Origin: a virus
Lineage: Duplodnaviria > Heunggongvirae > Uroviricota > Caudoviricetes
Length of the DNA stretch: 64,000 nucleotides
Virus record (IMG/VR): IMGVR_UViG_3300031992_000008
Location: 1-64,000 of that record
Strand: one strand, 5' to 3'
Shown here: piece after piece, positions 1 through 64,000 of the stretch
Layout: the number at the start of each line of letters is the position of its first letter
Numbering within the stretch: position 1 is the stretch's first letter
Made by a program: the position numbers and the translations under genes
The notes under the pieces: generated by a model
The model's input: only the letters and a program-made list of their open reading frames with translations
Databases searched by the model: none
Told to the model about the DNA's origin: nothing

Positions 1-116
1 CCCGGAGTCCATTGTCATGGCGGAAGGAATGAATTTAATAAATTCACTATGGAACGAATAGCAGTAGCTGAAAAATTCTTTGATGCAATTATTGCAGGTG
101 CCCTCAATAAATAGAT

Positions 117-140
117 AAAGCCCTTCGTGGCTTTCTTTTT
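117..140 (+). terminator. intrinsic terminator (AAAGCC/GGCTTT stem plus T5)
   Basis: Hairpin plus T-run immediately before early promoter box. Confidence 0.5.
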
Positions 141-170
141 GATTTGTATATTATACAATAGAAACTTTTA
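141..170 (+). promoter_or_regulatory. early-class phage promoter box (GTATATTATACAATAGAAAC)
   Basis: Conserved motif shared with 2512, 3083, 8255, 8801, 12845 and minus-strand copies. Confidence 0.55.
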
Positions 171-179
171 GAGGTAATT

Positions 180-494
180 ATGGATGATGAATTTAAATTC
201 AAACCAGAACTTCTTGGCTTATTCTTCTCGCAGAGATATCTCTTTGAGAAACATATAAAGGGCTATAAGGAAGAAAACTATGGGTGGTACCAAGAAGGTG
301 ACAAGAAAGGTCTAAGAGGACGCATCACCGCTGATGGTGTGGAATTAGAATTCGATACCTTGGCATTTGAAAAGGATCCAAGAAATATGGATCACAACTT
401 TATCATGTTTGGAGGAGTTGCCCACAGCTTTAATGATTACTGTGATCAAGGCGAGATTGAGCAACTATTCTTAGATATGTCTGAATGGATTTAA
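180..494 (+). CDS. hypothetical early protein (104 aa)
   Basis: ORF with GAGGT SD 8 nt upstream; first gene after early promoter box at 141-170. Confidence 0.6.
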   Translation: MDDEFKFKPELLGLFFSQRYLFEKHIKGYKEENYGWYQEGDKKGLRGRITADGVELEFDTLAFEKDPRNMDHNFIMFGGVAHSFNDYCDQGEIEQLFLDMSEWI

Positions 495-521
495 CTTTAA
501 ATCAAAAGAAGGGTATTAACG

Positions 522-662
522 ATGCTTAAATTCGGCGGATTACTATTAGCCCTATCTGGTGCTGTTATGCCGTATGAGAATGCTTTTCAATATGCAGTCG
601 GAGGTGTTATGATTTTTGTAGGAACAATTATTTTCTTAAATACCAAGGATAAACGTATATGA
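522..662 (+). CDS. small hydrophobic protein (46 aa), not in ORF track
   Basis: ATG at 522 with GAAGGG SD; protein MLKFGGLLLALSGAV...VGGVMIFVGTIIFL is TM-like; stop overlaps next start (ATGATGA). Confidence 0.4.
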   Translation: MLKFGGLLLALSGAVMPYENAFQYAVGGVMIFVGTIIFLNTKDKRI

Positions 663-967
663 TGAATAATTTGAAAGTATTTGATGTTGACAAGATGGCA
701 GATGTGAGGTCATTGAGTGGCCGATTTTATCGAAAGTCCGATGTGGATGATGTCATTGCTGCGATGGACACCGAAATTGAGAAGTTAGAAGCGGACTATA
801 AGGAAGCCTGTGACCGCTTGAAGACTGCAAACCTCATTAAGGATGAGCAGAAAGCGAAAGCAGACAAACTACTTTCTTGTTTGAAGAGTCTAGTGATGCG
901 CGACCTTATCAAGGATTGCCCGGATAAGACCTCTGCCATTGAAATCATAAAGGAGTATGACAAATGA
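659..967 (+). CDS. hypothetical protein (102 aa)
   Basis: ORF, AAGGA SD. Confidence 0.6.
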   Translation: MMNNLKVFDVDKMADVRSLSGRFYRKSDVDDVIAAMDTEIEKLEADYKEACDRLKTANLIKDEQKAKADKLLSCLKSLVMRDLIKDCPDKTSAIEIIKEYDK

Positions 968-1164
968 TAACTTGCGTAATTTTAGTGATTTTATGGGTAG
1001 CATATACAGTTGCCATTGGCAAATTCTTCTTTTACATATGCGATCTACCACCTGCACCACTGTTTGATGATAATTCTATAGGTATCTGCGCAGGATTTGT
1101 CCTTGCATTGGCTGGATGGATAGGATTCTCCATTTTTGTGTGGTGGTATCTATTTGGATGCTAA
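964..1164 (+). CDS. small membrane protein (66 aa)
   Basis: ATGA overlap with upstream stop; two hydrophobic helices. Confidence 0.4.
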   Translation: MITCVILVILWVAYTVAIGKFFFYICDLPPAPLFDDNSIGICAGFVLALAGWIGFSIFVWWYLFGC

Positions 1165-1213
1165 GAGGTATTTGAATTATGGTGACAAATATACAACTGA
1201 CTATGGAGATTAG

Positions 1214-1591
1214 ATGATAGATAAATCTAAATTTTATACTATTAGCGACATAGAGAGCGAATTTTCTGCAACAGTAATTACTGCCATTAGACAACGAGAC
1301 GAATATATTAAAGAATTGGAACGAATCAAATTCAAGTATGAATTTGGAAAGCACTTTGACCAGATTCATTCTTTCCTCTTTGAACTGGATTTCTGGGAAA
1401 TTACTGAACTAATTGGCGAAGAATTTGACAGGAGATTCTCGTTTAAGAGCAAGAATGGCTGTTTTATTCTAAATTGTAAATTGGACGGTAATACTGAAAA
1501 TTACAGAATCAAGAGAATTAGTGAAACTGAATATTTTGTAGAATGCGGGCTTGACAAGATTTTCAGTGAACTGGAAAAATTGGAGAAGTAA
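1214..1591 (+). CDS. hypothetical protein (125 aa)
   Basis: ORF with GGAG SD. Confidence 0.6.
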   Translation: MIDKSKFYTISDIESEFSATVITAIRQRDEYIKELERIKFKYEFGKHFDQIHSFLFELDFWEITELIGEEFDRRFSFKSKNGCFILNCKLDGNTENYRIKRISETEYFVECGLDKIFSELEKLEK

Positions 1592-1592
1592 A

Positions 1593-2069
1593 ATGAGCGA
1601 TAAAGAACAACAGCTTCTTGATTTGTTTGAAAAACACAAGAAAGACTTAGACGGTGGTAGACTGGAAGCTCTTTTTGAATTTACTGAAGAGCTTGAAAAA
1701 GAATTAAAGCAAAGCCCTAAGTATGGAAAAATTACTACTGCAATTATGCACTCTTATATCATGAGTGCTTATCAGGTAGGACGTAAGCGAGCAGAGGACT
1801 ACTATAAAGCACTAAGGAAAGATGAAGAAGAACACAGATTCCATTTGACTTGTGAAGAAACACCTCCAGATGGCGAATTGGTTTACTGTGTTGGTAAAGA
1901 TCACTGTACACAGAAGGAATTGTCCGGTATCTATTTCTATCATAGCGGATATTGGTGGACTGACGAACAACGCAAATCTGACGAATGTTGGTTTGATGGA
2001 TCTGGCATAAACGATTATGTATTCTATAAATGGATGAAACTTCCAAAGGATGAATCAAATGAAGATTAG
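1593..2069 (+). CDS. hypothetical protein (158 aa from second ATG)
   Basis: GGAGAAG SD precedes ATG at 1593 directly after upstream stop; track start 1551 lacks SD. Confidence 0.55.
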   Translation: MSDKEQQLLDLFEKHKKDLDGGRLEALFEFTEELEKELKQSPKYGKITTAIMHSYIMSAYQVGRKRAEDYYKALRKDEEEHRFHLTCEETPPDGELVYCVGKDHCTQKELSGIYFYHSGYWWTDEQRKSDECWFDGSGINDYVFYKWMKLPKDESNED

Positions 2070-2265
2070 TAAAATAATTGAAGAACTCACCGAGCTAAAA
2101 GAAATCATTGGCGACAGGGAAGTAGAAGGATGCATGGCAAATAGCGCTGTGACATCTGTCAATATCTTGTACCTGAATGATGAAGGTGGCTATACCAGTA
2201 CATGTCTGGAAGGTGAGAAGCTGAAGGCAAAGACATTGGGCAATATGGCTAAAGAGCAAAATTAG
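2059..2265 (+). CDS. hypothetical small protein (68 aa)
   Basis: AAAGGA SD 9 nt before ATG 2059; overlaps upstream stop. Confidence 0.4.
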   Translation: MKISKIIEELTELKEIIGDREVEGCMANSAVTSVNILYLNDEGGYTSTCLEGEKLKAKTLGNMAKEQN

Positions 2266-2283
2266 CCTAATTTGACTATACAC

Positions 2284-2480
2284 AGAACTAATAAATGGCG
2301 ATGTTACTGGATGCTTGCCAGTAAGCTCAACTAAGATAGAATGGTTCGCTCCTCCACGGAAAGAAGGTCGTTACGTGAGAGGAATCAGCGGGGCCGCAAG
2401 GGATCCACATGGCCTTCTTAGTGGAAACCCAGAATCTCAAGATATGCGCCTTGAGACTATTTTATCTTTGTTTTAATTTT
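2284..2480 (+). ncRNA. GC-rich structured non-coding region (candidate ncRNA or structured 3' UTR)
   Basis: About 200 nt with no ORF in any frame; GC well above flanks; several stable stems (ttactgg/ccagtaa, aagaagg/ccttctt, ctcaag/cttgag). Confidence 0.3.
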
Positions 2481-2511
2481 AGGTCTACCCGAAGGTAGGC
2501 CTTTTATTTTT
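2481..2511 (+). terminator. intrinsic terminator (8-bp stem, CGAA tetraloop, T-run)
   Basis: aggtctaccCGAAggtaggcct then TTTTATTTTT. Confidence 0.65.
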
Positions 2512-2547
2512 GATTTGTATATTATAGAATAGACAATCTTAACCATG
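2512..2547 (+). promoter_or_regulatory. early-class promoter box (GTATATTATAGAATAGACAATCTTAACC)
   Basis: Motif conservation; SD and ATG follow. Confidence 0.6.
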
Positions 2548-2552
2548 GAGTA

Positions 2553-3047
2553 ATGATGGACTACAAAAAGACTGAGGAATGCTATAAAGATATAAATGAG
2601 AGAATTAGTAGCCTGACAAGACTGATAGAAGCTAAAAATGACGAGCTAGCAGAATTAAAACAAGTTCTGAAGATGGAACTAAACAAAGAAAAACTGAAAG
2701 AATACCAAGACTGGAAGTTTGACAATAGATGGTTTGCCGAACTCGATCTTATTAACAAAGACCAAGAGACAGGTAAGATTTACTTCTATCATATAGAAAA
2801 AGCTTCAAAACCTGTGGTAGACGAGCGTGGAAATCCATTTGTTGATGCTAAAATTGATATAGAAATTGTCATAGAAACATATCCGAATAGAGACAAGACT
2901 ATCCGAGAAATGTTCAATGACAGTAAGCGGTTAAAATTGCGGCGTATAAAAGAAATTCCGGGAATGGTTGTGAGGGCCAAGGTAGAAGCTGCTCTTAATA
3001 CTCTAGCAACACGACTTAATATGTTCTTAGGCCCAGATGAGGGATAA
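2553..3047 (+). CDS. hypothetical early protein with coiled-coil N-terminus (164 aa)
   Basis: Single-gene operon between terminator 2481-2511 / promoter box and terminator 3057-3086. Confidence 0.65.
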   Translation: MMDYKKTEECYKDINERISSLTRLIEAKNDELAELKQVLKMELNKEKLKEYQDWKFDNRWFAELDLINKDQETGKIYFYHIEKASKPVVDERGNPFVDAKIDIEIVIETYPNRDKTIREMFNDSKRLKLRRIKEIPGMVVRAKVEAALNTLATRLNMFLGPDEG

Positions 3048-3056
3048 CCAAACTAT

Positions 3057-3086
3057 AAGGCATTTCTATAATGCCTTTCTTTTTTG
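3057..3086 (+). terminator. intrinsic terminator
   Basis: aaggcat ttctata atgcctt then TCTTTTTT. Confidence 0.65.
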
Positions 3087-3120
3087 GTTAGTATATTATA
3101 GTATGTACATTAAACCTTAA
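3083..3120 (+). promoter_or_regulatory. early-class promoter box (GTATATTATAGTATGTACATTAAACC)
   Basis: Motif conservation. Confidence 0.55.
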
Positions 3121-3128
3121 GGAGACCT

Positions 3129-3671
3129 ATGTACACTATTAGTAGATTTATCGACGACATAGAAAAAGCTCTCTATCCCTATCATCTCGGAGAGTTCAAA
3201 GTACATGAAGAAAAGAACAGCTGCGGATACCTAGAAGGATCTACAGATCTTAAGAAAGTTTCGTATATATGGTATGGCAAAGAGATTGCCAATATTATCC
3301 TTGACACTGACTTAGGTACGACTATCGTACATGCTAGAAAAAGTCTCGTTAAAGACGATTTGCATATTATTCATCCTTTCTTCTTGAAGAGATATGTAAG
3401 AAAGTGCATGAAGTATGAACTCAAGTGGATCAAAGGTAGAAACAAGATCTGGGATATCTTTGATGACATCCACAGACCAAGACTAGACATGAATATTCCC
3501 TATAAAGAGAATAAGGAGATTGTGCTATCTCGAATTGCAGAGAAGTGCTTTGAAGAATATGCACAAAATGGTGAGCAACTAGGAATCTTCCTGAAAAAGA
3601 TTGCGAAATATGTTGCCCCGAATTGGACAGTAGACATCAATGTTACAACTAACCCTAAAGAGGATCAATAG
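3129..3671 (+). CDS. hypothetical protein (180 aa)
   Basis: AAGGAG SD; first gene of operon after promoter box at 3091. Confidence 0.65.
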   Translation: MYTISRFIDDIEKALYPYHLGEFKVHEEKNSCGYLEGSTDLKKVSYIWYGKEIANIILDTDLGTTIVHARKSLVKDDLHIIHPFFLKRYVRKCMKYELKWIKGRNKIWDIFDDIHRPRLDMNIPYKENKEIVLSRIAEKCFEEYAQNGEQLGIFLKKIAKYVAPNWTVDINVTTNPKEDQ

Positions 3672-4394
3672 ATGCTTAAAGCAATTAAGAAATTTTTGAC
3701 TAAATTGTTCGGTGTTGATAATCACATTGACACCACCTTGGCAAATAGCCTAAAGCCTACACGTACTCCGTTAGAAAATCGTCTTTCTATCGAGGCTGAA
3801 GAGCTTGGAATTCTCATAGATTACCTTGTAAAAGTTCGTGAATCGCTCAATTACGAGAGTGTTATCAATGCAGCTGATATCAAGATAACTTCTCAAGAAG
3901 TCCTTAGAGCTGCAGAACATGCCAAAACATTAGCGTATCTTGTTAAGGCTACCAAAGACAAAGGCTTTGACGAGATCAAAGAACGTTTTATCAGGGCAAT
4001 AGAGAATGCCGGAAAGAACGGTTACTACAGTGCAGTAGTATTCTTTAATTGTTGTATCGGCGTCATAGACAAGGAATTTTATCTGCATAATAGTATTTTT
4101 AATGTAAATGATTACTATACGAATCTCATTCAAGCCGTTAATATATACGTTACCATTAAAGACCTACAGAAAAAAGGTTTCAAATTTAGAAGAACTGGAT
4201 ATGACTTTATTATCTCTACTGATGAAACAGTAGTAGATGAGCTTAAGATAGAGCCTAAGCTTCTTCATGTCTATAAGTCTTCAGAAGACATTGAGCCTTT
4301 ACTGAAGGATTATGAAGTAAACGCAAAGAAGCTCTACGATGAATTCCCTGAGCTCTTTGGCCCCGAGCTTAAACAAATATTCAATTTTAACTAA
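3672..4394 (+). CDS. hypothetical protein (240 aa)
   Basis: ATG immediately after upstream TAG. Confidence 0.65.
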   Translation: MLKAIKKFLTKLFGVDNHIDTTLANSLKPTRTPLENRLSIEAEELGILIDYLVKVRESLNYESVINAADIKITSQEVLRAAEHAKTLAYLVKATKDKGFDEIKERFIRAIENAGKNGYYSAVVFFNCCIGVIDKEFYLHNSIFNVNDYYTNLIQAVNIYVTIKDLQKKGFKFRRTGYDFIISTDETVVDELKIEPKLLHVYKSSEDIEPLLKDYEVNAKKLYDEFPELFGPELKQIFNFN

Positions 4395-4403
4395 GGATTT
4401 TCT

Positions 4404-4841
4404 ATGACAAAAACAAAAATAAAAGAATTAGCCGATGAGACTGCATACTTGATTCTAGATACTCTTATTGCATATCCACTTAGCAGTGAAAGTCAAAGAT
4501 GCGATGGAGAAGGATACCCATATTACGGCAGAGGAACTCCAATAGTGCTATCTGATGCTGATGAATTGGAAAAATTTAAGAGCGAATGTTTTTCCGTTAT
4601 TGGGGAGAACGTATTTAATTCTCTTACTGTCGCTAAGCCTGGTAGCCAAAGTATTTATAATGGTTGCATTGAAGATTATTGTAGTAAACAACTCAACAAA
4701 GCATTATACAATATTTTAAAGGATAGACCTAAGGATATTTACCAATTACTTAGAAATAATCTAGATGCAGCTGATTATTCTGGATTTGACTTTATGGAAA
4801 TTTTAGATGATCTTAAGAAGACATTCAGTATAGAACCTTAG
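4404..4841 (+). CDS. hypothetical protein (145 aa)
   Basis: ORF with AAGGA SD. Confidence 0.6.
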   Translation: MTKTKIKELADETAYLILDTLIAYPLSSESQRCDGEGYPYYGRGTPIVLSDADELEKFKSECFSVIGENVFNSLTVAKPGSQSIYNGCIEDYCSKQLNKALYNILKDRPKDIYQLLRNNLDAADYSGFDFMEILDDLKKTFSIEP

Positions 4842-4868
4842 GCTAAAATTCGATTTTGAATAGGAGAA

Positions 4869-5369
4869 ATGATGCCGAATTTCTTTAAATTAGTGCTCGA
4901 CGTATACTCAGAATGTTTGAGGCATGTTTGGGCATGGACAAAAATACTACTGATCGGGCTTGCAGTTCTGCTGCCCGGTCTTATTTGCCTAATATACATG
5001 TTCGCTACTAATACTCCAGATATAGGGATCATCCCAAGTATTATAGTGATCTGGCTGATAGTTCTATGGGCTCCGATCCCATTAAGGCCCTTCTTTTACA
5101 AAGACAAGGCGTTATTAGAAATGTACACTCAATACTTGATTCATGTAGCTGCAGCCATTTGTTTGGTTATCGCAGTCATCATCTATTTAGGGTGGATGTT
5201 TCTTCCAATACTCATAGAAGTAGCCATATGCACTATAGGAGATCGAAATCCTATGCCTCTTGAGGGGCTATTGATCTTGATAGGGAACCTTATATGGGGG
5301 CCAGTAGCTTACTGTATGTTTAACATGCTTTTAGAGAAGATATACAAGAATGACAAAAAGGAGTCATAA
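4869..5369 (+). CDS. polytopic membrane protein (166 aa, about 4 TM helices)
   Basis: Hydrophobic segments; AGGAG SD; conserved 5' UTR hairpin motif upstream. Confidence 0.6.
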   Translation: MMPNFFKLVLDVYSECLRHVWAWTKILLIGLAVLLPGLICLIYMFATNTPDIGIIPSIIVIWLIVLWAPIPLRPFFYKDKALLEMYTQYLIHVAAAICLVIAVIIYLGWMFLPILIEVAICTIGDRNPMPLEGLLILIGNLIWGPVAYCMFNMLLEKIYKNDKKES

Positions 5370-5815
5370 TGAAAGACCTCTATATGTTCGGTGTGAACAT
5401 TGCAAAAGCCGACAGCCATAATAAAGTCTATTGCGAAGTACTCAAAGCTATAAAAGCAGGTATACAATCTGGAAAGAAGAGCCTTAGGATCGTCTGTACA
5501 GCTATATCTGATTCTAGAATAGCTACTGGGCCTTGGCCTATTCCTATTAAGATTGGAGACCACCCTGATGACCAAAGCGTCGGAGTGGTTTTCAATACAG
5601 GTTTCTATGATCTTTCTACTGTAACCGTTGAAGAACGAATGTCGTTCATGAAGGGCGCAATGGAAAAATTTGGGAAATTAGCCTTATACTATCTATACAA
5701 CATAGTCTTTCAAGTTATGTGTGAAGCCAATCATTATTATATCATCGCAGACCTAAACTACAAGTTCAGACTAAAATTCGATTTCGAAAGGAGAAACAAA
5801 AATGAACCCATCTGA
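5369..5815 (+). CDS. hypothetical protein (148 aa)
   Basis: AAGGAG SD; TAATG overlap with upstream gene. Confidence 0.55.
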   Translation: MKDLYMFGVNIAKADSHNKVYCEVLKAIKAGIQSGKKSLRIVCTAISDSRIATGPWPIPIKIGDHPDDQSVGVVFNTGFYDLSTVTVEERMSFMKGAMEKFGKLALYYLYNIVFQVMCEANHYYIIADLNYKFRLKFDFERRNKNEPI

Positions 5816-6242
5816 AGAAATCTATGAAGGCATGATTGCATGTGATGAGAATGGCGAGTATGTCAAGCTTCAGAAGCTCGAAAATGAAACAAAGCTCGGA
5901 GATATGCCCAGAGGATTCGGAGATGTACTTATTGAGACATGGAAAACCGACGGGCAATGGAACAAGGATTTAGTTCCAAGCGAGTTCTTTTACTTTATCG
6001 AGCACAAAGATTATGACAATGAAGACTGCGAGACTATGTATTATGAAAGTGTGTCATCATTGATCGATGATTTTGAAAATTGGATGCTCGACGAAGATGA
6101 AGACAAATATGGCTATAAATATTTCTTGGACATGGAATCTCACGACTGTCCAAAAGAGTTTACCGTAGCCAAATTTGATCAGCTCATGAACTGGGCTTTC
6201 TCACTTAAACACAAGGTTGCTCTTGTAGCTGCCGAACACTAA
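5802..6242 (+). CDS. hypothetical acidic protein (146 aa)
   Basis: AGGAGAAA SD; overlaps 3' end of upstream gene. Confidence 0.6.
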   Translation: MNPSEEIYEGMIACDENGEYVKLQKLENETKLGDMPRGFGDVLIETWKTDGQWNKDLVPSEFFYFIEHKDYDNEDCETMYYESVSSLIDDFENWMLDEDEDKYGYKYFLDMESHDCPKEFTVAKFDQLMNWAFSLKHKVALVAAEH

Positions 6243-6257
6243 CAAGGGAAATTCACA

Positions 6258-6851
6258 ATGGACAATAAAATCAAAGAACAGATTGACGCAATCTTTGCCA
6301 AGCATCCCGGCAATATGATTTGTCTTGAGATGTATGGTGATCAAGACTATGATGGAATCGCCACCCAACGTGAATGGGATGAATGGATGGAAAGATTCGA
6401 CAATGAAATAGAGCTTGAACAAGCTCCTAAAGGTTTTCCGATTAAGAAAGCTGCGTTTGCCAATCTTGGATTCGACTATGATAGTTTTCCGGCTGATGAT
6501 ATTCCAATCATCAACGATCTTTCTGGTCTTATCTGCAGTGTTCTGCCTTGGGAAATGGAAGATTTCAATGGCGAGGTAAACCATTACTGGTATGGTCTGG
6601 TAGTTGTCACGAGAGACTACAAAGTCCTTCGTGTTACTTCCGATGGTACTAGTCTTCTCTACAGATCTGAAATTGGTGATCTTTCCAAAATGGGATCCCA
6701 AGAAGAAGAAATCGAGAAGCTTGCTCTGGCTTCAATCAAAGAATCTGTCGGAAACATTCTTAGCAAGTTTAAGAGCGTAGTATCTGACAAAGGAAAGTCT
6801 CAGGTCTTTGGTATGGTTGAAGACTTGGATCGAGCAATCACGAAAGGCTAA
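6258..6851 (+). CDS. hypothetical protein (197 aa)
   Basis: ORF. Confidence 0.6.
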   Translation: MDNKIKEQIDAIFAKHPGNMICLEMYGDQDYDGIATQREWDEWMERFDNEIELEQAPKGFPIKKAAFANLGFDYDSFPADDIPIINDLSGLICSVLPWEMEDFNGEVNHYWYGLVVVTRDYKVLRVTSDGTSLLYRSEIGDLSKMGSQEEEIEKLALASIKESVGNILSKFKSVVSDKGKSQVFGMVEDLDRAITKG

Positions 6852-6852
6852 A

Positions 6853-7128
6853 ATGAGTGGACTGAGATCGTATTTCTACTACGAAGATACTGTTATAACT
6901 CCGGCTACTCGTCGATATCGAGTATATCATGCAGACGAAGCCGATAAGTATATTGTGGAACAGAAAGAGCAGCTACAAACAGAGCTTGATAAAAGTAACC
7001 GTCGTGTAGCTGCATTGGCAGAACTGCACTCTGCGTTGAAGCGTCTCGTTGTTAGCGGCTTTTTCAGCGGAATAACCAAACAGACAATAGAAGGCTTGCT
7101 AAAAGATACAGACATCGATAATATATAA
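6853..7128 (+). CDS. hypothetical protein (91 aa)
   Basis: ATG at 6853 directly follows upstream TAA with AAAGG SD; track start 6808 is inside upstream gene. Confidence 0.5.
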   Translation: MSGLRSYFYYEDTVITPATRRYRVYHADEADKYIVEQKEQLQTELDKSNRRVAALAELHSALKRLVVSGFFSGITKQTIEGLLKDTDIDNI

Positions 7129-7154
7129 GACTATGACTATTTAGGAGACAATCG

Positions 7155-8186
7155 ATGCATACATACCGCATTACAACATCAGATTCTCTGCTAGAAATAG
7201 GAGAATATCGAGACATCGGTCACGATGAACTTGTAGACTACGATAGAGTAAGATGCCTCAATGAAAGTGTAGCTAAAAACTGCGCTAATGCCATTTCAGA
7301 CTTTTGTAAAAAACATAAGGGAATTCAATTCAAACCTGCAGATATCACAAAAGTTATTAGGGAAAATAGTGGCATACAATGCACAAGCCTAATGCGTTTT
7401 CTCGGAACACTCGAACAGTCGTCCGAGCAAAAAGAACTTTTGGGCAAGTTCACCAAAAAATGTCCTAAGAACGTTACCTCTGAAAAAGGAGATACAATGT
7501 CAGAAGCATACAAGATCCAAAAAGTCGATGAAAGCGACATCAAGATCGAGCATCTTGAAGATAACGAAGTCATTGGCGAATGGACTCTTACTATCCCTAC
7601 GGCATCTGTGCGCAACAAGTGCTTCGATTTGCTGATGGATATCTATGTGAATCACGAAAATTCGCTTGATATCGTCTGTCTCGAAGCGCTCGAAACTGCG
7701 GTCAACAATGCAGATGTTCGAAAGGAATATGACGTAATGGTAAAAGAACTCATTGACCAAGGAGTTCTCCCCGCATGCTTTGATATCAAGAAGAAAATCA
7801 AGGCTCGTAACAAACTCACAACAACAACCTTAAAGGAAGAATCCACCATGGATATCAAAGAAATAATTAAACTAAAGATGATGACCAAGATCCTCAACAA
7901 GAAGGGTGAAATTGATGTCAAGCAACTGATGATGATTCAGATGCTCTCCAACGACGAAGGCTTTGAAATTACCGATGTCATCAAGACAAAGCTCATGGCA
8001 AGCCTCTTCGACGGTAAGGCCGATCTTGACAACATGACCACTGAACAGCTCATGGTCTATGGTATGCTTCAGAACGGTGAATTCGATATCCAGAAGCTCA
8101 TCGAAATCAAGTTCATGAGCAAGATTCTCGACGAAGACGACGAAGAAGTTGAAGACGACAAGGACAAGGCAGCTGAACGTAAGTAA
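7155..8186 (+). CDS. hypothetical protein (343 aa) with about 4 internal C-terminal repeats
   Basis: AGGAG SD; repeated K(L/F)M..(I/L)...D....L.. units in residues 238-330; last gene before terminator 8212-8242. Confidence 0.65.
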   Translation: MHTYRITTSDSLLEIGEYRDIGHDELVDYDRVRCLNESVAKNCANAISDFCKKHKGIQFKPADITKVIRENSGIQCTSLMRFLGTLEQSSEQKELLGKFTKKCPKNVTSEKGDTMSEAYKIQKVDESDIKIEHLEDNEVIGEWTLTIPTASVRNKCFDLLMDIYVNHENSLDIVCLEALETAVNNADVRKEYDVMVKELIDQGVLPACFDIKKKIKARNKLTTTTLKEESTMDIKEIIKLKMMTKILNKKGEIDVKQLMMIQMLSNDEGFEITDVIKTKLMASLFDGKADLDNMTTEQLMVYGMLQNGEFDIQKLIEIKFMSKILDEDDEEVEDDKDKAAERK

Positions 8187-8211
8187 GCTGTAGTGATCCG
8201 TGTACATTGAG

Positions 8212-8242
8212 AGTGGCGCTAGCAGTGCCACTTTCTTTTTTG
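8212..8242 (+). terminator. intrinsic terminator
   Basis: agtggcgctagcagtgccact then TTCTTTTTT. Confidence 0.6.
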
Positions 8243-8254
8243 TAAATTTCTGTG

Positions 8255-8288
8255 TTCCGGCGGTATATTAAATAGAGAATCTTAACCA
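8255..8288 (+). promoter_or_regulatory. early-class promoter box (GGTATATTAAATAGAGAATCTTAACC)
   Basis: Motif conservation. Confidence 0.6.
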
Positions 8289-8305
8289 TCAACAAGGAGT
8301 AAGCC

Positions 8306-8407
8306 ATGAAAAAGATTCTTACCGCAATCGCTGTACAGTGGGCGATTCTTATAACTTTGGACACTGTAGAAAGAGCATACCACATCTGGAGGAAGAAAAA
8401 TGTCTAA
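8306..8407 (+). CDS. small protein (33 aa), not in ORF track
   Basis: AAGGAG SD 7 nt before ATG 8306, directly downstream of promoter box; MKKILTAIAVQWAILITLDTVERAYHIWRKKNV. Confidence 0.3.
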   Translation: MKKILTAIAVQWAILITLDTVERAYHIWRKKNV

Positions 8408-8771
8408 TACCAGCAGCTCTACTCGCCAGCTTATCGACGAAAATGCAAATATCGTTAATGATCTCAGGGTAAAGACTGAGAACAAGCGTTTCGTCAGGTT
8501 TGTCAAGGGTAAGTCCTATTCTATTAGGGTCGTCGAAAAAGTTTTCGTGAAAGATACTACGACAGTTCTGTTCCTGATCAGAGAGACTACTGTAACGAAA
8601 CATGGAGCTGCCTTCGGGCAGATTTATCGTAAGTGTCTTTTCGAAGATCTGAAGAATGATCTAAAACAGACTCTGTATAAAGTCATCGGAAGAATCTGTA
8701 ATAACGAAACATCATTCCAGAAGTATCTACGCCAAGCCAAGAAGAAATTTGAAGAGGCTGAGGTGGCCTAG
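8400..8771 (+). CDS. hypothetical protein (123 aa)
   Basis: GGAGGAAG SD. Confidence 0.55.
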   Translation: MSNTSSSTRQLIDENANIVNDLRVKTENKRFVRFVKGKSYSIRVVEKVFVKDTTTVLFLIRETTVTKHGAAFGQIYRKCLFEDLKNDLKQTLYKVIGRICNNETSFQKYLRQAKKKFEEAEVA

Positions 8772-8774
8772 AGA

Positions 8775-8802
8775 CAAGCGGTTAATAGCCGCTTTCTTTT
8801 TT
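8775..8802 (+). terminator. intrinsic terminator
   Basis: aagcgg ttaata gccgctt then TCTTTTTT. Confidence 0.6.
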
Positions 8803-8830
8803 GTATATAATTTAATAGACTAACTTAACC
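8801..8830 (+). promoter_or_regulatory. early-class promoter box (GTATATAATTTAATAGACTAACTTAACC)
   Basis: Motif conservation. Confidence 0.6.
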
Positions 8831-8845
8831 AAACTCAGGAGACTT

Positions 8846-9352
8846 ATGAAAAACAAAAAAGTCATAACGGAAGATATGGGCGTTGACGAAGAGCTCATTA
8901 AATACGGAAAGCAGGTTCTTGCAGATGCACTGAAACGCGAAGAGCATCATGTGATGACACAAGAACCGTCTGACGAAGATGCTTCGAAGTACGTAGAACA
9001 GAGTAGGTACGTCTTTAGTAGGGCGTACGAAATGTTCTGCAATTTCATCGATAATACAATCATCGATGTTACTAAGACTACAGAAGCCGAATTTGACAAG
9101 GCTGTATACAAGTTTGCCATGGTGCTAGTCCCGGCACTTGAAAAAGAATTCCCGGAGGTGTTCAATGCGTTTATTGCGCCATTGATGCCTGAAGACAAGA
9201 AAGAGGCTATCGTTGTGAGAAACTCCATTCTTAGCTACTGCGGAAATCTCTTAGTTCAACCATTAGTATTGGCTATCGCAACCAGATTCCTTGAACATCG
9301 AGACATCGAGTTTAAGACTTCCGGTAAAGCTAATAAGGTTGTAATGAATTAG
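8846..9352 (+). CDS. hypothetical protein (168 aa)
   Basis: AGGAG SD; first gene after promoter box 8801-8830. Confidence 0.6.
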   Translation: MKNKKVITEDMGVDEELIKYGKQVLADALKREEHHVMTQEPSDEDASKYVEQSRYVFSRAYEMFCNFIDNTIIDVTKTTEAEFDKAVYKFAMVLVPALEKEFPEVFNAFIAPLMPEDKKEAIVVRNSILSYCGNLLVQPLVLAIATRFLEHRDIEFKTSGKANKVVMN

Positions 9353-9373
9353 ACAAACCATGAGGTAAATTGT

Positions 9374-9517
9374 ATGAGAAGATTCGTGCTTAACATGATC
9401 TACTTCTTAATATTCTTGGTAATAATCACAGCTCTACTGAAGTTCTTAGCCATTGGCTTTTGGACTTTCGTAGGTATAGCTTTGCTGTTCTTCATTTTCA
9501 AAGGACTCATAAAATGA
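9374..9517 (+). CDS. small two-helix membrane protein (47 aa), LiaI/PspB-like by position
   Basis: GAGGT SD; hydrophobic; stop overlaps next start (ATGA); not in ORF track. Confidence 0.45.
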   Translation: MRRFVLNMIYFLIFLVIITALLKFLAIGFWTFVGIALLFFIFKGLIK

Positions 9518-10266
9518 TCATCAAAGACGGAATATTTGTTCTGATTATGACGCTTGCGTCTATAATAGGATTACGCTTTCTACCAGTAACACCAGCTGTT
9601 AGCTTACTTGTAATCTTCACTGTCCTAGAGATTCTGATATCTATCTACTACAGGAAATCAAGATGCTTTAAGAATTCCTTCGGAGGAAACAGAAGGGAAA
9701 TTGGAACACTTGGATCTTTCTTCTTGTCATTCTGGATGTTCCTATTTGTTATTCCAACAATCCCATTTGATAAGTATGATGGCAAAATGCTATATATTGG
9801 TACACTCGTAGCTATACAGCTACTAATCACTATTGGAATAGTGCTATCGCTTATCGTTGGATATGCTGAAGGCGTCTTCGAAGAAGAAGCAAAAGCTAAA
9901 AAGGCAGAAAAATTATTGTCTGGAAAAGTCGTAGAGACCTATGTGAATGCTCAATTTAAGGATGGGATCATCTATCTTGCGAAGAGCATGAAAATAGGCG
10001 GAGATCCGTTGAGCACGTATCATCAGGATTTCCCTTCAGACAATGTATCCGCAATAGTCAAGACGACGAAAGATTCTGTAAGTTGGCGTACAGATGTCTA
10101 TCGGGAAGCGAAGAAACTTTGCCCGATTGTGAACAACGACCTGCTGTATGTGAGGTTTGCAAATCAAACATACACAGAAGCCTCAACAGGCAGATTGATA
10201 ATAACTGGAAGGCCTGATTATGTGAATAAGGTTCTTCTAAGCCTTAATCTCTCAACCTTAACCTAA
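9514..10266 (+). CDS. membrane protein (N-terminal about 4 TM helices plus C-terminal soluble domain)
   Basis: ATGA-coupled to upstream small TM gene; immediately upstream of PspA homologue. Confidence 0.6.
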   Translation: MIIKDGIFVLIMTLASIIGLRFLPVTPAVSLLVIFTVLEILISIYYRKSRCFKNSFGGNRREIGTLGSFFLSFWMFLFVIPTIPFDKYDGKMLYIGTLVAIQLLITIGIVLSLIVGYAEGVFEEEAKAKKAEKLLSGKVVETYVNAQFKDGIIYLAKSMKIGGDPLSTYHQDFPSDNVSAIVKTTKDSVSWRTDVYREAKKLCPIVNNDLLYVRFANQTYTEASTGRLIITGRPDYVNKVLLSLNLSTLT

Positions 10267-10289
10267 CAAACTCAAAGGAAAAACAAACA

Positions 10290-10955
10290 ATGAACATCTT
10301 CAAATTCTTCAAAATCAAGACAAAGACTGTTGGCGAAAAACTCGACAACCTCGTAACATTCGATGAAAAACTCCGCAACGCAAAGGAAGAGCTGCAGAAG
10401 TCTAAGGCAGCCGTTGTGGAAGATGCTGTGAACATTCATGAATCCGAAAAGATCGCAAAGAAGGCTCTTGAGCTGAATAATACGCAGATCGAAATCGTCA
10501 AGGGCAAGCTTGCCAAGGCTATCAAGAGCGGCGAAGATAACAAGGCAGAAGCCCTGTTCTCCAATCTTGAATCCTTGCAGACTGCCAACAAGATTCACGA
10601 AAAGTCTTACAATGACATTCAGAAGAGCCGTGAAAAGATCGATAAGAAGGTCGTAAGTATCGATAACAAGATCTTCAAGGTCTCTGCTAAGCTCGATGGT
10701 CTGAAGCAGGTTCGTGCAGCACAGGAAATGGTTGCAAAGCTTGCTGGTGTTTCCACTAACAACGCTGTCGGAAATGTTCTCAAGGACATCGAAGACTTCG
10801 TTGAACATGAAGAATGGAAACTCGAATCTAAGCAGGAAGTTCAGGATCTTCTCGACAAGAATGCCTCTACAGAAGACACTGAAGAAGAAGTTGAATCCAG
10901 CGCCCATGAACGCTTTGAAGCTTACAAGGCTAGCATTCTGAGCGAATCCAAGTAA
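10290..10955 (+). CDS. PspA/IM30/Vipp1 (ESCRT-III-like) family protein
   Basis: N-terminus MNIFKFFK..EKLDNLV and long coiled coil align to E. coli PspA (MGIFSRFADIV..); GC3-rich codons. Confidence 0.7.
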   Translation: MNIFKFFKIKTKTVGEKLDNLVTFDEKLRNAKEELQKSKAAVVEDAVNIHESEKIAKKALELNNTQIEIVKGKLAKAIKSGEDNKAEALFSNLESLQTANKIHEKSYNDIQKSREKIDKKVVSIDNKIFKVSAKLDGLKQVRAAQEMVAKLAGVSTNNAVGNVLKDIEDFVEHEEWKLESKQEVQDLLDKNASTEDTEEEVESSAHERFEAYKASILSESK

Positions 10956-10967
10956 TCCCTAAACATA

Positions 10968-11002
10968 CGGGGTGGGTCGAATGACTCACCCCATTTTTAT
11001 TT
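10968..11002 (+). terminator. intrinsic terminator after PspA gene
   Basis: ggggtgggtc gaat gactcacccc then ATTTTTATTTT. Confidence 0.65.
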
Positions 11003-11006
11003 TCCT

Positions 11007-11468
11007 ATGAATGAAAAGAGCAACTTCGAAAGAAATATTGTCATCGGAATCTTTATGCTTGTTCTTACTATCGTCGGAGTCATCTATTTGAATCTGTCGC
11101 AGAACTATAAGAACTCTCATGAAGAAGAGATGAAAAGACTAGAAATAGAGGCTATGAAGAAGCCAACAAAGGAAGCTATCAAGGCTGCTATCTTGGATTC
11201 AATCAAGATCAACCAAAGATACTTCATACAGACGGACAGCTTCACTCCACCGCCTCCTCCGCCACCATCAAAGAATGAAAAACCTAAAAAGCTTGTCTTG
11301 GAGTATGAGCAGAATCTCAAAGACGGAACAAGGAATCTAATCAGGTTTACAGCCGATAATCCTACTCCGGAAGAAAGAGTAGCTCTATACACGATGTTCG
11401 ATACAGAAGTATCGAAAGTCATAAACATCAAAGGACAAGACTTTAGCGTTAATCTGATGAGGGAATAA
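11007..11468 (+). CDS. bitopic membrane protein with poly-proline tract (153 aa)
   Basis: N-terminal TM helix; PPPPPPPS; follows terminator 10968-11002. Confidence 0.55.
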   Translation: MNEKSNFERNIVIGIFMLVLTIVGVIYLNLSQNYKNSHEEEMKRLEIEAMKKPTKEAIKAAILDSIKINQRYFIQTDSFTPPPPPPPSKNEKPKKLVLEYEQNLKDGTRNLIRFTADNPTPEERVALYTMFDTEVSKVINIKGQDFSVNLMRE

Positions 11469-12025
11469 TGAAACTAATGCCTTCTTTTTGCATGGAAGAA
11501 AAACATGGTCTAACACTTGGATTCTGTCTTCTTATATTGTTCATCATTGTGCCATGTATCGCTGCTAGCTGTGCCTGTGAATCATGCCAAGATGAATACC
11601 ATAAGAAGAAATCTGTAGAAGATAATTCCAGTGGTGTGACTGCTAGCAAGGTCAGCAAGATGACTAGATATGTGCATATTGGAGACATTGCAGTAATGTG
11701 CATCAATGGAAGAAGTGATGTCAATGTGTTAAATATTAAGACAGGAGATTACGTGCTAATCTCAGATACTAAGATAGACGTCTATCGCACTATTGGCACT
11801 GCGGTGAAGAAGCTATTTCCGGAAAGAAACATGGAAGACTACTACATCAAGGACGAATGTCTATCAAGCCTCAGAAAATCATGCCATCCTGTGAGTAATT
11901 GTATTAACGGAAATTTGTCTAGAGCAGATTGTCAAACAACCTGTAACCTGTACGATATCCCAGTACCATCTGACCGAGGAAACAAGGATGAACTAGTAGG
12001 AATGTACGGTATAACCATAAGGTAG
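11468..12025 (+). CDS. secreted/membrane-anchored cysteine-rich protein (185 aa)
   Basis: Hydrophobic signal-like N-terminus; about 12 Cys; TAATG overlap. Confidence 0.55.
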   Translation: MKLMPSFCMEEKHGLTLGFCLLILFIIVPCIAASCACESCQDEYHKKKSVEDNSSGVTASKVSKMTRYVHIGDIAVMCINGRSDVNVLNIKTGDYVLISDTKIDVYRTIGTAVKKLFPERNMEDYYIKDECLSSLRKSCHPVSNCINGNLSRADCQTTCNLYDIPVPSDRGNKDELVGMYGITIR

Positions 12026-12029
12026 AAAT

Positions 12030-12524
12030 ATGCCACAAATATTTGCTGGTTTCTTTATATTATTCTTGTTATCCGTAACTATCGCCTTTGGTGTGCCAAG
12101 CGGCGAAGAGTTTCGTGAAAAACACGCTCATGGAGAATTTCTAATGAGCGATAGCTTTACGAGCATTGGAAAAGCTGAACTGCGATATAACGATGACAAT
12201 GAGCCTACTATGAAATTCTATTCAAATGATTTTTCATACAAGTTCTCTGTCACCGATGGGAGTGCCAAGAGCACCATTGAACTGATGGACAAGTTGGTAT
12301 TCCAGTTGTATCACAAGAATCAGCCTTACTATCTTTCATATGAGTGCACGAGATTTCTAAGATCCGTTGAAGGAAAGAAGTCGTACTGTAAAACAGACAA
12401 CTCTTTACCGATGTGCAGAGCCGAGTGTGAGATCTATCAAGGCGATGGAATTCCTGACAAAGCTAAGTATATCGTGGAAAAACGAATAGCAAAGGATATA
12501 ACGAATGAAAATCAAGTACTTTGA
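12030..12524 (+). CDS. secreted protein with signal peptide (164 aa)
   Basis: N-terminal MPQIFAGFFILFLLSVTIAFG signal-like; AAGGTAG SD. Confidence 0.55.
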   Translation: MPQIFAGFFILFLLSVTIAFGVPSGEEFREKHAHGEFLMSDSFTSIGKAELRYNDDNEPTMKFYSNDFSYKFSVTDGSAKSTIELMDKLVFQLYHKNQPYYLSYECTRFLRSVEGKKSYCKTDNSLPMCRAECEIYQGDGIPDKAKYIVEKRIAKDITNENQVL

Positions 12525-12783
12525 TACAGAAATCGAATGTACAGTCGATGAATTTGAGGATATGATCGCTAGAGGGATTTTCAAGTCCAAAGTGAAACCC
12601 GAAGAATTCATCCATGACCTAATCCGCAAGGATCCGCCGCAAGCACCGTCATGGCCTGAAACCGTGGCGTTGTATGGCTGTCAAGTACCTGCTGATCAGA
12701 TCAAGTTTGAACAACCTTTATTTTATAAAGGTACTACAGCCTTACATGCAGATGAAACAGATGACAATAAAAACAAATCATGA
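12505..12783 (+). CDS. hypothetical protein (92 aa)
   Basis: ORF overlapping upstream 3' end; followed by terminator 12829-12859. Confidence 0.45.
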   Translation: MKIKYFDTEIECTVDEFEDMIARGIFKSKVKPEEFIHDLIRKDPPQAPSWPETVALYGCQVPADQIKFEQPLFYKGTTALHADETDDNKNKS

Positions 12784-12828
12784 CGTCTGAAAAGTAAAGT
12801 CTCATCTACCAAACAAGGAACCGTTGCG

Positions 12829-12859
12829 AATGCAGCGGTTTCTTTTTTATATTAAGAAA
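12829..12859 (+). terminator. intrinsic terminator
   Basis: aaccgttgc gaat gcagcggtt then TCTTTTTT. Confidence 0.6.
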
Positions 12860-12890
12860 CGATCATGTAATTAAACGTGATAATCTTCTT
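12845..12890 (+). promoter_or_regulatory. early-class promoter-like box (TTATATTAAGAAAC)
   Basis: Resembles box at 141-170. Confidence 0.4.
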
Positions 12891-12901
12891 ATGAGAACAG
12901 C

Positions 12902-13243
12902 ATGAAACCTTTAAAGTTCATTAGACTACAAAGAGTACTCATAAATAACTTTGACAAGTTCATTCCTGTCATCGAAATACAAGAAGGTGGATGCGCTTGG
13001 GACTTTCCTCCTCCGTACTTTTTAGCATACCCTAAACACATGGAATTATACTGCGGTGTAGGAATGAAACCTGCTCTGAAGTGTATTTCGGCAGAACAAA
13101 CATGTGTTCAGGGCTACATTGAGTATTGGAGAACAGAATATCTCGATAAGATTCCCTTTATGAATAGTATCGACGAATTCGTTAGGCGTTTCCCAGATTC
13201 ATACCGCAAGTATGTTGAATTTCCCGGAGAAAAAGATGGCTGA
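12902..13243 (+). CDS. hypothetical protein (113 aa)
   Basis: First ORF after promoter-like TTATATTAAGAAAC. Confidence 0.55.
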   Translation: MKPLKFIRLQRVLINNFDKFIPVIEIQEGGCAWDFPPPYFLAYPKHMELYCGVGMKPALKCISAEQTCVQGYIEYWRTEYLDKIPFMNSIDEFVRRFPDSYRKYVEFPGEKDG

Positions 13244-13622
13244 TAGTGGAATGACAGAAGACAAAAAAGAGGAGCCTTTCAAAGCTCCTCATCTCGATAC
13301 AGACATTGAAGAAATCGAGGAAGTCTGTAAATATAAGGACTTCCGTGGCAGCGAACAGGAATGCAAGATTATCTTTAAGCCTAACGATTGCGAAATGGCA
13401 TCAAGAAATCTGGCAACACTAGTGCAGCCTATTACCGGTATCTATATATCTGATAAGGAAAAAGTCAGAAGTATGATCAACAGAATGCTTGGCGAAGAAC
13501 ACAAATGTTGCTTTGGAATAAGCGTAGAGCCAAGATGTGATTTAAGATTTACTGACTGTGAAGCTGTAATTGGAAAAATGATTACCGAATTCTTGGAGGC
13601 ATTGCATGAAAGTAAGAGTTAA
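13236..13622 (+). CDS. hypothetical protein (128 aa)
   Basis: GGAGAAAAAG SD before ATG 13236. Confidence 0.5.
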   Translation: MADSGMTEDKKEEPFKAPHLDTDIEEIEEVCKYKDFRGSEQECKIIFKPNDCEMASRNLATLVQPITGIYISDKEKVRSMINRMLGEEHKCCFGISVEPRCDLRFTDCEAVIGKMITEFLEALHESKS

Positions 13623-13857
13623 AAAAAGTACGGATACAATAGTATCAAAACTTGAAGGTGTCGGAATAGACGATAATTCTGTATGTATCTTCATCAGATG
13701 GTATAATGAAAATTTTATTCCAGTAAGTGACGTAGACAAATTAGAGTATTTGTGCAACGGAAAATGGAAAGAAATAGAACTCTGGGAGAATGAAGACACT
13801 CCACGTAAACCAGAAGAAATCTATAATGAACTCGAAAAACTCTTCCTAAAAGGATAA
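13606..13857 (+). CDS. hypothetical protein (83 aa)
   Basis: GGAGG SD. Confidence 0.5.
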   Translation: MKVRVKKSTDTIVSKLEGVGIDDNSVCIFIRWYNENFIPVSDVDKLEYLCNGKWKEIELWENEDTPRKPEEIYNELEKLFLKG

Positions 13858-13861
13858 AACA

Positions 13862-14428
13862 ATGGTCAAAACAGCCGAACATAATAGAATGACATTTGAG
13901 GTCGTTCAATATACTGGAAAGAACTATGATGAATGTACTGCATTCATCGACAGTAATGGTATGTGGCCTCATATAGACGAGGATGCATCTTTTAGAATTC
14001 CTCCTAATAAAGCCATCGCAACCATGCGAACCAATGTCTTCCCCGGTGATTTTATCATCAAGGATGTATCTGGCTTGTTCATGAAGGATTGCTTCTATGC
14101 TACCTCTAAAGGAGCGTTTGAACTGTTCTTCAGACTGAAAGAATCAGAAAATGAAGTCCATGACTTTGGTTGGGCTCTTCGTCAGCTCAAGGCTGGAGAA
14201 AAGGTTCAGCGCAAAGGTTGGAATAGTAAGGGTATGTTCATTACCCTTCAGCCTGGATCCACAGTGAAGGGTGAACTCATGCGTAACGAACCTGCAAAGG
14301 AATTCTATAGCGGCAAACATTGTGTTATCATGTCTCATATAGATATGAAAGCGGCTGACGATTCCTACACAGTTGGTTGGAATGCAAGCCAAATTGACAT
14401 GCTAGCAGAAGACTGGCAGTTAGCTTAA
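13862..14428 (+). CDS. DUF2829 (Tad2-like anti-Thoeris sponge fold) fused to a about 100-aa N-terminal domain
   Basis: C-terminal FGWALRQLKAGEKVQRKGWNSKGMFITLQ...HIDMKAADDSY.VGWNASQIDMLAEDWQLA matches the DUF2829 signature (..KVRRKGWNGKGM...MKTADG...W.ASQTDMLAEDW..). Confidence 0.7.
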   Translation: MVKTAEHNRMTFEVVQYTGKNYDECTAFIDSNGMWPHIDEDASFRIPPNKAIATMRTNVFPGDFIIKDVSGLFMKDCFYATSKGAFELFFRLKESENEVHDFGWALRQLKAGEKVQRKGWNSKGMFITLQPGSTVKGELMRNEPAKEFYSGKHCVIMSHIDMKAADDSYTVGWNASQIDMLAEDWQLA

Positions 14429-14580
14429 CCATAATAAGGAAACTATGAAGGACGATCTTTATAAGGACATGCTTCCGAAATTAGATGGACTGGGAGATAA
14501 TCGTATCTCCCAGAATTCTTTTCCCGGAAGTACGTTCCTGAACCTACATTTCGACTATCATTCAAAGCTAAAGGAGCTCA

Positions 14581-15120
14581 ATGGAAACGGTAACACCAGA
14601 GAACATTGACGACTTTGTTGATAAGGCTATCAATGCTTGTTACGATAGGGCGAATCGAGCATTAGTCGATATAGCCAACAGACCAAGAGAAGTTCCGAAA
14701 CCAGAACCAAAACCGGAACCTAAACCAAAGCCTAAGCCAAAGCCTAAAGAATCTGAGGAGGATCCAGAAAGAATTCACGATAAGGATTTTAGAATCCTAG
14801 CGAAGAAGTATGGATTCGATATTAGAACCGAAGGCCCAGATGATGATGATGCACTGTACGCATATGATGCAATACATCCTACGGCTAATGACTGGTTCCT
14901 GAATGTAGCTATGCTTAAATCCAGTGGTGTAGCAATCGTTGGACGCAAGTATACTACAGAATCACGTAACAAAGGAATGGTCTTCAATATAATCGGTACG
15001 ACAGAATGTACTACTGTCAAAGAACTGGAAGAAGCCATCTGCACCATTGCCAAAAGTAGAGACGAATTCTTCAAACCTAAATCTACTAAGCGTAGTCAGA
15101 ACAGATCTCGTACTTGGTAA
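14581..15120 (+). CDS. hypothetical protein with (PK/PE)n linker
   Basis: AAGGAG SD; PKPEPKPEPKPKPKPKPKE repeat. Confidence 0.55.
   Translation: METVTPENIDDFVDKAINACYDRANRALVDIANRPREVPKPEPKPEPKPKPKPKPKESEEDPERIHDKDFRILAKKYGFDIRTEGPDDDDALYAYDAIHPTANDWFLNVAMLKSSGVAIVGRKYTTESRNKGMVFNIIGTTECTTVKELEEAICTIAKSRDEFFKPKSTKRSQNRSRTW
14696..14752 (+). repeat. coding low-complexity repeat (CCNAAR)n encoding (PK/PE)n
   Basis: Direct repetition in sequence. Confidence 0.7.
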
Positions 15121-15151
15121 CTAACAAACACACACAACAAGGAAAAAACAC

Positions 15152-16747
15152 ATGGAAATCAATGCACTTACTATCAGTGCCATTGCAGTGGGAGCTCTCC
15201 TGCTGCTCCTCGCCTTCATTTTCATTATTGGATACGTTAAAGCTCCGCCTGATACCGCATATGTCATTTCCGGTATCCGTAAACAGCCTCGCTTCCTCAT
15301 TGGTCGAGCTGGTGTTCGTATTCCGTTCTTGGAACAGAAGGACGAGCTTGTACTCAAGGCTATTCAAGTCGATGTAAATACGTCCGATGAAATTCCCACA
15401 GCGGATTTCATCAATATTACTGTCGATGCAAACGTCAACGTACAAGTTGATACTGAACTAGAAAAGAAAGAAGAAGAACGTTCTGGATTGCTTCAGAAAG
15501 CCGCTAGAAACTTCCTCAATCTTAAGGAAAAAGACATCATGGCAATGGTTCGACCAGTTCTTGAAGGTAATGTTCGAGAAATCGTTGGCAAGATGAATCT
15601 CAAAGCTATGGTGAATGATCGCCAGAAATTCTCTACTCTGGTTTCTGAAAACGTGCAGCCTGACCTTGCTGCCATGGGCTTAAAGCTCGTGTCTTTTAAT
15701 GTGCAGAACTTTAAGGACAAGGAAGGCACTATTAGGAACATGGGTATCGACAATATTGAAGCAATCCGTAAGGATGCTGAAATCGCAAAGTCAAATGCCC
15801 AGAGAGATATTCGCATTGCTAAGGCTGAAGCTGACAATGAAGCCAGCATTGCAGAAGTAAAGTCTAAAACTGCAGTCGCCGAACGTGAGACTGATCTTGC
15901 TATCAAGAAGGCAGACCTCAAGAAGAAGTCTGATATCCAAGAAGCAATCGCCGATGCTGCTAAGGGCATCGAAGCCGCTAATCAGCAGAAAACCTTGAAT
16001 ATCACGGAAGCCGAAGCTGAAACTGCAAAGCAGATGAAGCTCATCGAAGTCCGTCAGGAAGAAGCTAATGTTACCGAAAAGGAACTTGTTGCCAAGGTGA
16101 TTCGTCCGGCTGAAGCTGCAAAGCAAGCCACTATCATTAAGGCTGAAGGTGAACAGAAGGCTAAGCTCATTGCTGCTGAAACCAACCTTGAAACCACCAA
16201 GAAGAATGCTGATGCTGAAAAGTATCAGCGTGAACGTGAAGCTGAAGTCAAGCTGTTCAATGAACAGAAGGATGCGGAGGCCGAGCGCTACAAACAAGAG
16301 CAAAACGCCGAAGGTGTCAAGGCTATGGCTGACGCTGACCTTAAGACTGCTCTTGCTAAGGCTCAAGGTGTTGAAGCTAACGGTAAGGCTGAAGCTGCTG
16401 CTATCGAAGCTAAGGGTCTCGCCGAAGCCGAAGCCAAGGACAAGATGGCTGATGCTATGGCTAAGTTTGGCGATGCCGCTAAGCAAGACCTTACTCTTGA
16501 AACCGTTAAGGCGTTTGTTGCTGTTCTTCCGGAAGTTGCTGGTAACATTACCAAGCACTTCGAGAAGGTTGGTAACTACACTATCTACGGTGAAGGTGGC
16601 GGTGCTAAGCTGGTTGGTGATGCAACTCAGGCAATGTCTCAGATTATTGCATCCGTCAAGGAAGCAACTGGTCTTGATGCCGCAGGTATCTTGAACAGCT
16701 TCCTTGGTAGCCGTACTGCACTCGCAGTAGCTGACAAGAAAGAGTAA
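15152..16747 (+). CDS. flotillin (SPFH/band-7 domain, FloT/YuaG-like), 531 aa
   Basis: N-terminal TM helix then YVKAPPDTAYVISG SPFH start; VSFNVQNFKDKEGT..IAKAEADNEA..KGLAEAEAKDKMADAMAKFG aligns almost residue-for-residue with B. subtilis FloT; EA-rich coiled coil. Confidence 0.9.
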   Translation: MEINALTISAIAVGALLLLLAFIFIIGYVKAPPDTAYVISGIRKQPRFLIGRAGVRIPFLEQKDELVLKAIQVDVNTSDEIPTADFINITVDANVNVQVDTELEKKEEERSGLLQKAARNFLNLKEKDIMAMVRPVLEGNVREIVGKMNLKAMVNDRQKFSTLVSENVQPDLAAMGLKLVSFNVQNFKDKEGTIRNMGIDNIEAIRKDAEIAKSNAQRDIRIAKAEADNEASIAEVKSKTAVAERETDLAIKKADLKKKSDIQEAIADAAKGIEAANQQKTLNITEAEAETAKQMKLIEVRQEEANVTEKELVAKVIRPAEAAKQATIIKAEGEQKAKLIAAETNLETTKKNADAEKYQREREAEVKLFNEQKDAEAERYKQEQNAEGVKAMADADLKTALAKAQGVEANGKAEAAAIEAKGLAEAEAKDKMADAMAKFGDAAKQDLTLETVKAFVAVLPEVAGNITKHFEKVGNYTIYGEGGGAKLVGDATQAMSQIIASVKEATGLDAAGILNSFLGSRTALAVADKKE

Positions 16748-16781
16748 AACTAAAAGATTTTACCCATAAAACCTCGATGGG

Positions 16782-16816
16782 GAGAGGCTCTAGAAATAGA
16801 GTCTCTCTTTTTTTCG
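16782..16816 (+). terminator. intrinsic terminator after flotillin gene
   Basis: gagaggctct agaaat agagtctctc then TTTTTTT. Confidence 0.7.
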
Positions 16817-16879
16817 TAAAATTCTATGCTCCGACATTATATTATTAATGGCCTTATAATCCTATAAGACAGTGTTACT

Positions 16880-17087
16880 AGCCCACAAAGACTAGTGCAA
16901 CCGTCATATCTAACCGGAAGATATGACTAACTGTGCGTTTGTTCCATTCGCACATAAAAGGAAAATGGATATTATTGAGACAACGGTACTGTCTCATAGG
17001 TGATCCGCATCTTATGTATATTTGATGCGATAAGGTCACACCGAACGGATAACGGTAAATATTATCCAAAAGGCAAGGAGGTACTTC
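16880..17087 (+). ncRNA. multi-hairpin structured region (candidate ncRNA or riboregulatory leader of tiny ORF)
   Basis: Five consecutive stems: gtcatatct/agatatgac, tgtgcg/cgcaca, tgagaca/tgtctca, cgcatc/gatgcg, ggataa/ttatcc. Confidence 0.3.
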
Positions 17088-17180
17088 ATGTACAGATACC
17101 GCTTCTTCCTCAGCAACCTCGACGTAGTCGAAGTCTATGCAGACTCATACGCCGATGCCATCGCTGAATTCCTCGTCTAA
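17088..17180 (+). CDS. tiny ORF (30 aa), not in ORF track
   Basis: Strong AAGGAGGT SD 7 nt upstream; GC3-rich codons like highly expressed genes; preceded by a multi-hairpin leader. Confidence 0.3.
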   Translation: MYRYRFFLSNLDVVEVYADSYADAIAEFLV

Positions 17181-17234
17181 AAAAGACAGGAATAGGAACT
17201 CTCGTGCGCAGACAGCGAGAATAAATAATTAGGC

Positions 17235-17264
17235 GAGAATCTCTAAAGATGGCTTAGAGAATCT
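17235..17264. repeat. 11-bp inverted repeat (GAGAATCTCTAA n7 TTAGAGAATCT), 1 mismatch
   Basis: Seen in sequence; 80 nt upstream of DUF1874 gene. Confidence 0.6.
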
Positions 17265-17345
17265 AGGGAATGCAAAACCACTTAACTGTGGCTTCTCGAA
17301 ACTGTGCTGGCCCAATGACCAGAAACCGTTACAAAGAGGTGTCCT

Positions 17346-17639
17346 ATGACAACAATTTGTAATGCCTTCAGCCTCCAGATGATGAAGGAATTCCCTGCGA
17401 CAATCACGATTGAAGAAATCGCTGAACCGTCCAAGGAAGAACTTTCGAAGATGGATTCGGCTGTTGGTCATGCTGACACTGCAGCTGTCCTTGGTGTGCC
17501 GTTCGTTCGCAAGAACGTTCAGCTCGAAAAAGGCGATGTTGTGGTTGTCGCTCAGCTTACTGGAGGCCGTCTCCCGGAAGGTTCTAGAACCCTACCGGAA
17601 GGCTTTGCCTTTAAGTGGCTGAAGGTGACCATCGGCTGA
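17346..17639 (+). CDS. DUF1874 (STIV B116-like) family protein
   Basis: MTTICNAFSLQM... and SAVGHADTAAVLG resemble the DUF1874 signature (..NS.L., SAIGHEsTA.LL); AGAGGTG SD. Confidence 0.5.
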   Translation: MTTICNAFSLQMMKEFPATITIEEIAEPSKEELSKMDSAVGHADTAAVLGVPFVRKNVQLEKGDVVVVAQLTGGRLPEGSRTLPEGFAFKWLKVTIG

Positions 17640-17688
17640 TAGCTGAAGAGCTACGCACGAATACAATGCCAATGTATAAACGTGCGAA

Positions 17689-17732
17689 TAAAAAAAAGGA
17701 TAGCAGCCTATGCTGCGTCCTTTTCTTTTTTC
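17689..17732. terminator. bidirectional terminator between convergent genes
   Basis: A8 run, hairpin aggatagcagc ctat gctgcgtcct, T-rich run. Confidence 0.5.
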
Positions 17733-18010
17733 CTAGCTTTAGATCTCCTGCAAGCTTCTAGATACTTAGCATATCTCACAGGATCCTTTTTCATAGCTTC
17801 ACGCTTCTTAGCATTACGCTCACGTTCTTTTTCCTTAAACAATGGATCAGTAGCCTTTCTATGGTCATATGATTTCTTTGATCTTACGGCATCTGGAGTT
17901 CTGCCTTTGCTCTTCCGTTTCTTTTTTACAGGAGCTGAAATGTATGCATTAATAAATGATAAAGAGGATTCTGTCAGTCGTGCTTTTGTATCCTTGTATA
18001 TGTCGCTCAT
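17708..18010 (-). CDS. small highly basic Lys/Arg-rich protein (100 aa), possible DNA-binding or internal virion protein
   Basis: AGGAAGG SD; KKKRKSKGR..KKREAMKK..RRSKARKKEK; immediately downstream of capsid-like gene. Confidence 0.6.
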   Translation of the reverse strand: MSDIYKDTKARLTESSLSFINAYISAPVKKKRKSKGRTPDAVRSKKSYDHRKATDPLFKEKERERNAKKREAMKKDPVRYAKYLEACRRSKARKKEKDAA

Positions 18011-18013
18011 AAT

Positions 18014-18050
18014 ACCTTCCTATAATAGTCTCATTCTTATATATTTTTTC
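18014..18050 (-). promoter_or_regulatory. early-like promoter box on minus strand (TATATAAGAATGAGACTATTATAGG)
   Basis: Resembles GTATATAATTTAATAGACT box; precedes SD of basic-protein gene. Confidence 0.35.
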
Positions 18051-18063
18051 TTTTTTATAAATA

Positions 18064-18109
18064 AAAAGAAAAAAAAAATAAATGGCCTAGACCGAAGTCT
18101 AGACCATTT
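18064..18109 (-). terminator. strong intrinsic terminator after capsid-like gene (12-bp stem, CGAA/TTCG tetraloop, T10 on minus strand)
   Basis: aaatggcctagac cgaa gtctagaccattt preceded by A13 on plus strand. Confidence 0.75.
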
Positions 18110-18125
18110 AAAGTCTTCACAACAA

Positions 18126-19964
18126 TTAGTGGATGAACGTTTCCGTAGGCAAGTACGGGCTCGTTCCAGCAAACGAATAGAAATTCGCGCTATTGTTGGT
18201 AATTGTCACACGACCAGCACCCGGAAGCACGTCAACGTAAGCGTAACGGCGAGAGGTGAGGATCGTCGGAACATAGGTATTGCGCGGGCTGTTGTAGCCA
18301 GAGCCAGCCTGTTCGAGCATGAAGCTATAGGTGTACAGCTTGTAAGTCATCTGATCCTGAACGGTCGGGATGAAGAGCACACGGATAGCACCCTGCGGGA
18401 TGTTCGGGGAGGACACAACCTTCCAGCTGTTGATGCCCTGATACTGACCGAAGGCAATGTTAGCATTCACGCCAGCATATTCGGACTGACCGTTACCCTG
18501 ATAGACCCAGTTGATTTCCGGCACGAGGGCGGCATCCAACGGGTTGCAAGCGGCAACGAAGTAACCCTGTTCATAATGGTACATGTTGATGATGCTCATA
18601 GAGAGATGGTCGAGCACCTTGCCAAGCATCTTGGGCCATTCAGCCGGGTTCAGCTGGTAGTTACCAACGGGCTTAGCAGAGAATGCACGAACGAAGTCAC
18701 CATTCGGAGCCTGTTCGATAGCATCATCGATAACTTCATCCATGAAGTTCACACCATCCAAGTCCATCTTCTGAGCGAGGAAGCTAGAGAGGATTTCGAC
18801 GAGCTTGGAGACACCATTCAGAGTGAACATACGGAGCAAATCCGTGATGTATTCATTCGGAACCGGAGCTTCAAGGTGTTCGCCAGTACCGATGTGGATT
18901 TCCTTATCGCGGATATCGAAGCCAACCTGAAGCGTGCTGTTGTTCATAACAGAGGACACGAAGGCCTTGATCATCACGAAATTGAGCTTGTCGCCCTGAT
19001 CCATGAGAGTGAGACGACCAGTCTTCACGTCAACGTCACCGTAGACGGAGTCAGTGAGGGTCACAATCACAGTACCAGCTTCGCCACCAACGCAAGTGGC
19101 ATCAACTTCGACATCGAGCGAGATCACACCCTTGATGCCACCACGACGAGTACCGCATTCGATCTTGCAGTTCTTGACGAGGTCATTGGCAGTGAGGGCT
19201 TCACCATTGAGGGTGAGTTCGGTAGCAAGTTCAGTAGCAACGCCATTGTAGAACACGGTGTCGCCAGCGGCAGGAGCCTTGAACTGAGCGCAAATGATAG
19301 AAACATTCACGTCAACTTCATCGTTGTCCTTAACCATGGCAAGAGCGTCAGAATACTTCTGAGTGACAGTGCCATAGGTGGTCGTGGTCTTGTCATTACC
19401 GTATTCGTCCACATCCTTACCAGTGAGGAGGTTCATGGAGAAGCAACGGTTCGTGAACTTGAACTTCACATCTTCAGCAAGGCGAACCTTAGAGACAGCG
19501 GTATCGATGTCCATGAGGTTTTCAGGCACATAGTGCTTGTTGCCCTGCAAGTCCTTGAGCCAAGGATGGAGGTAGTTGATGGTGAACTTCGGCTTTTCGA
19601 CAGCTTCGGTCGGGAGAGCCTTGTTCATAGCGGTACGAGCCCAGCTCTTACGGAGCATCGGGGTCTGAAGGAAGGACATCGGAGAAACAGTACCGAGAGC
19701 AGCTTCTTCAAGAGCTTCAAGGCGAGAGGCTTCAGCGATGGTCTTGAACTGCTCGGCTTCTTCGTCATTAAGACCCTGAGCGAGCATTTCAGTATAACGA
19801 CCAAAGAGGGAGTTGTCGGACATCACATCTTTAAAGTCGTCGGCGTTGAACACGTTGATGTTGCTAGCGGAGAATTCTTCAGCCACTTCACGAAGAGTAG
19901 AGGTAAAGGAATCACTCACAGCAGACACCTTCGAGGACGGTTGCATGTAAGAAATGTTAGACAT
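18126..19964 (-). CDS. major capsid-like structural protein (612 aa); function tentative (alternative: nuclear-shell-like protein)
   Basis: Strongest codon/GC bias in window; AAGGAAG SD; followed by 12-bp-stem CGAA-tetraloop terminator; Ala/Glu-rich N-terminal segment resembling a cleavable propeptide. Confidence 0.6.
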   Translation of the reverse strand: MSNISYMQPSSKVSAVSDSFTSTLREVAEEFSASNINVFNADDFKDVMSDNSLFGRYTEMLAQGLNDEEAEQFKTIAEASRLEALEEAALGTVSPMSFLQTPMLRKSWARTAMNKALPTEAVEKPKFTINYLHPWLKDLQGNKHYVPENLMDIDTAVSKVRLAEDVKFKFTNRCFSMNLLTGKDVDEYGNDKTTTTYGTVTQKYSDALAMVKDNDEVDVNVSIICAQFKAPAAGDTVFYNGVATELATELTLNGEALTANDLVKNCKIECGTRRGGIKGVISLDVEVDATCVGGEAGTVIVTLTDSVYGDVDVKTGRLTLMDQGDKLNFVMIKAFVSSVMNNSTLQVGFDIRDKEIHIGTGEHLEAPVPNEYITDLLRMFTLNGVSKLVEILSSFLAQKMDLDGVNFMDEVIDDAIEQAPNGDFVRAFSAKPVGNYQLNPAEWPKMLGKVLDHLSMSIINMYHYEQGYFVAACNPLDAALVPEINWVYQGNGQSEYAGVNANIAFGQYQGINSWKVVSSPNIPQGAIRVLFIPTVQDQMTYKLYTYSFMLEQAGSGYNSPRNTYVPTILTSRRYAYVDVLPGAGRVTITNNSANFYSFAGTSPYLPTETFIH

Positions 19965-20045
19965 TGTTTGTCTTCCTTATTTTTAGGTGAAACAGAGCCA
20001 AAACATAAAGTTATCTTGACTCAGAAACGAAAAAACCTATTTATA

Positions 20046-20057
20046 CTAGGATCCTAG
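20046..20057. repeat. perfect 12-bp palindrome CTAGGATCCTAG in divergent promoter region
   Basis: Between capsid-like (minus) and rusA (plus). Confidence 0.6.
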
Positions 20058-20197
20058 GTATTTTCTCAATGTATAGTTAGATGGAGTTAAAATTTTTGAG
20101 TGAAAATTGTAAGTTTTTTGCGTATCTAGATGTTGAACGAACAAAGATTGATTTATCAAATGAACTTTTTATAAATACAATATCAAAGGAGTCTATC

Positions 20198-20725
20198 ATG
20201 GCAGAATGCAAAGCTGAAGTTAAGCTGAGTAAGAAAGAACAAAAAGCTCAGGCTGAATATGAGAAGCTTGTAGAAGCAGAAAAGAAAAAGGTCACTAAAG
20301 TTCTACATATTACTATTATGGGAGAACCTAAAGCTTGGAAGCGTGAGAGAGCAAGACTTGGCAAGGGAAGAACTTTCGTTGCCATGTATGACCCTAACAC
20401 TTCCATAAAGAAGGTTATCCAAGACTATATTATTGACGAGATGGCTGAACAAGGCATTTCTAAAATAATGGAAGCTCCGGTATACTTAAGAGTGGAAAGT
20501 TATAAGAAGATTCCCAAATCTCTTAGTGCAGCTAAAGCAAGGCTGTATGAAGAAAAATGGCTTCTTCCTGCGTCTAAACCGGACGTTGATAACTATTCAA
20601 AGCTCTTCATGGATGCCGCAAACAGTATTCTATGGGATGATGACAAACAGGTAGCCCATCTTGAGGCTTGGAAGTATTTGTCAATCAACCCTAGATTGGA
20701 GATCTTTGTTGAATTCAAGGAGTAA
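20198..20725 (+). CDS. rusA: RusA-family Holliday junction resolvase with Lys-rich N-terminal extension
   Basis: KPDVDNYSKLFMDAANSILWDDDKQV matches the RusA catalytic Asp motif (D.DN..K...D.L..DD); AAGGAG SD at internal ATG 20198. Confidence 0.65.
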   Translation: MAECKAEVKLSKKEQKAQAEYEKLVEAEKKKVTKVLHITIMGEPKAWKRERARLGKGRTFVAMYDPNTSIKKVIQDYIIDEMAEQGISKIMEAPVYLRVESYKKIPKSLSAAKARLYEEKWLLPASKPDVDNYSKLFMDAANSILWDDDKQVAHLEAWKYLSINPRLEIFVEFKE

Positions 20726-20727
20726 CA

Positions 20728-21927
20728 ATGAACTTAGCCGTTACAGGGGTAAATAATTATCGTTCAAGAGTGAACGATGAGCTCGGAATGAGCGCAGTTA
20801 TGGCTTCACTAAATGAACTTTGGGCAGCAAGACAAGATAATATTTCCGCTGCAATGGAAGGATTAAACCGTGCTTTTAATTTCTGTATCAGTAGGTGCAA
20901 TGGCGAATTCGATAGCAGCTGGCTATTTAAAGTGTCAGCGCTCATCGATAATCTAAGCTTCGCTATAAAAGAAAAAATGAAGCAAGGTTATACAATCAAG
21001 AAAAAGCTCTTAAAGAGATTTTTCATGTCTTGTCTATATGCTGATGAAAGCATAACTGCTATGATTCTAGAAGACGAAAAGAAATTCTCTAAGCTGATGT
21101 CTCACTTTAACTCCAGAGCATTATATAATTCTACTGGAGTTGAAAAGGTAAGAAAGGCAAACGAGACATTCGGCGTAGTAGATACTGAGATAGATCCTGA
21201 TTGCACTTATACAACAATGATGCTAAATTCCATTACTAGAAACAGTGTTGAAACTATGGATGAAGCTGATATTGCAGGATGGGTGTCGGAACTAAAGTAT
21301 TACGATAATGTTGATGATATGGAAGAGGATCTTAGGGTAGAAAGAGAAAAACCTACCGGATCTGTTATCTCCCTAAGGATTCCAAATACTGATCATGGAA
21401 TCATGGTATCTATGACTGAAGTTCAAACTATGGAAGATCCATGTTTGATCAGTCCAGATGTTCTATGGGGTGTCCTGTATCTACTTGATGATTATGCTGC
21501 ACAAAACAAGGATCCGAATTTCGACGGAGTCTTCATAGACAGACTTAAAGATTTCTATCTTGAAGTCGAAAAATGCAAGACCGAGCGAGAAAAGATCACT
21601 TGCTATCTTAATGGTTGTAAAGATTATTCTAACGATCTTGAAGACGCAGCAGAAATCATGACTAAATATAATATTCCCAAGGTAATATCGTCATGGGCTA
21701 TTGACGAGTACCCTGAGAGTGTGAAGTTAGTCGGTGGAATGTTGTCTTCCGGTGAACACATTATCTTTGAACAAGCTCTGATTCCAGAATCGGAAGAGAC
21801 GATGTTTATTGAGACAGCGGACTATGATGCCTTTGTAGGCATTGTACAAAGCATCAATTCATCTTATGAACGCTTGAAGTTCTACTACGATGAATTCGAG
21901 TCTCGCAAACAAGACAAAAAAGAATAA
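20728..21927 (+). CDS. hypothetical protein (399 aa)
   Basis: AAGGAG SD; followed by bidirectional terminator. Confidence 0.65.
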   Translation: MNLAVTGVNNYRSRVNDELGMSAVMASLNELWAARQDNISAAMEGLNRAFNFCISRCNGEFDSSWLFKVSALIDNLSFAIKEKMKQGYTIKKKLLKRFFMSCLYADESITAMILEDEKKFSKLMSHFNSRALYNSTGVEKVRKANETFGVVDTEIDPDCTYTTMMLNSITRNSVETMDEADIAGWVSELKYYDNVDDMEEDLRVEREKPTGSVISLRIPNTDHGIMVSMTEVQTMEDPCLISPDVLWGVLYLLDDYAAQNKDPNFDGVFIDRLKDFYLEVEKCKTEREKITCYLNGCKDYSNDLEDAAEIMTKYNIPKVISSWAIDEYPESVKLVGGMLSSGEHIIFEQALIPESEETMFIETADYDAFVGIVQSINSSYERLKFYYDEFESRKQDKKE

Positions 21928-21958
21928 ATAAACATAGGCTTTAAGCCTATGTTTTTAT
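21928..21958. terminator. bidirectional terminator
   Basis: acataggct tta agcctatgt flanked by A-run and T-run. Confidence 0.65.
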
Positions 21959-22512
21959 TTTTTGTCTTTCATTAATTCATACAGCATCGCATTATTAATT
22001 AACATCTTCGACGCAGTATACAAGTCAAATCTTCTACACAGCTCAACCATTGCTATGAATCCACTGTAAGGTACGAAAGCTGCTACGTCTGCAGTGAAGT
22101 ACAAATACACGCCTGGTTCAGATGTCTTCGCCTCTGTATTGTTGTCAACGAATGGCACAAATAACAGAGACCTACCGTTACACAAGTCTTCTATCTTGAA
22201 GCCATTCTCATATCCTTTCTTGACATAATAACAGCCATTTTCTATATAGAACGATTCACCAATAAATTCTTCACATTCCTTCATTCCAGCCTTGAATGTT
22301 TCCATACACAGATATGAAGCAGTTGCAGAATAATAAGATCCGCCGTCTCTATAAGAAATCGTAAGATAATCACTGGACAACATCCTTAAAGACTTTGAAC
22401 CGTCATTTCTACTAAATTCCTTGAATGTATCTTCATCGTTCCTGACTAACAGAGAAATCCTTACACCTGAGTTTGGGATAATAAGAATAGTCTCTTCTAT
22501 GGTATCGTACAT
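21955..22512 (-). CDS. hypothetical protein (185 aa)
   Basis: AAGGAG SD. Confidence 0.65.
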   Translation of the reverse strand: MYDTIEETILIIPNSGVRISLLVRNDEDTFKEFSRNDGSKSLRMLSSDYLTISYRDGGSYYSATASYLCMETFKAGMKECEEFIGESFYIENGCYYVKKGYENGFKIEDLCNGRSLLFVPFVDNNTEAKTSEPGVYLYFTADVAAFVPYSGFIAMVELCRRFDLYTASKMLINNAMLYELMKDKK

Positions 22513-22553
22513 AAAAATACTCCTTGTTGGTCTTCAACAAGGAGTTCAGTGCA

Positions 22554-22979
22554 TTAAGGAATTGGTTTGTTTCTTAGTTGGCTAATTTTATGCTTATTGA
22601 TTTCTATCACAGCGTGCTGAATCACGTTGTATTCGCCAGTTACATACGAAACAAGGTTCTCCATATCGCCTAAATAAATATAAAGAATTTGCCTGTACGT
22701 TGGAGATACTTCAGCGATAGTAGACGTTACTAACCTAGCGATGTCCATCATGCTCTTATCAGAGCTAACGATGTCAGCTTGGTCACTGTTTTTAGCGATA
22801 GCCGATGTAATAGCTATGTAATGTTTGACTTTCTTCTGGATGATCTCAAGGAGTAGTGCAAAATCACGTTCCTTGTTCAGACCATACTTCAGGAGGTACG
22901 CACTCCTCAGTCTTGCCATCGCTTTCTCTTCTTTCTTCTTCCTTCTCTTGGCAAAGAAATTCTTTATCCACTTGATCAT
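22554..22979 (-). CDS. hypothetical protein (141 aa); start uncertain
   Basis: GGAG SD before ATG 22979; overlaps 3' end of upstream gene by about 116 nt (alternative start 22919). Confidence 0.5.
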   Translation of the reverse strand: MIKWIKNFFAKRRKKKEEKAMARLRSAYLLKYGLNKERDFALLLEIIQKKVKHYIAITSAIAKNSDQADIVSSDKSMMDIARLVTSTIAEVSPTYRQILYIYLGDMENLVSYVTGEYNVIQHAVIEINKHKISQLRNKPIP

Positions 22980-23667
22980 GTTTTTCTCCGTTTTGGTTAG
23001 TAATTTGTATGATCCGTTCTACCTGTCTGGGCATAATTCTAAGTTTCCTGATATTAGAATTATTCAGGCTCTCGGATGCAGAAGCCTTGACTAAGAACTT
23101 CAATCTCTCAATGTCATCCTTCGTCATTACATAGGCGAATTTCTTTACGAAGTTCTGCCAGTTTCCGGTAACATTCTTCAGGGAGAGTGTGATAGCCCCA
23201 CTATGGGCTAGTTCATGAGCTGTCAGTGATAGCGGAATTAATCCTACATTTCCCAAGAAATGCTCAAGTACTACTCTGGAGACAATGGTAAAACTAGATA
23301 CGTCTTCATTGTTAGCCAAAGCATCATCAAGGATTATCCTAGTAATGTCAAATAAAGAAAACGGGAAGTGATGAATTTCGATTCTGCAATCCTCTCTGGT
23401 TACACCAGCGAAGATTGCGCAATCATTCATCTCTGCATTTTCTTTTAGGAACGAGAGGTAATCACGAAGTTCCATAGAAGCCCTAACGAGCTTCTCTAGA
23501 TACTTCACGTACTTGGCTTTGGCTTTATGGTCTTCTTGAAGATAAGCGAGGTTTTCAAATTTACCGTAACCGTCAAACTTGTCAGTATCTTTAAACGTAA
23601 CTTTAGTAGATAAAGTATTATCTGACTCTGTTTGAGTAGGCGGTTCTATATCCTTTGGCAATTGCAT
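22864..23667 (-). CDS. putative zinc-metallopeptidase-like protein (HEXXH: TAHELAHSG), paralogue A
   Basis: GAGAAGGAAG SD before ATG 23667 (track start 23694 is TTG); HEXXH motif; paralogue of 23829..24545. Confidence 0.6.
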   Translation of the reverse strand: MQLPKDIEPPTQTESDNTLSTKVTFKDTDKFDGYGKFENLAYLQEDHKAKAKYVKYLEKLVRASMELRDYLSFLKENAEMNDCAIFAGVTREDCRIEIHHFPFSLFDITRIILDDALANNEDVSSFTIVSRVVLEHFLGNVGLIPLSLTAHELAHSGAITLSLKNVTGNWQNFVKKFAYVMTKDDIERLKFLVKASASESLNNSNIRKLRIMPRQVERIIQITNQNGEKHDQVDKEFLCQEKEEERRESDGKTEECVPPEVWSEQGT

Positions 23668-23863
23668 AAGCTTCCTTCTCTGTTGGATTTTCAATGATTA
23701 ATGTTCTAGTATCACGATCAATTCTTATATTATATCTAGCGACAAGTTTAATTATATAATCTGATATCAGATTGCCTCTGAGCATATGGCATAACTCAAC
23801 ACGGTCTCTAACTTCTATTTCTTCTGAATCAATCGATGGAGGTGGTATTACTATCGACTGCAT
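23618..23863 (-). CDS. small overlapping ORF (81 aa), doubtful
   Basis: ATG with AGGTAGG SD, but overlaps both paralogue genes. Confidence 0.25.
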   Translation of the reverse strand: MQSIVIPPPSIDSEEIEVRDRVELCHMLRGNLISDYIIKLVARYNIRIDRDTRTLIIENPTEKEAYAIAKGYRTAYSNRVR

Positions 23864-24545
23864 TATAACCTACCTGTGGGATTTCTGATGGTGAATATAC
23901 TGGCTGTTTCTTGACAGTCAGGAAATTCTTATCCTTATTTAATATATAGCCTTTCTTCGTCATATCTATAAGCTTCGAGAAGCTGGCTACAGTTTCAGGT
24001 TCAAGGTCTTCCTTATACTCCTTAAAAAATTCTAAGAAATGCCCACAGACACTTGATAGCGGAATGAAAACCTTTCCACTGTGTCTAAGCTGGTGTACAG
24101 TCTTCGACAGTACTGTAAATCCTACCTTTAAGTCAAAGTGTAGCTTCATTACTACATCGGCTACCATAAATGTATTGAAGGGTATGTGCTCCCTAATAAA
24201 TCTACTAGTGACTGCCGAGCAGATTTCATATAGAGTAAACGGATAGTGGTCTACTTCTAGGGTAGCATCTTCACTAGATACCATTCCAAGAACATTGCAG
24301 GTTTGAATTCCAGTTCCACCAAATTCATTATGCACTTTATAAATAAAGGTCTTGTACTCATCAGACTGTCTAACCATCTTTTCACATGCTTTAATAAAGG
24401 CATTGTACTCTCTGGAATCCAAAATTTTTTCTCTTTTAAATACCTCTTTAAAATAATCTCCAGAGACAGCCCCATCCTTATGGGTTACATTAATCTGGTT
24501 TTCTACTTTAATATTTGCCGAAACGATTTCTTCAATGGGATCCAT
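23829..24545 (-). CDS. paralogue B of HEXXH protein, motif degenerated to HQLRH
   Basis: AAAGGAG SD before ATG 24545; shares (E/D)(I/V)(H/D)H(F/Y)PF(S/T)L(F/Y)(D/E)I and H.L.HSG blocks with 22864..23667. Confidence 0.6.
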   Translation of the reverse strand: MDPIEEIVSANIKVENQINVTHKDGAVSGDYFKEVFKREKILDSREYNAFIKACEKMVRQSDEYKTFIYKVHNEFGGTGIQTCNVLGMVSSEDATLEVDHYPFTLYEICSAVTSRFIREHIPFNTFMVADVVMKLHFDLKVGFTVLSKTVHQLRHSGKVFIPLSSVCGHFLEFFKEYKEDLEPETVASFSKLIDMTKKGYILNKDKNFLTVKKQPVYSPSEIPQVGYNAVDSNTTSID

Positions 24546-24570
24546 AATATCTCCTTTCAAGATATAGTTC

Positions 24571-24602
24571 GAAAAAAGAAATGGCTCTATATAGAGCCAT
24601 TC
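24571..24602 (-). terminator. intrinsic terminator (minus strand)
   Basis: 11-bp palindromic stem aaatggctctat/atagagccatt with T-run on minus strand. Confidence 0.6.
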
Positions 24603-24608
24603 CTAAAA

Positions 24609-24779
24609 TTACATTGGAACCGTGATAGTCTCGCTATTACCGATTTTCTCACCATTAAGCTCAAGGCTTATAGTAAATTCCGTATACGACTTGTCACCAT
24701 CGTATCCAATGCTATCGTTGGAGTTTATTTTAATTGTTAGATTTTCTTTTAGGAAAGCTATAAGTTCTTCCTTACTCAT
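24609..24779 (-). CDS. small protein (56 aa)
   Basis: AGAGAGG SD before ATG 24779 (track start 24848 is TTG); followed on minus strand by terminator 24571-24602. Confidence 0.4.
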   Translation of the reverse strand: MSKEELIAFLKENLTIKINSNDSIGYDGDKSYTEFTISLELNGEKIGNSETITVPM

Positions 24780-24899
24780 CCTAGCCTCTCTTACCAATGG
24801 GAGGATCTGGGAGGCTTCCCCACGGAAGTCTTCCAAAGCTGTTGTCAATTAATCGAGCCATTTTTTTCATTTTTGTATTCCTTTGTTATGCCTACAACA

Positions 24900-24925
24900 T
24901 TATAGACACTATTTAATATGTGACC
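24900..24925 (-). promoter_or_regulatory. early-class promoter box on minus strand (plus-strand ACACTATTTAATAT = reverse complement of ATATTAAATAGTGT)
   Basis: Matches GGTATATTAAATAGAG box; drives minus-strand genes from 24779. Confidence 0.5.
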
Positions 24926-24956
24926 AACGTTTTCAAAAATACATTTTGCAATAGAC

Positions 24957-24976
24957 CTAACTAAAGAATGACAACC
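24957..24976 (+). promoter_or_regulatory. class-2 leader element (CTAACTAAAGAATGACAACC)
   Basis: Variant of GAACTTCATAATGAA found at 45891, 51027, 59318. Confidence 0.35.
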
Positions 24977-24995
24977 ACATACAATGGAGTAAAAC

Positions 24996-25730
24996 ATGTC
25001 CGAAGAAACCAAAACCGAAGAAATCAAGTCTGAAGCTGTCGATATGGAAGCCGAAGCTAAGCAGCGTGAAGCAGCAGAAGAACAGAACCGTGAATATGCT
25101 ATCAAGCACATTGTAGAAGTCTACAAGGGTGAAACCATGAAGCATATCGAAGTGACTAAGGGTTACTATAAGACTCTGTACTTCGAACTCCAGAAGGAAA
25201 TGACTGAAACTGGTAAGGGAATCCCTGACTTTGAAAAGTCTGCTATGGAATACTTTGAAAACGTCACTTCCCACCATGACGAAGATAAGCTTAGCAATCC
25301 TGAAGTTACCAAGTATCTTGCTCTTCGCCACTTCAATCATTCTACCCACGGCGAATTCCGTATCACTGAAGAAGAAGCTGAAAGAGGCGAAGAACTTATC
25401 CGTCAGCACCGTATCAGCAATACCCACCACGTTGAATGCGGTATGTTCCATTTGGCTCGTTGCACTACGTTCGGTGAAAACAAGTCTCCGTTCAAGTACA
25501 ACTACTTTGCACTTATGGAAATGGCTGCTGACTGGTGTTCCGTGGCTGAAGAACTTGGTGTTGACGTAATCCGTTGGTTCCATACACAGCTTAAGCGTGG
25601 AGTGTATGTGCTTCCGGATGAAGTGATCCAGACTCTTGAACACTTTGCAAGGCTCTTGAAACCGTTCCTCGAAGAAAACCGCAAGCTTGGAAGATTCGGT
25701 CTTAATCAGCCTGATCATTGCATCAAGTAA
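24996..25730 (+). CDS. hypothetical acidic protein (244 aa), probably highly expressed
   Basis: GGAG SD; GC3-rich codons; class-2 leader element upstream; terminator downstream. Confidence 0.7.
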   Translation: MSEETKTEEIKSEAVDMEAEAKQREAAEEQNREYAIKHIVEVYKGETMKHIEVTKGYYKTLYFELQKEMTETGKGIPDFEKSAMEYFENVTSHHDEDKLSNPEVTKYLALRHFNHSTHGEFRITEEEAERGEELIRQHRISNTHHVECGMFHLARCTTFGENKSPFKYNYFALMEMAADWCSVAEELGVDVIRWFHTQLKRGVYVLPDEVIQTLEHFARLLKPFLEENRKLGRFGLNQPDHCIK

Positions 25731-25736
25731 GAACTT

Positions 25737-25768
25737 ATAGCTGAAGAAAATTCTTCAGCTATTTTTAT
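25737..25768 (+). terminator. intrinsic terminator
   Basis: atagctgaagaa aa ttcttcagctat then TTTTAT. Confidence 0.65.
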
Positions 25769-25781
25769 ATAGTGAGGCTGT

Positions 25782-25961
25782 ATGAACGAAGAGATAAGGA
25801 CAATGGCTACTATCTATGCAGCACAGAATGCCGGAAATCCAGATGGTTTCTACTATTCCATTACAGCTCCGGGCCATTTTGCTGCCGTAGCATTTGTAGC
25901 CTTTATTGTACTTATAGGGGTGGTACTTTTTATTTTTGATATTTTCTCACCAAAGGAATAA
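25782..25961 (+). CDS. small protein with C-terminal TM helix (59 aa), not in ORF track
   Basis: GTGAGG SD; ..FAAVAFVAFIVLIGVVLFIFDIF; stop 1 nt before next ATG. Confidence 0.45.
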   Translation: MNEEIRTMATIYAAQNAGNPDGFYYSITAPGHFAAVAFVAFIVLIGVVLFIFDIFSPKE

Positions 25962-25962
25962 T

Positions 25963-26379
25963 ATGGATGAAGAAGTAAACATTGATGTAAAGGAAACTAC
26001 TCTTGAAAATTTCCTGAGTAAGAATGAATCCGTCGTTAAGCAGATAATTTCTAAGATCCCTGCCGGAAACAAGGAAATGCTATCGAATCTAGTATTAAAG
26101 ATTCTTGATGACAAAAGTACAAAGCTTCTGTCTGTGATCGGAACTAGACTTAAGCGTGAGATTGGATTCCAACAGGAGCTAAAGCTACTGTTGTGGTTTA
26201 TATCTGAAAAGGTGCTACTAACAGGAAAGAACCAGTGGAGCAGAATATCTGGAGGAGCCTATAGCGGATTCCCCGATGCTGTGAAGGCAGATATTATGAG
26301 CCGAAAAGTCTATATCGCATATATAAACGAGGCAGATTTTAATGGTTTGACTGTAAAAGATATCGAAAATTCTTTATAA
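25963..26379 (+). CDS. hypothetical protein (138 aa)
   Basis: AAAGGA SD before ATG 25963 (track start 25936 is TTG). Confidence 0.55.
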   Translation: MDEEVNIDVKETTLENFLSKNESVVKQIISKIPAGNKEMLSNLVLKILDDKSTKLLSVIGTRLKREIGFQQELKLLLWFISEKVLLTGKNQWSRISGGAYSGFPDAVKADIMSRKVYIAYINEADFNGLTVKDIENSL

Positions 26380-26414
26380 ATGAACTGAATTTACTAACTA
26401 ACCATTGAAATACG

Positions 26415-26424
26415 GGTCGCGACC
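26415..26424. repeat. perfect 10-bp palindrome GGTCGCGACC
   Basis: GC-rich palindrome in AT-rich leader, 55 nt upstream of 26478 gene. Confidence 0.5.
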
Positions 26425-26477
26425 GAAGAAACCTGTAGTTTTCATAAACGTTTAACTTACAAACAAGGATACATACT

Positions 26478-27575
26478 ATGTACTTTGAAAAATTCCTCGA
26501 CGGCTCCTACGCCGCCTCTGAAAGCGTTTCGCACGTGGATATTCTCGTTTCCGCTATGGAAGGCGCTGAATTTGCCGCTGACGCTGAAATCGCTCTTATC
26601 GAAGAAGATGGTCGTCTTTGCATGACCGTTGGTGCTGAAGGTATCGGCGATGCTATGGCTGCTGTTGCTGACAAGGCCAAGGAAATTGGTACGAAGATTT
26701 GGAAGTGGCTCGTTGAGTTCATGCGCAAGGTTCGTGCTTTCGTGTCTCAGGCCATCATTTCTCTCCGTCAGGGTGCTGTTATGAACACTCTGAAGAAGAT
26801 CATTGCTAAGGGTAAGACCAAGGCTAAGAATGATGAATGGATGGAAAATGCTCCGAAGCCGGAACGTGTTACCAAGTGGAACGTTGATTTGCAGCGTGCT
26901 GTGAACGGCATTTGGTTCATCACTGAAAAGGCTATCGACAAGCTCTATGACACCGCTGGCAAGCTCAACAACAAGCTCACCAAGTCGATGGGCAAGTCTG
27001 AATCTTTCGGTAGCACTCACGATGGTACGGGTGCTTATACCAACATGAAGTCCGGCGTTGCTGACTCTGATGGCGAAATCGATGCTATCCTCGATGAAAT
27101 TCCGACCATCAAGGATGACAATGGCACCACGCAGACCTTCAGAAACCACACCACGACTGCTCAGGGCAAGATGGCTAACTCTCAGTGGGCCATTCGTCTC
27201 GATGGCAATATCGTGAAGCAGATGAAGATTGACTCCAACGAAAACAACAGCAAAATCATTCAGAAGGCTGTTTCCGCTGCCAACTGGCTCGCCAACAGCA
27301 TGAAGAAGGATCCTGTCCTCAAGGCTTACGACATTCTCAAGCTCCTCGATACCGAAGTGTCCTTCGTGAAGAAACTCTGCGAAGACGCTGGTAAGGCTGG
27401 TGCTAAGGAACTCAAGAGAATCAAGAAGATCCAGAAGGCCGTTTCCAAGATCGGTACGACTGTTACGCTCTTCTGCCGTCGTCAGCTCGGTTCCTACAAG
27501 AAGGCTACTGCGCTCATCATGCGTATGTACTCTGTTGCTGGTTCCATGGAAAAGGACGACTATAACGAAGACTAA
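26478..27575 (+). CDS. hypothetical Ala-rich protein (365 aa), probably highly expressed (virion?)
   Basis: AAGGA SD; GC3-rich codons; perfect 10-bp palindrome about 55 nt upstream; terminator downstream. Confidence 0.7.
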   Translation: MYFEKFLDGSYAASESVSHVDILVSAMEGAEFAADAEIALIEEDGRLCMTVGAEGIGDAMAAVADKAKEIGTKIWKWLVEFMRKVRAFVSQAIISLRQGAVMNTLKKIIAKGKTKAKNDEWMENAPKPERVTKWNVDLQRAVNGIWFITEKAIDKLYDTAGKLNNKLTKSMGKSESFGSTHDGTGAYTNMKSGVADSDGEIDAILDEIPTIKDDNGTTQTFRNHTTTAQGKMANSQWAIRLDGNIVKQMKIDSNENNSKIIQKAVSAANWLANSMKKDPVLKAYDILKLLDTEVSFVKKLCEDAGKAGAKELKRIKKIQKAVSKIGTTVTLFCRRQLGSYKKATALIMRMYSVAGSMEKDDYNED

Positions 27576-27600
27576 TTCGGCCTCGTTTCTAGTGCTTATT

Positions 27601-27637
27601 AAACCTATAAGGGTAAAACCTTATAGGTTTATTTTTA
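27601..27637 (+). terminator. intrinsic terminator
   Basis: aaacctataagg gtaaa accttataggttt then ATTTTTAT. Confidence 0.65.
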
Positions 27638-27669
27638 TGAACTCATGATTGAAAAACAATGAGGACATT

Positions 27670-28059
27670 ATGGACTTGAAAGAATTTGAAAACCTCTCCG
27701 TAGAGGATAAGGAAATCCTTATGGAGATCCTTAATGATACTATGGATATCTTTAGAGAATACCCTGACGAAGAAGAACCTGAAAAGGTTGAAGCTCAAGA
27801 AGGCGTAATGATTAAGCGCATGAACTGGACTACTCAGGGCGTGATAGATAAGAAGGTGTCTAAGGTCTGTGTGCTTTTGGCTAAAGCTAATGGCGATCCA
27901 TTGTACAATAGATTCAAAGTCTTTAGAGATAAATGGAGATTCTTCAGAGAGAAGATTCGTCTCAAATACGGTGGAAGAGCCAGAGCTATTGTACTTTCCA
28001 ATGGTGGTGTGAATGCTACCGATCTTGGAGAAGCTGTGAAGGCTGCTCTGCATAAATAA
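27670..28059 (+). CDS. hypothetical protein (129 aa)
   Basis: GAGGA SD before ATG 27670. Confidence 0.55.
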   Translation: MDLKEFENLSVEDKEILMEILNDTMDIFREYPDEEEPEKVEAQEGVMIKRMNWTTQGVIDKKVSKVCVLLAKANGDPLYNRFKVFRDKWRFFREKIRLKYGGRARAIVLSNGGVNATDLGEAVKAALHK

Positions 28060-28106
28060 TACTAGTGTCTCTAAACAGAGACACTTAATTTAACCAAAGG
28101 AACCAT

Positions 28107-28859
28107 ATGGAACTTGAATACTCTAATTTTGATGAGGAAATCGAAGCTCTGAAGAAAGAAGCAAACGAGCTAGATTCCCTGTATAAAGACTCTGAAATAC
28201 TTTTAAAGAATGTGCAGAACTCTAGGAGCCGTGGAAGTCTAGCATTCTCCCATCTCCAGACTGGAAACTTGATTGCAATTAAAAATGCCAAAATATCCGC
28301 TATCAAAGGCATAATGACACTCAAGGAAAAGAAATTCAAACAGCAGCTACAGAAGTTTGCTCTTGATGAAGCTAGCAATAGTGGTGGTTTCTCTGTTGGT
28401 GAGCTTGTTGATATCTTGTCTGCCAATAACGTATCGTATAATCCTAAGAATTTCACTGATGCTGAAGTTGTTGAAGAGGACTTTGAAGCCAAGGTCAAAG
28501 AGCAGCTTGAGAAGTCTAAGGAAGTTGCCAAAGCTTCTTATGCGGAGAATGATGGTGGAGACTTTACTCCTGAAGAATATGAAGCTCCTGAACCAGAGCA
28601 GGATCCGGATACTATCGCAGTTGAAGACCTTGTGGACATTCCTGTTAAGACTAGCGAATACGAAATTGTTGCTGAAGCTAAGACTGGAAAGCTTCATGTG
28701 ATCGACCTTGCAGCTAGCCATGATGATATCATTGTCGAAATGGATAAGAACCTAGTTGGTATAAATGAGGACGAGTTAGCTGAAATGGATACCAGTGGTA
28801 TAATCCCTAAGGCTAAATTCAGAGGCAAGGATATCGAAGTAGTCGAGATTGAGACTTAA
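28107..28859 (+). CDS. hypothetical acidic protein (250 aa)
   Basis: AAAGGAA SD; terminator downstream. Confidence 0.65.
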   Translation: MELEYSNFDEEIEALKKEANELDSLYKDSEILLKNVQNSRSRGSLAFSHLQTGNLIAIKNAKISAIKGIMTLKEKKFKQQLQKFALDEASNSGGFSVGELVDILSANNVSYNPKNFTDAEVVEEDFEAKVKEQLEKSKEVAKASYAENDGGDFTPEEYEAPEPEQDPDTIAVEDLVDIPVKTSEYEIVAEAKTGKLHVIDLAASHDDIIVEMDKNLVGINEDELAEMDTSGIIPKAKFRGKDIEVVEIET

Positions 28860-28862
28860 ATT

Positions 28863-28891
28863 AATGGTGTACTTAGGTACACCATTTTTTA
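28863..28891 (+). terminator. intrinsic terminator
   Basis: aatggtgtac ttag gtacaccatt then TTTT. Confidence 0.65.
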
Positions 28892-28932
28892 ATCTTCTTA
28901 ACTAATAAATGCACGAAGATAGAGAGGACTAT

Positions 28933-30843
28933 ATGAGCGATAAGTACAAACTAGTTTCAGTCAAAAAATTGACTACAAAGACTGGTCTGAATTATTACAA
29001 TAATGGTGTACTGACCGTATACTACAAGAACGGTAAGCGTACATATGAATTTGATGAAGATCCGACTGTGAGATTCCATGTCTCTAAGCCTGAATTTGTA
29101 GAGAAGCATGGAGACAATCCTTACGTCGTTCCTCTGGAAGAAACTGAAGAGATCGAATGCAAGTATAAGGAAGTCTATGAAGCCATTATTGACTATCAGG
29201 CTACATTTGATCCTGAAGCTGCTGTAAAGAATTCGAAGTTGCTTGATAGCTTTAGAAAGCGTAAAGTTAGTCCCGAGAATTTCTTTCTCTGCCCATTCGT
29301 CCATGGCGCTGACGTTGATCTCACTGACCACTATATTCGCAGGTTCAACGATGAAAAAATCGCCCCTAATGGTGGAGAAGACCAAGATGTTCGTCTGAAC
29401 AAGGTGTTCTGGGATATTGAATGCGATAACTACATCGTAAGACGATTTGTTGAAGCGGATGAAGCTATCACTCCTATTAATGCTATATCTTGTTTCGATA
29501 GTAGAACGGCTACGCTCGTATTGAGATTCCTTGATGATACCATCGAAGGACAGTATGTGGCAAAGAATCCTCAGATTGACAAGTTCAAACACGAGATCGA
29601 TGCTATTACTGCGAAGTATGAAGCCGAGTGGAACGAAATTCAGACTAAAATCTTCAAAGAAATAAAGAAGCCACATATCAATGTCGAAATCAAGTTCTAT
29701 GGGTATGAAATAGATCTTATTCAGGATCACTTCAATGATCTCAACTACAGGTTTGGTGCAGACGTTGTCATAGCATTCAACCATGGCTTTGACTGGGGTT
29801 TCACTATCAAGCGTCTTGAGAATCTTGGGTTCGATCCGGGCGATATAATTGCTCCTAAAGAATTTCCGAAGGATTATCGTAGGGCTTACTACATTGCGGA
29901 CAGATTTGCAAAGGATATTAAGAAGCGCCATGACGCATTCTATATTCCTGCTTTCTATTGCATTATCGATATGCAGCAGAACTATTATGCAATCCGTAAC
30001 ATGAGCCCAGAAGACTATACTCTTGACTGGTTGGCTGAAAGTGTTATCGGTGTCCGTAAGGTTGAACACGATGATATTGAAATGGCTGACTTCCCATACG
30101 AAGACTACGAGTTGTTCTGTAAATACTCAGGACAGGATACTCTGGTTATGTACTGGATTGAAGAGAAAGTCAGTGACGTTGATACGATCATGCTATTCAG
30201 AGGTCTAACACATACTCGTGAGAACAAGGTGTTGACCAAGACTACAATGCTTCGTAACTTCATCGAGTGGTTCTTTATCAACAAGTGCGATCTGGTGCTG
30301 TCTAACAACCGTACAAGATTGTTCAATAAGATCTACGACAAGAAGCGAGCCAACGGAGATAATCCTATCAAGTATCCAGAGCTAGAGCCGTATAGGAAAG
30401 ATGCTATGGGCGCCGACTATACCGAAGTAGGCGAAGCTGAAGATGAAGACGAATTGTTAAATGATGATCTTGAAGAAATCGAGTCTCAGGTTACAAAGAT
30501 TCAAGAAGAAAAGAAAGTCAAGTTCAAGGGTGCATTCGTGGCTGACCCTAATCTTCTTATCGCAAACGGTATTAAGATTTTGGGTAAGGCTAGTACATTG
30601 ATCTATGACTTTGTATGTGACTCTGACTTGTCTTCTCTATATCCGTCTATTAAGATTGCGTGGAACCTCTTTATCACGACTATGCTTGGAAAGATTCTTC
30701 CGAAGAGCAATACGAATGATATCGAATACTCTGCAACTCTTGCCAATTATATCATGACTAGAAACGATATCAAAATTGGCGAACAATATTTTGGACTTCC
30801 GTCGCACACGGAATGGACAAAGATGATTCTCTCTCGTGCATAA
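28933..30843 (+). CDS. family-B DNA polymerase, N-terminal part only (3'-5' exonuclease domain plus motif A)
   Basis: Exo I VFWDIECD, Exo II NHGFDWGFTI, Exo III YSGQDTLVMY, motif A DFVCDSDLSSLYPSI; ORF stops about 65 aa after motif A; motifs B and C absent. Confidence 0.7.
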   Translation: MSDKYKLVSVKKLTTKTGLNYYNNGVLTVYYKNGKRTYEFDEDPTVRFHVSKPEFVEKHGDNPYVVPLEETEEIECKYKEVYEAIIDYQATFDPEAAVKNSKLLDSFRKRKVSPENFFLCPFVHGADVDLTDHYIRRFNDEKIAPNGGEDQDVRLNKVFWDIECDNYIVRRFVEADEAITPINAISCFDSRTATLVLRFLDDTIEGQYVAKNPQIDKFKHEIDAITAKYEAEWNEIQTKIFKEIKKPHINVEIKFYGYEIDLIQDHFNDLNYRFGADVVIAFNHGFDWGFTIKRLENLGFDPGDIIAPKEFPKDYRRAYYIADRFAKDIKKRHDAFYIPAFYCIIDMQQNYYAIRNMSPEDYTLDWLAESVIGVRKVEHDDIEMADFPYEDYELFCKYSGQDTLVMYWIEEKVSDVDTIMLFRGLTHTRENKVLTKTTMLRNFIEWFFINKCDLVLSNNRTRLFNKIYDKKRANGDNPIKYPELEPYRKDAMGADYTEVGEAEDEDELLNDDLEEIESQVTKIQEEKKVKFKGAFVADPNLLIANGIKILGKASTLIYDFVCDSDLSSLYPSIKIAWNLFITTMLGKILPKSNTNDIEYSATLANYIMTRNDIKIGEQYFGLPSHTEWTKMILSRA

Positions 30844-30846
30844 AAA

Positions 30847-30884
30847 TTATCCACTAGGCTTTTGCTTAGTGGATAATTTTATAT
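30847..30884 (+). terminator. intrinsic terminator after polymerase fragment
   Basis: attatccactagg cttttg cttagtggataat then TTTAT. Confidence 0.55.
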
Positions 30885-30916
30885 AAAGATATAGCCTTAA
30901 TTAAGGAGTCTATTAT

Positions 30917-31048
30917 AATGGCCACAGAAATAGAAGAAAAAGAAGACGAAAGAAGCTTCGAAGAAATTGAAAAAGAAGCCAATGAAAATTTCAATACACG
31001 AATCGATACACTCTTAGAAGAGGTACTTTATGGAATCTAGCGCACTGA
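30917..31048 (+). CDS. small acidic ORF (43 aa), doubtful
   Basis: AAGGAG SD 7 nt upstream; MATEIEEKEDERSFEEIEKEANENF...; overlaps next gene start. Confidence 0.25.
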
Positions 31049-31938
31049 GCGAAATGGCCCATACTGCGGAAATGGTTAATCCGTCTCCGGAGACAACGCC
31101 ATTTGTCAGATCTTCAGCATTGTTCAAGTTTGTGCTGAAGATGAAGAAGAAAATTAGTGATGAACACTTCGATTATGTCGAGAAGTGTCTGAAGACTATC
31201 GCTGATCCCAATAACAACGCTAATAATTGCGTCATGTTTACGGACATTGAAAATGAAACGATGGATCAGCCGTTGTGGTATTTCGGTCTTAACAAGGAAA
31301 CATTAGAACCTGAACCGATTGATGTTATGAAGTATCCCGATTACAGGACGTATTCTTTGATCGTCATTAGTGGCGGTAAGAATATTTGTATTCCCGGAAA
31401 CTGGCGTGATACGATTATCTGTCCGTTCATTGATACGAAGTCAATCTTCAAGAACATCAAGAAAGCTAAAGACTATAATCCGGTCTTTACAAATACGAAA
31501 GCTTTGGAATCTGAAAGCAGTGGAAGACTTACTCTCTTCTATACTAGAGAGATTCCGATGATTTTCGACATGACAGATTGGAATCTTAAGCATGGTTCCT
31601 TTACAGATGAAGCAGGTCATATCCATATCTCTCTGGTTGGCGCTCAAGGTGTCGTTGTTAAGTTCCGAGAATTAGTGTCGGATGCTGATAAGTATGCTGA
31701 CTATATTTTCAAGAATGACAATCTCGATCATCCTGAAAGATTCTTCTTCCCTGAAAACGTTCCCGATGGTTCTGAATTTGCAAAATACAGATATCTTCCG
31801 GGCGTAGTCATGCGAAAGGATGCCAAAGGACACATTTTCCCATCTGTGGAAATTCCGTGTATCTCCGGTATCAACAGTGATCTCTACACTGAAGAATCTG
31901 AAGATATGCAGGAATACTGTGTCTTACTGAGGACTTAG
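31030..31938 (+). CDS. hypothetical protein (302 aa)
   Basis: GAAGG SD. Confidence 0.6.
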   Translation: MESSALSEMAHTAEMVNPSPETTPFVRSSALFKFVLKMKKKISDEHFDYVEKCLKTIADPNNNANNCVMFTDIENETMDQPLWYFGLNKETLEPEPIDVMKYPDYRTYSLIVISGGKNICIPGNWRDTIICPFIDTKSIFKNIKKAKDYNPVFTNTKALESESSGRLTLFYTREIPMIFDMTDWNLKHGSFTDEAGHIHISLVGAQGVVVKFRELVSDADKYADYIFKNDNLDHPERFFFPENVPDGSEFAKYRYLPGVVMRKDAKGHIFPSVEIPCISGINSDLYTEESEDMQEYCVLLRT

Positions 31939-32025
31939 CGAAAAAGTCTTGTGGGGGTGTTAGCAATAATACCCTTACTTTTTTGTATATGGAACTTTCT
32001 AATGAAATTTATACAAGAGGCTGAC

Positions 32026-34845
32026 ATGGCAACTGAAGTGGATCCGACCCTTAACACCATTAGTAATGATCAATTTGGATTTATGCAAGCTTTTATGAAG
32101 CTTGCAGAAAAATGTTTCCCGCAGGTTCCGGATAATGCTGAAGATACTACTAAGGCTGGCATGTTCGGATACTTGACCGAAATTGCTTCTCATAGCTCTA
32201 AGGCTTCGCAGTTCCATAGAAATTTGCTCTATAACGAATTTTTCTTGAATACTGCTATCATGCCTTCGACAGTCTACAACACGGCTGAGTCGGAAGGCGT
32301 TGAACTCAAGGCTTCTAGACCTTCGTCTTGTACCCTCGTTGTTAACATTGAGAAGACTAAGTTCCTTAGCCTGATCGATGCTAGTGATACAGACTGGCTT
32401 GTTATCAATAGAGAAGATTTCCTTGTAAATCTTGATGATGTTGAGTTTAGACTTCCGTTCTCTTTGATCTTTAGCCGTAATGCCAATGGTATCAAAGGCT
32501 ACTACAGAAGTATTTCTATCTCTGATGGTGGAAGGACTTGGTCTGCTGAAGCTCCGCTGTTTGAAACCCAGTATGACTTCAAGAACAACTTCTCAGTTCC
32601 TATTAAGGAATTCTTTGATCCGGCTGCAAATGCTACGATGGTTTCTTTTTCCATCCTTGTGTTCAATGTGATCTTTGAATACTACGAAAACATCTATACT
32701 GACTCCTCTAATGCAAGTATTAGTAAGTACATGATCGACTTCGAAAATAAGTATGTCAGTGCTACTGCATTTGAAAGAGTTAATGAAGAAGATGAATGGC
32801 AACAGCTGGAAGTAGTCACATCTTCTCTGAAGAGCGTTAGTGAAACTAGTCATAGTGTCTTCTTGAAGAGACTTGATAGCGATACTGTGCTCTACTACTT
32901 CGGTCGTGGTGACAGGTCTTATATTCCTGAAAACGGAACCTTCCTAAGATTTATTGTTGCTACTACCAACGGCGAAAATGGTAACTTTACCTTCAAGGGT
33001 ACTCCTGCCATTAGCATTGATAAGGTTGACTACGCATCCGAATTTACTTCTTGGGTATTCTCCTCTCCGGCAGGTGGATCTGACGAAGATTCTCTGATGA
33101 CTCATAAGAAGGATATCTATACTAACCGTACCAAGGCTAAGCTTCTTGGTTCTGAAAACGACCTTAATGAATTTTTTGCTAGTACGTCTGTTGGTAATGA
33201 GAAGACTAAAGTTCTGGTGTTCAAGAAAAGTGATGACTTGATTAACCGTGAATTTAACTCATTCTGTATGCTTTCCGATGACACTTGTACATACGAAACA
33301 AACACTATTCCGAATGTTCGTATTAATAATGTGATCGAAGAAGGTGATACTAAGAGAGCAAAGATTCTTCCTTATATGCCCATCAAGTATACGCTGCCAT
33401 ATGGTACCAAACATGATACTAACTCTGAGGCATACTATAAGGATGCTGAGGTAATTGATGTACGAGATCCGATCAACGACATCAAGTCTCTATTGCTCAA
33501 TAGAAATGAGTTCATTTACTTCTCGCCGTACTCATATTATTTAATTAGTGGCGATACTAAAATAGATGTATACATCTATGATGAGCACGTTGACGAGAAT
33601 TACTCTGTCTTCATCAAGACCCTTACATCTGAATCTACGGATACTCCTATTATTAACTTTGTGAAGGCAAAGAGAAATCCTGCTCTTAGTAATCTCATCC
33701 ATGTATATGCCTATGTGACTGAAGCTGAGACTAGCAATAACCGTTATTTTTTGATGCTAAAGAATAATGAAGATAAGACCATTGCAATCGAACTTGTAAG
33801 AAATGTCGATGAAGGCTGTTATGAGATTGCTCTCTACACCACTGACATTGCTTCAGGTACTACTTATAAAGCTCATAGCATTGGTGTTAAGAGCTATGGC
33901 TATGATATGTACGAGACTGAGTTCTATGCTGAAGGATCTGATACTCCTTCGTGGAAGAAACAGGATCTTGAACAGTTCTTGGCTACAGCAGAAGCATATA
34001 TCTATTGTCTTGAACCAATCGATAACAACAACTTGATTCCTGACAACAAGTCCGAGTACGACGATCTTAAGGGTGCTACCATAGAACTGGTTGATTACAG
34101 ACTTAAGTCTATCAGTACAATTTCTGGTGGCTTTAAGTTCTTCGAGAACATGAATGATGTTATGTCCGTCGAAGTTAAGATCAGACCTAATGAAGACCCT
34201 GATACACATGATATTTTTCTCGATATGATGCCGCTCGTTGGTGGTAGGATGCTCTACTCTGACTCCGTTTACAATAGCTTCATGGCTCTCGAAAAGAGTG
34301 TCGTAGAATCTATCAGAGCAGCTGCAAAACGTCTTCACAACAATACTAGACTGAACCTTAAGTTCTTCAACACTTATGGAAGGACTACATTCTGGTATGG
34401 TCAGACCCTTGCCACGTCTGAAAGTGAACAAGTCACGAAGTGCTTGGAGAAACCGAACCTCTTCTATGAAATCATTGTCGATAGACCTAACGGTTACGAT
34501 GAAGATATCGAAAAGGGAATCTCCGGAATTATCCGCAACTGGACTGAATCCTTGTTTGACATGATTTACAACAATGTGCTTATCACAGAACGTATTTCTC
34601 TTAGTAACCTATTGAAAGAATTGGAATCTAAGATTACAGACTGTGACTCCATCAATATTAAATCTGTTAATGAGATTGATCACCTTAAGTATATCATTCC
34701 TATTACTGGATATAGAGATCTACTGTCTGGTGAAGGGTCTAAGGAAGACTTCGTTCCTTCATTCTTGTCTGTGAACCTTGGTGTTCTTAATGAAAGCCGT
34801 TCTCTCAAGAAAGAAAACGATATCCTTATTCAGTTCATTTCTTAA
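32026..34845 (+). CDS. large hypothetical protein (about 939 aa); possibly portal or other virion protein
   Basis: AGAGG SD before ATG 32026 (track start 31951 is GTG); size and position upstream of the terminase are the only basis for the portal guess. Confidence 0.6.
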   Translation: MATEVDPTLNTISNDQFGFMQAFMKLAEKCFPQVPDNAEDTTKAGMFGYLTEIASHSSKASQFHRNLLYNEFFLNTAIMPSTVYNTAESEGVELKASRPSSCTLVVNIEKTKFLSLIDASDTDWLVINREDFLVNLDDVEFRLPFSLIFSRNANGIKGYYRSISISDGGRTWSAEAPLFETQYDFKNNFSVPIKEFFDPAANATMVSFSILVFNVIFEYYENIYTDSSNASISKYMIDFENKYVSATAFERVNEEDEWQQLEVVTSSLKSVSETSHSVFLKRLDSDTVLYYFGRGDRSYIPENGTFLRFIVATTNGENGNFTFKGTPAISIDKVDYASEFTSWVFSSPAGGSDEDSLMTHKKDIYTNRTKAKLLGSENDLNEFFASTSVGNEKTKVLVFKKSDDLINREFNSFCMLSDDTCTYETNTIPNVRINNVIEEGDTKRAKILPYMPIKYTLPYGTKHDTNSEAYYKDAEVIDVRDPINDIKSLLLNRNEFIYFSPYSYYLISGDTKIDVYIYDEHVDENYSVFIKTLTSESTDTPIINFVKAKRNPALSNLIHVYAYVTEAETSNNRYFLMLKNNEDKTIAIELVRNVDEGCYEIALYTTDIASGTTYKAHSIGVKSYGYDMYETEFYAEGSDTPSWKKQDLEQFLATAEAYIYCLEPIDNNNLIPDNKSEYDDLKGATIELVDYRLKSISTISGGFKFFENMNDVMSVEVKIRPNEDPDTHDIFLDMMPLVGGRMLYSDSVYNSFMALEKSVVESIRAAAKRLHNNTRLNLKFFNTYGRTTFWYGQTLATSESEQVTKCLEKPNLFYEIIVDRPNGYDEDIEKGISGIIRNWTESLFDMIYNNVLITERISLSNLLKELESKITDCDSINIKSVNEIDHLKYIIPITGYRDLLSGEGSKEDFVPSFLSVNLGVLNESRSLKKENDILIQFIS

Positions 34846-34885
34846 AATTAAATTCAGTATACTAATGTATACTGAATTTTTTATT
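34846..34885. terminator. bidirectional terminator
   Basis: aattcagtatac taatg tatactgaatt with flanking A and T runs. Confidence 0.65.
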
Positions 34886-35615
34886 AGTCAATGTCAGGAA
34901 CCAAGGATACTGGCAGAAGATCCGAATCTGTGACGGTATCAGACTTTATGCCAGCACCAATCAAGAATGTATCAAAAGTATTCAATGCAACTTTCTCGAA
35001 CACTGAAGATCCTTCCAAGACATCCTTGAGGTTTACATAACCGTCAGTCTGGATCTTCTCATACATAACTCTCTTGGCACCCATGTTGTCGCTTCGTGCT
35101 CCCATGAGCTCCTGAAGAGTAGCATCGTTCTGCTGAAGGATCAATGCATAGGATTCAACGTCGGAGTTTCTTGCAACCTTAGAATCAGAAGTCACAGTAC
35201 CAGTGAGCTGGTTTCTCTTATCAATGTCAAGGGTCACACCAGACTTATGAGTAACAACTTGTTCAAGTCTCTTGATGGAAAGATACAATACTGGAACTCT
35301 GGTAGCAGTTCTAATGAAGTCTCCATTGCTGTTCTTCTGGTCTCTGTAGTAGACGTATTCCTCCATAGGAATATTTAGAATCTTCAGAGCCTTTTCAATC
35401 TGACCGAAGTCCGGTTCATTCTTGAACGGAAGAACTTCAAGTCTAAAATAAGCGTCCTTATCGGCAAGGAACTTGTTCATCCAAGAATTAAACTGAGCAT
35501 CACTCATTTTATTAAACATGGTTCTATACTTTTCAGTATTCTCACCAGATTTGTCTAGAGTGCTCATCACGCTATAAACAAGGTCTTCTACTTTCTTTCT
35601 TTTTCCAGTACTCAT
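34884..35615 (-). CDS. hypothetical protein (243 aa)
   Basis: AAAGGAG SD before internal ATG 35615; divergent from terminase gene. Confidence 0.6.
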   Translation of the reverse strand: MSTGKRKKVEDLVYSVMSTLDKSGENTEKYRTMFNKMSDAQFNSWMNKFLADKDAYFRLEVLPFKNEPDFGQIEKALKILNIPMEEYVYYRDQKNSNGDFIRTATRVPVLYLSIKRLEQVVTHKSGVTLDIDKRNQLTGTVTSDSKVARNSDVESYALILQQNDATLQELMGARSDNMGAKRVMYEKIQTDGYVNLKDVLEGSSVFEKVALNTFDTFLIGAGIKSDTVTDSDLLPVSLVPDID

Positions 35616-35677
35616 AAGGAAACTCCTTTCTATTATTGAGTTCATAGCCGAACTAGTTATTGAACTAAGGAGCAATT

Positions 35678-37648
35678 ATGAACTTGAAACTTTCCGAAAT
35701 GGTAGCCCGAAAAGTTTCATATCAATTAACTAAAAATACTAGCTTCCTTAAGATACACCAATTCCTTAAGGAAAAAGGAATCAAGAACAATAAGTTCTTT
35801 CTAGCATTATATGATAAAGATCTAGAGAATATAGACCCTAGGGCTGCTAACCTTCCTAAAAAAATTAAAGCTAAGATTATTACAGAATGCAGAGTGAATC
35901 CTTGGTACTTCTTCAGAGAAGTCGTAAGAATCCCTGTGCCGGGTGGTGACATCCCCTACGAACTCCACCGTGGTAACTTAGCTCTGAACTACCTGTCGTT
36001 GAACAATATCGATACCATTGTCTTAATGCCTCGTCAGCATGGTAAGACTATTGGCGCTGTGGTATTGTTCGTATGGCTTTTCTTTTTTGGTACTAAGAAT
36101 ACTACTGTAACCTTTATGAACAAGAAGTATTCTGATGCTCAGGTTAACCTCAAGAGATTCAAGAATATTGTTGAATTGCTACCCAAGTGGATGGTCGAAG
36201 CTAGAAGCCCGAGAGAAGACCAAGAATCTTCTACGACTTTCTCAAGAATGACCAGATTGAAGAATGTTATCACGGCTATGCCAGCTGCTACCTCTCCTGA
36301 AGATGCTGATAAGCTTGGTCGTGGTCTTACGATGCCTTGTTGGTACTTTGACGAAATTGCGTTCGCCAAGTATAATGAAATCATCTATACGGCTGCTGCT
36401 CCGGCTGTGTCTCAGGCTGCTATCGAAGCTGAAAAGACTGGTGTGCCTCACTTCAAGCTGTTCACTACAACGCCTAACTCTATCGACGTAGATGAAGGTG
36501 GATGGTGCAAACATGAAGTCATTGAAGCTGCTTGCGAATTTGATGAAGAGATGTACGATGTTCCTTCCAATCTTCTCAGACAATATGTCTATGATAGATC
36601 CACCAATAACTTTGTGCATATCGAATTTACTTGGAAGGAACTTGGAAGAGATGAGAAGTGGTATGAACAACAGTGTAGAGACCTTCAGTACAATAGACAG
36701 AGAATCAAGCGTGAAGTTGACCTTGAATGGACTCTTTCGGCTGATAAGTCTCCATTCTCTGAAGAAGAACTTGAAAGAGTATCGCATTTCGTTATCCCCA
36801 AGGAAAAGGAATATACCCTTAGAATTGGTGATAGCGGAAACCATAAGCTTACCGTGTTAGAGAATGTAGACTTCTTTAAACCAGTAATACTTGCAGTTGA
36901 CGTTGGCGGTGGACAGGGATCTGACTTCTCTGTTGTCCACATGCTTGATATCGACGATTTCCACGAAATAGGTTATTTTGCTTCTAATAGAATTAACCCA
37001 ATCCCGTTCGCAAGGATTATTATAAGTATAGTGAGGAATCTGTTCTCTAACTCTGTTCTCATAGTGGAAAGAAACAGCTATGGCCTTGATGTCATAACTA
37101 CGCTACTTGAGAATGACTTTACTAGAAACAAGGTATTCTATCGTACTATCAATAATCCGATTCCGAACCAAGGTAACAAGATTCAAAGGGTATATGGTAT
37201 CGATACTACTTCTGGCTCTAGAGATATCATGATCTCTAATTGCTTCATGTATGTAGCTGACGAGCCTCACCTATTTAGATGCAGACATACTTATAATGAA
37301 CTCAAGACTATCGAAAGAAAGAATAACGGCAAGGTAGAACATGCTCAAGGAGCACACGATGACTTCTTGATGTCGTATCTAATCGGTCGTTATGGAGCTT
37401 CATTTGAGAGCTTTAAGATGTTCAAGAGAAGAGTATGTGCTTCGTCTCTTAGGGAACGTAAGGATGTAGCTAGATCGGAAGAGAAAAATACTGTGGTCAT
37501 AGAAACGACTAGAAGTATTGAAGACTACCTTGATAGGGGTGACTCTAAAATGAGGAGAGTCTTTTCTCTCAATTTCGATAATAAGCCGAACTTATCAATG
37601 AAAACTGCAAAACAAGGATTTGACATATGGGGAAATACCAAGACATAG
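35678..37648 (+). CDS. terL: terminase large subunit
   Basis: Walker A LMPRQHGKT, Walker B CWYFDEIAF, RNaseH-like nuclease Asp block AVDVGGGQGSDFSVVHMLD; AAGGAG SD. Confidence 0.85.
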   Translation: MNLKLSEMVARKVSYQLTKNTSFLKIHQFLKEKGIKNNKFFLALYDKDLENIDPRAANLPKKIKAKIITECRVNPWYFFREVVRIPVPGGDIPYELHRGNLALNYLSLNNIDTIVLMPRQHGKTIGAVVLFVWLFFFGTKNTTVTFMNKKYSDAQVNLKRFKNIVELLPKWMVEARSPREDQESSTTFSRMTRLKNVITAMPAATSPEDADKLGRGLTMPCWYFDEIAFAKYNEIIYTAAAPAVSQAAIEAEKTGVPHFKLFTTTPNSIDVDEGGWCKHEVIEAACEFDEEMYDVPSNLLRQYVYDRSTNNFVHIEFTWKELGRDEKWYEQQCRDLQYNRQRIKREVDLEWTLSADKSPFSEEELERVSHFVIPKEKEYTLRIGDSGNHKLTVLENVDFFKPVILAVDVGGGQGSDFSVVHMLDIDDFHEIGYFASNRINPIPFARIIISIVRNLFSNSVLIVERNSYGLDVITTLLENDFTRNKVFYRTINNPIPNQGNKIQRVYGIDTTSGSRDIMISNCFMYVADEPHLFRCRHTYNELKTIERKNNGKVEHAQGAHDDFLMSYLIGRYGASFESFKMFKRRVCASSLRERKDVARSEEKNTVVIETTRSIEDYLDRGDSKMRRVFSLNFDNKPNLSMKTAKQGFDIWGNTKT

Positions 37649-38445
37649 ATTCCGACGTGGAAGACTTGGAATTTGGCTCAGCTAATTCCGAATTTAGACT
37701 GGATGACCCTGTTCTAGCTCTAGAAGAAAGACTGCTTCAACAGATGGATAATCTTAGAATCATTCCGACTGAAACTCAGGAAAATGTGTTCACAGGATTT
37801 ACTAATTCTATCATGGCTTTGAGAGAAGCTGCTAGACAGAAAGGTAATACTGACAAGGCTAATTTCTTGACGGAATATCTGTATGATATTCGCATGAGAA
37901 TGCTTACCAAGTTCAAGGACTTTATTGGAATTGAGGCTAATGGTAATACATTCGGAAGCGTTGAAGGCGGTGGGGCAGACTTCGCTGATCTGGTTCAAGC
38001 CTTCTACCTTTTCCTGATTATCTACAGAAAGGAAAATCTCACTAATTATATTACGAAAACCATTCTGAACCATAAGAAGGAATTTCTTGCTACATATAAG
38101 AGCAGATCTTCTAGAAAGAATATTGGGGCTCAGAAGAAGTATAATTCCGTGAGCGATGCCTCGATCCTGGTGATCCTCGATTGTCTCGAAGATATTATTA
38201 ATGATGTGCTTGAAGGCACTGTGGCCTCCGAAGACTTCTATAAAGAATTTCAGGTGATGTGCGCTGATAACGAAGAAGAATGGCAGAATGCTGTTCTGCT
38301 CGATGCACTGGAACTTCCGGTTCTGCCTAAAGCCTTTGATTCTTTAATCAAGTCTCTGAATGACCCTATTAATGCTGAAACAAAGCATCTCATCACACTC
38401 AATGTATATCAACAATTAAGCGAAACTGCTTTCAAAAATCAATAG
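37627..38445 (+). CDS. hypothetical protein (272 aa)
   Basis: AAGGA SD; 22-nt overlap with terL. Confidence 0.6.
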   Translation: MGKYQDIDSDVEDLEFGSANSEFRLDDPVLALEERLLQQMDNLRIIPTETQENVFTGFTNSIMALREAARQKGNTDKANFLTEYLYDIRMRMLTKFKDFIGIEANGNTFGSVEGGGADFADLVQAFYLFLIIYRKENLTNYITKTILNHKKEFLATYKSRSSRKNIGAQKKYNSVSDASILVILDCLEDIINDVLEGTVASEDFYKEFQVMCADNEEEWQNAVLLDALELPVLPKAFDSLIKSLNDPINAETKHLITLNVYQQLSETAFKNQ

Positions 38446-38453
38446 GAGAAGCT

Positions 38454-39332
38454 ATGGAAGCTCTGAATGAAGAAACTAAGGATCTCAACACTGCTTTGAA
38501 AGAGGCTGAGAAGAATGTAAATGAAGTGTCAGCCAAGCTTGACGAAATTGCCGAAGACAATGAAAAGCTTCGTTCGGAAATGAGCGAAGATGAACTTAAG
38601 GCTTTCGACAAAGCTAAGGAAATGCTTGAAGCTGAAACCAGTGATGACGAAAAGGCTCAGCTCGCTACTATGCGTGATGCAGCAGCTGTCGCACTCGTCG
38701 GTAGCACTATTCGCCAGTTCAATTTGATCCATAAGATCTCTCGTGCATTCGTCAATGTGGATGCAGTGAAGGGTCTTAACAACTTCATGCGTGAACAGAT
38801 GAAGAACTGCAAGCTCAGCGGAAAGGCTAGAGCTGCTAAGAAGCGCAAGCTTGAAATTGAATATCGTGTTCTGCGTAACGGTCATAAGCAGTTCCAAGAA
38901 GGTGTCAACCTTAAAAATTTCAACTTCATCTTCTTCAATGGCTTTAAGCCCTGCCAGAATGATCAGGAATTTAAGGAAGCCACTAAGAAGGCTATCGAAG
39001 AACTCAAGAAGATTTCCGGTAAGCAGAATATTGAATCTCTCTTGCTCAATCTTCGTTACTGTGTAAAGTTCCCGATGAACTCTCTCTATGGCTATTTTGC
39101 AATGGCTATGGTGAAGTACTGTTCTAAGATCGGTGGCTTTGACTCTAAACAGTTCATTAAGAGCATCGTTCGTAACCTTACTACGATTGCTATTGTGGCT
39201 GTCGCAAACAAAGGTCTCGGTGAAGAAGAAATTGCTAAGCTTGACTTGTCTGTCATCGAAGCATTTGCAGCTGGTGTTGAAGCCTTCGATACGAAACTTT
39301 CTGAATTCATTTCGGAAAAGAAAGAAGGATAA
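38454..39332 (+). CDS. hypothetical coiled-coil protein (292 aa) carrying a PolB motif-B-like nonapeptide KFPMNSLYG
   Basis: AGGAG SD; GC3-richer codons; no motif C. Confidence 0.65.
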   Translation: MEALNEETKDLNTALKEAEKNVNEVSAKLDEIAEDNEKLRSEMSEDELKAFDKAKEMLEAETSDDEKAQLATMRDAAAVALVGSTIRQFNLIHKISRAFVNVDAVKGLNNFMREQMKNCKLSGKARAAKKRKLEIEYRVLRNGHKQFQEGVNLKNFNFIFFNGFKPCQNDQEFKEATKKAIEELKKISGKQNIESLLLNLRYCVKFPMNSLYGYFAMAMVKYCSKIGGFDSKQFIKSIVRNLTTIAIVAVANKGLGEEEIAKLDLSVIEAFAAGVEAFDTKLSEFISEKKEG

Positions 39333-39361
39333 AACTTCATTATTGAATAAAGAGGATCACT

Positions 39362-40093
39362 ATGGCTTTACCGTTTCTAAAAAAAGTTGAGAATGACTAC
39401 ATTCTTACAGCTGCAAAGGCTGTAGTATATGTACCTGCATACTTCTTTGATAATGAGAAGATTGCTACTACTGAAGGCGACGTGTTGAAGACCATAGGAT
39501 TCATCTTTGTCGAGGTTTACAAGACTGCAACCTCTAAACCTGACCTTTATCAAATTGACTGCCCAGTAAGAATCTCTATTCCGTTCTCTGAATCTAAAAA
39601 GGAAAAGAAAACCTTTAAGAGTGCTAGAGACGAAGATGAATACATGGCATTTACCATCGAAGGTAATTCCATTATGATTCAAGAGGCTCTGAATGTGCAG
39701 AATGGTAAGAATAGTGAATTATTCATGAACTTCTTGCTTGGTGGTAAGCTTCCTGAGAACTTGAAGTATTCTGATATTGCGCACTTCTTGAAAGAAGTTT
39801 CCGCTATGAATGGTACGTCTCTAGGAGTACCCATGTCGGTTGTTGAAGCAATGGTAGGCGAAATGTGCCGAAGTGCTAAAGATATTTATACACCTTACCG
39901 TAAAATAGCTGGAAAGAATGGCGACGAGTCTGGTTATATGAATATCCGAATTCAAGAACTGCCAAGAGTTACTTCGACTTTTTCTGGGATTGCATTTGAA
40001 GATGTTACTTCAGCCGTATCCGTTGGATGCGTTGCTGGTAAGAAGGGCATCAAAGATAATGAAACTCCTTTCGAAAAAGTCATCCACTGTTAA
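39362..40093 (+). CDS. hypothetical protein (243 aa)
   Basis: AGAGGA SD; bidirectional terminator downstream. Confidence 0.6.
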   Translation: MALPFLKKVENDYILTAAKAVVYVPAYFFDNEKIATTEGDVLKTIGFIFVEVYKTATSKPDLYQIDCPVRISIPFSESKKEKKTFKSARDEDEYMAFTIEGNSIMIQEALNVQNGKNSELFMNFLLGGKLPENLKYSDIAHFLKEVSAMNGTSLGVPMSVVEAMVGEMCRSAKDIYTPYRKIAGKNGDESGYMNIRIQELPRVTSTFSGIAFEDVTSAVSVGCVAGKKGIKDNETPFEKVIHC

Positions 40094-40139
40094 AAAAAAA
40101 ACGTGGCTCCTTAGCTGGAGTCACGTCTTATTTTTTTTG
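40092..40139. terminator. bidirectional terminator
   Basis: A10, hairpin acgtggctcc ttagc tggagtcacgt, then T8. Confidence 0.7.
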
Positions 40140-40142
40140 TCG

Positions 40143-40349
40143 TTAGCAGAAAAACTGCATAACGACCGGGATTATTTCTGCTGTCTTTTCTGCCACAGGT
40201 TCTGCCACAGGCTGCAGCAGATGCAGAATCTGGAAGACTGCATAAGCAATTATACCCAACAGAATGATGATCGGCAGCAATGCTGTTGCAATTGCTCCAA
40301 CGAAGATGACCAACATGAAGATCAATCCGGCGATGATAACGTAAAACAT
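40143..40349 (-). CDS. small membrane protein (68 aa)
   Basis: TAAGGAG SD before internal ATG 40349; two TM helices. Confidence 0.5.
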   Translation of the reverse strand: MFYVIIAGLIFMLVIFVGAIATALLPIIILLGIIAYAVFQILHLLQPVAEPVAEKTAEIIPVVMQFFC

Positions 40350-40366
40350 GATAGGCTCCTTATAAG

Positions 40367-40555
40367 TCAGCCGATTGTTTGAATTGCTGCTGCTAGTATT
40401 CCGGCTATAAATGCCAACAACAGTTGTCTTCTCATTGTTACTACGCCGTACAGAAGACATAATACGACGATGGGTAGTAGTATGATTATCATAATATACC
40501 TCATCTTATAATATGAGGCCATGACACAAAATTTTACGGATCTTAGAAATCTCAT
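40367..40555 (-). CDS. small membrane protein (up to 62 aa; start uncertain)
   Basis: Hydrophobic ORF ending 17 nt before the SD of the next small TM gene. Confidence 0.3.
   Translation of the reverse strand: MRFLRSVKFCVMASYYKMRYIMIIILLPIVVLCLLYGVVTMRRQLLLAFIAGILAAAIQTIG
40527..40538 (+). promoter_or_regulatory. class-2 promoter element AAAATTTTACGG
   Basis: Same element at 51014 and 59288; about 130 nt upstream of giant structural gene. Confidence 0.4.
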
Positions 40556-40668
40556 TCTACAAATCTCGAAACTCTAAAATTTGGCAATCCTTGCAGGAAC
40601 TCTAAAATGAGCATCGATATTTCATAAATGTCTATGAATATTAACTTTAGCATACAAGGAGGCCAATA

Positions 40669-43600
40669 ATGGCTGCAGATTCTCTACCGAAATATATGCA
40701 CCCGCATTCGAGTGCACGTATTATCGATAATGCCGTTCTGACTGTCTCGTCTAGCGGCTTGACCAATATGTTCATTGCCCTTGAAGCTGAAAAAGGTATG
40801 CCGAATGAAGCCACCTATATCACTACCCAGAGTGAGTGGATTTTCAACTTTGGCGAACCCAACTACAGCAAGTATGGACAAGGAGCATTGAACGCTCTTA
40901 ACTACATCAACGCAGGTGGTGGTGCATGGGTGATCCGTGTTGTGCCTGATGATGAAAGATTCGCTTCGCTCTCTCTTGGCATCGGCTATCGTGCAAACCA
41001 GCCCTTTACCAATGATGAAGAGAAGTACAGACGTCTTGAAATGACTTCTGAACAGATTAAGTTGTGGAATGCTGCCCAGACTGATGATACCCTCAAGTAT
41101 GCAATCGATAAGAAGTCTGGCAACTTTGCTATTCTTCCGTTGTTCTACATCGAAGAAAATGGCAACATCAACGCTGCTTTGAAGCTCCAGACTCTTGACG
41201 AAATTGAATCTTACAAGCTCAAGAACACTGATGCTAGCAAGACCATCAATGCCGTTGCTAAGAAGAATGTGATTACCTATTCTAATCCGTTCATCGAAGT
41301 CTCCGGTGTCTTTGATCCTGAAAACGAAGAACTGAGATTCCTCGCAGACAGAGCTTATACCGAATTCGTTGAAGGTCAGGAAATCGGTGGTATTGAATTC
41401 GGCAATGTTGCTGAAGAAAACTGCAAGGCCTATATCCGTATCGATAAGTACTTTGCTACTGATGCAAATGATGACACGATCAAGGATAAGACTGGCAGTG
41501 TCAAGACTTTTGACTACTATGATGCCGCTTACAAGGCTGCTCAGTCCAGCAATCAGAATGCTGAAGAAAGCGATGGTTCTGGTGAATTCGATCCGGCTGA
41601 TCATGTGTTTGCGTTCTCTGGTACGATCCGTATCTATTCCGAAGCTGCCGATGGACAGCCGTTTGGCGAAGTGATCTATGATGTGCTCGCAGCTATTTTC
41701 GGTACCGATGCACAGACCGTAACAAAGGGTAAGGCAGAATTCAATACTGAACTCAATGGCGACGCTAGCTTCTCTGATGATATTCAGAAGGGTAAGAAGC
41801 ATACTGCTAAGTGGCTTCAGGAAAACCGTAATGAATACTCCAACGCTAGAACTGTCTACAAGAAAGTCAAGCCTAGCGAATTCTTCGGTAGCGCCAATAC
41901 GATCGTTAATACCAAGATTCTTCTGAATATTGGTACTCCCGATTCTCAGACTTGGGATTACTCCTTCGAAGTTTACAAGGAAAGTCTGCCCGGTCAGTAC
42001 ATTCCTGTCGCATCTTCTCTCATTGACAACAGCACTGCCTTTACGGAAGTAGAGCTCACTGAATGGAATGCCCTGCATGGTACATTCTATAAGCTCGGCG
42101 GTAAGGCTGATCCTGAAAGCGATTTTGAAGATGTCGTTGACAGCACTCAGCAGAAGATTGTTAACAAAGAACCGTCTACGGGTGCTACCAAGAACTCCAC
42201 GCTTTACTATGTGAAGTATGTGACGACTGGTGAACCTGTCTACTCGACCTCTATTACTGAATCTGAAGCTTACAGATTCAACAGAGTTAAGGCTACATCT
42301 GAAGATGAAACCGTGACCTTGTCTACTCCGGCTGAATTCCCGGCTTCTGCTATGAACACCAAGTATGCAAGCCTCTTGAATACTAAGGTGTCCTTCAGCT
42401 CCGATGTTTCTAAGGAAGGTCACTGGGAAGCTACTGTTCCTGAAGGCGCTACCCTGACGGATGCAGTTGACTTCATCAACTTCTTCTTCAGCGCTCCTTC
42501 GATGATTGAAACTAAGGACAACTCTAACGCTGGTGAATTCCTCGTTAACGTTTCCTTCAGCGAAAATGCTTACATCGGTGAAAGCGAATATGTGTCTATC
42601 AAGGGTACTGCTCTTGGAAACCTCTTCAAGCGTGCTGACGATGGTGCTATTCAGGACAATAACAATGAAAATGTGACGGATGATACCAATGAAGGTATCT
42701 CTGGTACTTCTACTGGCGAATCTGACGAACCGAAGTACATTCTTCGTACTGACATCAAGCCGTCCGAAGTTCCTAGCACTGTTGCTAAGTTCATTGTCAA
42801 CGGTAGCTTCCAGCCTGTCGAAATCGACAACATTCCGGCATCTGCTCTTCTCTGCTTGCTTGCTGATAAGACCAACAGAGAAAATGGTACTGCTGAACTC
42901 AAGACCGATCTTGGCGAAAATTTCGAATTCGAATATGCCAATACTTGTGTCTTGCTGGCTGGAATCGATTCTGTTGCTGGTTTCAATGGCACGATTACGC
43001 TTGCTTTTGTTTCTGACTCTATCGAAAACTTGGCTATCAAGGCTTATGACGAAGCTGTTAGCGGTGGTGAAACCTCCATTACGGCTACTCAGATCCCCGG
43101 TGAAAAGGTTCCGTACGTCAGATACTCTGACAACTTTGATGGTTCTATCTTTGAACCTAACTATGACTACATTGAACGTATCTATGATACCGTTGGTCTC
43201 GTGACTACGACTTACACGGCCTTCGATTATCCTGAAAATGCCAACTACTTCCCGTACAATATCCAAGATGGTGTAAAGGTGAAGACCCCGGAAATCTGGG
43301 CTGGCATTGAAAGTGCTAAGGAAGGCTACTCTGTCGCTGCTGCTAGAGACGAAATCAAGGATGTTGATCTTCAGGATCTCAAGCTCGATAAGACTTGCTT
43401 TGCTGAATTCTGCCGCTTCTTGCCCAAGGGCTCTGGTAAGTGGTACAACAGACTCGGTGTGTCGCTCTCCTACGATGACAACTTCGACGGTACCTATCCT
43501 GATTGGAGTATGTTCAAGCTCACTGTGTTCGAAAGAAGTAACGGTGAAGAGATCTCTCGTGAACAGTTCGCTGTCTCGTTGGATCCTGATGCTGTGTCCG

Positions 43601-44937
43601 CTACTAAGGAAAGTCTCTTCATTGAAGACGTCGTTAACACCTACTCGTCTTACCTGACTTGTGTGGTGAACTATGATAACCTCCGCAACTTCATTGAAAC
43701 GAAGTTTGCTGTGGTTGACGACAACAACAAGCCCGTCAAGGATGAAGATGACAATGAAATCTTCGTTAGCGTTGATACCGTCATCAAGTACATCTTCGGA
43801 CGCATCGATCTCGATGATTTCAATAAGAGAACGTTCGGCGATGACTATCAGGTTAACACCCTCAGCAAGTATGCATTTACTTCGTTGATGAGCGTTAACG
43901 GCGTGGATGAAGATGGCTGTGCCTTCGACACCTCTCGCTACAACAGTGATAGTCTCTATGAATACACTGAACCCTTCAATTCGTTCTGGTTCTTCACGAC
44001 TGTTTCCTCTGCTGCTTCGCTCTACTTGGGCGGTGGCTCCTATGGTAACGGTTGGGGCTATGAATACGAAGACGAAGAGGGTAATCCGCAGCATACTAGC
44101 ACGCTGACTCAGGCTCTCGTAAGAGCATACAGTGGTGTAACTGATCCGTTCATCACTAACACGAACCTCTGTGAATTCGACCTCATGTTCGATGCTAACT
44201 ACGAAACTGACGTTCGTACTGCTATGACGAAGCTGGCCTCTGAAACTCGTCAGGACTGTATCGCACTCCTTGACCAAGGCTTGTCTATCGCCAATGCTAC
44301 ACAGGCTATCGATAAGAGAAAGAACGAAGAAAACTTCGACACCTTCTATGCTTCCATCTTTACGCAGCATCTTGTTGTGAACGATGTGTGGTCTGGTAAG
44401 GTCATCAAGGTTACTCCGACATTCTTCCTTGCTTCGAAGATTCCTGCTAACGATACTGCTAACGGCAAGACTATGAACTTCGTTGGCCCCCGTCGTGGTA
44501 CTATCGGTGGATTCCGTTCTATTTCGTTCATGCCTACAGCTTACGAAATGAGCGAACTCTACAAGGCTCAGGTGAACTACATCGAACGTGACGCTCTTGG
44601 TGTGTTCTTTGCTACTGAACTCACGTCTCAGACTAAGAATACTCCGTTGACCCTTATCCATGCTGTTCGCGCTATCTTGGCTCTGAAGAGAGACTTCCTC
44701 AAGATCAGCCGTAACTACCGTAGCGAATATGCTACTGGTGCTGTTCAGGCTAACTTGCTGGGCGAACTCAACGCTTGTGCTGCCGAATACATCCTTCAGG
44801 GTGCGTTCAAGTACATCACGCCTAAGATTGCCTCTACGGACTACGATGTCCAGCAGAGAATCTGCCGCATTGATGTGTCTGTGGCCTTCGTTGACATCAT
44901 GGAAAGATTCGTCTTCTCCTTCGTTGTTGAACGCTAA
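40669..44937 (+). CDS. giant acidic virion structural protein (1422 aa), likely tail-associated
   Basis: Strong AAGGAGG SD; class-2 promoter element upstream; terminator downstream; followed by baseplate spike gene. Confidence 0.8.
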   Translation: MAADSLPKYMHPHSSARIIDNAVLTVSSSGLTNMFIALEAEKGMPNEATYITTQSEWIFNFGEPNYSKYGQGALNALNYINAGGGAWVIRVVPDDERFASLSLGIGYRANQPFTNDEEKYRRLEMTSEQIKLWNAAQTDDTLKYAIDKKSGNFAILPLFYIEENGNINAALKLQTLDEIESYKLKNTDASKTINAVAKKNVITYSNPFIEVSGVFDPENEELRFLADRAYTEFVEGQEIGGIEFGNVAEENCKAYIRIDKYFATDANDDTIKDKTGSVKTFDYYDAAYKAAQSSNQNAEESDGSGEFDPADHVFAFSGTIRIYSEAADGQPFGEVIYDVLAAIFGTDAQTVTKGKAEFNTELNGDASFSDDIQKGKKHTAKWLQENRNEYSNARTVYKKVKPSEFFGSANTIVNTKILLNIGTPDSQTWDYSFEVYKESLPGQYIPVASSLIDNSTAFTEVELTEWNALHGTFYKLGGKADPESDFEDVVDSTQQKIVNKEPSTGATKNSTLYYVKYVTTGEPVYSTSITESEAYRFNRVKATSEDETVTLSTPAEFPASAMNTKYASLLNTKVSFSSDVSKEGHWEATVPEGATLTDAVDFINFFFSAPSMIETKDNSNAGEFLVNVSFSENAYIGESEYVSIKGTALGNLFKRADDGAIQDNNNENVTDDTNEGISGTSTGESDEPKYILRTDIKPSEVPSTVAKFIVNGSFQPVEIDNIPASALLCLLADKTNRENGTAELKTDLGENFEFEYANTCVLLAGIDSVAGFNGTITLAFVSDSIENLAIKAYDEAVSGGETSITATQIPGEKVPYVRYSDNFDGSIFEPNYDYIERIYDTVGLVTTTYTAFDYPENANYFPYNIQDGVKVKTPEIWAGIESAKEGYSVAAARDEIKDVDLQDLKLDKTCFAEFCRFLPKGSGKWYNRLGVSLSYDDNFDGTYPDWSMFKLTVFERSNGEEISREQFAVSLDPDAVSATKESLFIEDVVNTYSSYLTCVVNYDNLRNFIETKFAVVDDNNKPVKDEDDNEIFVSVDTVIKYIFGRIDLDDFNKRTFGDDYQVNTLSKYAFTSLMSVNGVDEDGCAFDTSRYNSDSLYEYTEPFNSFWFFTTVSSAASLYLGGGSYGNGWGYEYEDEEGNPQHTSTLTQALVRAYSGVTDPFITNTNLCEFDLMFDANYETDVRTAMTKLASETRQDCIALLDQGLSIANATQAIDKRKNEENFDTFYASIFTQHLVVNDVWSGKVIKVTPTFFLASKIPANDTANGKTMNFVGPRRGTIGGFRSISFMPTAYEMSELYKAQVNYIERDALGVFFATELTSQTKNTPLTLIHAVRAILALKRDFLKISRNYRSEYATGAVQANLLGELNACAAEYILQGAFKYITPKIASTDYDVQQRICRIDVSVAFVDIMERFVFSFVVER

Positions 44938-44945
44938 AGTAAATA

Positions 44946-44984
44946 GAATTCCTGTATCCAAAAGATACAGGAATTTTATATTTT
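44946..44984 (+). terminator. intrinsic terminator after giant structural gene
   Basis: aattcctgtatc caaaa gatacaggaatt then TTATATTTT. Confidence 0.65.
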
Positions 44985-45010
44985 GAACTTTCAAATAGTA
45001 AGGAGTTACT

Positions 45011-45850
45011 ATGTTATTTGAAAAGTTCAGAAAGCCTCTAGACCTATCCGGATTTTTTGAAGGAATTGTTGTTGTAAACGAAGATCCTGAAAGTAAAGGT
45101 AGAGTCGGTGTAGCTATTAAGAAACTGATGCCATTTGCTGGTACTTATAAGAAGAAAGATGAGAAGCAGGAGACTGTAGCTCCTAATTCTAACAAGGATT
45201 CTAACAATAATCTGTCCGGTACTCAGAATGCGTTAACTTCTGTTAACTACTTATGGTGCAATAGGGCTTCCAACAGATTTGAGCAGAACGATGAAACAAC
45301 CAATAAGAAAGCTCAGACTGGCAGCTTTATCATTCCTCCTGTCGGTGCTACTGTATTCGTGATATTCCTTAATAGAGACATCAGATGTCCATACTATCTT
45401 CCATTTGGCCCGTCCGTAGAAGGTAATGAAAAGCTAATCAACGGTAGTGGTGATGGAGACATCAACACCGACCTTATCCATCAGACTGTCAATAAGGATA
45501 TTGTAGGATTCGACAATGCTACTAAGGAATTCTATATCCAGATGAGCGACAAGAGTGGTCTAACTATTAATGCTGATAAGAAGACCATTCTCATTCATAC
45601 AGCGAAGTCTGCTGCAAAGGTAGAATTAGACGATGATGAGATCAATATCACAGCTGATACAGTAAATGTTAAGGCTAAGGATATTCTTGTTCAGTCTGAA
45701 TCTAGTATAACCTTTGATTCAAAGGGAACTATCTCTATCAAGACTACGGATTCTGCTGCATGGGCTCCAAACATAATCCAGATGTGTCCTATCGGAAACT
45801 TCATGCATGGTGGATCTGCTGCCGCAATTAATAATCTTAAGGGTATGTAA
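45011..45850 (+). CDS. baseplate central spike / gpV-like protein
   Basis: N-terminal GIVVVNEDPESKGRVGVAIKKLMP resembles the Phage_base_V OB-fold start (G.V..vD....RvrV..P); TAAGGAG SD. Confidence 0.5.
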   Translation: MLFEKFRKPLDLSGFFEGIVVVNEDPESKGRVGVAIKKLMPFAGTYKKKDEKQETVAPNSNKDSNNNLSGTQNALTSVNYLWCNRASNRFEQNDETTNKKAQTGSFIIPPVGATVFVIFLNRDIRCPYYLPFGPSVEGNEKLINGSGDGDINTDLIHQTVNKDIVGFDNATKEFYIQMSDKSGLTINADKKTILIHTAKSAAKVELDDDEINITADTVNVKAKDILVQSESSITFDSKGTISIKTTDSAAWAPNIIQMCPIGNFMHGGSAAAINNLKGM

Positions 45851-45856
45851 ATATAA

Positions 45857-45887
45857 GTCTAGGTACAAAAGTACCTAGATTTTTTAT
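45857..45887 (+). terminator. intrinsic terminator
   Basis: gtctaggtac aaaa gtacctagat then TTTTTAT. Confidence 0.65.
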
Positions 45888-45890
45888 CAG

Positions 45891-45905
45891 GAACTTCATA
45901 ATGAA
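45891..45905 (+). promoter_or_regulatory. class-2 leader element GAACTTCATAATGAA
   Basis: Conserved element just upstream of SD. Confidence 0.4.
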
Positions 45906-45926
45906 ATTATACCTAGGAGCTAAATA

Positions 45927-48875
45927 ATGTATTTGGCAGACAAGCAAAAACAGGATGCGAAGATTTTCAAAGAGCTCATTAACTTTGCTTCTAATCTTGT
46001 TCTCAAGGATCAGACGACTGCAGATTACTATGAGTCCTATAAATCGATTACATACGCCAATAGCTATATCTCGGCTATTGACGGAACTATGCAGACTGAA
46101 AATGGTATTCCTGTCTTTACCTCTAATGAGCTCAAGGAATACAATGCTATTCCGGATGCTCCTAAGTACTTCATTGAATGCTTCAGGATGAACTCTCTGT
46201 ATATTGGTACCAGCGATAAGAGACTCAAGGAAGTCTCTGAAGCTAGCTTTAATACCAATTATAGTGCGTCTACTGCACCATTCAGAGGAAATGTTTACGA
46301 AGCCAACCTTTATTATAGAACGATCTATTGCAAGTATGGATGCGATCCGTATGATGCAAGACTTGCAGACGATCTTTCTATCATCGCATACAACTCCGAT
46401 CTTATAACTTCTAACATTAATCTTAATAGATTCAATAAGATCTTTAATGAGTGCAAGACTCTATTTCTTAGGACGATGTATAATACGGCGTTCGAAGGTG
46501 TCCAGCCGTATAGAAGTTTCGTTAGCTTCTTCCTGACAGTGATGACTGTCATCAGATATCAGGATGAAAAGCTTGGTGACCTTTCTCTGTATAAGAATTA
46601 TTCCGCCAAGGATATCAAGAACCTGTTCTATAGCTTCGGCTTCTTCAATGATACCGTTATTCCGGCAGCATTCAAAGAAGATGTAGCAAGATCCCTGTAC
46701 AAGCTTATCAATGCCAAGGCTACAGATGAGGCATTCGATATTGTTGTCAAGGATATTTTTAAGTCCGACAGTATTCGTTTGAGTAAGTATGTTCTTGTTA
46801 AGGAATTTTATCCGGAATACGTCAATGACTTCTTGAACCCGAAGGCTCCGTATCATGAGATTGTCTATGGTAGCGATCATGATGATAATGTAACCTTGAA
46901 GTTCTACAGAATTCCTTACGAGATTGAGAACAGCGCTGAATACATCGAAAAGATGAAGGATGAGCTGACTCCGATCTCGTTCGAAGAAATTGCTGATGAG
47001 GATAGATTCTGGTTCCCAAATATCACAAAGGTGATAGACGACCCAGACCATCCCGGAATGAAAAAGGTTGTTAAGGATATTGATGCTATCGGAAAACTAG
47101 TTGCAGAAGATCTGCCTTTCGGAGTGATTGAGACTAAGTTCTTATCTGTCTCATATAAGAATGATGATCTTGTTAAGTCTTCCGAGAAGCTAGCTCTATT
47201 CTTCTCGCTAGTTCACAATGTTAATTCTCCGGCCTTGATGGTAGAATCACAGGTAATGAAGGACACTGTTCACATCTTCGACCTGATGATCGCATTTGTG
47301 TACACCAGAGCTATTCTAATTACCGGAGGTAATCCTAGTAATATTGCTGTCGGCGACCGTTATAGTCTTGATGGCACTAACAGAGAATTCAAGCACTTCC
47401 TGGAAATGCTTAATGAGACTTTAAGACCTCATAACGATCCTCTGTACTTGTATGATTTTGCCAATAAACGTGTTGAGAACCGAATTCCGAAGGAAGGCGG
47501 TGCTATGGATCTGGCCTCTGTGGTGGCTGGTGTGGAAGATTCTGGTGGTATGTCTGTCGAGAACTTCCCGGACAGGAGTGCATTACAAGGTGCTGGTGAA
47601 AGCTTCGGCTTATCCCAAATAGTAACCATGGAAGATCTCCTAGAAGTCTATAAGAGAATCTGTGAATACTTGGACGATTCTGGGTTTGCAACTAGATATA
47701 TCGAACAGGGTTACGAATACCTTAGTCCAGACTTTATTACCGTAAATGATGATAAAAGCTGCAATATCAATTATGACATTCTCAAGCAGGAAAATAATCA
47801 TCTAATCCTTATTGGAGATGATAGAAATAGAGAAGCAGAACCAGATATCATCAGGACTATCTCTAGTGGCGACGCAGAACATCTTCTCCTGAAGTACGGA
47901 GTGGATGAAGGCGGTAATTACCACTTTAACAGACTTCTTACTTTTGGTCTGAATAACTATTTCGAATTGAAGAATGCTCTTCATATCAAAGAAGCACTGG
48001 TAGCCAGTAATACAGACATCAGTAACCAGAGATATGATGGTGAAGATACATACCTCAAATTCTTGAGTGCTAATCATCCAGAGTTTACTGCTTCGATAAT
48101 GAAAATCATTGAAGAAGAAGCTGAAGACGATATGCTTGAAAAAATAGAGGCTATATCTTCGAATCTTGCCAATGAAATTGATGCTGTCTTCCGTAAGTAC
48201 GAAGTAAACGACGTTTCGTTCGGTTCTCTCAATAGTCTTGCTGTAGCTGCTTTCGCATCCTCGTTAATTGGATTTATTAAGAGTATTACGATGCAGATTA
48301 GATCTACATCCGATAATACCCTTGAAGTCGAAATCAATGAGGGTGCTGAAGACAAGATGACTATGATGGATAACCTGTTCTACAAGGACAAGCAGCACAG
48401 GTTACTCACTGATGGAAGCATTCTTGAAGATGCAATCGATCCTACTACTGGTCATGTTATTTTCAAAGATTCTCCGTATCTCGGACACTTCGAACGTGAC
48501 ATTATCAGAGAATTCGATCCACTTACTATTGACGCAGATCTAGAAGCTACCTATGACTACAATGGTATTATTGATATAATGCGCAAAGGAGCCATCGGTA
48601 AACCTACCGTTTGTAGAACTTCAGAGTTGGAAGGTCTTGATCTAGCTGGATACTTGGAATCTAAGGAAGAACTCTTTGCTCATATCGTCGATTACGACGG
48701 TTCCAGAGGTATTCCGGATCTTCCGAATGGTGGATTCATAGGAAGACACTTCAGACTTGCAACAAACGTTTCTAGTAGATATAACCAGAAGCTCAAAGAT
48801 ACCAAGGTTAACATTCCGTTCAGATACATTGATGTTGCGAAAGCTTCTGATTTTATTCCAGACGAAGAAGGATAA
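45927..48875 (+). CDS. large structural protein (982 aa), probably baseplate or tail fibre component
   Basis: AGGAG SD; class-2 leader element; position after spike gene. Confidence 0.7.
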   Translation: MYLADKQKQDAKIFKELINFASNLVLKDQTTADYYESYKSITYANSYISAIDGTMQTENGIPVFTSNELKEYNAIPDAPKYFIECFRMNSLYIGTSDKRLKEVSEASFNTNYSASTAPFRGNVYEANLYYRTIYCKYGCDPYDARLADDLSIIAYNSDLITSNINLNRFNKIFNECKTLFLRTMYNTAFEGVQPYRSFVSFFLTVMTVIRYQDEKLGDLSLYKNYSAKDIKNLFYSFGFFNDTVIPAAFKEDVARSLYKLINAKATDEAFDIVVKDIFKSDSIRLSKYVLVKEFYPEYVNDFLNPKAPYHEIVYGSDHDDNVTLKFYRIPYEIENSAEYIEKMKDELTPISFEEIADEDRFWFPNITKVIDDPDHPGMKKVVKDIDAIGKLVAEDLPFGVIETKFLSVSYKNDDLVKSSEKLALFFSLVHNVNSPALMVESQVMKDTVHIFDLMIAFVYTRAILITGGNPSNIAVGDRYSLDGTNREFKHFLEMLNETLRPHNDPLYLYDFANKRVENRIPKEGGAMDLASVVAGVEDSGGMSVENFPDRSALQGAGESFGLSQIVTMEDLLEVYKRICEYLDDSGFATRYIEQGYEYLSPDFITVNDDKSCNINYDILKQENNHLILIGDDRNREAEPDIIRTISSGDAEHLLLKYGVDEGGNYHFNRLLTFGLNNYFELKNALHIKEALVASNTDISNQRYDGEDTYLKFLSANHPEFTASIMKIIEEEAEDDMLEKIEAISSNLANEIDAVFRKYEVNDVSFGSLNSLAVAAFASSLIGFIKSITMQIRSTSDNTLEVEINEGAEDKMTMMDNLFYKDKQHRLLTDGSILEDAIDPTTGHVIFKDSPYLGHFERDIIREFDPLTIDADLEATYDYNGIIDIMRKGAIGKPTVCRTSELEGLDLAGYLESKEELFAHIVDYDGSRGIPDLPNGGFIGRHFRLATNVSSRYNQKLKDTKVNIPFRYIDVAKASDFIPDEEG

Positions 48876-48898
48876 TTTACAGACTATATTGATGCTCA

Positions 48899-48943
48899 AT
48901 AAAAAATATAGACTATCAACCGATAGTCTATATTTTAAATTTG
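48899..48943. terminator. bidirectional terminator
   Basis: A7, hairpin tatagactatc aacc gatagtctata, then TTTTAAATTT. Confidence 0.65.
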
Positions 48944-48953
48944 GCAGGAAAGA

Positions 48954-49232
48954 TTAGGCATCAGCCGACGTGTCAGTCGATGCATCAGACGAACCTTCTT
49001 CAGAACCATCTTCAGGAATTTCAGAACCGATTGCCTTAGCAAAAGCTTCCTGATTGAAGACTTCGAGGGATTCGCCATCAACCTTAGCAGAGGTCATGCA
49101 CTTGTAAGGAATAGTTACAGTGCCAGCATCGGTGCGGACAACGAGGTCGATAAACTGAGCATCAACAGAATTGGAGTCGTAAGCACCAGCGAAATTCTGA
49201 TCATGTTCTTTCCAAGTAACGTTAATGAGCAT
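48954..49232 (-). CDS. stand-alone copy of the N-terminal domain of the BspA-LRR protein, with acidic Ser/Asp tail
   Basis: TAAGGAG SD; MLINVTWKEHDQNFAGAY..AKVDGESLEVFNQEAFAKAIGS aligns with N-terminus of 49285..50451. Confidence 0.6.
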   Translation of the reverse strand: MLINVTWKEHDQNFAGAYDSNSVDAQFIDLVVRTDAGTVTIPYKCMTSAKVDGESLEVFNQEAFAKAIGSEIPEDGSEEGSSDASTDTSADA

Positions 49233-49284
49233 AATGAGATCTCCTTATTGATATGCATTCATCATTATCTAGTTGTATAGATAA

Positions 49285-50451
49285 TTATGCTTTTCCTCCC
49301 CAGCTGGACGGAATATTATCCAAGGCAGTCTCATCTTGCTTAATACCGCAAAGTCTGAATGTACTATCGTGGGACGCTTTTCCGTAGGTTTCGATATAAC
49401 CATTCAGTAATTCATAGGTACTCTCAATAGAAGCCTTTGAGACATTGCAGCAGCCTCTAAAGGCATTACTAGAGATTGCAGAATTGTTTGCAGTAATTTT
49501 AGGAAGCTTTGTCAGAGAAGTCATCGTGTAGAAAGTATTAATAAGCGAAGGCTGAGCTCCGGAATTAATGATAATATCTCCAATTTCTGTAATATGGAAT
49601 AGTCTATTAAAAGCATAGGTGAAGGAATATGCTTTTGTAGTAATGCTCGGAAGCTTTCCATATACAGGAATATCATACCAGAGATTAGTTCCAATGAAAC
49701 CATCAAGCACAGTAGCTTCTTTCAGATTCCAATCTACAATTTCGACTTTTCCGGTATACTCGATATTAGAAGGAAGACCATATCCGGCTGCTCTCCAAGA
49801 CGCTGCTTCATTATAAATATTCTCTCCTTCAGTTATCTTCAGATCTTCAGGCATTGTCTGATCAAAGTTTTCATCGATAAACAGCGAAGAACCAAGTCCA
49901 TCAAAGCTTCCATAGCCAAATGCTGCTCTAAGGCTTGTTCCCTCTGTCACGCCCCAAAGCCAGATATTATCCTCTTCATTGATAAGCTGCCAGTCGGCTG
50001 CAAATTCCTTTTTCCTTTCATTAGTACCATAATCGTCATCTCTGGTACAAGCCGTTCCAGTAGCAAGCTGGTGATCGATAGGATTATAGCTCTTGTTCAA
50101 GAACTTAATCTTTACCCAAATATCTCTAGGTTCCGGTTCTGGTTCAGGAGGTACAGGAGGCTCCGGTGGTACAGGAGGAACTGGTTTAGGATCTTCGCTA
50201 CTATCTCCAGAATCACTTGAATCATCTGGCTTAAGGTCAGACCCAATAACGGCAGCAAAAGTCTCCTGATTAAATACCTCGATTTTTTCACCATCAATCT
50301 TTGCAGATACGATTGTATCATATTTAAGATTGAAACTTTTTCTATCTTTAGTGAATACAACAATGCTATCTTCCAAGACAGAAATACTCTTGGAGTTTAC
50401 TGCAACAGCAAAGTTTCTTCCATTTTCTTTCCAGTTAAAATTGAAAAGCAT
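49285..50451 (-). CDS. protein with N-terminal duplicated domain, Pro-rich linker and C-terminal BspA-type leucine-rich repeats (LRR_5-like)
   Basis: GAGG SD before ATG 50451; PVPPVPPEPPVPPEPEPEP linker; repeats such as ISSNAFRGCCNVSKASI and YSFTYAFNRLFHITEI fit the BspA LRR pattern. Confidence 0.6.
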   Translation of the reverse strand: MLFNFNWKENGRNFAVAVNSKSISVLEDSIVVFTKDRKSFNLKYDTIVSAKIDGEKIEVFNQETFAAVIGSDLKPDDSSDSGDSSEDPKPVPPVPPEPPVPPEPEPEPRDIWVKIKFLNKSYNPIDHQLATGTACTRDDDYGTNERKKEFAADWQLINEEDNIWLWGVTEGTSLRAAFGYGSFDGLGSSLFIDENFDQTMPEDLKITEGENIYNEAASWRAAGYGLPSNIEYTGKVEIVDWNLKEATVLDGFIGTNLWYDIPVYGKLPSITTKAYSFTYAFNRLFHITEIGDIIINSGAQPSLINTFYTMTSLTKLPKITANNSAISSNAFRGCCNVSKASIESTYELLNGYIETYGKASHDSTFRLCGIKQDETALDNIPSSWGGKA

Positions 50452-50540
50452 GATACGCCTCATTGATATATTTATTAGGAGTTGACTAGGTAAGCAACTT
50501 CATAAAGTAGAACTTAGTTACTTTTCTAGTTGTATTACAG

Positions 50541-50568
50541 AAGAAAAAAAGAAGCCAAAGGCTTCTTT
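50541..50568 (-). terminator. intrinsic terminator (minus strand)
   Basis: aagaagcc aaa ggcttctt with T-run on minus strand. Confidence 0.55.
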
Positions 50569-50960
50569 TATTTTAATGGGATTACTTTATCAAGATCGCC
50601 CAGAATTATTTCGGTATTAGAACCGGAATTATACCAAGAGCTCAGTTGAACATTTTCTTCGCCGAAGCGTTCGGCGAGCCAGTTGTATAATACTTTCGCT
50701 GTATTACAATGAACTCCGGATATTTCGATGATCCCTTCGTCACTATCAACCACTTCATGGTAGACGCTAGCCATGTGTTTATTGTAGTTCTTGGGGAATA
50801 CGAACTTTACCTTTGTCACTGTCTTTGCGAGAAGAATTCCAACGATATCTTCAAGAATCTCAGTTTCATTGTCTTCAAGCCATTCGGAAAGTCTTTCTCT
50901 CTCCTCATCGGCAAGTTCCTTGAATCTTTCAGCGATGTATTTCTTGCAGTCTTTTGTCAT
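50568..50960 (-). CDS. hypothetical protein (130 aa), early-type promoter on minus strand
   Basis: AAAGGAG SD; upstream (minus) ATATTAAATAGTG..AACTTAAC box. Confidence 0.6.
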   Translation of the reverse strand: MTKDCKKYIAERFKELADEERERLSEWLEDNETEILEDIVGILLAKTVTKVKFVFPKNYNKHMASVYHEVVDSDEGIIEISGVHCNTAKVLYNWLAERFGEENVQLSSWYNSGSNTEIILGDLDKVIPLK

Positions 50961-50986
50961 AATAAGTCTCCTTTGTTAAGTTAATG

Positions 50987-51000
50987 ACACTATTTAATAT
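50987..51000 (-). promoter_or_regulatory. early-class promoter box on minus strand (reverse complement ATATTAAATAGTGT, then AACTTAAC-AAAGGAG)
   Basis: Near-identical to box at 8801-8830. Confidence 0.55.
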
Positions 51001-51013
51001 ACATACTCGACGT

Positions 51014-51040
51014 AAAATTTTACAGTAACTTCATAATGAA
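51014..51040 (+). promoter_or_regulatory. class-2 promoter: AAAATTTTAC plus AACTTCATAATGAA
   Basis: Both conserved elements adjacent, 13 nt upstream of SD. Confidence 0.45.
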
Positions 51041-51052
51041 CAAGGAGAATAT

Positions 51053-51544
51053 ATGCTTCATAAAGTAGAGCTCAGTTACAATGTTGGCCCATCCGTTGTA
51101 GAATATTCTGTAACTGGTGATGTCATCCTTTATGGTGATATCCTAGTTATTGAAGTAACACCTGATTATAAGATTTCTGCTCCCGTAAGATCTATTGTTT
51201 CCCTAAAGATTGATGGTAAGATGCTCGATAGATCTTTCCCAAAGAATATAGAAGCACTACTGGATTCTATCCCGTATCCTTCGTATAATGGTAAACCGAC
51301 TAACAAGGTTCACCATAGTTGTACGGTAAGATTCTTTAGAGGCTGTGAAGAGTGCTGTCAGATTTTCTCTTCTGTTATGTTGACAGCCGGAGAAAACGCC
51401 CTTACGCTCATGGACTACAGATTTGTCAATAACAGCTTTAGGTATGACGAAATTCTAGAGCTATCTATTGATGGTGAGATTGTGGAATTTGAAGATGAAT
51501 TAACCTATGAAAAAATGAGATCAGTTCTCAATAATCTAAAGTGA
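51053..51544 (+). CDS. hypothetical protein (163 aa)
   Basis: AAGGAG SD; AAATTTTAC and AACTTCATAATGAA elements upstream. Confidence 0.6.
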   Translation: MLHKVELSYNVGPSVVEYSVTGDVILYGDILVIEVTPDYKISAPVRSIVSLKIDGKMLDRSFPKNIEALLDSIPYPSYNGKPTNKVHHSCTVRFFRGCEECCQIFSSVMLTAGENALTLMDYRFVNNSFRYDEILELSIDGEIVEFEDELTYEKMRSVLNNLK

Positions 51545-51551
51545 GGTATCT

Positions 51552-51791
51552 ATGATATGCGAACTTAGACTCAAGACAAAAGGCCATTCAAAGCTTCCTA
51601 ATGTCTACTCTGTAGCTGCCGATTCTTTGATAGCTATGTCTAAATATTTTACATTTACGACTACTAACAAGACTCCTATGCAAGTCTTCTATGATGATAT
51701 TATCAGCCTTCAGATTAATGAAGAGGTAATCGAAAAACCAAACTTCGTGAAGCTAGCTGACAAGATGCTTCTATTATCTCCAATCGAATAG
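51552..51791 (+). CDS. hypothetical protein (79 aa)
   Basis: GAGGT SD; terminator downstream. Confidence 0.5.
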   Translation: MICELRLKTKGHSKLPNVYSVAADSLIAMSKYFTFTTTNKTPMQVFYDDIISLQINEEVIEKPNFVKLADKMLLLSPIE

Positions 51792-51796
51792 AACAA

Positions 51797-51840
51797 TAAA
51801 TCTCTCTTTTTGAGAGATTTATTTTTTTTTTTATTTTTAT
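51797..51840 (+). terminator. intrinsic terminator with long T-tract
   Basis: aaatctctc ttttt gagagattt then T11. Confidence 0.7.
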
Positions 51841-51907
51841 ACCTAGAAAAAAAAATAAAATTCTGTATCAATAAATATTGGTAACTAATTATTGCAAGGA
51901 GTTTATT

Positions 51908-53350
51908 ATGAAACTAATAGTAGAACCATTCAGACTGATTCTCAGAGATGCCAACGAAAGACTGTTGAAATTTCTAAGATCCAAGCTGGCCATTTATGAT
52001 AACTACTGCAAATGGCCTAAGATTCTTTGGACTGCCATTCTAGAAAGAACTAATGGCGACCTTTTGCTCCCTAGATTTATTCCTAGAAAATATATCTTCG
52101 GCGATAATCTCATTGTAGAGAGAAACAACGAAACGGAATACGCAGAAGATGTTATCCGTATTAACATGGATGCTAGCCCTAAGAATGATCTCCAGAGAGA
52201 CGCATTGGCTTATCTATTCGATGATCTCAACAGATTCAGAGAGAATGTCAGGGTTCTAGACTTACCTACAGGAGCTGGAAAGACTTTCTTAGCTTTGTGT
52301 GCTATTTCTAGGCTCGGAGTGAAGGCCTGTATTTTCGTTCATAAGATCACTATGATTGAAACTCCTTGGATTAAAGATATCTTGAACTTTACCGATATCA
52401 GACGAGATGAAATCTGTGTAATTCAGGGTTCAGATAGTATCAAGAGAGCATACAAAAACAAGGATAAATACAAGATCTTTATATGTGTACACAAGACTTT
52501 TGAAACCATTGCCATGAAGAGCGATGGTGAGGAAGTCATTAGAACAATGTATAAAAATCTTGGAATCGGACTGAACATCATTGATGAAGCCCATAGAGAA
52601 TTACTCGACGTGTTCTATATCAACATGTTCTCTCCGTGTAAAAGAGCTCTCTATCTTACTGCTACACTTGGGCGTGTGGACTATAAGGAAAATGAAATCT
52701 TTAGATACATCGTTCCTGTCACTGACACGTTTAGAAGCAATGTATATATTGCCGATAACAAAATCATAACATACTGTCCTAGACCTTTTAGTACCACAGT
52801 CGATGAAGTTTGGGAAAAGAAGTTCCATAACATAGTCGGTATCAAGCTATCTGTATACTGTGATTATATCATGGCTAACGAAGATATTCGTTGTATGCTC
52901 TACGATGGCATCAAAACCGCTATAGATGAAATCCTAAAGGTCAATCCAGAAGGACAGATAACTATTCTTCTTGGAACACTCGAACTCGTACAATGGATCT
53001 ATGATGGTCTAGCTATAGATTATCCTGAGATTGAAATCGGGAACTTCACTTCCTTGATAGCTCCTAAGAAGCGCATCAATGAACTTAATAAGAAGATCAT
53101 TCTATCTACAGAAAAGTCTATGGACAGCGCAACCGACTGCAACGTTGATAATCTCATTATGACTGTTCCAGTAACGAATGATATTCAGCTGACACAGATT
53201 ATTGGTCGTATCAGAAACAAGGATAATCATCCTGCTCCATACTTTGTTTATGATATCTTTGATACATCTTTGCCTAAAATGTTAAAGAACTTCAATACTC
53301 GAAAGAAGATTATCACTGAGCATTTGGCTAAAGAAGTAAAGAAGGCATAG
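51908..53350 (+). CDS. SF2 DEAH-box helicase
   Basis: Motif I LPTGAGKT, motif II IIDEAHREL, motif VI QIIGRIRN; AAGGAG SD before ATG 51908. Confidence 0.75.
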   Translation: MKLIVEPFRLILRDANERLLKFLRSKLAIYDNYCKWPKILWTAILERTNGDLLLPRFIPRKYIFGDNLIVERNNETEYAEDVIRINMDASPKNDLQRDALAYLFDDLNRFRENVRVLDLPTGAGKTFLALCAISRLGVKACIFVHKITMIETPWIKDILNFTDIRRDEICVIQGSDSIKRAYKNKDKYKIFICVHKTFETIAMKSDGEEVIRTMYKNLGIGLNIIDEAHRELLDVFYINMFSPCKRALYLTATLGRVDYKENEIFRYIVPVTDTFRSNVYIADNKIITYCPRPFSTTVDEVWEKKFHNIVGIKLSVYCDYIMANEDIRCMLYDGIKTAIDEILKVNPEGQITILLGTLELVQWIYDGLAIDYPEIEIGNFTSLIAPKKRINELNKKIILSTEKSMDSATDCNVDNLIMTVPVTNDIQLTQIIGRIRNKDNHPAPYFVYDIFDTSLPKMLKNFNTRKKIITEHLAKEVKKA

Positions 53351-53384
53351 CAGTATATTAAGATATAACAATCAAAGGAGTAAT

Positions 53385-54032
53385 ATGGCTGTTGTATCAC
53401 TTGCCAAGAATGCGAAGAAAGCTTTTGAAGCTGTCTATAAACTGGTCAATGCCTTCTATGAGAAACCGAAGTCTATCTCTATGGAAGGACAATACGCCCA
53501 GTGCAACTTCTGTGGAACTAGAGGGATCAGGGAAATATTCGTTGCGAACTCTTCCAATGAAATTTTCCTTCCCGGATTTCCCAATTTCAGCATAGACATG
53601 GATTTGCTTGCTGAATTAAAGAAACCTAAGATCCTAGTTGACATTAAGGATGGCGACAATTGTGTGAATATAACAAAGCTTGCAACAGAGAAGATACCGG
53701 AAGAAAAGGTAACTCTGTACGAACATGACTGGAAGAGAAAAGAGAATCCGTTTGACTTACTTGATAGTCTTGAATGGGTGGAACTAGAGCTACCCGCATC
53801 TTTTGAAGTAGTGAAATACAACTTTGAGACTGGTAATGTGGCATTACCCGGTGCAGAGGATACTAATGGCGCTGTTCTGTATATCGACAGTAAGATAATG
53901 CCAAAAGACAAGATGAGAGGTACCTGTTATCTCGCTATTGAAGCATATGAAGAAAACTTCATTTATCCTGTCATTTACTGTGAAGGCGAAAACTTCAAAA
54001 TCCTTATTAGGTATATGAAGATTCTTAGCTAG
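53385..54032 (+). CDS. hypothetical protein (215 aa)
   Basis: AAAGGAG SD. Confidence 0.6.
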   Translation: MAVVSLAKNAKKAFEAVYKLVNAFYEKPKSISMEGQYAQCNFCGTRGIREIFVANSSNEIFLPGFPNFSIDMDLLAELKKPKILVDIKDGDNCVNITKLATEKIPEEKVTLYEHDWKRKENPFDLLDSLEWVELELPASFEVVKYNFETGNVALPGAEDTNGAVLYIDSKIMPKDKMRGTCYLAIEAYEENFIYPVIYCEGENFKILIRYMKILS

Positions 54033-54059
54033 AACTAAACAATGAAATGAGAGGATATT

Positions 54060-55082
54060 ATGGCAAATAAGCTTAACAATGCATTCGAAGTCATCAATGC
54101 AATCTATGACGATCTTAGAGAAGCTACTAGAGGACAAGAAGCAGAAGTCGATGATACTATCAAAGAGATGAAGAAAAGTCTCAATGATAAGAGAGAAAAA
54201 TTCGAGAGATTCTTTAATTGGGAGAATGTTACCTTCAAACCATTTGAGGAGCTCGATAAAACAGACTCTGATACAATAATGCGCAATGCTATCTCTAATA
54301 GCGAAAAAGTTGCAAGATACAAAGCTATCGGGAAATACATTGAAAGTGATTTTGCCGGAAGTTCTCTAACCGTTGCGTTGGAAACATTCTCTAATCTGTT
54401 CTTGAGCATCGTTTCAGACTCCGCTTCTGATACTGTACTTGAGTTCTACAATAGCGAATATTATTCGACCTCTATTGGAATTCTGAAGACTACAGCAAGA
54501 GGTTTGCCATTACTTATTCCTGACCCAAGAAAGCCTCATAATGAGCTTATTAGACATTTTGACAGAACTACAATGCTTGGTCTAATTGCTAGAAATGCGA
54601 TCCGAGGCGGATTCATCTATGATGCTTCCTGTTTGTACAGGATTATTGCAATCGCTGCAATGCTATCACAGCTGAATAAGCAAATCAAAGAAGAAGAACG
54701 CGAAATAGATACTCTCGATCTGAAAACAGTACTGAATAATAGGGCATTCTTCGAATCACACTTCAAGCAATATTTCACTGAAGGATATCGCGATGCCTTC
54801 ATCAGCGGTGCTGATAACCAAAATATCAAGAATTTTAAAATTGAAACGCTTAACTCTCTAACATCGTTGGCGCAAGCTTTTGCCACATTAACGGTCGTAG
54901 ACTTTTCATTCTTCTATCCGTTTATAGTGACAAGATATATCGTTAATGCTAAAGATCCAATTACAGCAGGAGCAAATGAGTTCGACAGTGATCTCTTTAG
55001 TCTCAAAACGTTTACGGATTCTTCCATAGCTCTTTACGAAGAAATCTTAGCTTACAACGATTACATCATAAACAATGCATAG
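54060..55082 (+). CDS. hypothetical protein (340 aa)
   Basis: GAGAGGA SD. Confidence 0.6.
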   Translation: MANKLNNAFEVINAIYDDLREATRGQEAEVDDTIKEMKKSLNDKREKFERFFNWENVTFKPFEELDKTDSDTIMRNAISNSEKVARYKAIGKYIESDFAGSSLTVALETFSNLFLSIVSDSASDTVLEFYNSEYYSTSIGILKTTARGLPLLIPDPRKPHNELIRHFDRTTMLGLIARNAIRGGFIYDASCLYRIIAIAAMLSQLNKQIKEEEREIDTLDLKTVLNNRAFFESHFKQYFTEGYRDAFISGADNQNIKNFKIETLNSLTSLAQAFATLTVVDFSFFYPFIVTRYIVNAKDPITAGANEFDSDLFSLKTFTDSSIALYEEILAYNDYIINNA

Positions 55083-55091
55083 GAGAAAACT

Positions 55092-55334
55092 ATGTCGATT
55101 TTTGATAAGGCCACCATTGAATGTGGCTTTAGGAACGAAGAGTATCACAAGGCTCTGCCTGAGAGAATCTTCACAAACAAAGAAAGAAACAAGTATATTT
55201 TCGATGAGAAGCATACAGACCTCTATGAAGCTCTTGTAGCTCTTATGTCTGCCTTCCGTGCTGATAACTTGAAGGAAGTTGCTAAGTGTCAGCGTGAATT
55301 CGAAATTCTCTATTGTTACTACGAGGACTATTAA
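55092..55334 (+). CDS. hypothetical protein (80 aa)
   Basis: AGGAGAAA SD. Confidence 0.5.
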   Translation: MSIFDKATIECGFRNEEYHKALPERIFTNKERNKYIFDEKHTDLYEALVALMSAFRADNLKEVAKCQREFEILYCYYEDY

Positions 55335-56248
55335 TGGGTATCTTTACAAAACGCGAATATCTCTGTGATGGAATTGGCTTCATTACGAGACTAAGACTAT
55401 TCGGCAAGCGCTATGGTATGTACAGGCTTCTTGTCGCCAGAAAAGACTTGCCTGAAGAGGATCTGAAAGACCTTATCTCTATGGGTGTAGTAGATGCAGA
55501 TAGGGCTAAATACTTCTCTATCATGGGCGATAAGGGTCTCTTCAAGAATCGCATTTCTATCATCGACTATTACGATGAAAGAATGAGGCTCTTTGCTTCT
55601 GTTTCCAGCAAAGCTGGCAGCCGTACCATCAAGTACTATGAGTTCGATGAAGGTGGAGCAGTGCGTCGTGGTTGCAACACGATCACCTACGAAGGGAATG
55701 GTCATAAGGGCGAATACCGCTACATTAGCAAGCGTGTTAACACCTTTACTACAGACCAAGATCCGATTCTAAACATCATGTGTTCTAAGTCTTTCTACAC
55801 GAATGACAATAATGATGACAATAGTATCATCTCTATCGAGCGCATTATGAACTATAATGTCGTCGATCCGGAGTCCAGACCTAAGGCTGACCTGCTCAAA
55901 ATTGCTTTCAAGAGTGGCAGGGTGAATAACATCGTTGTGAATAATCAGAATGATGACATTCTTATGGCTGAAACAGAACTCCCTACTGGCAAAAAGATTT
56001 ACATCTATAAGAATATCACTCAGGTATATATGAGCCACTTTTCTGACTCTATTGATGGTGATGAAAAGAAACTTACAGAATGTATCGATTATGTCATCGA
56101 TGTGGATACGCCGACAAGCAAAATGCGAAACATCTCTAATGGTGCAGAGTTCGATTTCGACAGTTCACTGTTGGAGCTTCTCTTCAAGGAAGTGGCAGAA
56201 GCCAAATACCCCGAAGAGTTCATCACAAAAGTTATAACAAAACTCTAA
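55334..56248 (+). CDS. hypothetical protein (304 aa)
   Basis: GAGGA SD; TAATG overlap. Confidence 0.6.
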   Translation: MGIFTKREYLCDGIGFITRLRLFGKRYGMYRLLVARKDLPEEDLKDLISMGVVDADRAKYFSIMGDKGLFKNRISIIDYYDERMRLFASVSSKAGSRTIKYYEFDEGGAVRRGCNTITYEGNGHKGEYRYISKRVNTFTTDQDPILNIMCSKSFYTNDNNDDNSIISIERIMNYNVVDPESRPKADLLKIAFKSGRVNNIVVNNQNDDILMAETELPTGKKIYIYKNITQVYMSHFSDSIDGDEKKLTECIDYVIDVDTPTSKMRNISNGAEFDFDSSLLELLFKEVAEAKYPEEFITKVITKL

Positions 56249-56256
56249 TATATTAA

Positions 56257-56298
56257 TAGGAGAATCTTGGAAAGTTTCTGGGATTCTCCTATTTTAAC
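56257..56298 (+). terminator. stem-loop upstream of RNAP beta fragment (terminator or attenuator)
   Basis: taggagaatc ...16 nt... gattctccta then TTTTAACC; weak T-run. Confidence 0.35.
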
Positions 56299-56311
56299 CA
56301 AAGGAAGATAC

Positions 56312-58204
56312 ATGCCTGACCATTCAGCTATGGAAAGTGAGCTACTTGTTCCGAATGCGAACAAGATTGATGGGCCAAGATTAAATATGGTGTGTAACCA
56401 TTTGAATCAGGCTCTTGTATTAGACGACCCGGAACCACCTCTGTTGTTCACCAACTTTGAAAATCAGGTTGGAGAAGTTTCTTCAAGCATTCTAACTTAT
56501 GACAATGACCAAAAGCTCTTGAAGAAAATCAAAAAGAATGAATCGACCTATGCCATCATCATGGAAGATACGAAGACTGGTAAGATCGATTTTAAAGAAA
56601 TTGCAGCATCAAAGAGACTGACTGAACACTACGGTTATCTTAACCGTATTCCTGACTATGATGCTCTTGACGAAGGCATGACTATCGGTGCTGGAGAAGT
56701 TATTTCTTCTGCATCATCTTATGATGACGAACTGAACCTTGGATTTGGAAAGAACCTTAAGACCATCTTCTATAACCATAAGGATGGTACGATTGAAGAT
56801 GCAATTGTAATCTCTCAATCTGCTGCCGAAAAGATGAAGTTCACGGAAATTTCCGAGTATGGAATTCTTATCAACAGCAATGATGTTCTGTTGAATTTGT
56901 ATGGAGACGTTGGTAATTATCAGTGCCTTCCGTCGATTTATCAGGAAATCAGTAATGGTATCATTTGTGCTAGAAGACGTTATGAGAAGAGATCTTCGTT
57001 TGCAAGATTTACGGATTCCACGGCAAGAAAGATCATTGCATCGGATGCCGTATTCAGTGGTAATGGTTATGTCGAAGACATCACTATTTATGCTAACGTA
57101 AACGCAGATGCTCTGAATGAACCTTGGAGTGCACAGATCAAGGACATTTTGGAAAACCAAGAACGCTACTGGCTCGAAATCATCGAAGCCTTGTGGCCTT
57201 ATAAAGATACTGGAAGACTGACTCCGGATGCATCTTATGCTCTGGCTAGGTATTCCGAAAGTGTCAAGGGGCCTCATAGTGAAAAGAAGCCTTGGATTGC
57301 CAAGAATGAATTTGACTTCCTGTATATCGTTGTCAAGGTATGCCATCAGAGACCGCTTGAAGTCGGCTGTAAGATTACTAACAGGTATGGCTCTAAGGGT
57401 GTGATTTCTAAGATCCTGCCCGATAATGAAATGCCTGAAACAGAAGACGGGGATCATGCAGAAGTCTGTATGTCACCGTTGGGTATCATCGGTCGATTGA
57501 ATCCGGGAGCTTTGTTTGAGCTTGCGATTAATGAGATTGCAGACAATTTCAGAAAGCGTGGAGCTAACTTGGATCTTGATGGCAAGATCAATATGATGTA
57601 CGAATGCTACAAGAGCTTAAATTACGACCAATACTTCAATGTAAAGGAATTTGTCGATAGCTTGAGTAGGGAAGAGCAGGAAGAGTTCATCAATGAGATG
57701 TATGATAGGGGCTTCCCGATTCATATGCCTCCATTCTTCAATAACATCAGTTTTGAAGAGTATGCAGAAATCATTGATACCTACGACATCAAGCAGACGA
57801 AGTTCAAGGGAATTGACAAGCCGTTGACATTTGCGAAAGCGTACTTCATGAGACTTAAACAAGAACCATCCGGCAAGCAATCGGCAAGATGCGTCGGTCT
57901 GCTGAGTTCTAAGGGTGTTCCGAACAAGAGTAAGAGTGCGAAGAGCACTGATATTCTGAGTAAGACTCCGATCAGACTTGGCGAACAAGAAACGTCTAAC
58001 CTGATGTTCTCTGGAAACATTTCCGATATCTTTGACCTGCTGTCATTCAATTCACAATCTGCTGAAGACAGACTTGAGTTGGCTACAGCATTGATCAATA
58101 AGAAGGAAGGCGAAGAGATCAAGCTTGAACGGAAAGGCAATAATGTTCCAAAGAGTATGCTTTCGGGCTATCTCTCTGGGCTTGGACTGAAAATCGAGAA
58201 ATGA
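56312..58204 (+). CDS. multisubunit RNA polymerase beta subunit, C-terminal fragment (split rpoB-like)
   Basis: NRYGSKGVISKILPDNEMPETEDGDHAEVCMSPLGIIGRLNPGALFE matches bacterial RpoB GRHGNKGVISKI.P.EDMP..DGTPVDIVLNPLGVPSRMN.GQ; C-terminal PIRLGEQE...LSGLGLKIE matches GGQRFGEME...LKSLGINIEL; AAGGAAG SD. Confidence 0.8.
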   Translation: MPDHSAMESELLVPNANKIDGPRLNMVCNHLNQALVLDDPEPPLLFTNFENQVGEVSSSILTYDNDQKLLKKIKKNESTYAIIMEDTKTGKIDFKEIAASKRLTEHYGYLNRIPDYDALDEGMTIGAGEVISSASSYDDELNLGFGKNLKTIFYNHKDGTIEDAIVISQSAAEKMKFTEISEYGILINSNDVLLNLYGDVGNYQCLPSIYQEISNGIICARRRYEKRSSFARFTDSTARKIIASDAVFSGNGYVEDITIYANVNADALNEPWSAQIKDILENQERYWLEIIEALWPYKDTGRLTPDASYALARYSESVKGPHSEKKPWIAKNEFDFLYIVVKVCHQRPLEVGCKITNRYGSKGVISKILPDNEMPETEDGDHAEVCMSPLGIIGRLNPGALFELAINEIADNFRKRGANLDLDGKINMMYECYKSLNYDQYFNVKEFVDSLSREEQEEFINEMYDRGFPIHMPPFFNNISFEEYAEIIDTYDIKQTKFKGIDKPLTFAKAYFMRLKQEPSGKQSARCVGLLSSKGVPNKSKSAKSTDILSKTPIRLGEQETSNLMFSGNISDIFDLLSFNSQSAEDRLELATALINKKEGEEIKLERKGNNVPKSMLSGYLSGLGLKIEK

Positions 58205-58836
58205 CGGAATTAAATATCGATATAGGCACCAAAGGAATAGCAGCTGTTGTACACTCTACAACAGCTTCTTTAACATTTGTAAATTTCAAAGAAAAGAAGT
58301 GGGTAACGACTTGGCCCACGATAGAAGACAGACTCCTTCTGGACATGTGTGACTACAAGGTCATTGATGATCCGATCGCTGATGCGATTATGCGTATCAA
58401 CAGTCTTGAAGACACCTCAACTACCTGCTGTTGTGCTGGGCATACGGACTACCCTCAAGGTGGTTACATATGGTTTAATACCGTGTCGACTCAGCTAGTA
58501 ACAATCATGGATAGTCTCAAGTACTGGAAAAAGGACGGTATCGACATTTACAGAATCAGGAATGTTGGCAAAGATTTGTCTTTATGGTTTGAAGCCTTAA
58601 AGGAATTGTATAATGCCTTTAAGGATTATCCCAATAAATTCGAACAGTGCCATGTCCTTAATACTGGAGAGACCACTAGGATTGTGTCTCACAAACTTTT
58701 CAAAGATATCGAAGAGATTGATGAGTCTCTTGACGTACCTTTCTATGCAGTGGACAGGAACACCCTGACCTTCGAACAGAGAGAGGTACTCAAGTTGTAT
58801 GACGAATCTCTCCCTTCTGTTACTGTTGAAAAGTAG
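58201..58836 (+). CDS. hypothetical protein (211 aa) translationally coupled to the RNAP fragment
   Basis: ATGA overlap; contains CCCAGH; terminator downstream. Confidence 0.6.
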   Translation: MTELNIDIGTKGIAAVVHSTTASLTFVNFKEKKWVTTWPTIEDRLLLDMCDYKVIDDPIADAIMRINSLEDTSTTCCCAGHTDYPQGGYIWFNTVSTQLVTIMDSLKYWKKDGIDIYRIRNVGKDLSLWFEALKELYNAFKDYPNKFEQCHVLNTGETTRIVSHKLFKDIEEIDESLDVPFYAVDRNTLTFEQREVLKLYDESLPSVTVEK

Positions 58837-58847
58837 AAAAAAGAAAA

Positions 58848-58884
58848 GCCCGTTGCATTACTGCATTGGGCGATTCTTTTTTTT
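58848..58884 (+). terminator. intrinsic terminator
   Basis: gcccgttgca ttac tgcattgggcg then ATTCTTTTTTTT. Confidence 0.55.
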
Positions 58885-59191
58885 AAGCCGCAGCCACCGC
58901 CTTAGCTTCCTTGAGCCATTCAACAGCGCACGGAATCTTGATGCCAGCGCAGAATGCGACAGCACCGAGAACCACGCCAATTTCGTCATGAGTCACTTCT
59001 TCACCGAAGAAATGATCAAAGTTGAACTTGGCTATGATCTCATGTGCCTTTTTCGCAGCACCATACTGAGCTGCAATCATCGGATGGCTGTTGATGTAGC
59101 GAATGTTTTCATGCATGAAGTCGAAGAGCTTATCTTCGAGAACCTTCAAGGAATTCATTGCAGCGGCTTTCTTGGTCATCATCATAGTCAT
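58883..59191 (-). CDS. hypothetical Ala-rich protein (102 aa)
   Basis: AGAGGTG SD; GC3-rich; the overlapping plus-strand ORF 58799..59272 looks like an antisense artefact. Confidence 0.5.
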   Translation of the reverse strand: MTMMMTKKAAAMNSLKVLEDKLFDFMHENIRYINSHPMIAAQYGAAKKAHEIIAKFNFDHFFGEEVTHDEIGVVLGAVAFCAGIKIPCAVEWLKEAKAVAAA

Positions 59192-59287
59192 GGTACACCT
59201 CTTGAGGTTTGCTTCATAGTCATATCAAGAATGTGCACTCGCATCATTCAGGTACTATTCAGCATAAGTTAATATGGGATCATAGAT

Positions 59288-59332
59288 AAAAATTTTACGG
59301 TACATAGATAATCTACCGAACTTATGAATGAA
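59288..59332 (+). promoter_or_regulatory. class-2 promoter: AAAAATTTTACGG .. GAACTTATGAATGAA
   Basis: Both elements upstream of 59347 gene. Confidence 0.45.
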
Positions 59333-59346
59333 CAAAAGGAGTAATT

Positions 59347-59874
59347 ATGCCTGAAGGAATGAATATCAAACCCTACCTCGAAGCCAAAAAGCTTTATCTT
59401 GTTGAATTTGCAAAGGATAAGGTTATCCATAAAGGATATAACGAGAAGGGTGAAACTATTGAGCTTCACGGAATGAAGATTTCCCGTATTGCAGACTGCG
59501 ATTGCAATGTGATTTCCGAAGCAAACGTTTTGGAACACAAGGAATGTGATATCTCTGCCTTGGCAGGTGGGGATAAGTGTATCGTAGCAGTAGTATCTAC
59601 TGACGGTATCACTATTCACTGGTGCGCTTTTGAAATTATCAAAGGTAACAACGAAAGCAATCAGTTCATCATTGGTAAAAAGTGGATGTGCAATGGTGAA
59701 GAATCCAAGATCCTGAATGAAACCTTCCCGGAATACTTCGATCATTGTGCAGTCTCTGGTGAAGAATTCTATGAGAAGAACAAGGAATTCTTGCCTACTG
59801 ACGAAGGTGATAAGCCGTTGGATCTTCCCGAAAAGACCGAGGAATATCATGAAGAAAGCGAAGCTGCTAATTAA
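59347..59874 (+). CDS. hypothetical Cys-containing protein (175 aa)
   Basis: AAAAGGAG SD; AAATTTTACGG and GAACTTATGAATGAA elements upstream. Confidence 0.6.
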   Translation: MPEGMNIKPYLEAKKLYLVEFAKDKVIHKGYNEKGETIELHGMKISRIADCDCNVISEANVLEHKECDISALAGGDKCIVAVVSTDGITIHWCAFEIIKGNNESNQFIIGKKWMCNGEESKILNETFPEYFDHCAVSGEEFYEKNKEFLPTDEGDKPLDLPEKTEEYHEESEAAN

Positions 59875-60015
59875 GGCTATTCTAATGATTCCGCTATCCA
59901 TATTCGCTATGCTAGTGATTTATGGAAGCCACAAATAGAACTTATAGAAATGGTGAGAGCCATTTCTATATTTATTCATCAGAAACTACTAATTGAAAAA
60001 TGAAAAGGAGAGTTT

Positions 60016-60780
60016 ATGCCCTCGGTATTCTTAGCTCAAAATTTCGAAGCGAGATCTAATCCTTCGATTATTCGTGAAACAGACGATGATGTGACCTTCA
60101 GATGTATTTTGCAAGACGGTGACACTCTCAATAGAAATAGAAAGATCTATCCTACTGAAATGATTGAAGCTGCCTTGCAGGATCCTCTACTTCAGGAAGC
60201 TATGCAGTGCGGTACTCTGTATGGTGAGGCAGGTCATCCTTTCGATACCAACATTAAAAGACAGCTGTACATCGACTACGGTAATGTTTCTCATGCTATC
60301 AATAAGATTGATAGAAAGACTAACAAGTTCTATGGCGATGTGACTACTACTGCCAATAATCAAGGTTCTTGGATGAAGAAAGAAGTTGATAAGGGTAAAG
60401 TCTTGTCGTTCTCTATGCGTGGTCTACACAAGCTAAAACAGGAAGGTGATCACTTCCGTGTTGTGAACCTTAAGATCGCTACTTATGACTGGGTTCCCGT
60501 ACCATCTCATGCAGTAGCCAGAATGTGTTCTGCTAGAGAATCTGTAGAAGCTTTTGCAAAGCTGGATGAACATCCGGTTTCTGACGAAGCTTTGAAGGAA
60601 GTTCTGGCTTCTGAAGGTATTAATTCCTTGTTTGCCATTGAAGACATGCTCGATAGCGAAGTAAAGTCTGCTACCGTTGAGAACAAGGTTCTTAAGGTGC
60701 ATGGTAATTCCGGGATTATGTCGTTCAGCAATCTCCGTTCTAAGACCCTTTCGATTCTTGATGACGTCCTTGGAGGTTAA
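60016..60780 (+). CDS. prohead maturation protease, HK97-type (S78-like)
   Basis: LYGEAGHPFD (His), KVLSFSMRGL (Ser) and DWVPVPSHAVARM resemble HK97 gp4 MLWQHD.., ALSGLSIGF, VSPVTFPANDAARV; AAGGAG SD. Confidence 0.5.
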   Translation: MPSVFLAQNFEARSNPSIIRETDDDVTFRCILQDGDTLNRNRKIYPTEMIEAALQDPLLQEAMQCGTLYGEAGHPFDTNIKRQLYIDYGNVSHAINKIDRKTNKFYGDVTTTANNQGSWMKKEVDKGKVLSFSMRGLHKLKQEGDHFRVVNLKIATYDWVPVPSHAVARMCSARESVEAFAKLDEHPVSDEALKEVLASEGINSLFAIEDMLDSEVKSATVENKVLKVHGNSGIMSFSNLRSKTLSILDDVLGG

Positions 60781-60782
60781 TT

Positions 60783-61172
60783 ATGGATGGAAATCTTGCT
60801 AGTGCTCTTGTGGATTTTTTGTTAGAGCTTGGTGGTCTTGTAGTAGCTGTCACAGCTCTTATTAAGGTACGAACCGCAGCCGCTAAAGGCGATTCGACAG
60901 CGACTAAGAGCTCTGAGATGTCTCTGCAATTAGAGAATCTCAAGCACAGAATCGATGGCGAATATAAAAGTGACATAGTTCTTATGAAGCAAAAGCTAGA
61001 TAATGATTATGCTGCTATTAATACGCTTAAAAGCAAGACAGAAGCACAAGGAACCAATCTTGCGACGTTGACTCAGCGTGTTGACGTAGTGGAAAAGCTA
61101 GTAGAGAAAGTAGACAGACTTACAGAGATTGTTATATCTGTACGGACGCTAATGGAAAGTAATAAAAAGTAA
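60783..61172 (+). CDS. coiled-coil protein with hydrophobic N-terminus (129 aa); possible scaffold
   Basis: GGAGG SD; position directly after protease. Confidence 0.55.
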   Translation: MDGNLASALVDFLLELGGLVVAVTALIKVRTAAAKGDSTATKSSEMSLQLENLKHRIDGEYKSDIVLMKQKLDNDYAAINTLKSKTEAQGTNLATLTQRVDVVEKLVEKVDRLTEIVISVRTLMESNKK

Positions 61173-61189
61173 CCTAAAGGAGAAATACA

Positions 61190-61912
61190 ATGGATAACTT
61201 GTGGCTAAGTACAGCCAAGATTATACAACGAGTAAAAGCTCGTTGTGGTGCTGGTATGCGTAATCTTGAGCTGGACGATGATGCTATTGCAGAAATTCTT
61301 AGAGACGAAACACTTCCGACTTTGTCTGTGTATTTCCCCAAGATTATTCATTACATCATCGACATGAAGAATGATATGGTTGATGGACAGCCAGGATTAT
61401 ATTATGTCGAGACTCCTACACAGCTACTTGGAGCAGAAGTTCTTACTTCTCTAAATGGTATTGGAAGCTCTACTACATTCTATGACAGATTCTATAGAGT
61501 CTGCCCGTTCGAGTTTGTACTTTCTTTTTTACAAGACGAAATTGCCAATTTTACCTCTATTCCTTATACGGTACATTTAGTGCCGCCCAATAAAGTAAAT
61601 ATTGCTCCTAATCCACCCGAAGGAATGAACGATAACAGAATGGCACTTAAGCTTAAGGTTGCGCATTCCGACTTTACTGAATTCCATCCGGGTCTTCGTG
61701 AATACATTCTTCAGCTTGCTGCTTGTGATGTCAAGATGGATATCTTGGGATTCAGGCATGTATTTACAAATGTAAATACTACACAGAGTGAACTGGAACT
61801 CTATACAGGCACATATGAAGATGCTGTGAATGAACGAAAAGAGATATTGGAGAAATTTAGACAAAATATGCATCTATCCGCAAATCGCAGAAAGATCTGG
61901 ACTGAATACTAA
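61190..61912 (+). CDS. hypothetical protein (240 aa), possible head component
   Basis: AAAGGAG SD. Confidence 0.6.
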   Translation: MDNLWLSTAKIIQRVKARCGAGMRNLELDDDAIAEILRDETLPTLSVYFPKIIHYIIDMKNDMVDGQPGLYYVETPTQLLGAEVLTSLNGIGSSTTFYDRFYRVCPFEFVLSFLQDEIANFTSIPYTVHLVPPNKVNIAPNPPEGMNDNRMALKLKVAHSDFTEFHPGLREYILQLAACDVKMDILGFRHVFTNVNTTQSELELYTGTYEDAVNERKEILEKFRQNMHLSANRRKIWTEY

Positions 61913-61985
61913 AATAATTAACGCAAAAGATAGTACTGAATAAGAAAAAATTAAAGAAGATGGTTTGCCAGACCATCTTCTATTT

Positions 61986-63281
61986 TTATTTGTTCGCTTC
62001 GAGACTATCCGCGAATTCACGGATCTTCTTTGCAAGGTCAATGTTCTTCTGGCGTTCCGCCTGGAGCTGGGTGCGAAGACTGGTTTGACCAGCTTGGAGT
62101 GCGCCGTTCTTGGAGCTCAAGGCATTGATCCGATCCATGAGAGCATCAATCTTCGAAAGATAGTCGCTTTCCATGTCAGCCATTGCCTTATTTGTAGCTT
62201 CAAGTTCAGCCCTGAGTTCATCGATGCGGATATCTTCGGCAGACTTTTTCTTTTCCTGCCTTTTGGACAACATCTCGTTGAACTTCTCCGGAGAAAGTTC
62301 CTTAAGCTTACTGTTGACCCAGATGCTCATATACTGCTGGGTAACACCAAGTTTTTCGGCATTCTCCTTGACGGTGATCTTCGGATCAAACAGCGCAACA
62401 CGCTGCAGATCGATCCGACGACCCTCATCATATTCTTCGAGAGTGTCTTTGTCGCAATGGCTGCGAAAGTTCTGAACATTTATCCCGTTGTGCTTGCAGT
62501 ACTCCTGATAGGAGAGTCCCGATGCCTTCATAGCCGTAATGCGCTCTTCCCAGATTGCATTACGATTCACTTCTCGCTCCTCAAGCAAGTCCTTAGGACA
62601 ATGCTTTCTGAACTGAGCAGGATTGAGATCCTGTTCCTTACAGAATTCAGGAATCATTTTTCCCGGAAGGTTCCGGAGAGTCTCGATCATAGCATCCCAG
62701 TCGATTACTCGCTTAGGGCCACGGACGAACTCTTTCCGCTGTTCCCATTCCTCCTTTGTGATGTGTTGCCGAAACACTGCTACAGAGATTCCCTTCTCCG
62801 CACAGAATTCGTCAACAGTTTTATCACTAGAGCGGAATTCAGGAATGAGCTCATCCCAGCTCCAGATGGGAAGTTTCCGGTCATAATGTTCCAGCCAAGT
62901 TTTCTTGTCCAATACATTCCTAAGCACTGCTTCTGAAATATCCGGATGGGCGACAAGGTAGTCCTGAACCCTCAGGTTGGGATCCTTGGCAAACTCTCGA
63001 CGAATACGCGCTTTGCGCTTCTTTGAGAATTCCTTAAAGGACTCCTGTACGACAGGAGCAGCCTGAGTAGGCTCAGGTTCCTTCTTGAGAAAGGTACCCA
63101 GCAAGAATTCCTTTTGGGGTTCGGCCAATCCCAACTTAGCCGATGTGCGGATTACAAAGGCAACATTGCCCCTGTTGAGCTTATTCAGCTCGGAAAACAC
63201 CCGCATGTTGGGATGTGCTGGCTTGGAGTCGAGGTACTCTTTGAGTTTTTCTTCTACTTTGGCGATTTCTTCTTCTGTCAT
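61986..63281 (-). CDS. protein with four about 30-aa HTH-like tandem repeats and C-terminal coiled coil; early-promoter driven
   Basis: AAGGAG SD; repeats VDEFCAEKGISVAVFRQHI / IPEFCKEQDLNPAQFRKHC / YQEYCKHNGINVQNFRSHC; minus-strand TATATTATA..CTTAACCA box upstream. Confidence 0.65.
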   Translation of the reverse strand: MTEEEIAKVEEKLKEYLDSKPAHPNMRVFSELNKLNRGNVAFVIRTSAKLGLAEPQKEFLLGTFLKKEPEPTQAAPVVQESFKEFSKKRKARIRREFAKDPNLRVQDYLVAHPDISEAVLRNVLDKKTWLEHYDRKLPIWSWDELIPEFRSSDKTVDEFCAEKGISVAVFRQHITKEEWEQRKEFVRGPKRVIDWDAMIETLRNLPGKMIPEFCKEQDLNPAQFRKHCPKDLLEEREVNRNAIWEERITAMKASGLSYQEYCKHNGINVQNFRSHCDKDTLEEYDEGRRIDLQRVALFDPKITVKENAEKLGVTQQYMSIWVNSKLKELSPEKFNEMLSKRQEKKKSAEDIRIDELRAELEATNKAMADMESDYLSKIDALMDRINALSSKNGALQAGQTSLRTQLQAERQKNIDLAKKIREFADSLEANK

Positions 63282-63299
63282 ATTTATTACTCCTTGTAG

Positions 63300-63345
63300 T
63301 ATGGTTAAGAATTATAGCCAAGATATAATATATTTTCTATTTATA
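63300..63345 (-). promoter_or_regulatory. early-class promoter box on minus strand (TATATTATATCTTGG..CTTAACCA..ACAAGGAG)
   Basis: Full early-box architecture in front of 61986..63281. Confidence 0.55.
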
Positions 63346-63351
63346 ATAAAT

Positions 63352-63389
63352 TACGAAAAAAAAGAAAGAATGGCATGAAGCCATTCTTA
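63352..63389 (-). terminator. intrinsic terminator (minus strand)
   Basis: aagaatggc atga gccattctt with T-run on minus strand. Confidence 0.6.
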
Positions 63390-64000
63390 CTAAACTAAAA
63401 GAGCCTTAAGCTCAGTGAAGACCTTCTTGTAATTTTCGACCTGCTCCAAGAGATCCTTGACTTCTGCCTTGAGCTTTTTATTGTCATTCTTGATCTTCAA
63501 GAGACCTTCAATGCGCAAATCAAGCTCAGTTTTGGTTTTGTTCAAGGGTGCAAGTTTAGGCTTAGAAGGCTCGTGACGCTTGTAAGCATAGAAGTTGTAA
63601 CCCGTGCTAGGCTGCTTCGGCTGAACAGTAACGTCAGCTTTAACAGTTACGACAGGAGTCTCTTCTTTCTTCACAAGTTTCGCCTTCTTTGCCTCAAGGA
63701 TTTTGCGACCTGTTTCAGTATAGGCATAGTGCTTTTCCCAGAATTGCTTACCGCACACCGATTTGAAGGTGATACGGTTTACATCAGGGTGTTGCTCAAG
63801 CCATTCCTGAATCGACATGTTTTTGGCTTCGATCTCCTTCATGCCCTTCCTGATAGTATCAGAAACAGAGCCGTAAGCAGGACGAGCCTTGACACAGTGG
63901 TTCGGTTTTTCCTTGGGAGCTTCCTTAGGCATTTTTGCAGTAGCGATAACCAGTTCACGTTCATAAGAGGACAAGGTGATCACAGTGGAATTTCTCACAA
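63390..64000 (-). CDS. paralogous HTH-like-repeat / coiled-coil protein, 5'-partial at window edge
   Basis: ORF open to window end; MSIQEWLEQHPDVNRITFKSVCGKQFWEKH resembles the repeats of 61986..63281; terminator 63352-63389 downstream. Confidence 0.5.
   Translation of the reverse strand, partial: VRNSTVITLSSYERELVIATAKMPKEAPKEKPNHCVKARPAYGSVSDTIRKGMKEIEAKNMSIQEWLEQHPDVNRITFKSVCGKQFWEKHYAYTETGRKILEAKKAKLVKKEETPVVTVKADVTVQPKQPSTGYNFYAYKRHEPSKPKLAPLNKTKTELDLRIEGLLKIKNDNKKLKAEVKDLLEQVENYKKVFTELKALLV

Follow-up and report, generated by a model that had tools for sequence, protein, structure and literature searches.

A conserved hairpin array, mini-ORF and folded spacer upstream of a phage DUF1874 gene: a candidate cis-regulatory leader

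Introduction

What fills the longest gene-free stretch of a piece of phage DNA, directly upstream of a gene for a predicted ring nuclease? The question is raised by the gap at 16748-17345 in the DNA analysed here (64,000 nucleotides in all, called the window below). To our knowledge, the control of AcrIII-1-type genes by phages is almost wholly undescribed. The preliminary description of this gap offered three possible roles, namely a structured non-coding RNA, a riboregulatory leader that encodes a leader peptide, and a very small functional protein; among these, a structured leader combined with a translated small ORF fits best. DUF1874/AcrIII-1 proteins are viral enzymes reported to break down cyclic tetra-adenylate, with which type III CRISPR systems signal alarm (10.1101/778746), and the role of AcrIII-1 in native systems is still debated (10.1101/2023.01.10.523387).

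The gap and its neighbours

With antisense ORFs set aside, the gap is indeed the longest gene-free stretch of the window, the next measuring ~350 and ~290 nt by a crude greedy tiling. The features that border it, together with the ORFs on its opposite strand, are as follows.

15152-16747: flotillin/SPFH gene, the 5' border of the gap
16779-16810, + strand: terminator-like hairpin (14-pair stem) and T-run ending the flotillin/SPFH gene
16812-16844, + strand: promoter-like site TTTCGTAAAATT-N-TATATTA, a motif shared across lineages
16878-17069, - strand: antisense ORF with a TTG start, 63 aa
17229-17471, - strand: antisense ORF of 80 aa, partly overlapping DUF1874
17346-17639, + strand: DUF1874/STIV B116-like (AcrIII-1 family) gene, 97 residues, with Pfam, PHROGs and PDB matches

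The initial statement that no ORF exceeds 60 aa is correct for the + strand, where the longest has 55 aa, and incorrect for the antisense strand, which has the two ORFs of 63 and 80 aa. Neither antisense ORF behaves as coding. In the 63-aa ORF, four of the six substitutions that separate the window from L012, a 96%-identical relative, change an amino acid, and the other lineages have no counterpart. The 55-aa GTG-start ORF on the + strand was also rejected as a gene, the substitutions relative to L012 being mostly non-synonymous in its frame. A decayed gene was considered as well, and the island proteins of the close relatives L009 and L011 give no tblastn match in the gap. A tRNA/tmRNA scan found none.

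The promoter-like arrangement CGTA-N19-TATATT has the same spacing in every full-length copy (L013, L019 and L025-27 included), and transcription probably starts near 16850. In lineages B, D and E (L013, L019 and L025), too, an equivalent of the hairpin and T-run at 16779-16810 lies 5' of the unit. Within the window, the CGTA-N19-TATATT motif recurs at other intergenic sites, in gene orientation, and an alternative promoter candidate, CCGACA-18-TATAAT, was flagged at 16831-16860.

The product of the downstream gene matches PF08960 with an E-value of 3.6e-5 and 24.3 bits, just below the 26-bit cut-off; it also matches phrog_5063 and, in the PDB, the sequences of 2J85 (5.6e-5), 2X4I and 6SCF. 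A search found 996 homologues, and all among the 120 listed carry a precomputed PF08960 assignment. By these matches the gene is evidently a member of the DUF1874/AcrIII-1-like ring-nuclease family, with a predicted activity. A Tad2-like gene lies at 13862-14428, and the setting that it forms with DUF1874 resembles an anti-defence island.

Distribution, linkage and constraint

The gap is occupied by a unit of fixed order: a promoter-like site, a hairpin array, a Shine-Dalgarno (SD) sequence with an ORF of 30 or 31 codons, a folded spacer, and the DUF1874 gene. Five sequence lineages, all of them metagenomic, carry this unit, in three different gene neighbourhoods of phages. It is always directly upstream of one DUF1874 clade (AcrIII-1-like) and was not found at more distant DUF1874 genes, and the slot that holds it is variable between close relatives. 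Both the hairpins and the ORF are conserved, the outcome on which the preliminary description had staked its proposal. Between the window and L012, the leader has 0.028 substitutions per site, the mini-ORF 0.022, the spacer 0.012 and the DUF1874 coding sequence 0.054, so that the non-coding parts show 2-5 times fewer changes per site than the DUF1874 coding sequence. By this comparative evidence, the whole stretch apparently travels with the DUF1874 gene as one unit. No integrase was seen among the neighbouring genes, and no helix-turn-helix Aca gene is present.

Elsewhere in the window there are no copies of the unit or its core, and there are no iterons, which speaks against a dispersed repeat, a core promoter family or an iteron-bearing origin. 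A blastn search of 16700-17400 against 50,697 phage records gave no match, and scans for its sequence pattern in collections of viruses, metagenomes and genomes yielded only the known copies and chance matches (a portal gene and a Ketobacter contig). Rfam 15 gave 0 matches to the whole window at the gathering threshold, and Rfam gave 0 to twelve related loci. In E-value mode, 16650-17450 returned noise only (terminator and antisense strand, at 14-25 bits against cut-offs of 45-90), and four module loci returned nothing on the module. Neither the leader RNA nor the mini-protein matches any family catalogued in Rfam or Pfam; they are offered here as a candidate new cis-regulatory RNA and a candidate new micro-protein family.

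The hairpin array

Five consecutive perfect stems had been placed between 16900 and 17070, and all five are there, with two further stems 5' of them at 16853-58/16863-68 and ~16877-98.

16903-11/16919-27: stem 1, 9 bp
16932-37/16949-54: stem 2, 6 bp
16976-82/16990-96: stem 3, 7 bp
17006-11/17024-29: stem 4, 6 bp, lengthened by GUGAUC/GGUCAC
17047-52/17062-67: stem 5, 6 bp
16850-17074, + strand: the whole array of seven stem-loops (16853-68, ~16877-98, 16903-27, 16932-54, 16976-96, the composite 17000-17045, and 17047-67)

The hairpins have stems of 5-9 bp and loops of 5-12 nt, and the array spans 130-240 nt across lineages. Its folding energy is better than expected by chance: z is -2.84 for 16860-17090, with 1 of 200 shuffles as good, and -2.95 for 16850-17087, and the leader beats its shuffles in all four full copies (z from -2.7 to -4.7). 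The - strand folds thermodynamically about as well as the + strand. Between the window and L012, all four stem substitutions in the leader turn a Watson-Crick pair into G.U on the + strand and leave the pairing intact, and compensatory changes occur in the array among lineages C, D and E.

The sequences of the stems vary freely between lineages. Array identity between lineages D and E is 68%, against 94-95% in the neighbouring parts, and the hairpins are retained. What the array conserves is its structure and not its sequence, which diverges fast. Because no terminator or T-run lies between the array and the mini-ORF, the array reads as a 5' leader. The loop motifs ACGGUA (twice in the window) and ACGGAAU (twice in L013), complementary to sequence near the DUF1874 SD, were rejected as a pairing partner since this complementarity, judged by eye, is not common to the lineages.

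The mini-ORF and its peptide

The SD and the 30-codon ORF, with third codon positions rich in C, are found where they had first been described.

17075-17082, + strand: mini-ORF SD AAGGAGGT, 5 nt before the ATG at 17088
17088-17180, + strand: mini-ORF of 30 codons, product MYRYRFFLSNLDVVEVYADSYADAIAEFLV, with homologues in other lineages

This SD is the best in the region, and GGAGG or GAAGG lies at an equal distance from the mini-ORF start in all lineages. The ORF has 31 codons in other lineages; across the five, the frame, SD and stop are retained along with nine invariant residues. Values of pN/pS range from 0.18 to 0.95 (all <1), both of the two substitutions between the window and L012 are synonymous, and the ORF is annotated as a gene in L008, L035, L039 and L044. 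On this comparative evidence, the mini-ORF evidently evolves as coding sequence, and it is probably translated.

The GC3 of the mini-ORF is 0.68, with 65% C-ending codons; GC3 is 0.32-0.51 in most genes and 0.61 in the major head protein gene. In four of the five lineages C-ending codons make up 67-77% of the mini-ORF and 22-29% of the adjacent DUF1874. The preliminary likening of its codons to those of highly expressed genes is only half right: the third positions are rich in C, but only 16 of 29 codons are those preferred by the head protein gene, a partial match.

In the peptide, hydrophobic residues alternate up to an amphipathic end of the form Y-x-x-A-[LI]-x-x-[IF]-L, a pattern kept over ~50% divergence. 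No relatives were detected: a phmmer search of 1.84 billion representatives returned only the peptide itself, no Pfam or PHROGs profile matched, the PDB gave only an 11.6-bit chance match, and a tandem-profile search for relatives gave nothing at E <= 10. A single-sequence AlphaFold model shows one long helix (pLDDT 89.6), which is uninformative for a 30-mer modelled without an alignment. The idea that the mini-ORF forms an unusually accessible unpaired window was unsupported by partition-function folding.

The spacer, the P0-P3 domain and the P4 hairpin

The spacer between the mini-ORF and DUF1874 is ~150 nt long and folded. The best-conserved and most clearly structured element of the gap is not the 16900-17070 array but the domain at 17237-17364, with four helices, invariant strands and the hairpin over the DUF1874 SD and AUG, which the preliminary description had missed.

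17200-17220, + strand: hairpin just past the mini-ORF stop, UCUCGU/GCGAGA, then A/U-rich UAAAUAAU
17237-17263, + strand: helix P0 (GAAUCUCUAA / UUAGAGAAUC), adjoining the invariant UAGGG and predicted independently for each lineage
17264-17306, + strand: conserved core, comprising the P1 5' arm UA-GGG(AA), UGCAAAA, P2, the P1 3' arm UUCUC, and GAAACUGU
17307-17322, + strand: helix P3, CUGG/CCAG (CCAGUC/GACUGG in lineages C-E), with two double-sided changes
17327-17364, + strand: hairpin P4, enclosing the DUF1874 SD (GAGG, 17336-39) and AUG (17346-48)

The segment from the mini-ORF stop to P0 is the least conserved, with 27-54% identity between the more distant lineages, and every lineage has a hairpin within it just past the stop. 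P0 has 6 of its 10 pairs changed on both sides across lineages. In the core, of which nhmmer finds one copy per locus, UGCAAAA forms an invariant internal loop and GAAACUGU an invariant single strand. The P2 hairpin, CCAC/GUGG with a loop containing UAA, shows an A-U to G-C change, and P1 is extended in the window only, by an AA insertion at 17269-70 that has its counterpart in a UU insertion at 17293-94.

The helices of this 3' domain are predicted separately in each lineage. In an alignment hand-made to fit the structure, since MAFFT misaligns P0, P1 (at the AA insertion) and P3, a Python script counted 42 pairs, with 217 of 219 cells canonical and 15 pairs changed on both sides; these counts cover five lineages, effectively three deep, and carry no formal statistical power. 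There are 16 G.U cells and 0 A.C cells, so that all wobbles fall on the + strand. The folding energy of the spacer is, taken alone, unexceptional (z from -0.97 to -2.2). The combination of variable covarying helices, invariant strands and a hairpin over the SD and AUG fits what may be called a riboswitch-like architecture, seen in three deep lineages. A hammerhead-like or other ribozyme core was sought by eye and in Rfam, with no match.

In P4, the outer stem (CGUUACAAA / UUUGUAAUG) is built with the Cys-Asn codons and the inner stem (UGUC/GACA) with codon 2. Its energy is -14.0 to -20.9 kcal/mol in all module lineages; the start regions of DUF1874 genes without the module mostly fold at -4 to -10 kcal/mol, with the exception of L024, a non-module gene that has a structure of -16.7 kcal/mol at its start. 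The inner stem is fully compensatory between the 5' UTR and codons 2-4, and the outer pair occurs as G.U, G-C or A-U. In the 26 nt that begin at 17356, the lineages show a single nucleotide change, a synonymous one, while the DUF1874 coding sequences differ by 20-27%. P4 would be expected to limit DUF1874 translation; some of its SD purines sit in an internal loop or form G.U pairs, and occlusion may therefore be incomplete.

In the window, 165 nt separate the stop of the mini-ORF from the AUG of DUF1874 (151-165 nt across lineages), a distance too great for classical translational coupling. No conserved anti-sequestor pairing was found through which translation of the mini-ORF, or the core, could act on the opening of P4, and in the consensus folds the mini-ORF and the 3' domain share no conserved pairing.

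A proposed mechanism and its alternatives

The comparisons directly support conservation, a coding signature, compensatory pairing, strand and DUF1874 linkage; the transcription start, translation, a limiting role of P4 and any switching or signal are inferred. The best reading is that of an mRNA leader that acts in cis, has a small translated ORF and controls translation of the ring nuclease, to which we assign a probability of roughly 0.55 on comparative grounds. Under this reading, 16812-17364 would be the 5' part of a single mRNA ending with the DUF1874 gene, transcribed from the promoter-like CGTA-N19-TATATT. Its first ~235 nt would fold into a row of short hairpins, with a likely role in RNA stability or protection or as a protein-binding scaffold. 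The strong SD would then drive the 30-codon ORF to yield a small conserved peptide, the next ~130 nt would form the multi-helix P0-P3 domain with its invariant unpaired strands, and the stable P4 would bury the DUF1874 ribosome-binding site, so that DUF1874 translation is proposed to stay low until P4 opens. The invariant P0-P3 strands would be the most likely site at which a factor sets the ring-nuclease level, candidates being the peptide, the DUF1874 protein, a small ligand and an RNase of the host, for instance RNase III. Leader and gene together would constitute a portable expression cassette in variable accessory slots of phage genomes.

A more specific and distinctly speculative extension, to which we give little credence, is that P0-P3 senses type III CRISPR conflict and controls P4, so that the ring nuclease is made on demand or autoregulated. 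The A-rich invariant strands (UGCAAAA and GAAAC) might then bind cyclic tetra-adenylate, its cleavage product, or the DUF1874 dimer. No riboswitch linked to cyclic-oligoadenylate signalling was found in the literature searched, and if the extension is true this would be the first RNA sensor tied to that signalling.

Among the alternatives, a tentative one is that the mini-ORF encodes a trans-acting small protein, for example a partner or regulator of DUF1874 or an anti-defence factor, co-transcribed with DUF1874, and that the RNA folds do no more than stabilise the mRNA or aid its processing. The main leader explanation is partly shared by this reading and not excluded by it. It would account for an amino-acid pattern kept over ~50% divergence, pN/pS below 1, the region's best SD with strong codon bias, and strict co-occurrence with one DUF1874 clade. 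However, purifying selection is weak at larger distances (pN ~0.3, pN/pS up to 0.95), homologues are absent elsewhere (1.84 billion representatives, profile search, PDB and Pfam), and the single-sequence AlphaFold helix is uninformative; nor does this reading explain that conservation peaks in the non-coding 3' domain and in the first 26 nt of coding sequence. It is improbable that the array is instead a stand-alone anti-defence RNA, a CRISPR-repeat decoy or an RNase/effector sponge that merely adjoins an anti-CRISPR gene. A precedent comes from Racrs, described as small RNAs of viral genomes that mimic repeats (PMC10651486); the anti-defence-island setting (Tad2-like gene and DUF1874), the hairpin dimensions (5-9 bp stems, 5-12 nt loops) and an array that evolves much faster than its neighbours yet keeps its hairpins are all in keeping with such an RNA. 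The freely changing stem sequences are nevertheless the opposite of fixed-repeat mimicry, and there is no terminator before the mini-ORF, no direct repeat and no Rfam match.

That the folded element acts as DNA, as an attC-like single-strand recombination site of a mobile cassette or as a replication or packaging signal, is very unlikely. The attC idea was raised for the 'DUF1874 motif' by Weinberg et al. 2017 (PMC5737381), the unit occurs in three unrelated neighbourhoods in a slot that varies between close relatives, and pairing alone cannot separate folds of single-stranded DNA from those of RNA. Yet each locus has a single copy and consecutive intergenic regions never carry it, no integrase was seen among the neighbouring genes, and the element lies inside the unit, between mini-ORF and DUF1874, and not at its edges; moreover, all wobble pairs are on the sense strand, and the last helix is made of the SD, the AUG and codons 2-6, a sign of a role in translation. 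That hairpins and ORF arose by chance in AT-rich spacer DNA is hardly credible: short hairpins and 30-codon ORFs are common at 40% GC, and the spacer z-scores alone are unremarkable, but ORF, structure and order are conserved in five lineages, with compensatory changes and a substitution rate below that of the adjacent coding sequence. The comparative data already contradict a chance origin.

Ahead of a 97-residue enzyme lie ~550 nt of dedicated, conserved RNA structure and a conserved micro-protein, which move with its gene between phages and are under evolutionary constraint. The cassette offers a small, synthesisable system in which RNA-level control of an anti-defence gene can be tested, and it warns that regulation may reside in seemingly 'empty' intergenic DNA beside such genes.

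Comparison with known systems

One close precedent is the 'DUF1874 motif' of Weinberg et al. 2017 (PMC5737381), described as a multistem structure that has a conserved internal loop and is located in 5' UTRs close to DUF1874 genes. By that verbal description only, the P0-P3 domain, with invariant UGCAAAA and GAAACUGU and a position directly upstream of DUF1874, is similar. The published motif is often found in consecutive intergenic regions (RNA-ORF-RNA-ORF), whereas a single copy per locus is present here, as counted by regex and nhmmer over the window and the related loci fetched. Riboswitch-type RNAs also have covarying helices around invariant segments (here UAGGG, UGCAAAA and GAAACUGU) and an SD/AUG hairpin directly after them. 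In contrast to riboswitches, the present element has a narrow distribution (five metagenomic lineages), no Rfam match and no identified switch helix.

The RNAIII/hld transcript of S. aureus is a dual-function structured RNA carrying a small ORF, and the present RNA is likewise long and multi-hairpin with an embedded ORF of ~30 codons. Unlike RNAIII, it shows no sign of trans base-pairing targets, and it runs on into a protein gene, whose leader it appears to be. With the ermC and cat translational-attenuation leaders the unit shares a short upstream ORF with its own SD in a structured leader and, as in other SD-sequestering leaders, a downstream SD and AUG within a stable hairpin. It differs from ermC and cat in that 165 nt lie between the end of the mini-ORF and the sequestered ribosome-binding site, no mutually exclusive pairing coupling a ribosome on the leader ORF to the opening of the sequestor was found, the peptide sequence itself is conserved, and a separate conserved multi-helix domain lies between the mini-ORF and P4. 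Finally, the locus resembles phage morons and anti-CRISPR operons, being a small accessory gene with its own promoter-like site, bounded by terminators, in a variable slot beside anti-defence genes. Its expression appears to be under tight control; unlike at Aca-controlled acr promoters, there is no helix-turn-helix Aca gene, and the control elements would be RNA structure and a 30-residue ORF.

Genomic setting of the gap

Judged from sequence comparison, the roughly 600-bp gap between the flotillin and DUF1874 genes holds a real and conserved leader, as yet absent from the catalogues, that carries a genuine micro-ORF and probably regulates an AcrIII-1-type gene, although this reading draws on few lineages and a structure-fitted alignment. 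The surrounding DNA belongs to a phage, with a major head protein gene and RusA, and the gap likely lies inside an anti-defence island formed by the Tad2-like gene, flotillin and DUF1874.

Features around the gap
13862-14428, Tad2-like gene (PF11195, E = 9.5e-24)
15152-16747, SPFH/flotillin gene
16779-16810, terminator-like hairpin
17088-17180 (+), 30-codon mini-ORF
17346-17639, DUF1874 gene
18126-19964 (-), major head protein gene (phrog_20655)
20081-20725, RusA

The DUF1874 product matches Pfam PF08960 at 24.3 bits, slightly below the 26-bit cut-off, and its PDB sequence matches are STIV B116, SIRV1 ORF114 and 6SCF. The cluster table places an identical protein (P0130) on a contig of 235,300 bp; the full phage genome may therefore greatly exceed the 99.9-kb JGI contig. 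The slot itself varies in content: in L009, a relative whose head protein is 98% identical, three unrelated small genes stand between flotillin and a 100-aa gene (L009 7466-8926), and in two 83% relatives (L010/L011) DUF1874 is directly preceded by other genes, with no gap.

The preliminary description reported no ORF above 60 aa here; two antisense ORFs (63 and 80 aa) do overlap the gap, but neither behaves as coding. Elsewhere in the window, antisense ORFs of great length and free of stops lie across from genes. At 40669-44937(+)/40684-44994(-), ORFs of 1422 and 1436 aa face each other, and either may be the gene; at 17682-20057(+), a 791-aa ORF faces the head protein gene (18126-19964(-)). 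A 179-aa predicted protein (14581-15120) carries a (KPEP)3(KP)n low-complexity tract and has no family match.

A portable unit upstream of one DUF1874 clade

Contigs with an identical DUF1874 protein were 100% identical in the gap and hence uninformative, and homologues at 97%, 86%, 78% and 73% identity were looked up. The same architecture was recovered in five lineages, which come from numerous independent metagenome assemblies and occupy three distinct gene neighbourhoods; sample numbers hint at a possible origin in ruminant-gut projects.

Lineages bearing the unit, with loci and mini-ORF product
W: window and 96% variant L012; MYRYRFFLSNLDVVEVYADSYADAIAEFLV
B: L013-16; MYEFQFFLSDLRYVVVYANNYFEALANILEP
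C: L017/18; MNEYHFVISNGSYVVIYADSYASALEQILGV
D: L019; MIEYHFVLSTGSFVVVYADSYSAALEYILGL
E: L025-27; MNEYHFTISNGSYVVVYADSYASALEQILGL

The order is a terminator hairpin, TTTTTT-CGTA-N19-TATATTA, 130-240 nt of hairpins, a Shine-Dalgarno sequence (SD) with a 30/31-codon ORF, a 151-165 nt spacer and DUF1874. The unit is absent at the more distant DUF1874 genes examined (P0004, P0005, P0006, P0009, P0023). It is shown to be physically tied to one DUF1874 clade. Positions 1-25 of L017, a Logan contig start, are an Illumina adapter (GTTCAGACGTGTGCTCTTCCGATCT), an assembly artefact excluded from leader comparisons.

Both in this phage and in its relatives, the promoter-like motif also stands, correctly oriented, before other genes, and is therefore probably the ordinary promoter type of these phages. 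The recurring intergenic consensus, yCGTAAAATTT-N13/14-TATATTA, is directed at the downstream gene, and its upstream half is unlike a sigma-70 -35 box.

Promoter-like consensus sites
Window: 8238-8270(+), 16812-16844(+), 40509-40541(-), 50995-51027(-), 59270-59302(-), 63326-63358(-)
Relatives: L013 5697-5725, L023 1414-1441, L024 1404-1432

The mini-ORF

An SD (AAGGAGGT, 17075-82) was found, as described, 5' of the ATG at 17088 and its 30-codon ORF, and the lineages share its start, SD, length and stop, along with nine invariant residues. With pN/pS of 0.18-0.95 in all lineage pairs, and with two W/L012 substitutions that are both silent here yet would alter residues in the overlapping frame, sequence comparison shows a putative product under coding constraint, a genuine micro-ORF. 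Sequence, profile, PDB and Pfam searches revealed neither a related protein nor a related domain. The proposed resemblance to highly expressed genes survives in part: third positions are 65% C, but only 16 of 29 codons are those preferred by the head protein gene, so the bias is not simply one of optimal codons. In four lineages, 67-77% of the mini-ORF codons end in C, whereas the neighbouring DUF1874 gene has only 22-29% of such codons.

Predicted RNA structure

The five perfect stems described previously were located at 16903-27, 16932-54, 16976-96, 17006-29 and 17047-67, with two further stems upstream, and this stretch is predicted to fold more stably than its dinucleotide-shuffled versions (z = -2.8 to -3.0). 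Leaders of W, B, D and E can hardly be aligned: identity is 27-29% among W, B and D, and 68% for D and E, against 95% for the DUF1874 coding sequences of that pair. Each of the four nevertheless folds into 5-7 short hairpins (z = -2.7 to -4.7). In C, D and E, same-position hairpins stay paired through double changes (e.g. GGCAG/CUGCC, GGUAG/CUACC, GACGG/CCGUC). Hairpin conservation, set beforehand as a test, thus holds at the level of predicted structure, not of sequence.

The best-conserved non-coding block, missed by the preliminary description, is a spacer domain between the mini-ORF and DUF1874.

Predicted elements of the 3' domain
17237-46 / 17254-63, helix P0
17266-70 / 17293-97, helix P1 (GGGAA/UUCUC), after UA, enclosing the internal loop and P2
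17271-77, invariant internal loop UGCAAAA, within P1
17278-91, hairpin P2, within P1
17298-305, invariant single strand GAAACUGU
17307-22, helix P3
17327-64, hairpin P4, holding the DUF1874 SD and AUG

Six sequences were aligned by hand from anchors and fitted to the structure. Canonical pairing holds in 217 of 219 pair cells of this alignment, and 15 of the 42 pairs show double-sided change; where W alone carries an inserted AA, an inserted UU complements it and extends P1. RNAfold predicted the same helices for each lineage separately. P4 reaches -14 to -21 kcal/mol in all unit-bearing lineages, against mostly -4 to -10 kcal/mol (one at -16.7) at the same place in other DUF1874 genes. In its inner stem, 5' UTR bases change in step with those of codons 2-4 (UGUC/GACA, GAUGG/CCAUC, GUACUUA/UAAGUAC), and one outer pair is G.U, G-C or A-U through the synonymous site of an Asn codon. 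The 26 nt from 17356 are invariant across the five lineages bar one synonymous change, in coding sequences that differ by 20-27%. These comparisons show selection on the predicted pairing in leader and spacer, and on the predicted hairpin over the DUF1874 ribosome-binding site. The invariant coding start (within 17356-17392) reads UUUGUAAUGCCUUCAGCCUCCAGAUG, and the same residues use other codons in DUF1874 genes lacking the unit. A further hairpin near this start (CCUUCA/UGAAGG, or CUUCAG/CUGAAG in other lineages) shows an anti-SD-like CCUCC in its loop.

Between W and L012, substitutions per site are 0.028 in the leader, 0.022 in the mini-ORF, 0.012 in the spacer and 0.054 in the DUF1874 coding sequence, and both spacer changes lie just 5' of the AUG, in or beside the P4 loop. 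All four leader stem substitutions turn a Watson-Crick pair into G.U on the + strand, and the 3' domain has 16 G.U and no A.C cells. Folding energy alone does not separate the strands; this asymmetry, together with the promoter, SDs and gene orientation, indicates that the functional RNA would be the + strand.

Proposed working and comparison with known systems

Most likely, one mRNA would start near 16850, with the array stabilising or shielding its 5' end, or binding a factor. The mini-ORF would be efficiently translated and P4 would hold back DUF1874 initiation, with the invariant P0-P3 strands as a site where a factor may modulate it; the candidates are a ligand, the peptide and the DUF1874 protein, as well as RNase III, for which P4 (~16 bp) would be the target. 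Ordinary translational coupling from mini-ORF to DUF1874 is ruled out by the 165-nt distance from the mini-ORF stop.

No Rfam family matched the unit in the window or related loci. Its layout resembles that of attenuation leaders and of riboswitches. Consensus folds revealed no conserved alternative pairing able to form a switch, which is a defining feature of attenuation leaders. Racr-type decoys are alike in location only. Compared by verbal description, the unit has a likeness to the 'DUF1874 motif' of Weinberg et al. 2017 (PMC5737381), which lies in 5' UTRs and combines several stems with a conserved internal loop. That motif is described as typically repeated in consecutive intergenic regions and suspected to be attC-like DNA, whereas the structure here occurs once per locus, inside the proposed transcription unit, with its last helix built of translation signals.

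Follow-up and report, generated by a model that had tools for sequence, protein, structure and literature searches.

Jumbo phages of the phiKZ/AR9/phiR1-37 type ('group 1') encode a divergent family-B DNA polymerase without a fused 3'-5' exonuclease, the latter being encoded elsewhere in the genome (Iyer et al., 2021; PMC7824862). The arrangement can be read from the annotation of AR9, in which g132 is labelled 'DnaQ-like 3'-5' exonuclease and partial catalytic domain' and g152, 15 kb away, 'DNA-polymerase catalytic subunit', and the same two-gene pairing is found in BpSp, MarsHill and JD-Fnp4, as well as in the published gene table of Staphylococcus phage DC4. Here we analyze a 64,000-nucleotide stretch of the virus record IMGVR_UViG_3300031992_000008 (the window) and find that it carries a divergent new member of this known arrangement, about 30% identical to any cultured phage. 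The split of its polymerase is real, but it is the standard, already annotated architecture of AR9/phiKZ-type jumbo phages, the group to which the window phage itself belongs. Besides the polymerase gene, the window encodes a large terminase, a prohead protease and two pieces of a split RNA polymerase, with more RNA polymerase subunits downstream in relatives, which bears out the link to a split RNA polymerase drawn in an earlier first-pass annotation of this DNA. The features discussed below are as follows.

28863-28886, + strand: terminator-like hairpin of the preceding gene, called by a simple terminator scan
28933-30843, + strand: N-terminal half (N-half) of a split family-B DNA polymerase, comprising an N-terminal domain, a 3'-5' exonuclease domain and the first palm segment with motif A
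29407-29430, + strand: Exo I motif FWDIECDN, residues 167-174 (D169, E171), by motif search; D169, I170 and E171 invariant in alignment A2
29773-29802, + strand: Exo II motif AFNHGFDWGF, residues 289-298 (N291, F294, D295), by motif search and alignment A2
30124-30153, + strand: Exo III motif YSGQDTLVMY, residues 406-415 (Y406, D410), by motif search and alignment A2
30520-30549, + strand: conserved palm strand KFKGAFVADP; the window has the intron-less allele at the GA/FV junction
30619-30651, + strand: polymerase motif A DSDLSSLYPSI, residues 571-581, with catalytic Asp D573, by motif search, alignment A2 and alignment to RB69 gp43
30652-30840, + strand: conserved 63-residue C-terminal tail past motif A, kept in AR9 g132 and phiR1-37 g170 and colinear with the fused homolog P0190
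30843-30880, + strand: 17-bp hairpin directly 3' of the stop codon, found by folding, a probable terminator
34884-35675, - strand: split RNA polymerase beta piece (PHROG 3233)
56267-58204, + strand: split RNA polymerase beta piece (PHROG 3295, PF00562)

The AR9-type phages (AR9/PBS1 with g132 and g152, likewise BpSp, Staphylococcus MarsHill, DC4 and S6, and Fusobacterium JD-Fnp) share the two-gene architecture of the window lineage in several respects: the first protein ends about 60-70 aa past motif A, its partner of about 640 aa carries motifs B, C and KKxY, the partner gene adjoins the gene for RNA polymerase beta', and the genome encodes split multisubunit RNA polymerases. The two differ in that the N-halves are only about 28-33% identical, the halves of the window lineage lie about 54 kb apart on opposite strands as against 10-28 kb in the cultured phages and 2 kb in phiR1-37, and the motif C context of the window lineage (VTDTDSVF and IFYTNN) departs from the AR9-type consensus. 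A similar likeness extends to phiR1-37 (g170 with g167) and to phiKZ-like phages (for example ChrisDB gp60), in which the exonuclease protein also ends soon after DxDL(S/T)xxYPS and a divergent family-B catalytic protein (PF20286, divDNApol) is separately encoded. In phiR1-37, unlike the window lineage, the two genes are divergent neighbors 1.7 kb apart and g167 (420 aa) ends before KKxY, whereas in the phiKZ-like phages the similarity of the N-half to the window protein is confined to the exonuclease domain (22-24% identity).

Polymerases made from two polypeptides are also known outside this group. In Aeromonas phage 25, the split gp43A and gp43B purify together and have activity (PMC2988022). 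Gene 43 of the T4-like Aeromonas phages 25 and 44RR resembles the present case as a phage family-B replicase built from two polypeptides and offers a precedent for non-covalent reassembly, but its two cistrons lie next to each other, with an untranslated spacer or a seg-type endonuclease gene in between, and their division is a recent event confined to that lineage. In Archaea, the PolB3 of Methanobacteriales is reportedly a split PolB (attributed to work by Kelman in 1999), and Choi is said to have described in 2006 a split-intein PolB in Nanoarchaeum equitans. Split archaeal PolB enzymes are known more generally, that of N. equitans being encoded by two non-adjacent genes (PMC4104785). Protein trans-splicing joins the two halves in N. 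equitans, whereas no intein pieces occur in polymerase halves of the window type, and while the archaeal splits have been attributed to intein events, there is no such trace here and the split is common to a very large viral family.

The N-half gene and its product

ORF calling on the window gave a longest reading frame of 644 aa at 28909-30843 (+), which closes with a TAA stop at 30841-30843. The true start is probably ATG 28933 rather than the first ATG at 28909, because a Shine-Dalgarno-like GAGAGG lies upstream of the former and none at the latter, and because the homology of relatives opens at residue 9 of the longer frame. The hairpin immediately after the stop codon (30843-30880) has a dG of -23.6 kcal/mol and a z of -6.6 against shuffled sequences, none of 200 shuffles being as stable; it is a probable terminator that the simple terminator scan did not call because its T-run sits within the stem. 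With a terminator-like hairpin on either side, the polymerase gene looks like its own, separate transcription unit.

The product carries every motif expected of the exonuclease of a family-B polymerase, namely Exo I (DxE), Exo II (Nx2-3(F/Y)D) and Exo III (Yx3D), followed by a motif A that fits the DxxSLYPS pattern (D573-LSSLYPS). It matches PHROG 3011 ('DNA polymerase') with an E value of 2e-40 and PHROG 262 with 7e-24, the latter match covering only profile positions 15-453 of 856, and by these profile comparisons its relationship to DNA polymerases is far above chance. The protein by itself is not a complete family-B polymerase, since motifs B (KxxxNSxYG), C (DTDS) and KKxY are absent from the ORF and from the whole window. 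Much of what the first-pass annotation described at this locus was reproduced: Exo I, II and III and motif A, all four located in ORF 28909-30843, stand in the right order; the ORF, said to stop about 65 aa past motif A, stops after 63 residues; and the terminator-like hairpin behind it is the 17-bp structure just described. Its proposal to align the protein to PF00136 and PF03104 succeeded in part, as PF00136 matches the motif A segment only, at 14.3 bits and under its gathering score of 23, and a Pfam search gave no match of PF03104 to the window N-half protein.

We searched the window for the missing C-terminal half (C-half) by several routes. A six-frame regular-expression scan found motifs B and C neither in the downstream ORFs nor anywhere in the window; it returned a lone KFPMNSLYG at about 39066, which we rejected as a motif B because it lies in an unrelated coiled-coil ORF that has no family match and matches no polymerase profile. 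Two C-half profiles run over the window by hmmsearch --max (filters off) gave best E values of 0.11 and 0.64, and tblastn with phiR1-37 g167 detected no C-half in the window. The earlier statement that motifs B and C are missing from the ORFs downstream is thus confirmed by regular expressions, tblastn and two profile HMMs, and the suggested check for an ORF with motifs B, C and KKRY elsewhere turned up none in any of the six frames of the 64-kb window.

The end point of the protein is a property of the family and not of this sequence. Homologs of the N-half fall into seven clusters (P0001-P0007) of 42-89% identity from independent metagenome assemblies, with lengths of 634-645 aa except for P0004, which is cut by an intron, and AR9 g132, phiR1-37 g170 and Erwinia phage ChrisDB gp60 stop at a common point 60-75 aa past motif A. 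Even in the phiKZ-like ChrisDB gp60, a motif A-like DADLTQAYPS stands about 75 residues before the C-terminus, and alignment A2, in which AR9 g132, phiR1-37 g170 and the metagenomic N-halves all end 60-70 residues past motif A, shows no variation at D573, L574, S575, S576, Y578 and P579 although the N-halves share only about 28% identity. In tblastn against GenBank phages, the window N-half matched only jumbo phages, at 22-33% identity, namely AR9/PBS1 (E 9e-32 for AR9), phiR1-37, BpSp, Staphylococcus S6/MarsHill, Fusobacterium JD-Fnp and phiKZ-like Erwinia phages; megablast of positions 28000-32000 against GenBank phages gave no match, and an exact look-up of the protein sequence gave no record. 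Because AR9-like and phiKZ-like phages have the same split point in common, the split point is ancient. A search of all cluster representatives counted 1234 clusters at 50% identity (E<1e-30) in this viral split-polymerase family.

The partner gene in close relatives

The partner is known from relatives whose N-half is 82-89% identical to that of the window, the window genome having been read to 64 kb. We reached it by walking downstream along the relatives' contigs in three 10-kb steps, the first to a 172-kb ENA contig (ERZ27257202, k141_5880544) that encodes an exact copy of the protein of window ORF 61190-61912, and the second and third on IMG/VR contig 3300028887_000068. On this 242,489-bp contig (IMGVR_UViG_3300028887_000068), the N-half lies at 224,813-227,518 and is 82% identical to the window protein, and a 645-aa ORF at 168,885-170,822 (locus L132, 10784-12721, - strand) encodes the C-half; the two are on opposite strands and 53,991 bp apart, with dozens of core genes between them. 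The 645-aa protein has its own start codon and scores an E value of 1e-156 with the C-half profile, 115.9 bits with PF20286 (divDNApol) and 31.8 bits with PF00136, and it displays motif B (KLVGNSEYG), motif C (VTDTDSVF) and KKxY (RNKKNYS). Its gene adjoins that for RNA polymerase beta' and lies near genes for a DnaB-like protein (PF20307, divDNAB) and SbcCD, as in AR9.

The same C-half gene is present on IMG/VR contig 3300031993_000014 and in ENA samples, among them ERZ27257202, in which exact copies of window proteins also occur, and C-half variants 79-90% identical occur in a JGI sample series that also holds N-half variants. By synteny, we expect the partner of the window phage itself at about 81-85 kb in window-equivalent coordinates, some 20 kb past the window end. 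Each of the cultured relatives that we examined has a separate C-half gene as well, namely AR9 g152, BpSp gp217, phiR1-37 g167, MarsHill gp108 and JD-Fnp4 gp117, at distances of 2-28 kb from the respective N-half genes.

Searches based on motif patterns or on C-half profiles passed over this lineage. Pattern scans of IMG/VR based on the C-half alignment A1 yielded 80 loci, but the window's lineage was not among them, because its motif context (VTDTDSVF and IFYTNN) falls outside the patterns. Two large searches of proteins by C-half profile gave the same set both times and missed the lineage owing to a word-index limit, and the search of all cluster representatives, which gave the family size and a fused form, did not give the lineage's partner.

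The break and the proposed two-subunit enzyme

Profile comparisons with solved structures indicate where the polymerase is divided. The N-half profile aligns with RB69 gp43 over residues 104-339 (the exonuclease, E 3e-15) and 404-434 (motif A), and the C-half profile aligns with residues 452-545 of Thermococcus gorgonarius (Tgo) PolB, the fingers with motif B running into motif C, and with RB69 residues 704-769, the KKRY/thumb region. These matches are complementary and, on this profile evidence, place the break at the junction of the palm and fingers domains. In the C-half, no invariant acidic residue stands ahead of the fingers, the first invariant columns being R110, K140, N144 and G148. 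Modelling of the N-half with AlphaFold2 gave a poor result (pLDDT 55 on average, and below 50 for residues 486-644), so that the fold of the motif A segment is drawn from sequence profiles only.

Natural fusions of the two halves exist in P0190 (1224 aa) and P0257 (1231 aa). In P0190, residues 40-558 match the N-half (hhalign probability 100%, E 3e-45) and residues 584-1224 the C-half, and PF03104, PF00136 and PF20286 all match this single chain.

We consider it very likely that the window ORF encodes one of the two subunits of a split family-B replicative polymerase typical of group 1 jumbo phages. In such an enzyme, the N-half subunit would contribute the N-terminal domain, an intact 3'-5' proofreading exonuclease and the first palm segment with Asp573 of motif A, and the second subunit (about 645 aa, PF20286 divDNApol) would contribute the fingers with motif B, the second palm segment with motif C (DTDS) and the thumb with KKxY. 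The two polypeptides would most likely assemble non-covalently into a heterodimer, with a two-metal active site formed by Asp573 of the N-half and the DTD of its partner. Physical association of the halves and a composite active site are probable on the strength of sequence conservation and analogy: with motif A invariant in the N-half and a partner that has no motif A, a heterodimer with a shared two-metal site is the simplest reading, and the natural fusions P0190 and P0257 support the halves as a single functional unit. As the break at the palm/fingers junction is common to a family of over 1200 clusters at 50% identity, the active site of this family should span two chains, a property for which we found no biochemical demonstration in the literature for any jumbo phage.

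Accordingly, we suggest that the gene be annotated as 'DNA polymerase, N-terminal (exonuclease and motif A) subunit' and not as a truncated or pseudogenised polymerase, and that the rare natural fusions could serve as single-chain references. Nothing here will surprise jumbo-phage specialists. For this group the split is not unusual: annotations of AR9, phiR1-37, BpSp and Staphylococcus jumbo phages already record it, and it was noted by Iyer et al. (2021). A further, speculative proposal, which we regard as rather unlikely, is that the palm is obligatorily assembled in trans and that the genes, far apart and in separate transcription units, gate DNA synthesis by when and where the subunits meet, for example through their temporal class or through import into a phage nucleus-like compartment. 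The split would then be a regulatory device and not a frozen accident, and the fused P0190 and P0257 would allow a direct test.

Alternative explanations for the divided gene

The first-pass annotation left the choice between a polymerase split into separate pieces and an exonuclease that had lost the palm half. The split is supported by the relatives' separate partner with motifs B, C and KKxY; a degenerate remnant is not supported, because motif A does not vary even among N-halves that share only about 28% identity, and because the partner itself lacks a motif A. A related possibility is that the N-half is a stand-alone proofreading exonuclease whose motif A segment serves for docking or is vestigial, the PF20286 protein being a self-sufficient polymerase. 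Iyer et al. (PMC7824862) treat the exonuclease protein as a stand-alone associate and not as part of the catalytic palm, GenBank labels speak of an 'exonuclease subunit' and a 'catalytic subunit', and Exo I-III are intact, all of which would fit. Nevertheless, the invariance of the six motif A residues from D573 to P579, which has a counterpart in the DADLTQAYPS kept by ChrisDB gp60, would be hard to reconcile with a vestige, and the C-half starts at the fingers with no invariant Asp upstream of motif B, so that a polymerase made of the C-half alone would have only one of the two elements by which a family-B palm binds metal. We therefore judge the stand-alone reading quite unlikely. Scarcely credible, in turn, is an artefact of sequencing or assembly, or a recent pseudogene, in which a frameshift or nonsense mutation truncates a full-length polymerase gene. 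Compared with canonical family-B enzymes, the ORF does end abruptly within the polymerase domain, and PHROG 262 is matched only over its first part; against this, the seven homolog clusters from independent assemblies and the cultured phages have proteins of equal length, a strong hairpin directly follows the stop codon, neither a downstream frame nor any other part of the window encodes fingers, palm or thumb, and in relatives the partner gene, 54 kb off and on the opposite strand, has a start codon of its own. We rejected a frameshift or pseudogene on the conserved end point of the homologs.

The subunit reading also has to be set against the possibility that the halves are joined by a split intein of the N. 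equitans type, or that a mobile element made the split and still marks it, both of which we rejected, along with the frameshift, and hold to be very improbable. The first-pass annotation had suggested that the split marks an intervening mobile element, and the split polymerase genes of T4-like phages are associated with homing endonuclease genes (PMC2988022). In the window lineage, about 54 kb of DNA that includes core genes separates the halves, which lie on opposite strands, and there is no intein signature, so that this suggestion is not borne out; neither did we find a gene split by an intervening element of the T4-like 43A/43B (mobE) type, the ORFs downstream of the N-half being unrelated. 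Neither half gives a Hint or intein Pfam match, and the fused 1224-aa homolog keeps both the tail of the N-half and the N-terminus of the C-half in colinear order, which indicates that these termini belong to the mature protein and are not intein pieces. The relatives do carry a mobile element, a group I intron with an HNH_3/AP2 endonuclease gene, and the proposed check for intein or HNH genes between the fragments in relatives accordingly found no intein and an HNH gene that lies inside the N-half gene. The window lacks this intron, whose place in the relatives is about 100 codons ahead of the split point, which argues against a role in the split.

The intron interrupts the N-half gene at the same codon in relatives of 82% identity (L004, L005, L015 and L016) and in one of 43% (L102), at the GA/FV junction between residues 542 and 543. 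The insert is about 800 nt long (792 nt) and encodes the endonuclease; in L016 it occupies 11610-12401, the upstream exon ending in U and the insert in G, and joining of the exons restores GAFVADP. The Rfam group I intron model matches the 3' part of the insert in both loci, at 24.5 and 26.5 bits and under the gathering score, and the N-half gene of the window is the intron-less allele.

Fused and split forms of the polymerase

Two homologous proteins carry the exonuclease and motif A part of the polymerase (N-half) joined directly to the part with motifs B, C and KKxY (C-half): P0190, with 1224 aa on a 3.8 kb Logan contig, and P0257, with 1231 aa on JGI contigs of up to 7.2 kb. These are natural one-chain versions of the split polymerase. 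Two further proteins are from cultured phages:

L141 2144-3922: Erwinia phage ChrisDB gp60, "putative B family DNA polymerase", 592 aa
L003 902-2164 (-): phiR1-37 g167, "catalytic subunit", 420 aa

Close to its C-terminus the phiKZ-like gp60, too, has a sequence resembling motif A, DADLTQAYPS, so that the palm/fingers split point appears to be common to phiKZ-like and AR9-like phages. The phiR1-37 protein g167 ends directly after NMKSE without reaching the KKxY/thumb region, yet residues 76-627 of its AR9 counterpart g152 are still matched by tblastn across about 2 kb in locus L072; the thumb may thus be encoded as a third piece, or a frameshift or an intron may separate it from g167. The assembly of one JGI sample has the C-half on two contigs, L139 (Ga0310690_10028216) and L140 (Ga0310690_10021495), which break at C-half residues 327 and 331, just ahead of motif C (D335), and these breaks may reflect a polymorphic insertion at the conserved motif C site.

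A group I intron in the N-half gene of relatives

The window's N-half allele has no intron; the gene is interrupted by a group I intron of ~800 nt in five relatives' loci (L016, L004, L005, L015 and L102), two of which are:

L016 11610-12401: group I intron in the N-half gene, IMGVR_UViG_3300028887_000068
L102 about 2612-3426: group I intron in the N-half gene

The intron sits between the codons for residues 542 and 543, at the GA|FV junction, with U as the last base of the 5' exon and G as its own last base, and it contains an HNH_3/AP2 endonuclease ORF of 176 aa. Matches to Rfam RF00028 scored 24.5 and 26.5 bits, both below the gathering score.

An ORF downstream of the C-half gene

At three loci an ORF of 252-253 aa lies immediately 3' of the C-half gene:

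L132 10007-10765 (-)
L135 11957-12715
L136 9070-9831

It had no match in Pfam or PHROG. Its C-terminal end, ...DQDLPF, resembles the acidic tip at the C-terminus of bacterial SSB, and its product may be a single-strand-binding or polymerase-accessory protein.

Other ORFs of the window

15152-16747 (+): SPFH/Band 7 and flotillin-domain protein, 531 aa (PF01145, 64 bits; PF15975, 31 bits)
17682-20057: ORF of 791 aa, no family match
40669-44937 (+): ORF of 1422 aa, no Pfam match
40684-44994 (-): ORF of 1436 aa
61986-63281 (-): HTH-like-repeat ORF
63390-63998 (-): HTH-like-repeat ORF

The phage genome carries the gene for the SPFH/Band 7 and flotillin-domain protein, which adjoins a stretch of raised G+C (16000-20000; 0.45-0.49 versus about 0.40) that holds the 791-aa ORF and also an antisense ORF of 612 aa. 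The 1422-aa ORF is fully overlapped by the 1436-aa ORF; presumably one or the other encodes a large structural protein, and the antisense member is probably a compositional artefact. Both HTH-like-repeat ORFs combine repeated HTH-like segments (PF01527 HTH_Tnp_1, 29 bits) with a long coiled-coil tail, and near the window's end they lie where the structural genes give way to the SbcCD/DnaB replication block, which is seen in locus L122.

Follow-up and report, generated by a model that had tools for sequence, protein, structure and literature searches.

A predicted non-virion RNA polymerase beta-subunit gene from an uncultured phage related to AR9 and phiR1-37

PBS1/AR9, phiR1-37 and S6 are jumbo phages that carry deoxyuridine DNA and recognize promoters on the template strand. 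An earlier note on the DNA analysed here took beta subunits split between genes to be specific to jumbo phages, which is too broad, because rpoB is also split in some archaea. The split sites of phage beta subunits differ from the archaeal one, and the virion RNA polymerase (vRNAP) beta subunit is divided at a different place from that of the non-virion RNA polymerase (nvRNAP), giving a long N-terminal and a short C-terminal piece (PMC7598289). The phiKZ nvRNAP comprises five subunits and lacks alpha and omega (PMC8287921). Uracil-sensing residues have been located in gp226 and the N-terminal beta polypeptide, not in the C-terminal beta polypeptide (PMC9209446), and the AR9 early-promoter consensus is AAATATATATTAT-N6-G(+1) (PMC5312081).

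We analysed a 64,000-nucleotide stretch of DNA, referred to as the window. The open reading frame (ORF) at 56312..58204 on the plus strand very probably encodes the C-terminal nvRNAP beta polypeptide of an uncultured and probably jumbo-sized myovirus, a distant relative of AR9/PBS1 and phiR1-37.

Identity of the 630-residue protein and its split site

The ORF runs from an ATG at 56312 to a stop codon at 58202-58204, with a Shine-Dalgarno sequence (AAGGAAG, plus strand, 56301..56307) 4 nt upstream of the ATG, and encodes a protein of 630 amino acids. A longer alternative would begin with TTG at 56267; that start falls within a hairpin (described below), and the length from the ATG is matched by five relatives of 630-633 residues.

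Profile and structure-database searches agree that this protein is the C-terminal RpoB-like fragment of an AR9/phiKZ-type multisubunit RNA polymerase (RNAP), as proposed in the earlier note, whose two quoted peptide strings are both present in the translation. Neither of the outcomes named there as refuting, a full-length rpoB or the lack of any RNAP profile match, was seen. The protein matches the Pfam family PF00562 (RNA_pol_Rpb2_6; 63.8 bits against a cut-off of 23.4, E 2e-17) and PHROG 3295 ('RNA polymerase beta subunit'; E 9e-96), and its best solved relative is the AR9 nvRNAP (PDB 7S00 chain C; E 3e-113, about 36% identity, residues 4-598). The other Pfam family put forward for checking, PF04560 (Rpb2_7), gave no match at E<=0.1. 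The Rpb2_7 region can nevertheless be aligned both to the vRNAP C-terminal beta family and to chain C of AR9, and its region-I motif RLGEQE lines up with the AR9 chain motif; divergence has taken the domain beyond the reach of the Pfam model. A tblastn search returned AR9 nvRNAP C-terminal beta as the top match (36% identity, 94% of the query), and a PDB sequence search also recovered the phiKZ nvRNAP chain 7OGP_C (E 9e-11, residues 129-415).

The active-centre motifs IEDAIVIS, NRYGSKGVISKI and RLGEQE align to the bacterial and AR9 chains, and the signatures of beta regions F, H and I (ED; G-x-K-G...K; G-E-x-E) are all present. Residues E162/D163, K354, R358, G360, K362, G363, R395, N397 and G557 are invariant across 28 homologues. 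The polypeptide would provide the beta side of the active centre through 'ED' of region F, 'GSKGVISK' of region H and 'RLGEQE' of region I, as well as parts of the flap and clamp. By analogy with the AR9 and phiKZ enzymes, it would join a separate N-terminal beta, two beta-prime pieces and a sigma-like fifth subunit in an nvRNAP without alpha and omega, whose targets would be the late, and possibly the middle, genes of the phage.

Bacterial beta chains were likewise matched in the PDB search (E 1e-17 to 1e-10), which raises the alternative that the ORF is bacterial rpoB DNA from a host or contaminant, a truncated pseudogene or an assembly chimera. However, the bacterial matches span 66-200 residues near region H, compared with 595 residues for the AR9 chain, no full-length rpoB is present, and phage genes occur throughout the surrounding 64 kb. 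The explanation is refuted by repeated recovery of the gene on viral contigs, with an identical 630-residue protein on two independent assemblies and relatives of 69-87% identity in other samples that have the same neighbours, and we consider its probability negligible.

In an alignment to bacterial beta, residue 2 of the protein corresponds to residue 618 of a 1269-residue chain, that is, to region E; residue 4 aligns to residue 16 of AR9 gp089, and the N-terminal start point is common to 28 homologues. By these alignments the protein begins where the nvRNAP-type split falls, at the conserved region E of beta, and is the predicted orthologue of AR9 gp089. Such a fragment could also be one exon-like part of a beta gene into which a mobile intron or homing endonuclease has inserted, with the N-terminal half immediately upstream: group I introns with HNH genes lie inside RNAP genes of AR9 and its relatives, and the homologue in phage Internexus appears in two pieces. 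We regard this as extremely unlikely here, given that searches of Pfam, PHROGs and the AR9 genome with the four ORFs upstream (53385-56248), and of PDB sequences with two of them, gave no match to RNAP, intron endonucleases or AR9, that the gene has its own Shine-Dalgarno sequence and an ATG positioned as in AR9 gp089 and 27 other homologues, and that the AR9 N-terminal beta gene lies 8 kb from the AR9 C-terminal one. The lack of RNAP similarity upstream, together with the shared start point of the homologues, indicates that the beta gene is genuinely split.

Whether the enzyme is virion or non-virion was left open in the earlier note. Beta is split in both polymerases of such phages, and virion genes lie 2-4 kb away (prohead protease at 60016 and a structural protein at 61190), as might be expected of a beta fragment of the vRNAP, packaged and injected for early genes. 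Against this, a tblastn search of the whole AR9 genome gave the nvRNAP C-terminal beta gene as the sole match (E 2e-114) and left the vRNAP beta gene of that phage unmatched even at E<=5, and the top PDB matches are nvRNAP chains. In addition, the vRNAP split site differs (PMC7598289), a short vRNAP piece is encoded separately at 34884..35615, and an early-promoter-like motif lies upstream of the 630-residue gene. Membership of the vRNAP is therefore very unlikely, and the similarity searches assign the protein to the nvRNAP.

A second polymerase gene and the partner subunits

The gene at 34884..35615 on the minus strand, a second beta fragment within the window that the earlier note had missed, is predicted to encode the vRNAP's short C-terminal beta polypeptide (243 amino acids from an ATG at 35615). 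Its product matches PHROG 3233 (E 3e-42) and is 51% identical to the RNAP part of AR9 gp077; within the 630-residue protein, its paralogous segment is residues about 422-629. The 13 homologues found for it, without exception, have 237-255 residues.

Other polymerase fragments had been expected either outside the window or among the ORFs at 53385..56248 and 58201..58836. The first of these expectations was borne out, as a gene for the nvRNAP beta-prime C-terminal piece lies on the same ENA contig about 5 kb past the window end (window-equivalent 69214-71037). The listed ORFs were rejected as RNAP subunits after negative searches against Pfam, PHROGs and the whole AR9 genome (tblastn), and a PDB sequence search of ORFs 54060-55082, 55334-56248 and 58201-58836 also returned no RNAP similarity. 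Components of two polymerases were thus found: C-terminal beta and the beta-prime C-terminal piece for the nvRNAP, and C-terminal beta for the vRNAP. The beta gene marks the contig as that of a phage predicted to have its own two-polymerase transcription, without reliance on host RNA polymerase.

A relative with 82% identity, on a viral contig of 242,489 bp (IMGVR_UViG_3300028887_000068), encodes the vRNAP beta-prime N-terminal piece. A stretch of this contig contains the nvRNAP beta-prime C-terminal gene, SbcD, DnaB and the vRNAP beta-prime N-terminal gene, together with a DNA polymerase and UvsX, and no N-terminal beta. With AR9 N-terminal beta as query, clustering of 120 matches singled out no candidate for this phage, and motif alignments directed at two closely related IMG/VR contigs gave 14 and 80 loci, none of them on those contigs. 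Because the nvRNAP N-terminal beta, beta-prime N-terminal piece and gp226/gp68-like fifth subunit were not located in the approximately 84 kb of genome read, nor in close relatives, we infer rather than observe a complete nvRNAP in the window phage.

Promoter-like motif, leader hairpin and flanking genes

Upstream of the beta gene, a promoter-like motif, TATATTAA (56249..56256, plus strand), overlaps the preceding gene at the end of its stop codon. It matches the core of the early (vRNAP) promoters of AR9, whose AAATATATATTAT-N6-G(+1) consensus was also extracted in our analysis, and of phiR1-37, which have ATATATTAT in common. The motif is conserved upstream of the beta gene in relatives, and the copy before the beta gene lacks the preceding G that most other copies have. 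TATATTAW alone is not over-represented, with about 19 copies against roughly 18 expected from our own composition estimate, whereas the composite TATATTAW-N8-38-TTAACC occurs 4 times against 0.02 expected. A further motif found before some genes, TACCTAG, was not significant (8 matches against 4.5 expected). By analogy with AR9, TATATTAA would serve the injected virion polymerase as an early promoter.

Directly 3' of the motif, and extending towards the Shine-Dalgarno sequence, is a conserved stem-loop (56255..56293, plus strand). A hairpin had been noted at 56257..56291; it is real, and has 19-nt arms at 56255-56273 and 56275-56293 with a fold energy of -22.8 kcal/mol (z -2.97). It is found at the same place in six distinct relatives, in two of them with unrelated sequence, and is conserved with compensatory changes, pairing being retained in 94% of alignment cells compared with 43-63% when the partners are slid. 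A search of the region against Rfam identified no family, the sole match being a sub-threshold miRNA. The U-tract that follows the hairpin is weak in one relative (L010) and absent in another (L019). We interpret the structure as a 5'-leader hairpin and/or a terminator of the upstream operon. If the spacing is as in AR9, the transcript would begin within the 5' arm, near 56262-56263, and the mRNA would open with an 11-bp 5'-terminal hairpin; transcripts of the upstream operon would carry the full hairpin with its U-rich tail and could terminate there.

The downstream gene (58201..58836, plus strand) is translationally coupled to the beta gene, as previously claimed, through an ATGA overlap at 58201, and encodes a 211-residue protein with a CCSGH motif. 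The associated proposal of a dedicated RNAP-subunit operon is unsupported, because the 211-residue gene is missing from a relative with 87% identity (L011). Counterparts have 219 residues in L010 and 182 in L018 and L020, and the family is rare (19 relatives among 1.84 billion representatives). We regard the gene as accessory and not as one for an RNAP subunit. Identification of the protein as TYW3/Taw3 was rejected, as the motif resemblance is weak and below significance. A terminator-like hairpin with a T-run, read from the sequence at 58848..58884 between convergent genes and assigned to neither strand, closes the transcription unit. It was not reported by an automatic scan, and a perfect equivalent lies directly 3' of the beta gene in L011. 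The beta gene is thus arranged as a stand-alone unit of TATATTAA, stem-loop, Shine-Dalgarno sequence, gene, optional coupled gene and terminator-like hairpin.

Lineage and comparison with AR9, phiR1-37 and phiKZ

The window is phage DNA. AR9 homologues of the window phage include the major head protein, terminase large subunit, tail sheath and prohead protease, and also a split family-B DNA polymerase, SbcC/SbcD and a superfamily II helicase. A nucleotide search with the part of the window from 50 to 64 kb against 50,697 phage records gave no match. The ENA contig that carries the gene (ERZ27257202 k141_5880544) is 172,004 bp long, and an identical neighbouring protein occurs on a contig of the 0.2-1 Mb class. 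The left edge of the window corresponds to a 4.6 kb contig in the ENA sample. The window clade has been recovered from metagenomes only, and the name of one record points to a sample from an animal gut. In a rough neighbour-joining tree this clade is sister to phiR1-37, within the AR9/phiR1-37 radiation, with the phiKZ-like phages forming a separate outgroup.

To our knowledge, all cultured members of the AR9/phiR1-37 radiation carry deoxyuridine DNA, and the clade could therefore represent uracil-DNA jumbo phages. Regions upstream of window-phage genes show no enrichment of AACA-N6-TA/G, the AR9 late-promoter consensus (3 matches in 21 such regions of 110 nt, where we estimate about 1.7 by chance), and none of the matches lies before the capsid, sheath or protease gene; the failure to see this motif is the basis for considering a different late-promoter code. 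We tentatively raise, with more doubt than confidence, the combined possibility of an uncultured uracil-DNA jumbo lineage that has such a code and in which the promoter-hairpin module is a dedicated control element. If so, restarting transcription inside a terminator might yield an mRNA capped at its 5' end by a hairpin, and so set when, or in what dose, the late polymerase is made.

In practical terms the gain is modest: two RNAP genes of the window can be annotated correctly, an early-promoter core, (G)TATATTAW, is predicted that this phage has in common with AR9 and phiR1-37 despite deep divergence, and a conserved leader hairpin becomes a candidate regulatory element. The locus also adds a divergent lineage, with about 35% identity to any cultured phage, to the small family of enzymes without alpha and omega, of which the AR9 member reads template-strand promoters of uracil DNA.

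The gene of this uncultured phage, related to AR9 and phiR1-37, is of a known kind, and no new kind of system is involved. The phiKZ protein gp71-73 (7OGP chain C) is the same kind of polypeptide, but the phiKZ-like phages are much more distant (about 22% identity). The phiR1-37 protein g261 (beta, C-terminal part) is 35% identical over 90% of the query. In phiR1-37 the early promoter before g245 ('RNA polymerase') is directly followed by an annotated stem-loop, as at the window locus, whereas upstream of g261 a terminator precedes the promoter, the reverse of the promoter-like motif and hairpin seen here; the host and the remaining gene order also differ.

AR9/PBS1 gp089 (RefSeq BI022_gp088; chain C of PDB 7S00, 7S01, 7UM0 and 7UM1) has the same split point in beta region E and the same active-site motifs in 665 residues, compared with 630 here. 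The two are only about 36% identical and have no nucleotide similarity. The AR9 gene likewise stands alone, with its stop codon overlapped by a small downstream ORF, but this encodes a 61-residue protein unrelated to the 211-residue one. The early-promoter core ATATATTA is common to both phages, although the AR9 gene has neither a promoter nor a hairpin immediately upstream, its promoter P087 being 1.1 kb away. For the vRNAP, AR9 gp077 has an N-terminal HD phosphohydrolase domain and introns, whereas the 243-residue window protein has neither and is free-standing.

The C-terminal β subunit of a non-virion RNA polymerase

The ORF at 56312–58204 (+), read in an earlier note as a fragment of an RNA polymerase (RNAP) β subunit, is present in the sequence, and both peptide strings quoted for it are found in its 630-aa translation. 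The ATG at 56312, which is preceded by AAGGAAG, is the likely start, because the alternative mechanical start (TTG at 56267) falls within an upstream hairpin and because the resulting length is matched by five relatives of 630–633 aa. The protein contains RNA_pol_Rpb2_6 (63.8 bits against a Pfam cut-off of 23.4 bits, E 2e-17) and is spanned in its entirety by PHROG 3295 'RNA polymerase beta subunit' (E 9e-96), confirming the β identity. The Pfam search gave no match to Rpb2_7, which the note had proposed as a check.

Among solved structures the closest is the non-virion RNA polymerase of AR9 (nvRNAP; PDB 7S00/7S01/7UM0/7UM1, E 3e-113): residues 16–616 of its chain C align to residues 4–598 of the 630-aa protein. 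The phiKZ nvRNAP chain 7OGP_C ranks second (E 9e-11). Matches to bacterial β chains in the PDB search are restricted to the region H area. Against a bacterial β of 1269 residues, the alignment begins at residue 618 of that chain, in the conserved 'LIPFLEHDDANRALMG' segment (region E), and encompasses the FEDAIVIS and GRHGNKG motifs. Residues E162/D163, K354, R358, G360, K362, G363, R395, N397 and G557 are invariant across an alignment of 28 homologues, and nothing in the sequence suggests an inactive copy. When every window ORF was compared with the whole AR9 genome, the 630-aa ORF matched one gene only, that for the nvRNAP C-terminal β (E 2e-114), with no alignment to the AR9 virion RNA polymerase (vRNAP) β gene even at E ≤ 5. 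The β subunits of vRNAP and nvRNAP are split at different positions (PMC7598289). The interpretation as a C-terminal β fragment is supported, and is refined to the nvRNAP C-terminal β.

A vRNAP fragment and the partner subunits

A second RNAP gene, absent from the earlier list, lies at 34884–35675 (−), with a likely start at 35615 and a 243-aa product. Over the three exons of AR9 gp077, this protein shares 51% identity with the C-terminal, RNAP portion, and it matches PHROG 3233 'RNA polymerase beta subunit' (E 3e-42). At residues 422–629 the 630-aa protein aligns with the family profile of this shorter one (hhalign probability 86%, E 5.5e-6); RNSDVE is matched to RLGEQE, and GAGIKSD at the C-terminus to GLGLKIE. 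With this vRNAP-type fragment and the 630-aa nvRNAP ORF, the window therefore encodes the C-terminal β pieces of both polymerases. In Bacillus jumbo phages an HD domain is fused to the vRNAP C-terminal β fragment (PMC7598289); AR9 gp077 carries the HD domain and introns, whereas the 243-aa counterpart is free-standing and has neither. The gene diverges from the adjoining terminase gene.

The remaining RNAP pieces had been expected outside the window or among the flanking ORFs. Neither the four upstream ORFs (53385–56248) nor the downstream ORF (58201–58836) shows RNAP similarity in Pfam, PHROGs or the AR9 genome, and PDB sequence searches of 54060–55082, 55334–56248 and 58201–58836 likewise returned none, which argues against the flanking ORFs. 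The identical 630-aa protein is encoded on a Logan contig and on ENA contig ERZ27257202 k141_5880544 (172,004 bp). This ENA contig and the window differ solely near 51821–51846, by a 5-base indel within a T/A run (four T plus one A, in homopolymers of the terminator/promoter region before the helicase gene), and the left end of the window is found on a separate 4.6 kb contig in the ENA sample; the window thus derives from a different, longer assembly of this phage. Read 9.3 kb past the window end, the ENA contig carries the nvRNAP β′ C-terminal gene at window-equivalent positions 69214–71037 (+) (2245–4068 (−) of contig stretch L013), about 11 kb downstream of the C-terminal β gene. Its 607-aa product shows 30% identity to its AR9 counterpart, the nvRNAP β′ C-terminal subunit (E 2e-53), and hits PHROG 3015 (E 1e-55). 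The gene is preceded by a 127-aa gene that has its own terminator and a GTATATTAA promoter-like site.

An 82%-identical C-terminal β occurs on two IMG/VR contigs (242,489 bp and 178,986 bp). The gene order on the 242,489-bp relative is nvRNAP β′ C-terminal, SbcD, DnaB-like helicase, structural gene, 509-aa gene, DNA polymerase and UvsX, with the 509-aa protein 37% identical to the AR9 vRNAP β′ N-terminal subunit (E 3e-64). The expectation of further pieces outside the window therefore holds for the β′ C-terminal gene; the N-terminal β, together with the nvRNAP β′ N-terminal piece and a gp226/gp68-like subunit, was not located in the DNA read of the phage and its close relatives. With these three partners not located, it is from the family that we infer that the phage would encode a complete nvRNAP. 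The statement that split β genes are specific to jumbo phages was too broad, as some archaea split rpoB. The phage β split sites are unlike the archaeal one (PMC7598289).

As had been noted, the stop of the β gene shares an ATGA with the start of the downstream 211-aa ORF (58201–58836 (+)). The counterpart of this ORF is 219 aa in an 81%-identical relative and 182 aa in three others, and is missing from the 87%-identical relative L011, where a terminator lies directly 3′ of the β gene. The protein family is rare (19 relatives among 1.84 billion representatives) and has the motif ID.AIA..IMRLNS..G..T..CCSGH, within which T..C.GH is invariant (consensus T..CCSGH); this bears a faint likeness, with sub-threshold scores only, to the TYW3/Taw3 methyltransferase segment TTSSCSGR. 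Since the ORF has no RNAP similarity and is missing in L011, we reject the proposed RNAP operon: the gene is an accessory passenger, not a polymerase subunit.

Promoter-like motif and hairpin upstream of the β gene

The hairpin reported before the Shine–Dalgarno sequence is real (56255–56293, −22.8 kcal/mol, z −2.97) and recurs at the same site in six distinct relatives; the region matches no Rfam family. Across the four closest relatives 94% of hairpin cells are paired, versus 43–63% with slid partners, and two pairs have changed on both sides, with a shuffle control that is not decisive for only four related sequences (the observed score is reached by 43 of 500 shuffles). A stem of wholly different sequence is kept in the 69% and 42% relatives. 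The U-tract after the hairpin is poor in two relatives.

Immediately 5′ of the hairpin lies TATATTAA, represented in relatives by TATAATAA, CATATTAA, GTATATTAG or TATATTAC. In AR9, early promoters read by vRNAP have the consensus AAATATATATTAT-N6-G(+1) (PMC5312081), and phiR1-37 early promoters have ATATATTAT in common with AR9; the (G)TATATTAW core in the window is identical to that of both. GTATATTAW occurs seven times in the window against 1.3 expected, six of these at 24–45 nt before gene starts, and TATATTAW-N8-38-TTAACC four times against 0.02, the β-gene copy included. Sites with (G)TATATTAW at 146, 2517, 3091, 8263, 8804, 53353 and 56249 (+) and at 51002 and 63332 (−) lie 24–60 nt before gene starts, and CTTAACCA often comes after them, immediately ahead of the Shine–Dalgarno sequence. 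GTATATTAA is also found upstream of the small gene leading into the nvRNAP β′ C-terminal gene. Both nvRNAP genes are likely to be early genes under a vRNAP promoter with a core that the whole phage group has conserved.

If the AR9 spacing applies, transcription would begin near 56262–56263, inside the 5′ arm, which would leave an 11-bp hairpin at the extreme 5′ end of the mRNA. Transcripts reading through out of the upstream operon, which has a promoter-like site at 53353, would include the entire hairpin and then UAUUUUAA, where they could end. The hairpin may thus act as a stabilising leader, as a terminator or as both. In phiR1-37 a promoter-then-stem-loop arrangement is annotated before the g245 'RNA polymerase' gene.

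Genomic context and kinship

The window is phage DNA, with AR9 homologues at 25–50% identity. These include the major head protein (18126–19964 (−); 29% identical to its AR9 counterpart; PHROG 20655, E 2e-91), the exonuclease half of a split family-B DNA polymerase (28909–30843), the terminase large subunit (35678–37648), the tail sheath (40669–44937 (+)), a superfamily II helicase (51878–53350), the prohead protease (60016–60780), RusA and a baseplate wedge protein, and, just outside the window, SbcC. The head-protein locus lies in the part of the window with the highest GC content (0.49), and a 791-aa ORF there (17682–20057 (+)) is a shadow of the real minus-strand gene. The tail sheath has 1422 aa versus 987 aa in AR9, and only its N- and C-terminal parts align, so the window sheath has a large insertion in its middle; on the opposite strand its gene is overlain by a 1436-aa shadow ORF.

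Adjacent paralogues at 22864–23694 (−) and 23829–24560 (−) belong to PHROG 12252, of unknown function, and both are homologous to two separate genes of AR9, located near 207 kb and near 219 kb in that genome. The gene at 15152–16747 (+) specifies a 531-aa protein of SPFH/Band-7 plus flotillin-like type, and AR9 likewise encodes an SPFH-domain lipoprotein. The 392-aa protein at 49285–50463 (−) combines a linker rich in proline with a weak match to BspA-type leucine-rich repeats (E 0.006); it is a possible receptor-binding protein and could hint at the host. Strong intergenic hairpins with T-runs, several reported on both strands, lie at 50547–50569, 51795–51823, 59943–59970, 61955–61981 and 63366–63388, and terminator-like sites are over-represented in 50–64 kb (24 observed, 9.3 expected). 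In one relative (L016, 13654–17735) the DNA polymerase gene is apparently split by an inserted HNH/AP2 endonuclease gene, whereas it is intact in the window and in another relative (L017, 14972–16885), which suggests mobile introns or endonucleases in the lineage, as in AR9.

The window has no nucleotide-level match to deposited phages, and its genes show no upstream enrichment of the AR9 late-promoter motif. At the protein level, against 50,697 phage records, the 630-aa protein is most similar to AR9/PBS1 (36–37% identity over 94% of the query), followed by phiR1-37 g261 (35%), Staphylococcus S6-like phages (~31%) and phiKZ-like phages (~22%). A rough neighbour-joining tree, without support values, places the window clade as sister to phiR1-37, inside a radiation that also contains AR9, with phiKZ-like sequences as the outgroup. 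The nearest cultured relatives, PBS1/AR9, phiR1-37 and S6, all have deoxyuridine DNA (partly PMC9209446), and uracil DNA is therefore a reasonable possibility for the window phage. Uracil-sensing residues sit in gp226 and the N-terminal β, not in the C-terminal β polypeptide (PMC9209446). The matched AR9 gene, labelled 'non-virion RNAP subunit, beta subunit C-terminus' in its record, is gp089 in the structural numbering (PMC9209446). The β gene is the orthologue of AR9 gp089, phiR1-37 g261 and phiKZ gp71-73 in a divergent, uncultured lineage, and genes of this kind, with their split site and role, have already been described, with crystal and cryo-EM structures (PMC9209446, PMC8287921, PMC7598289).
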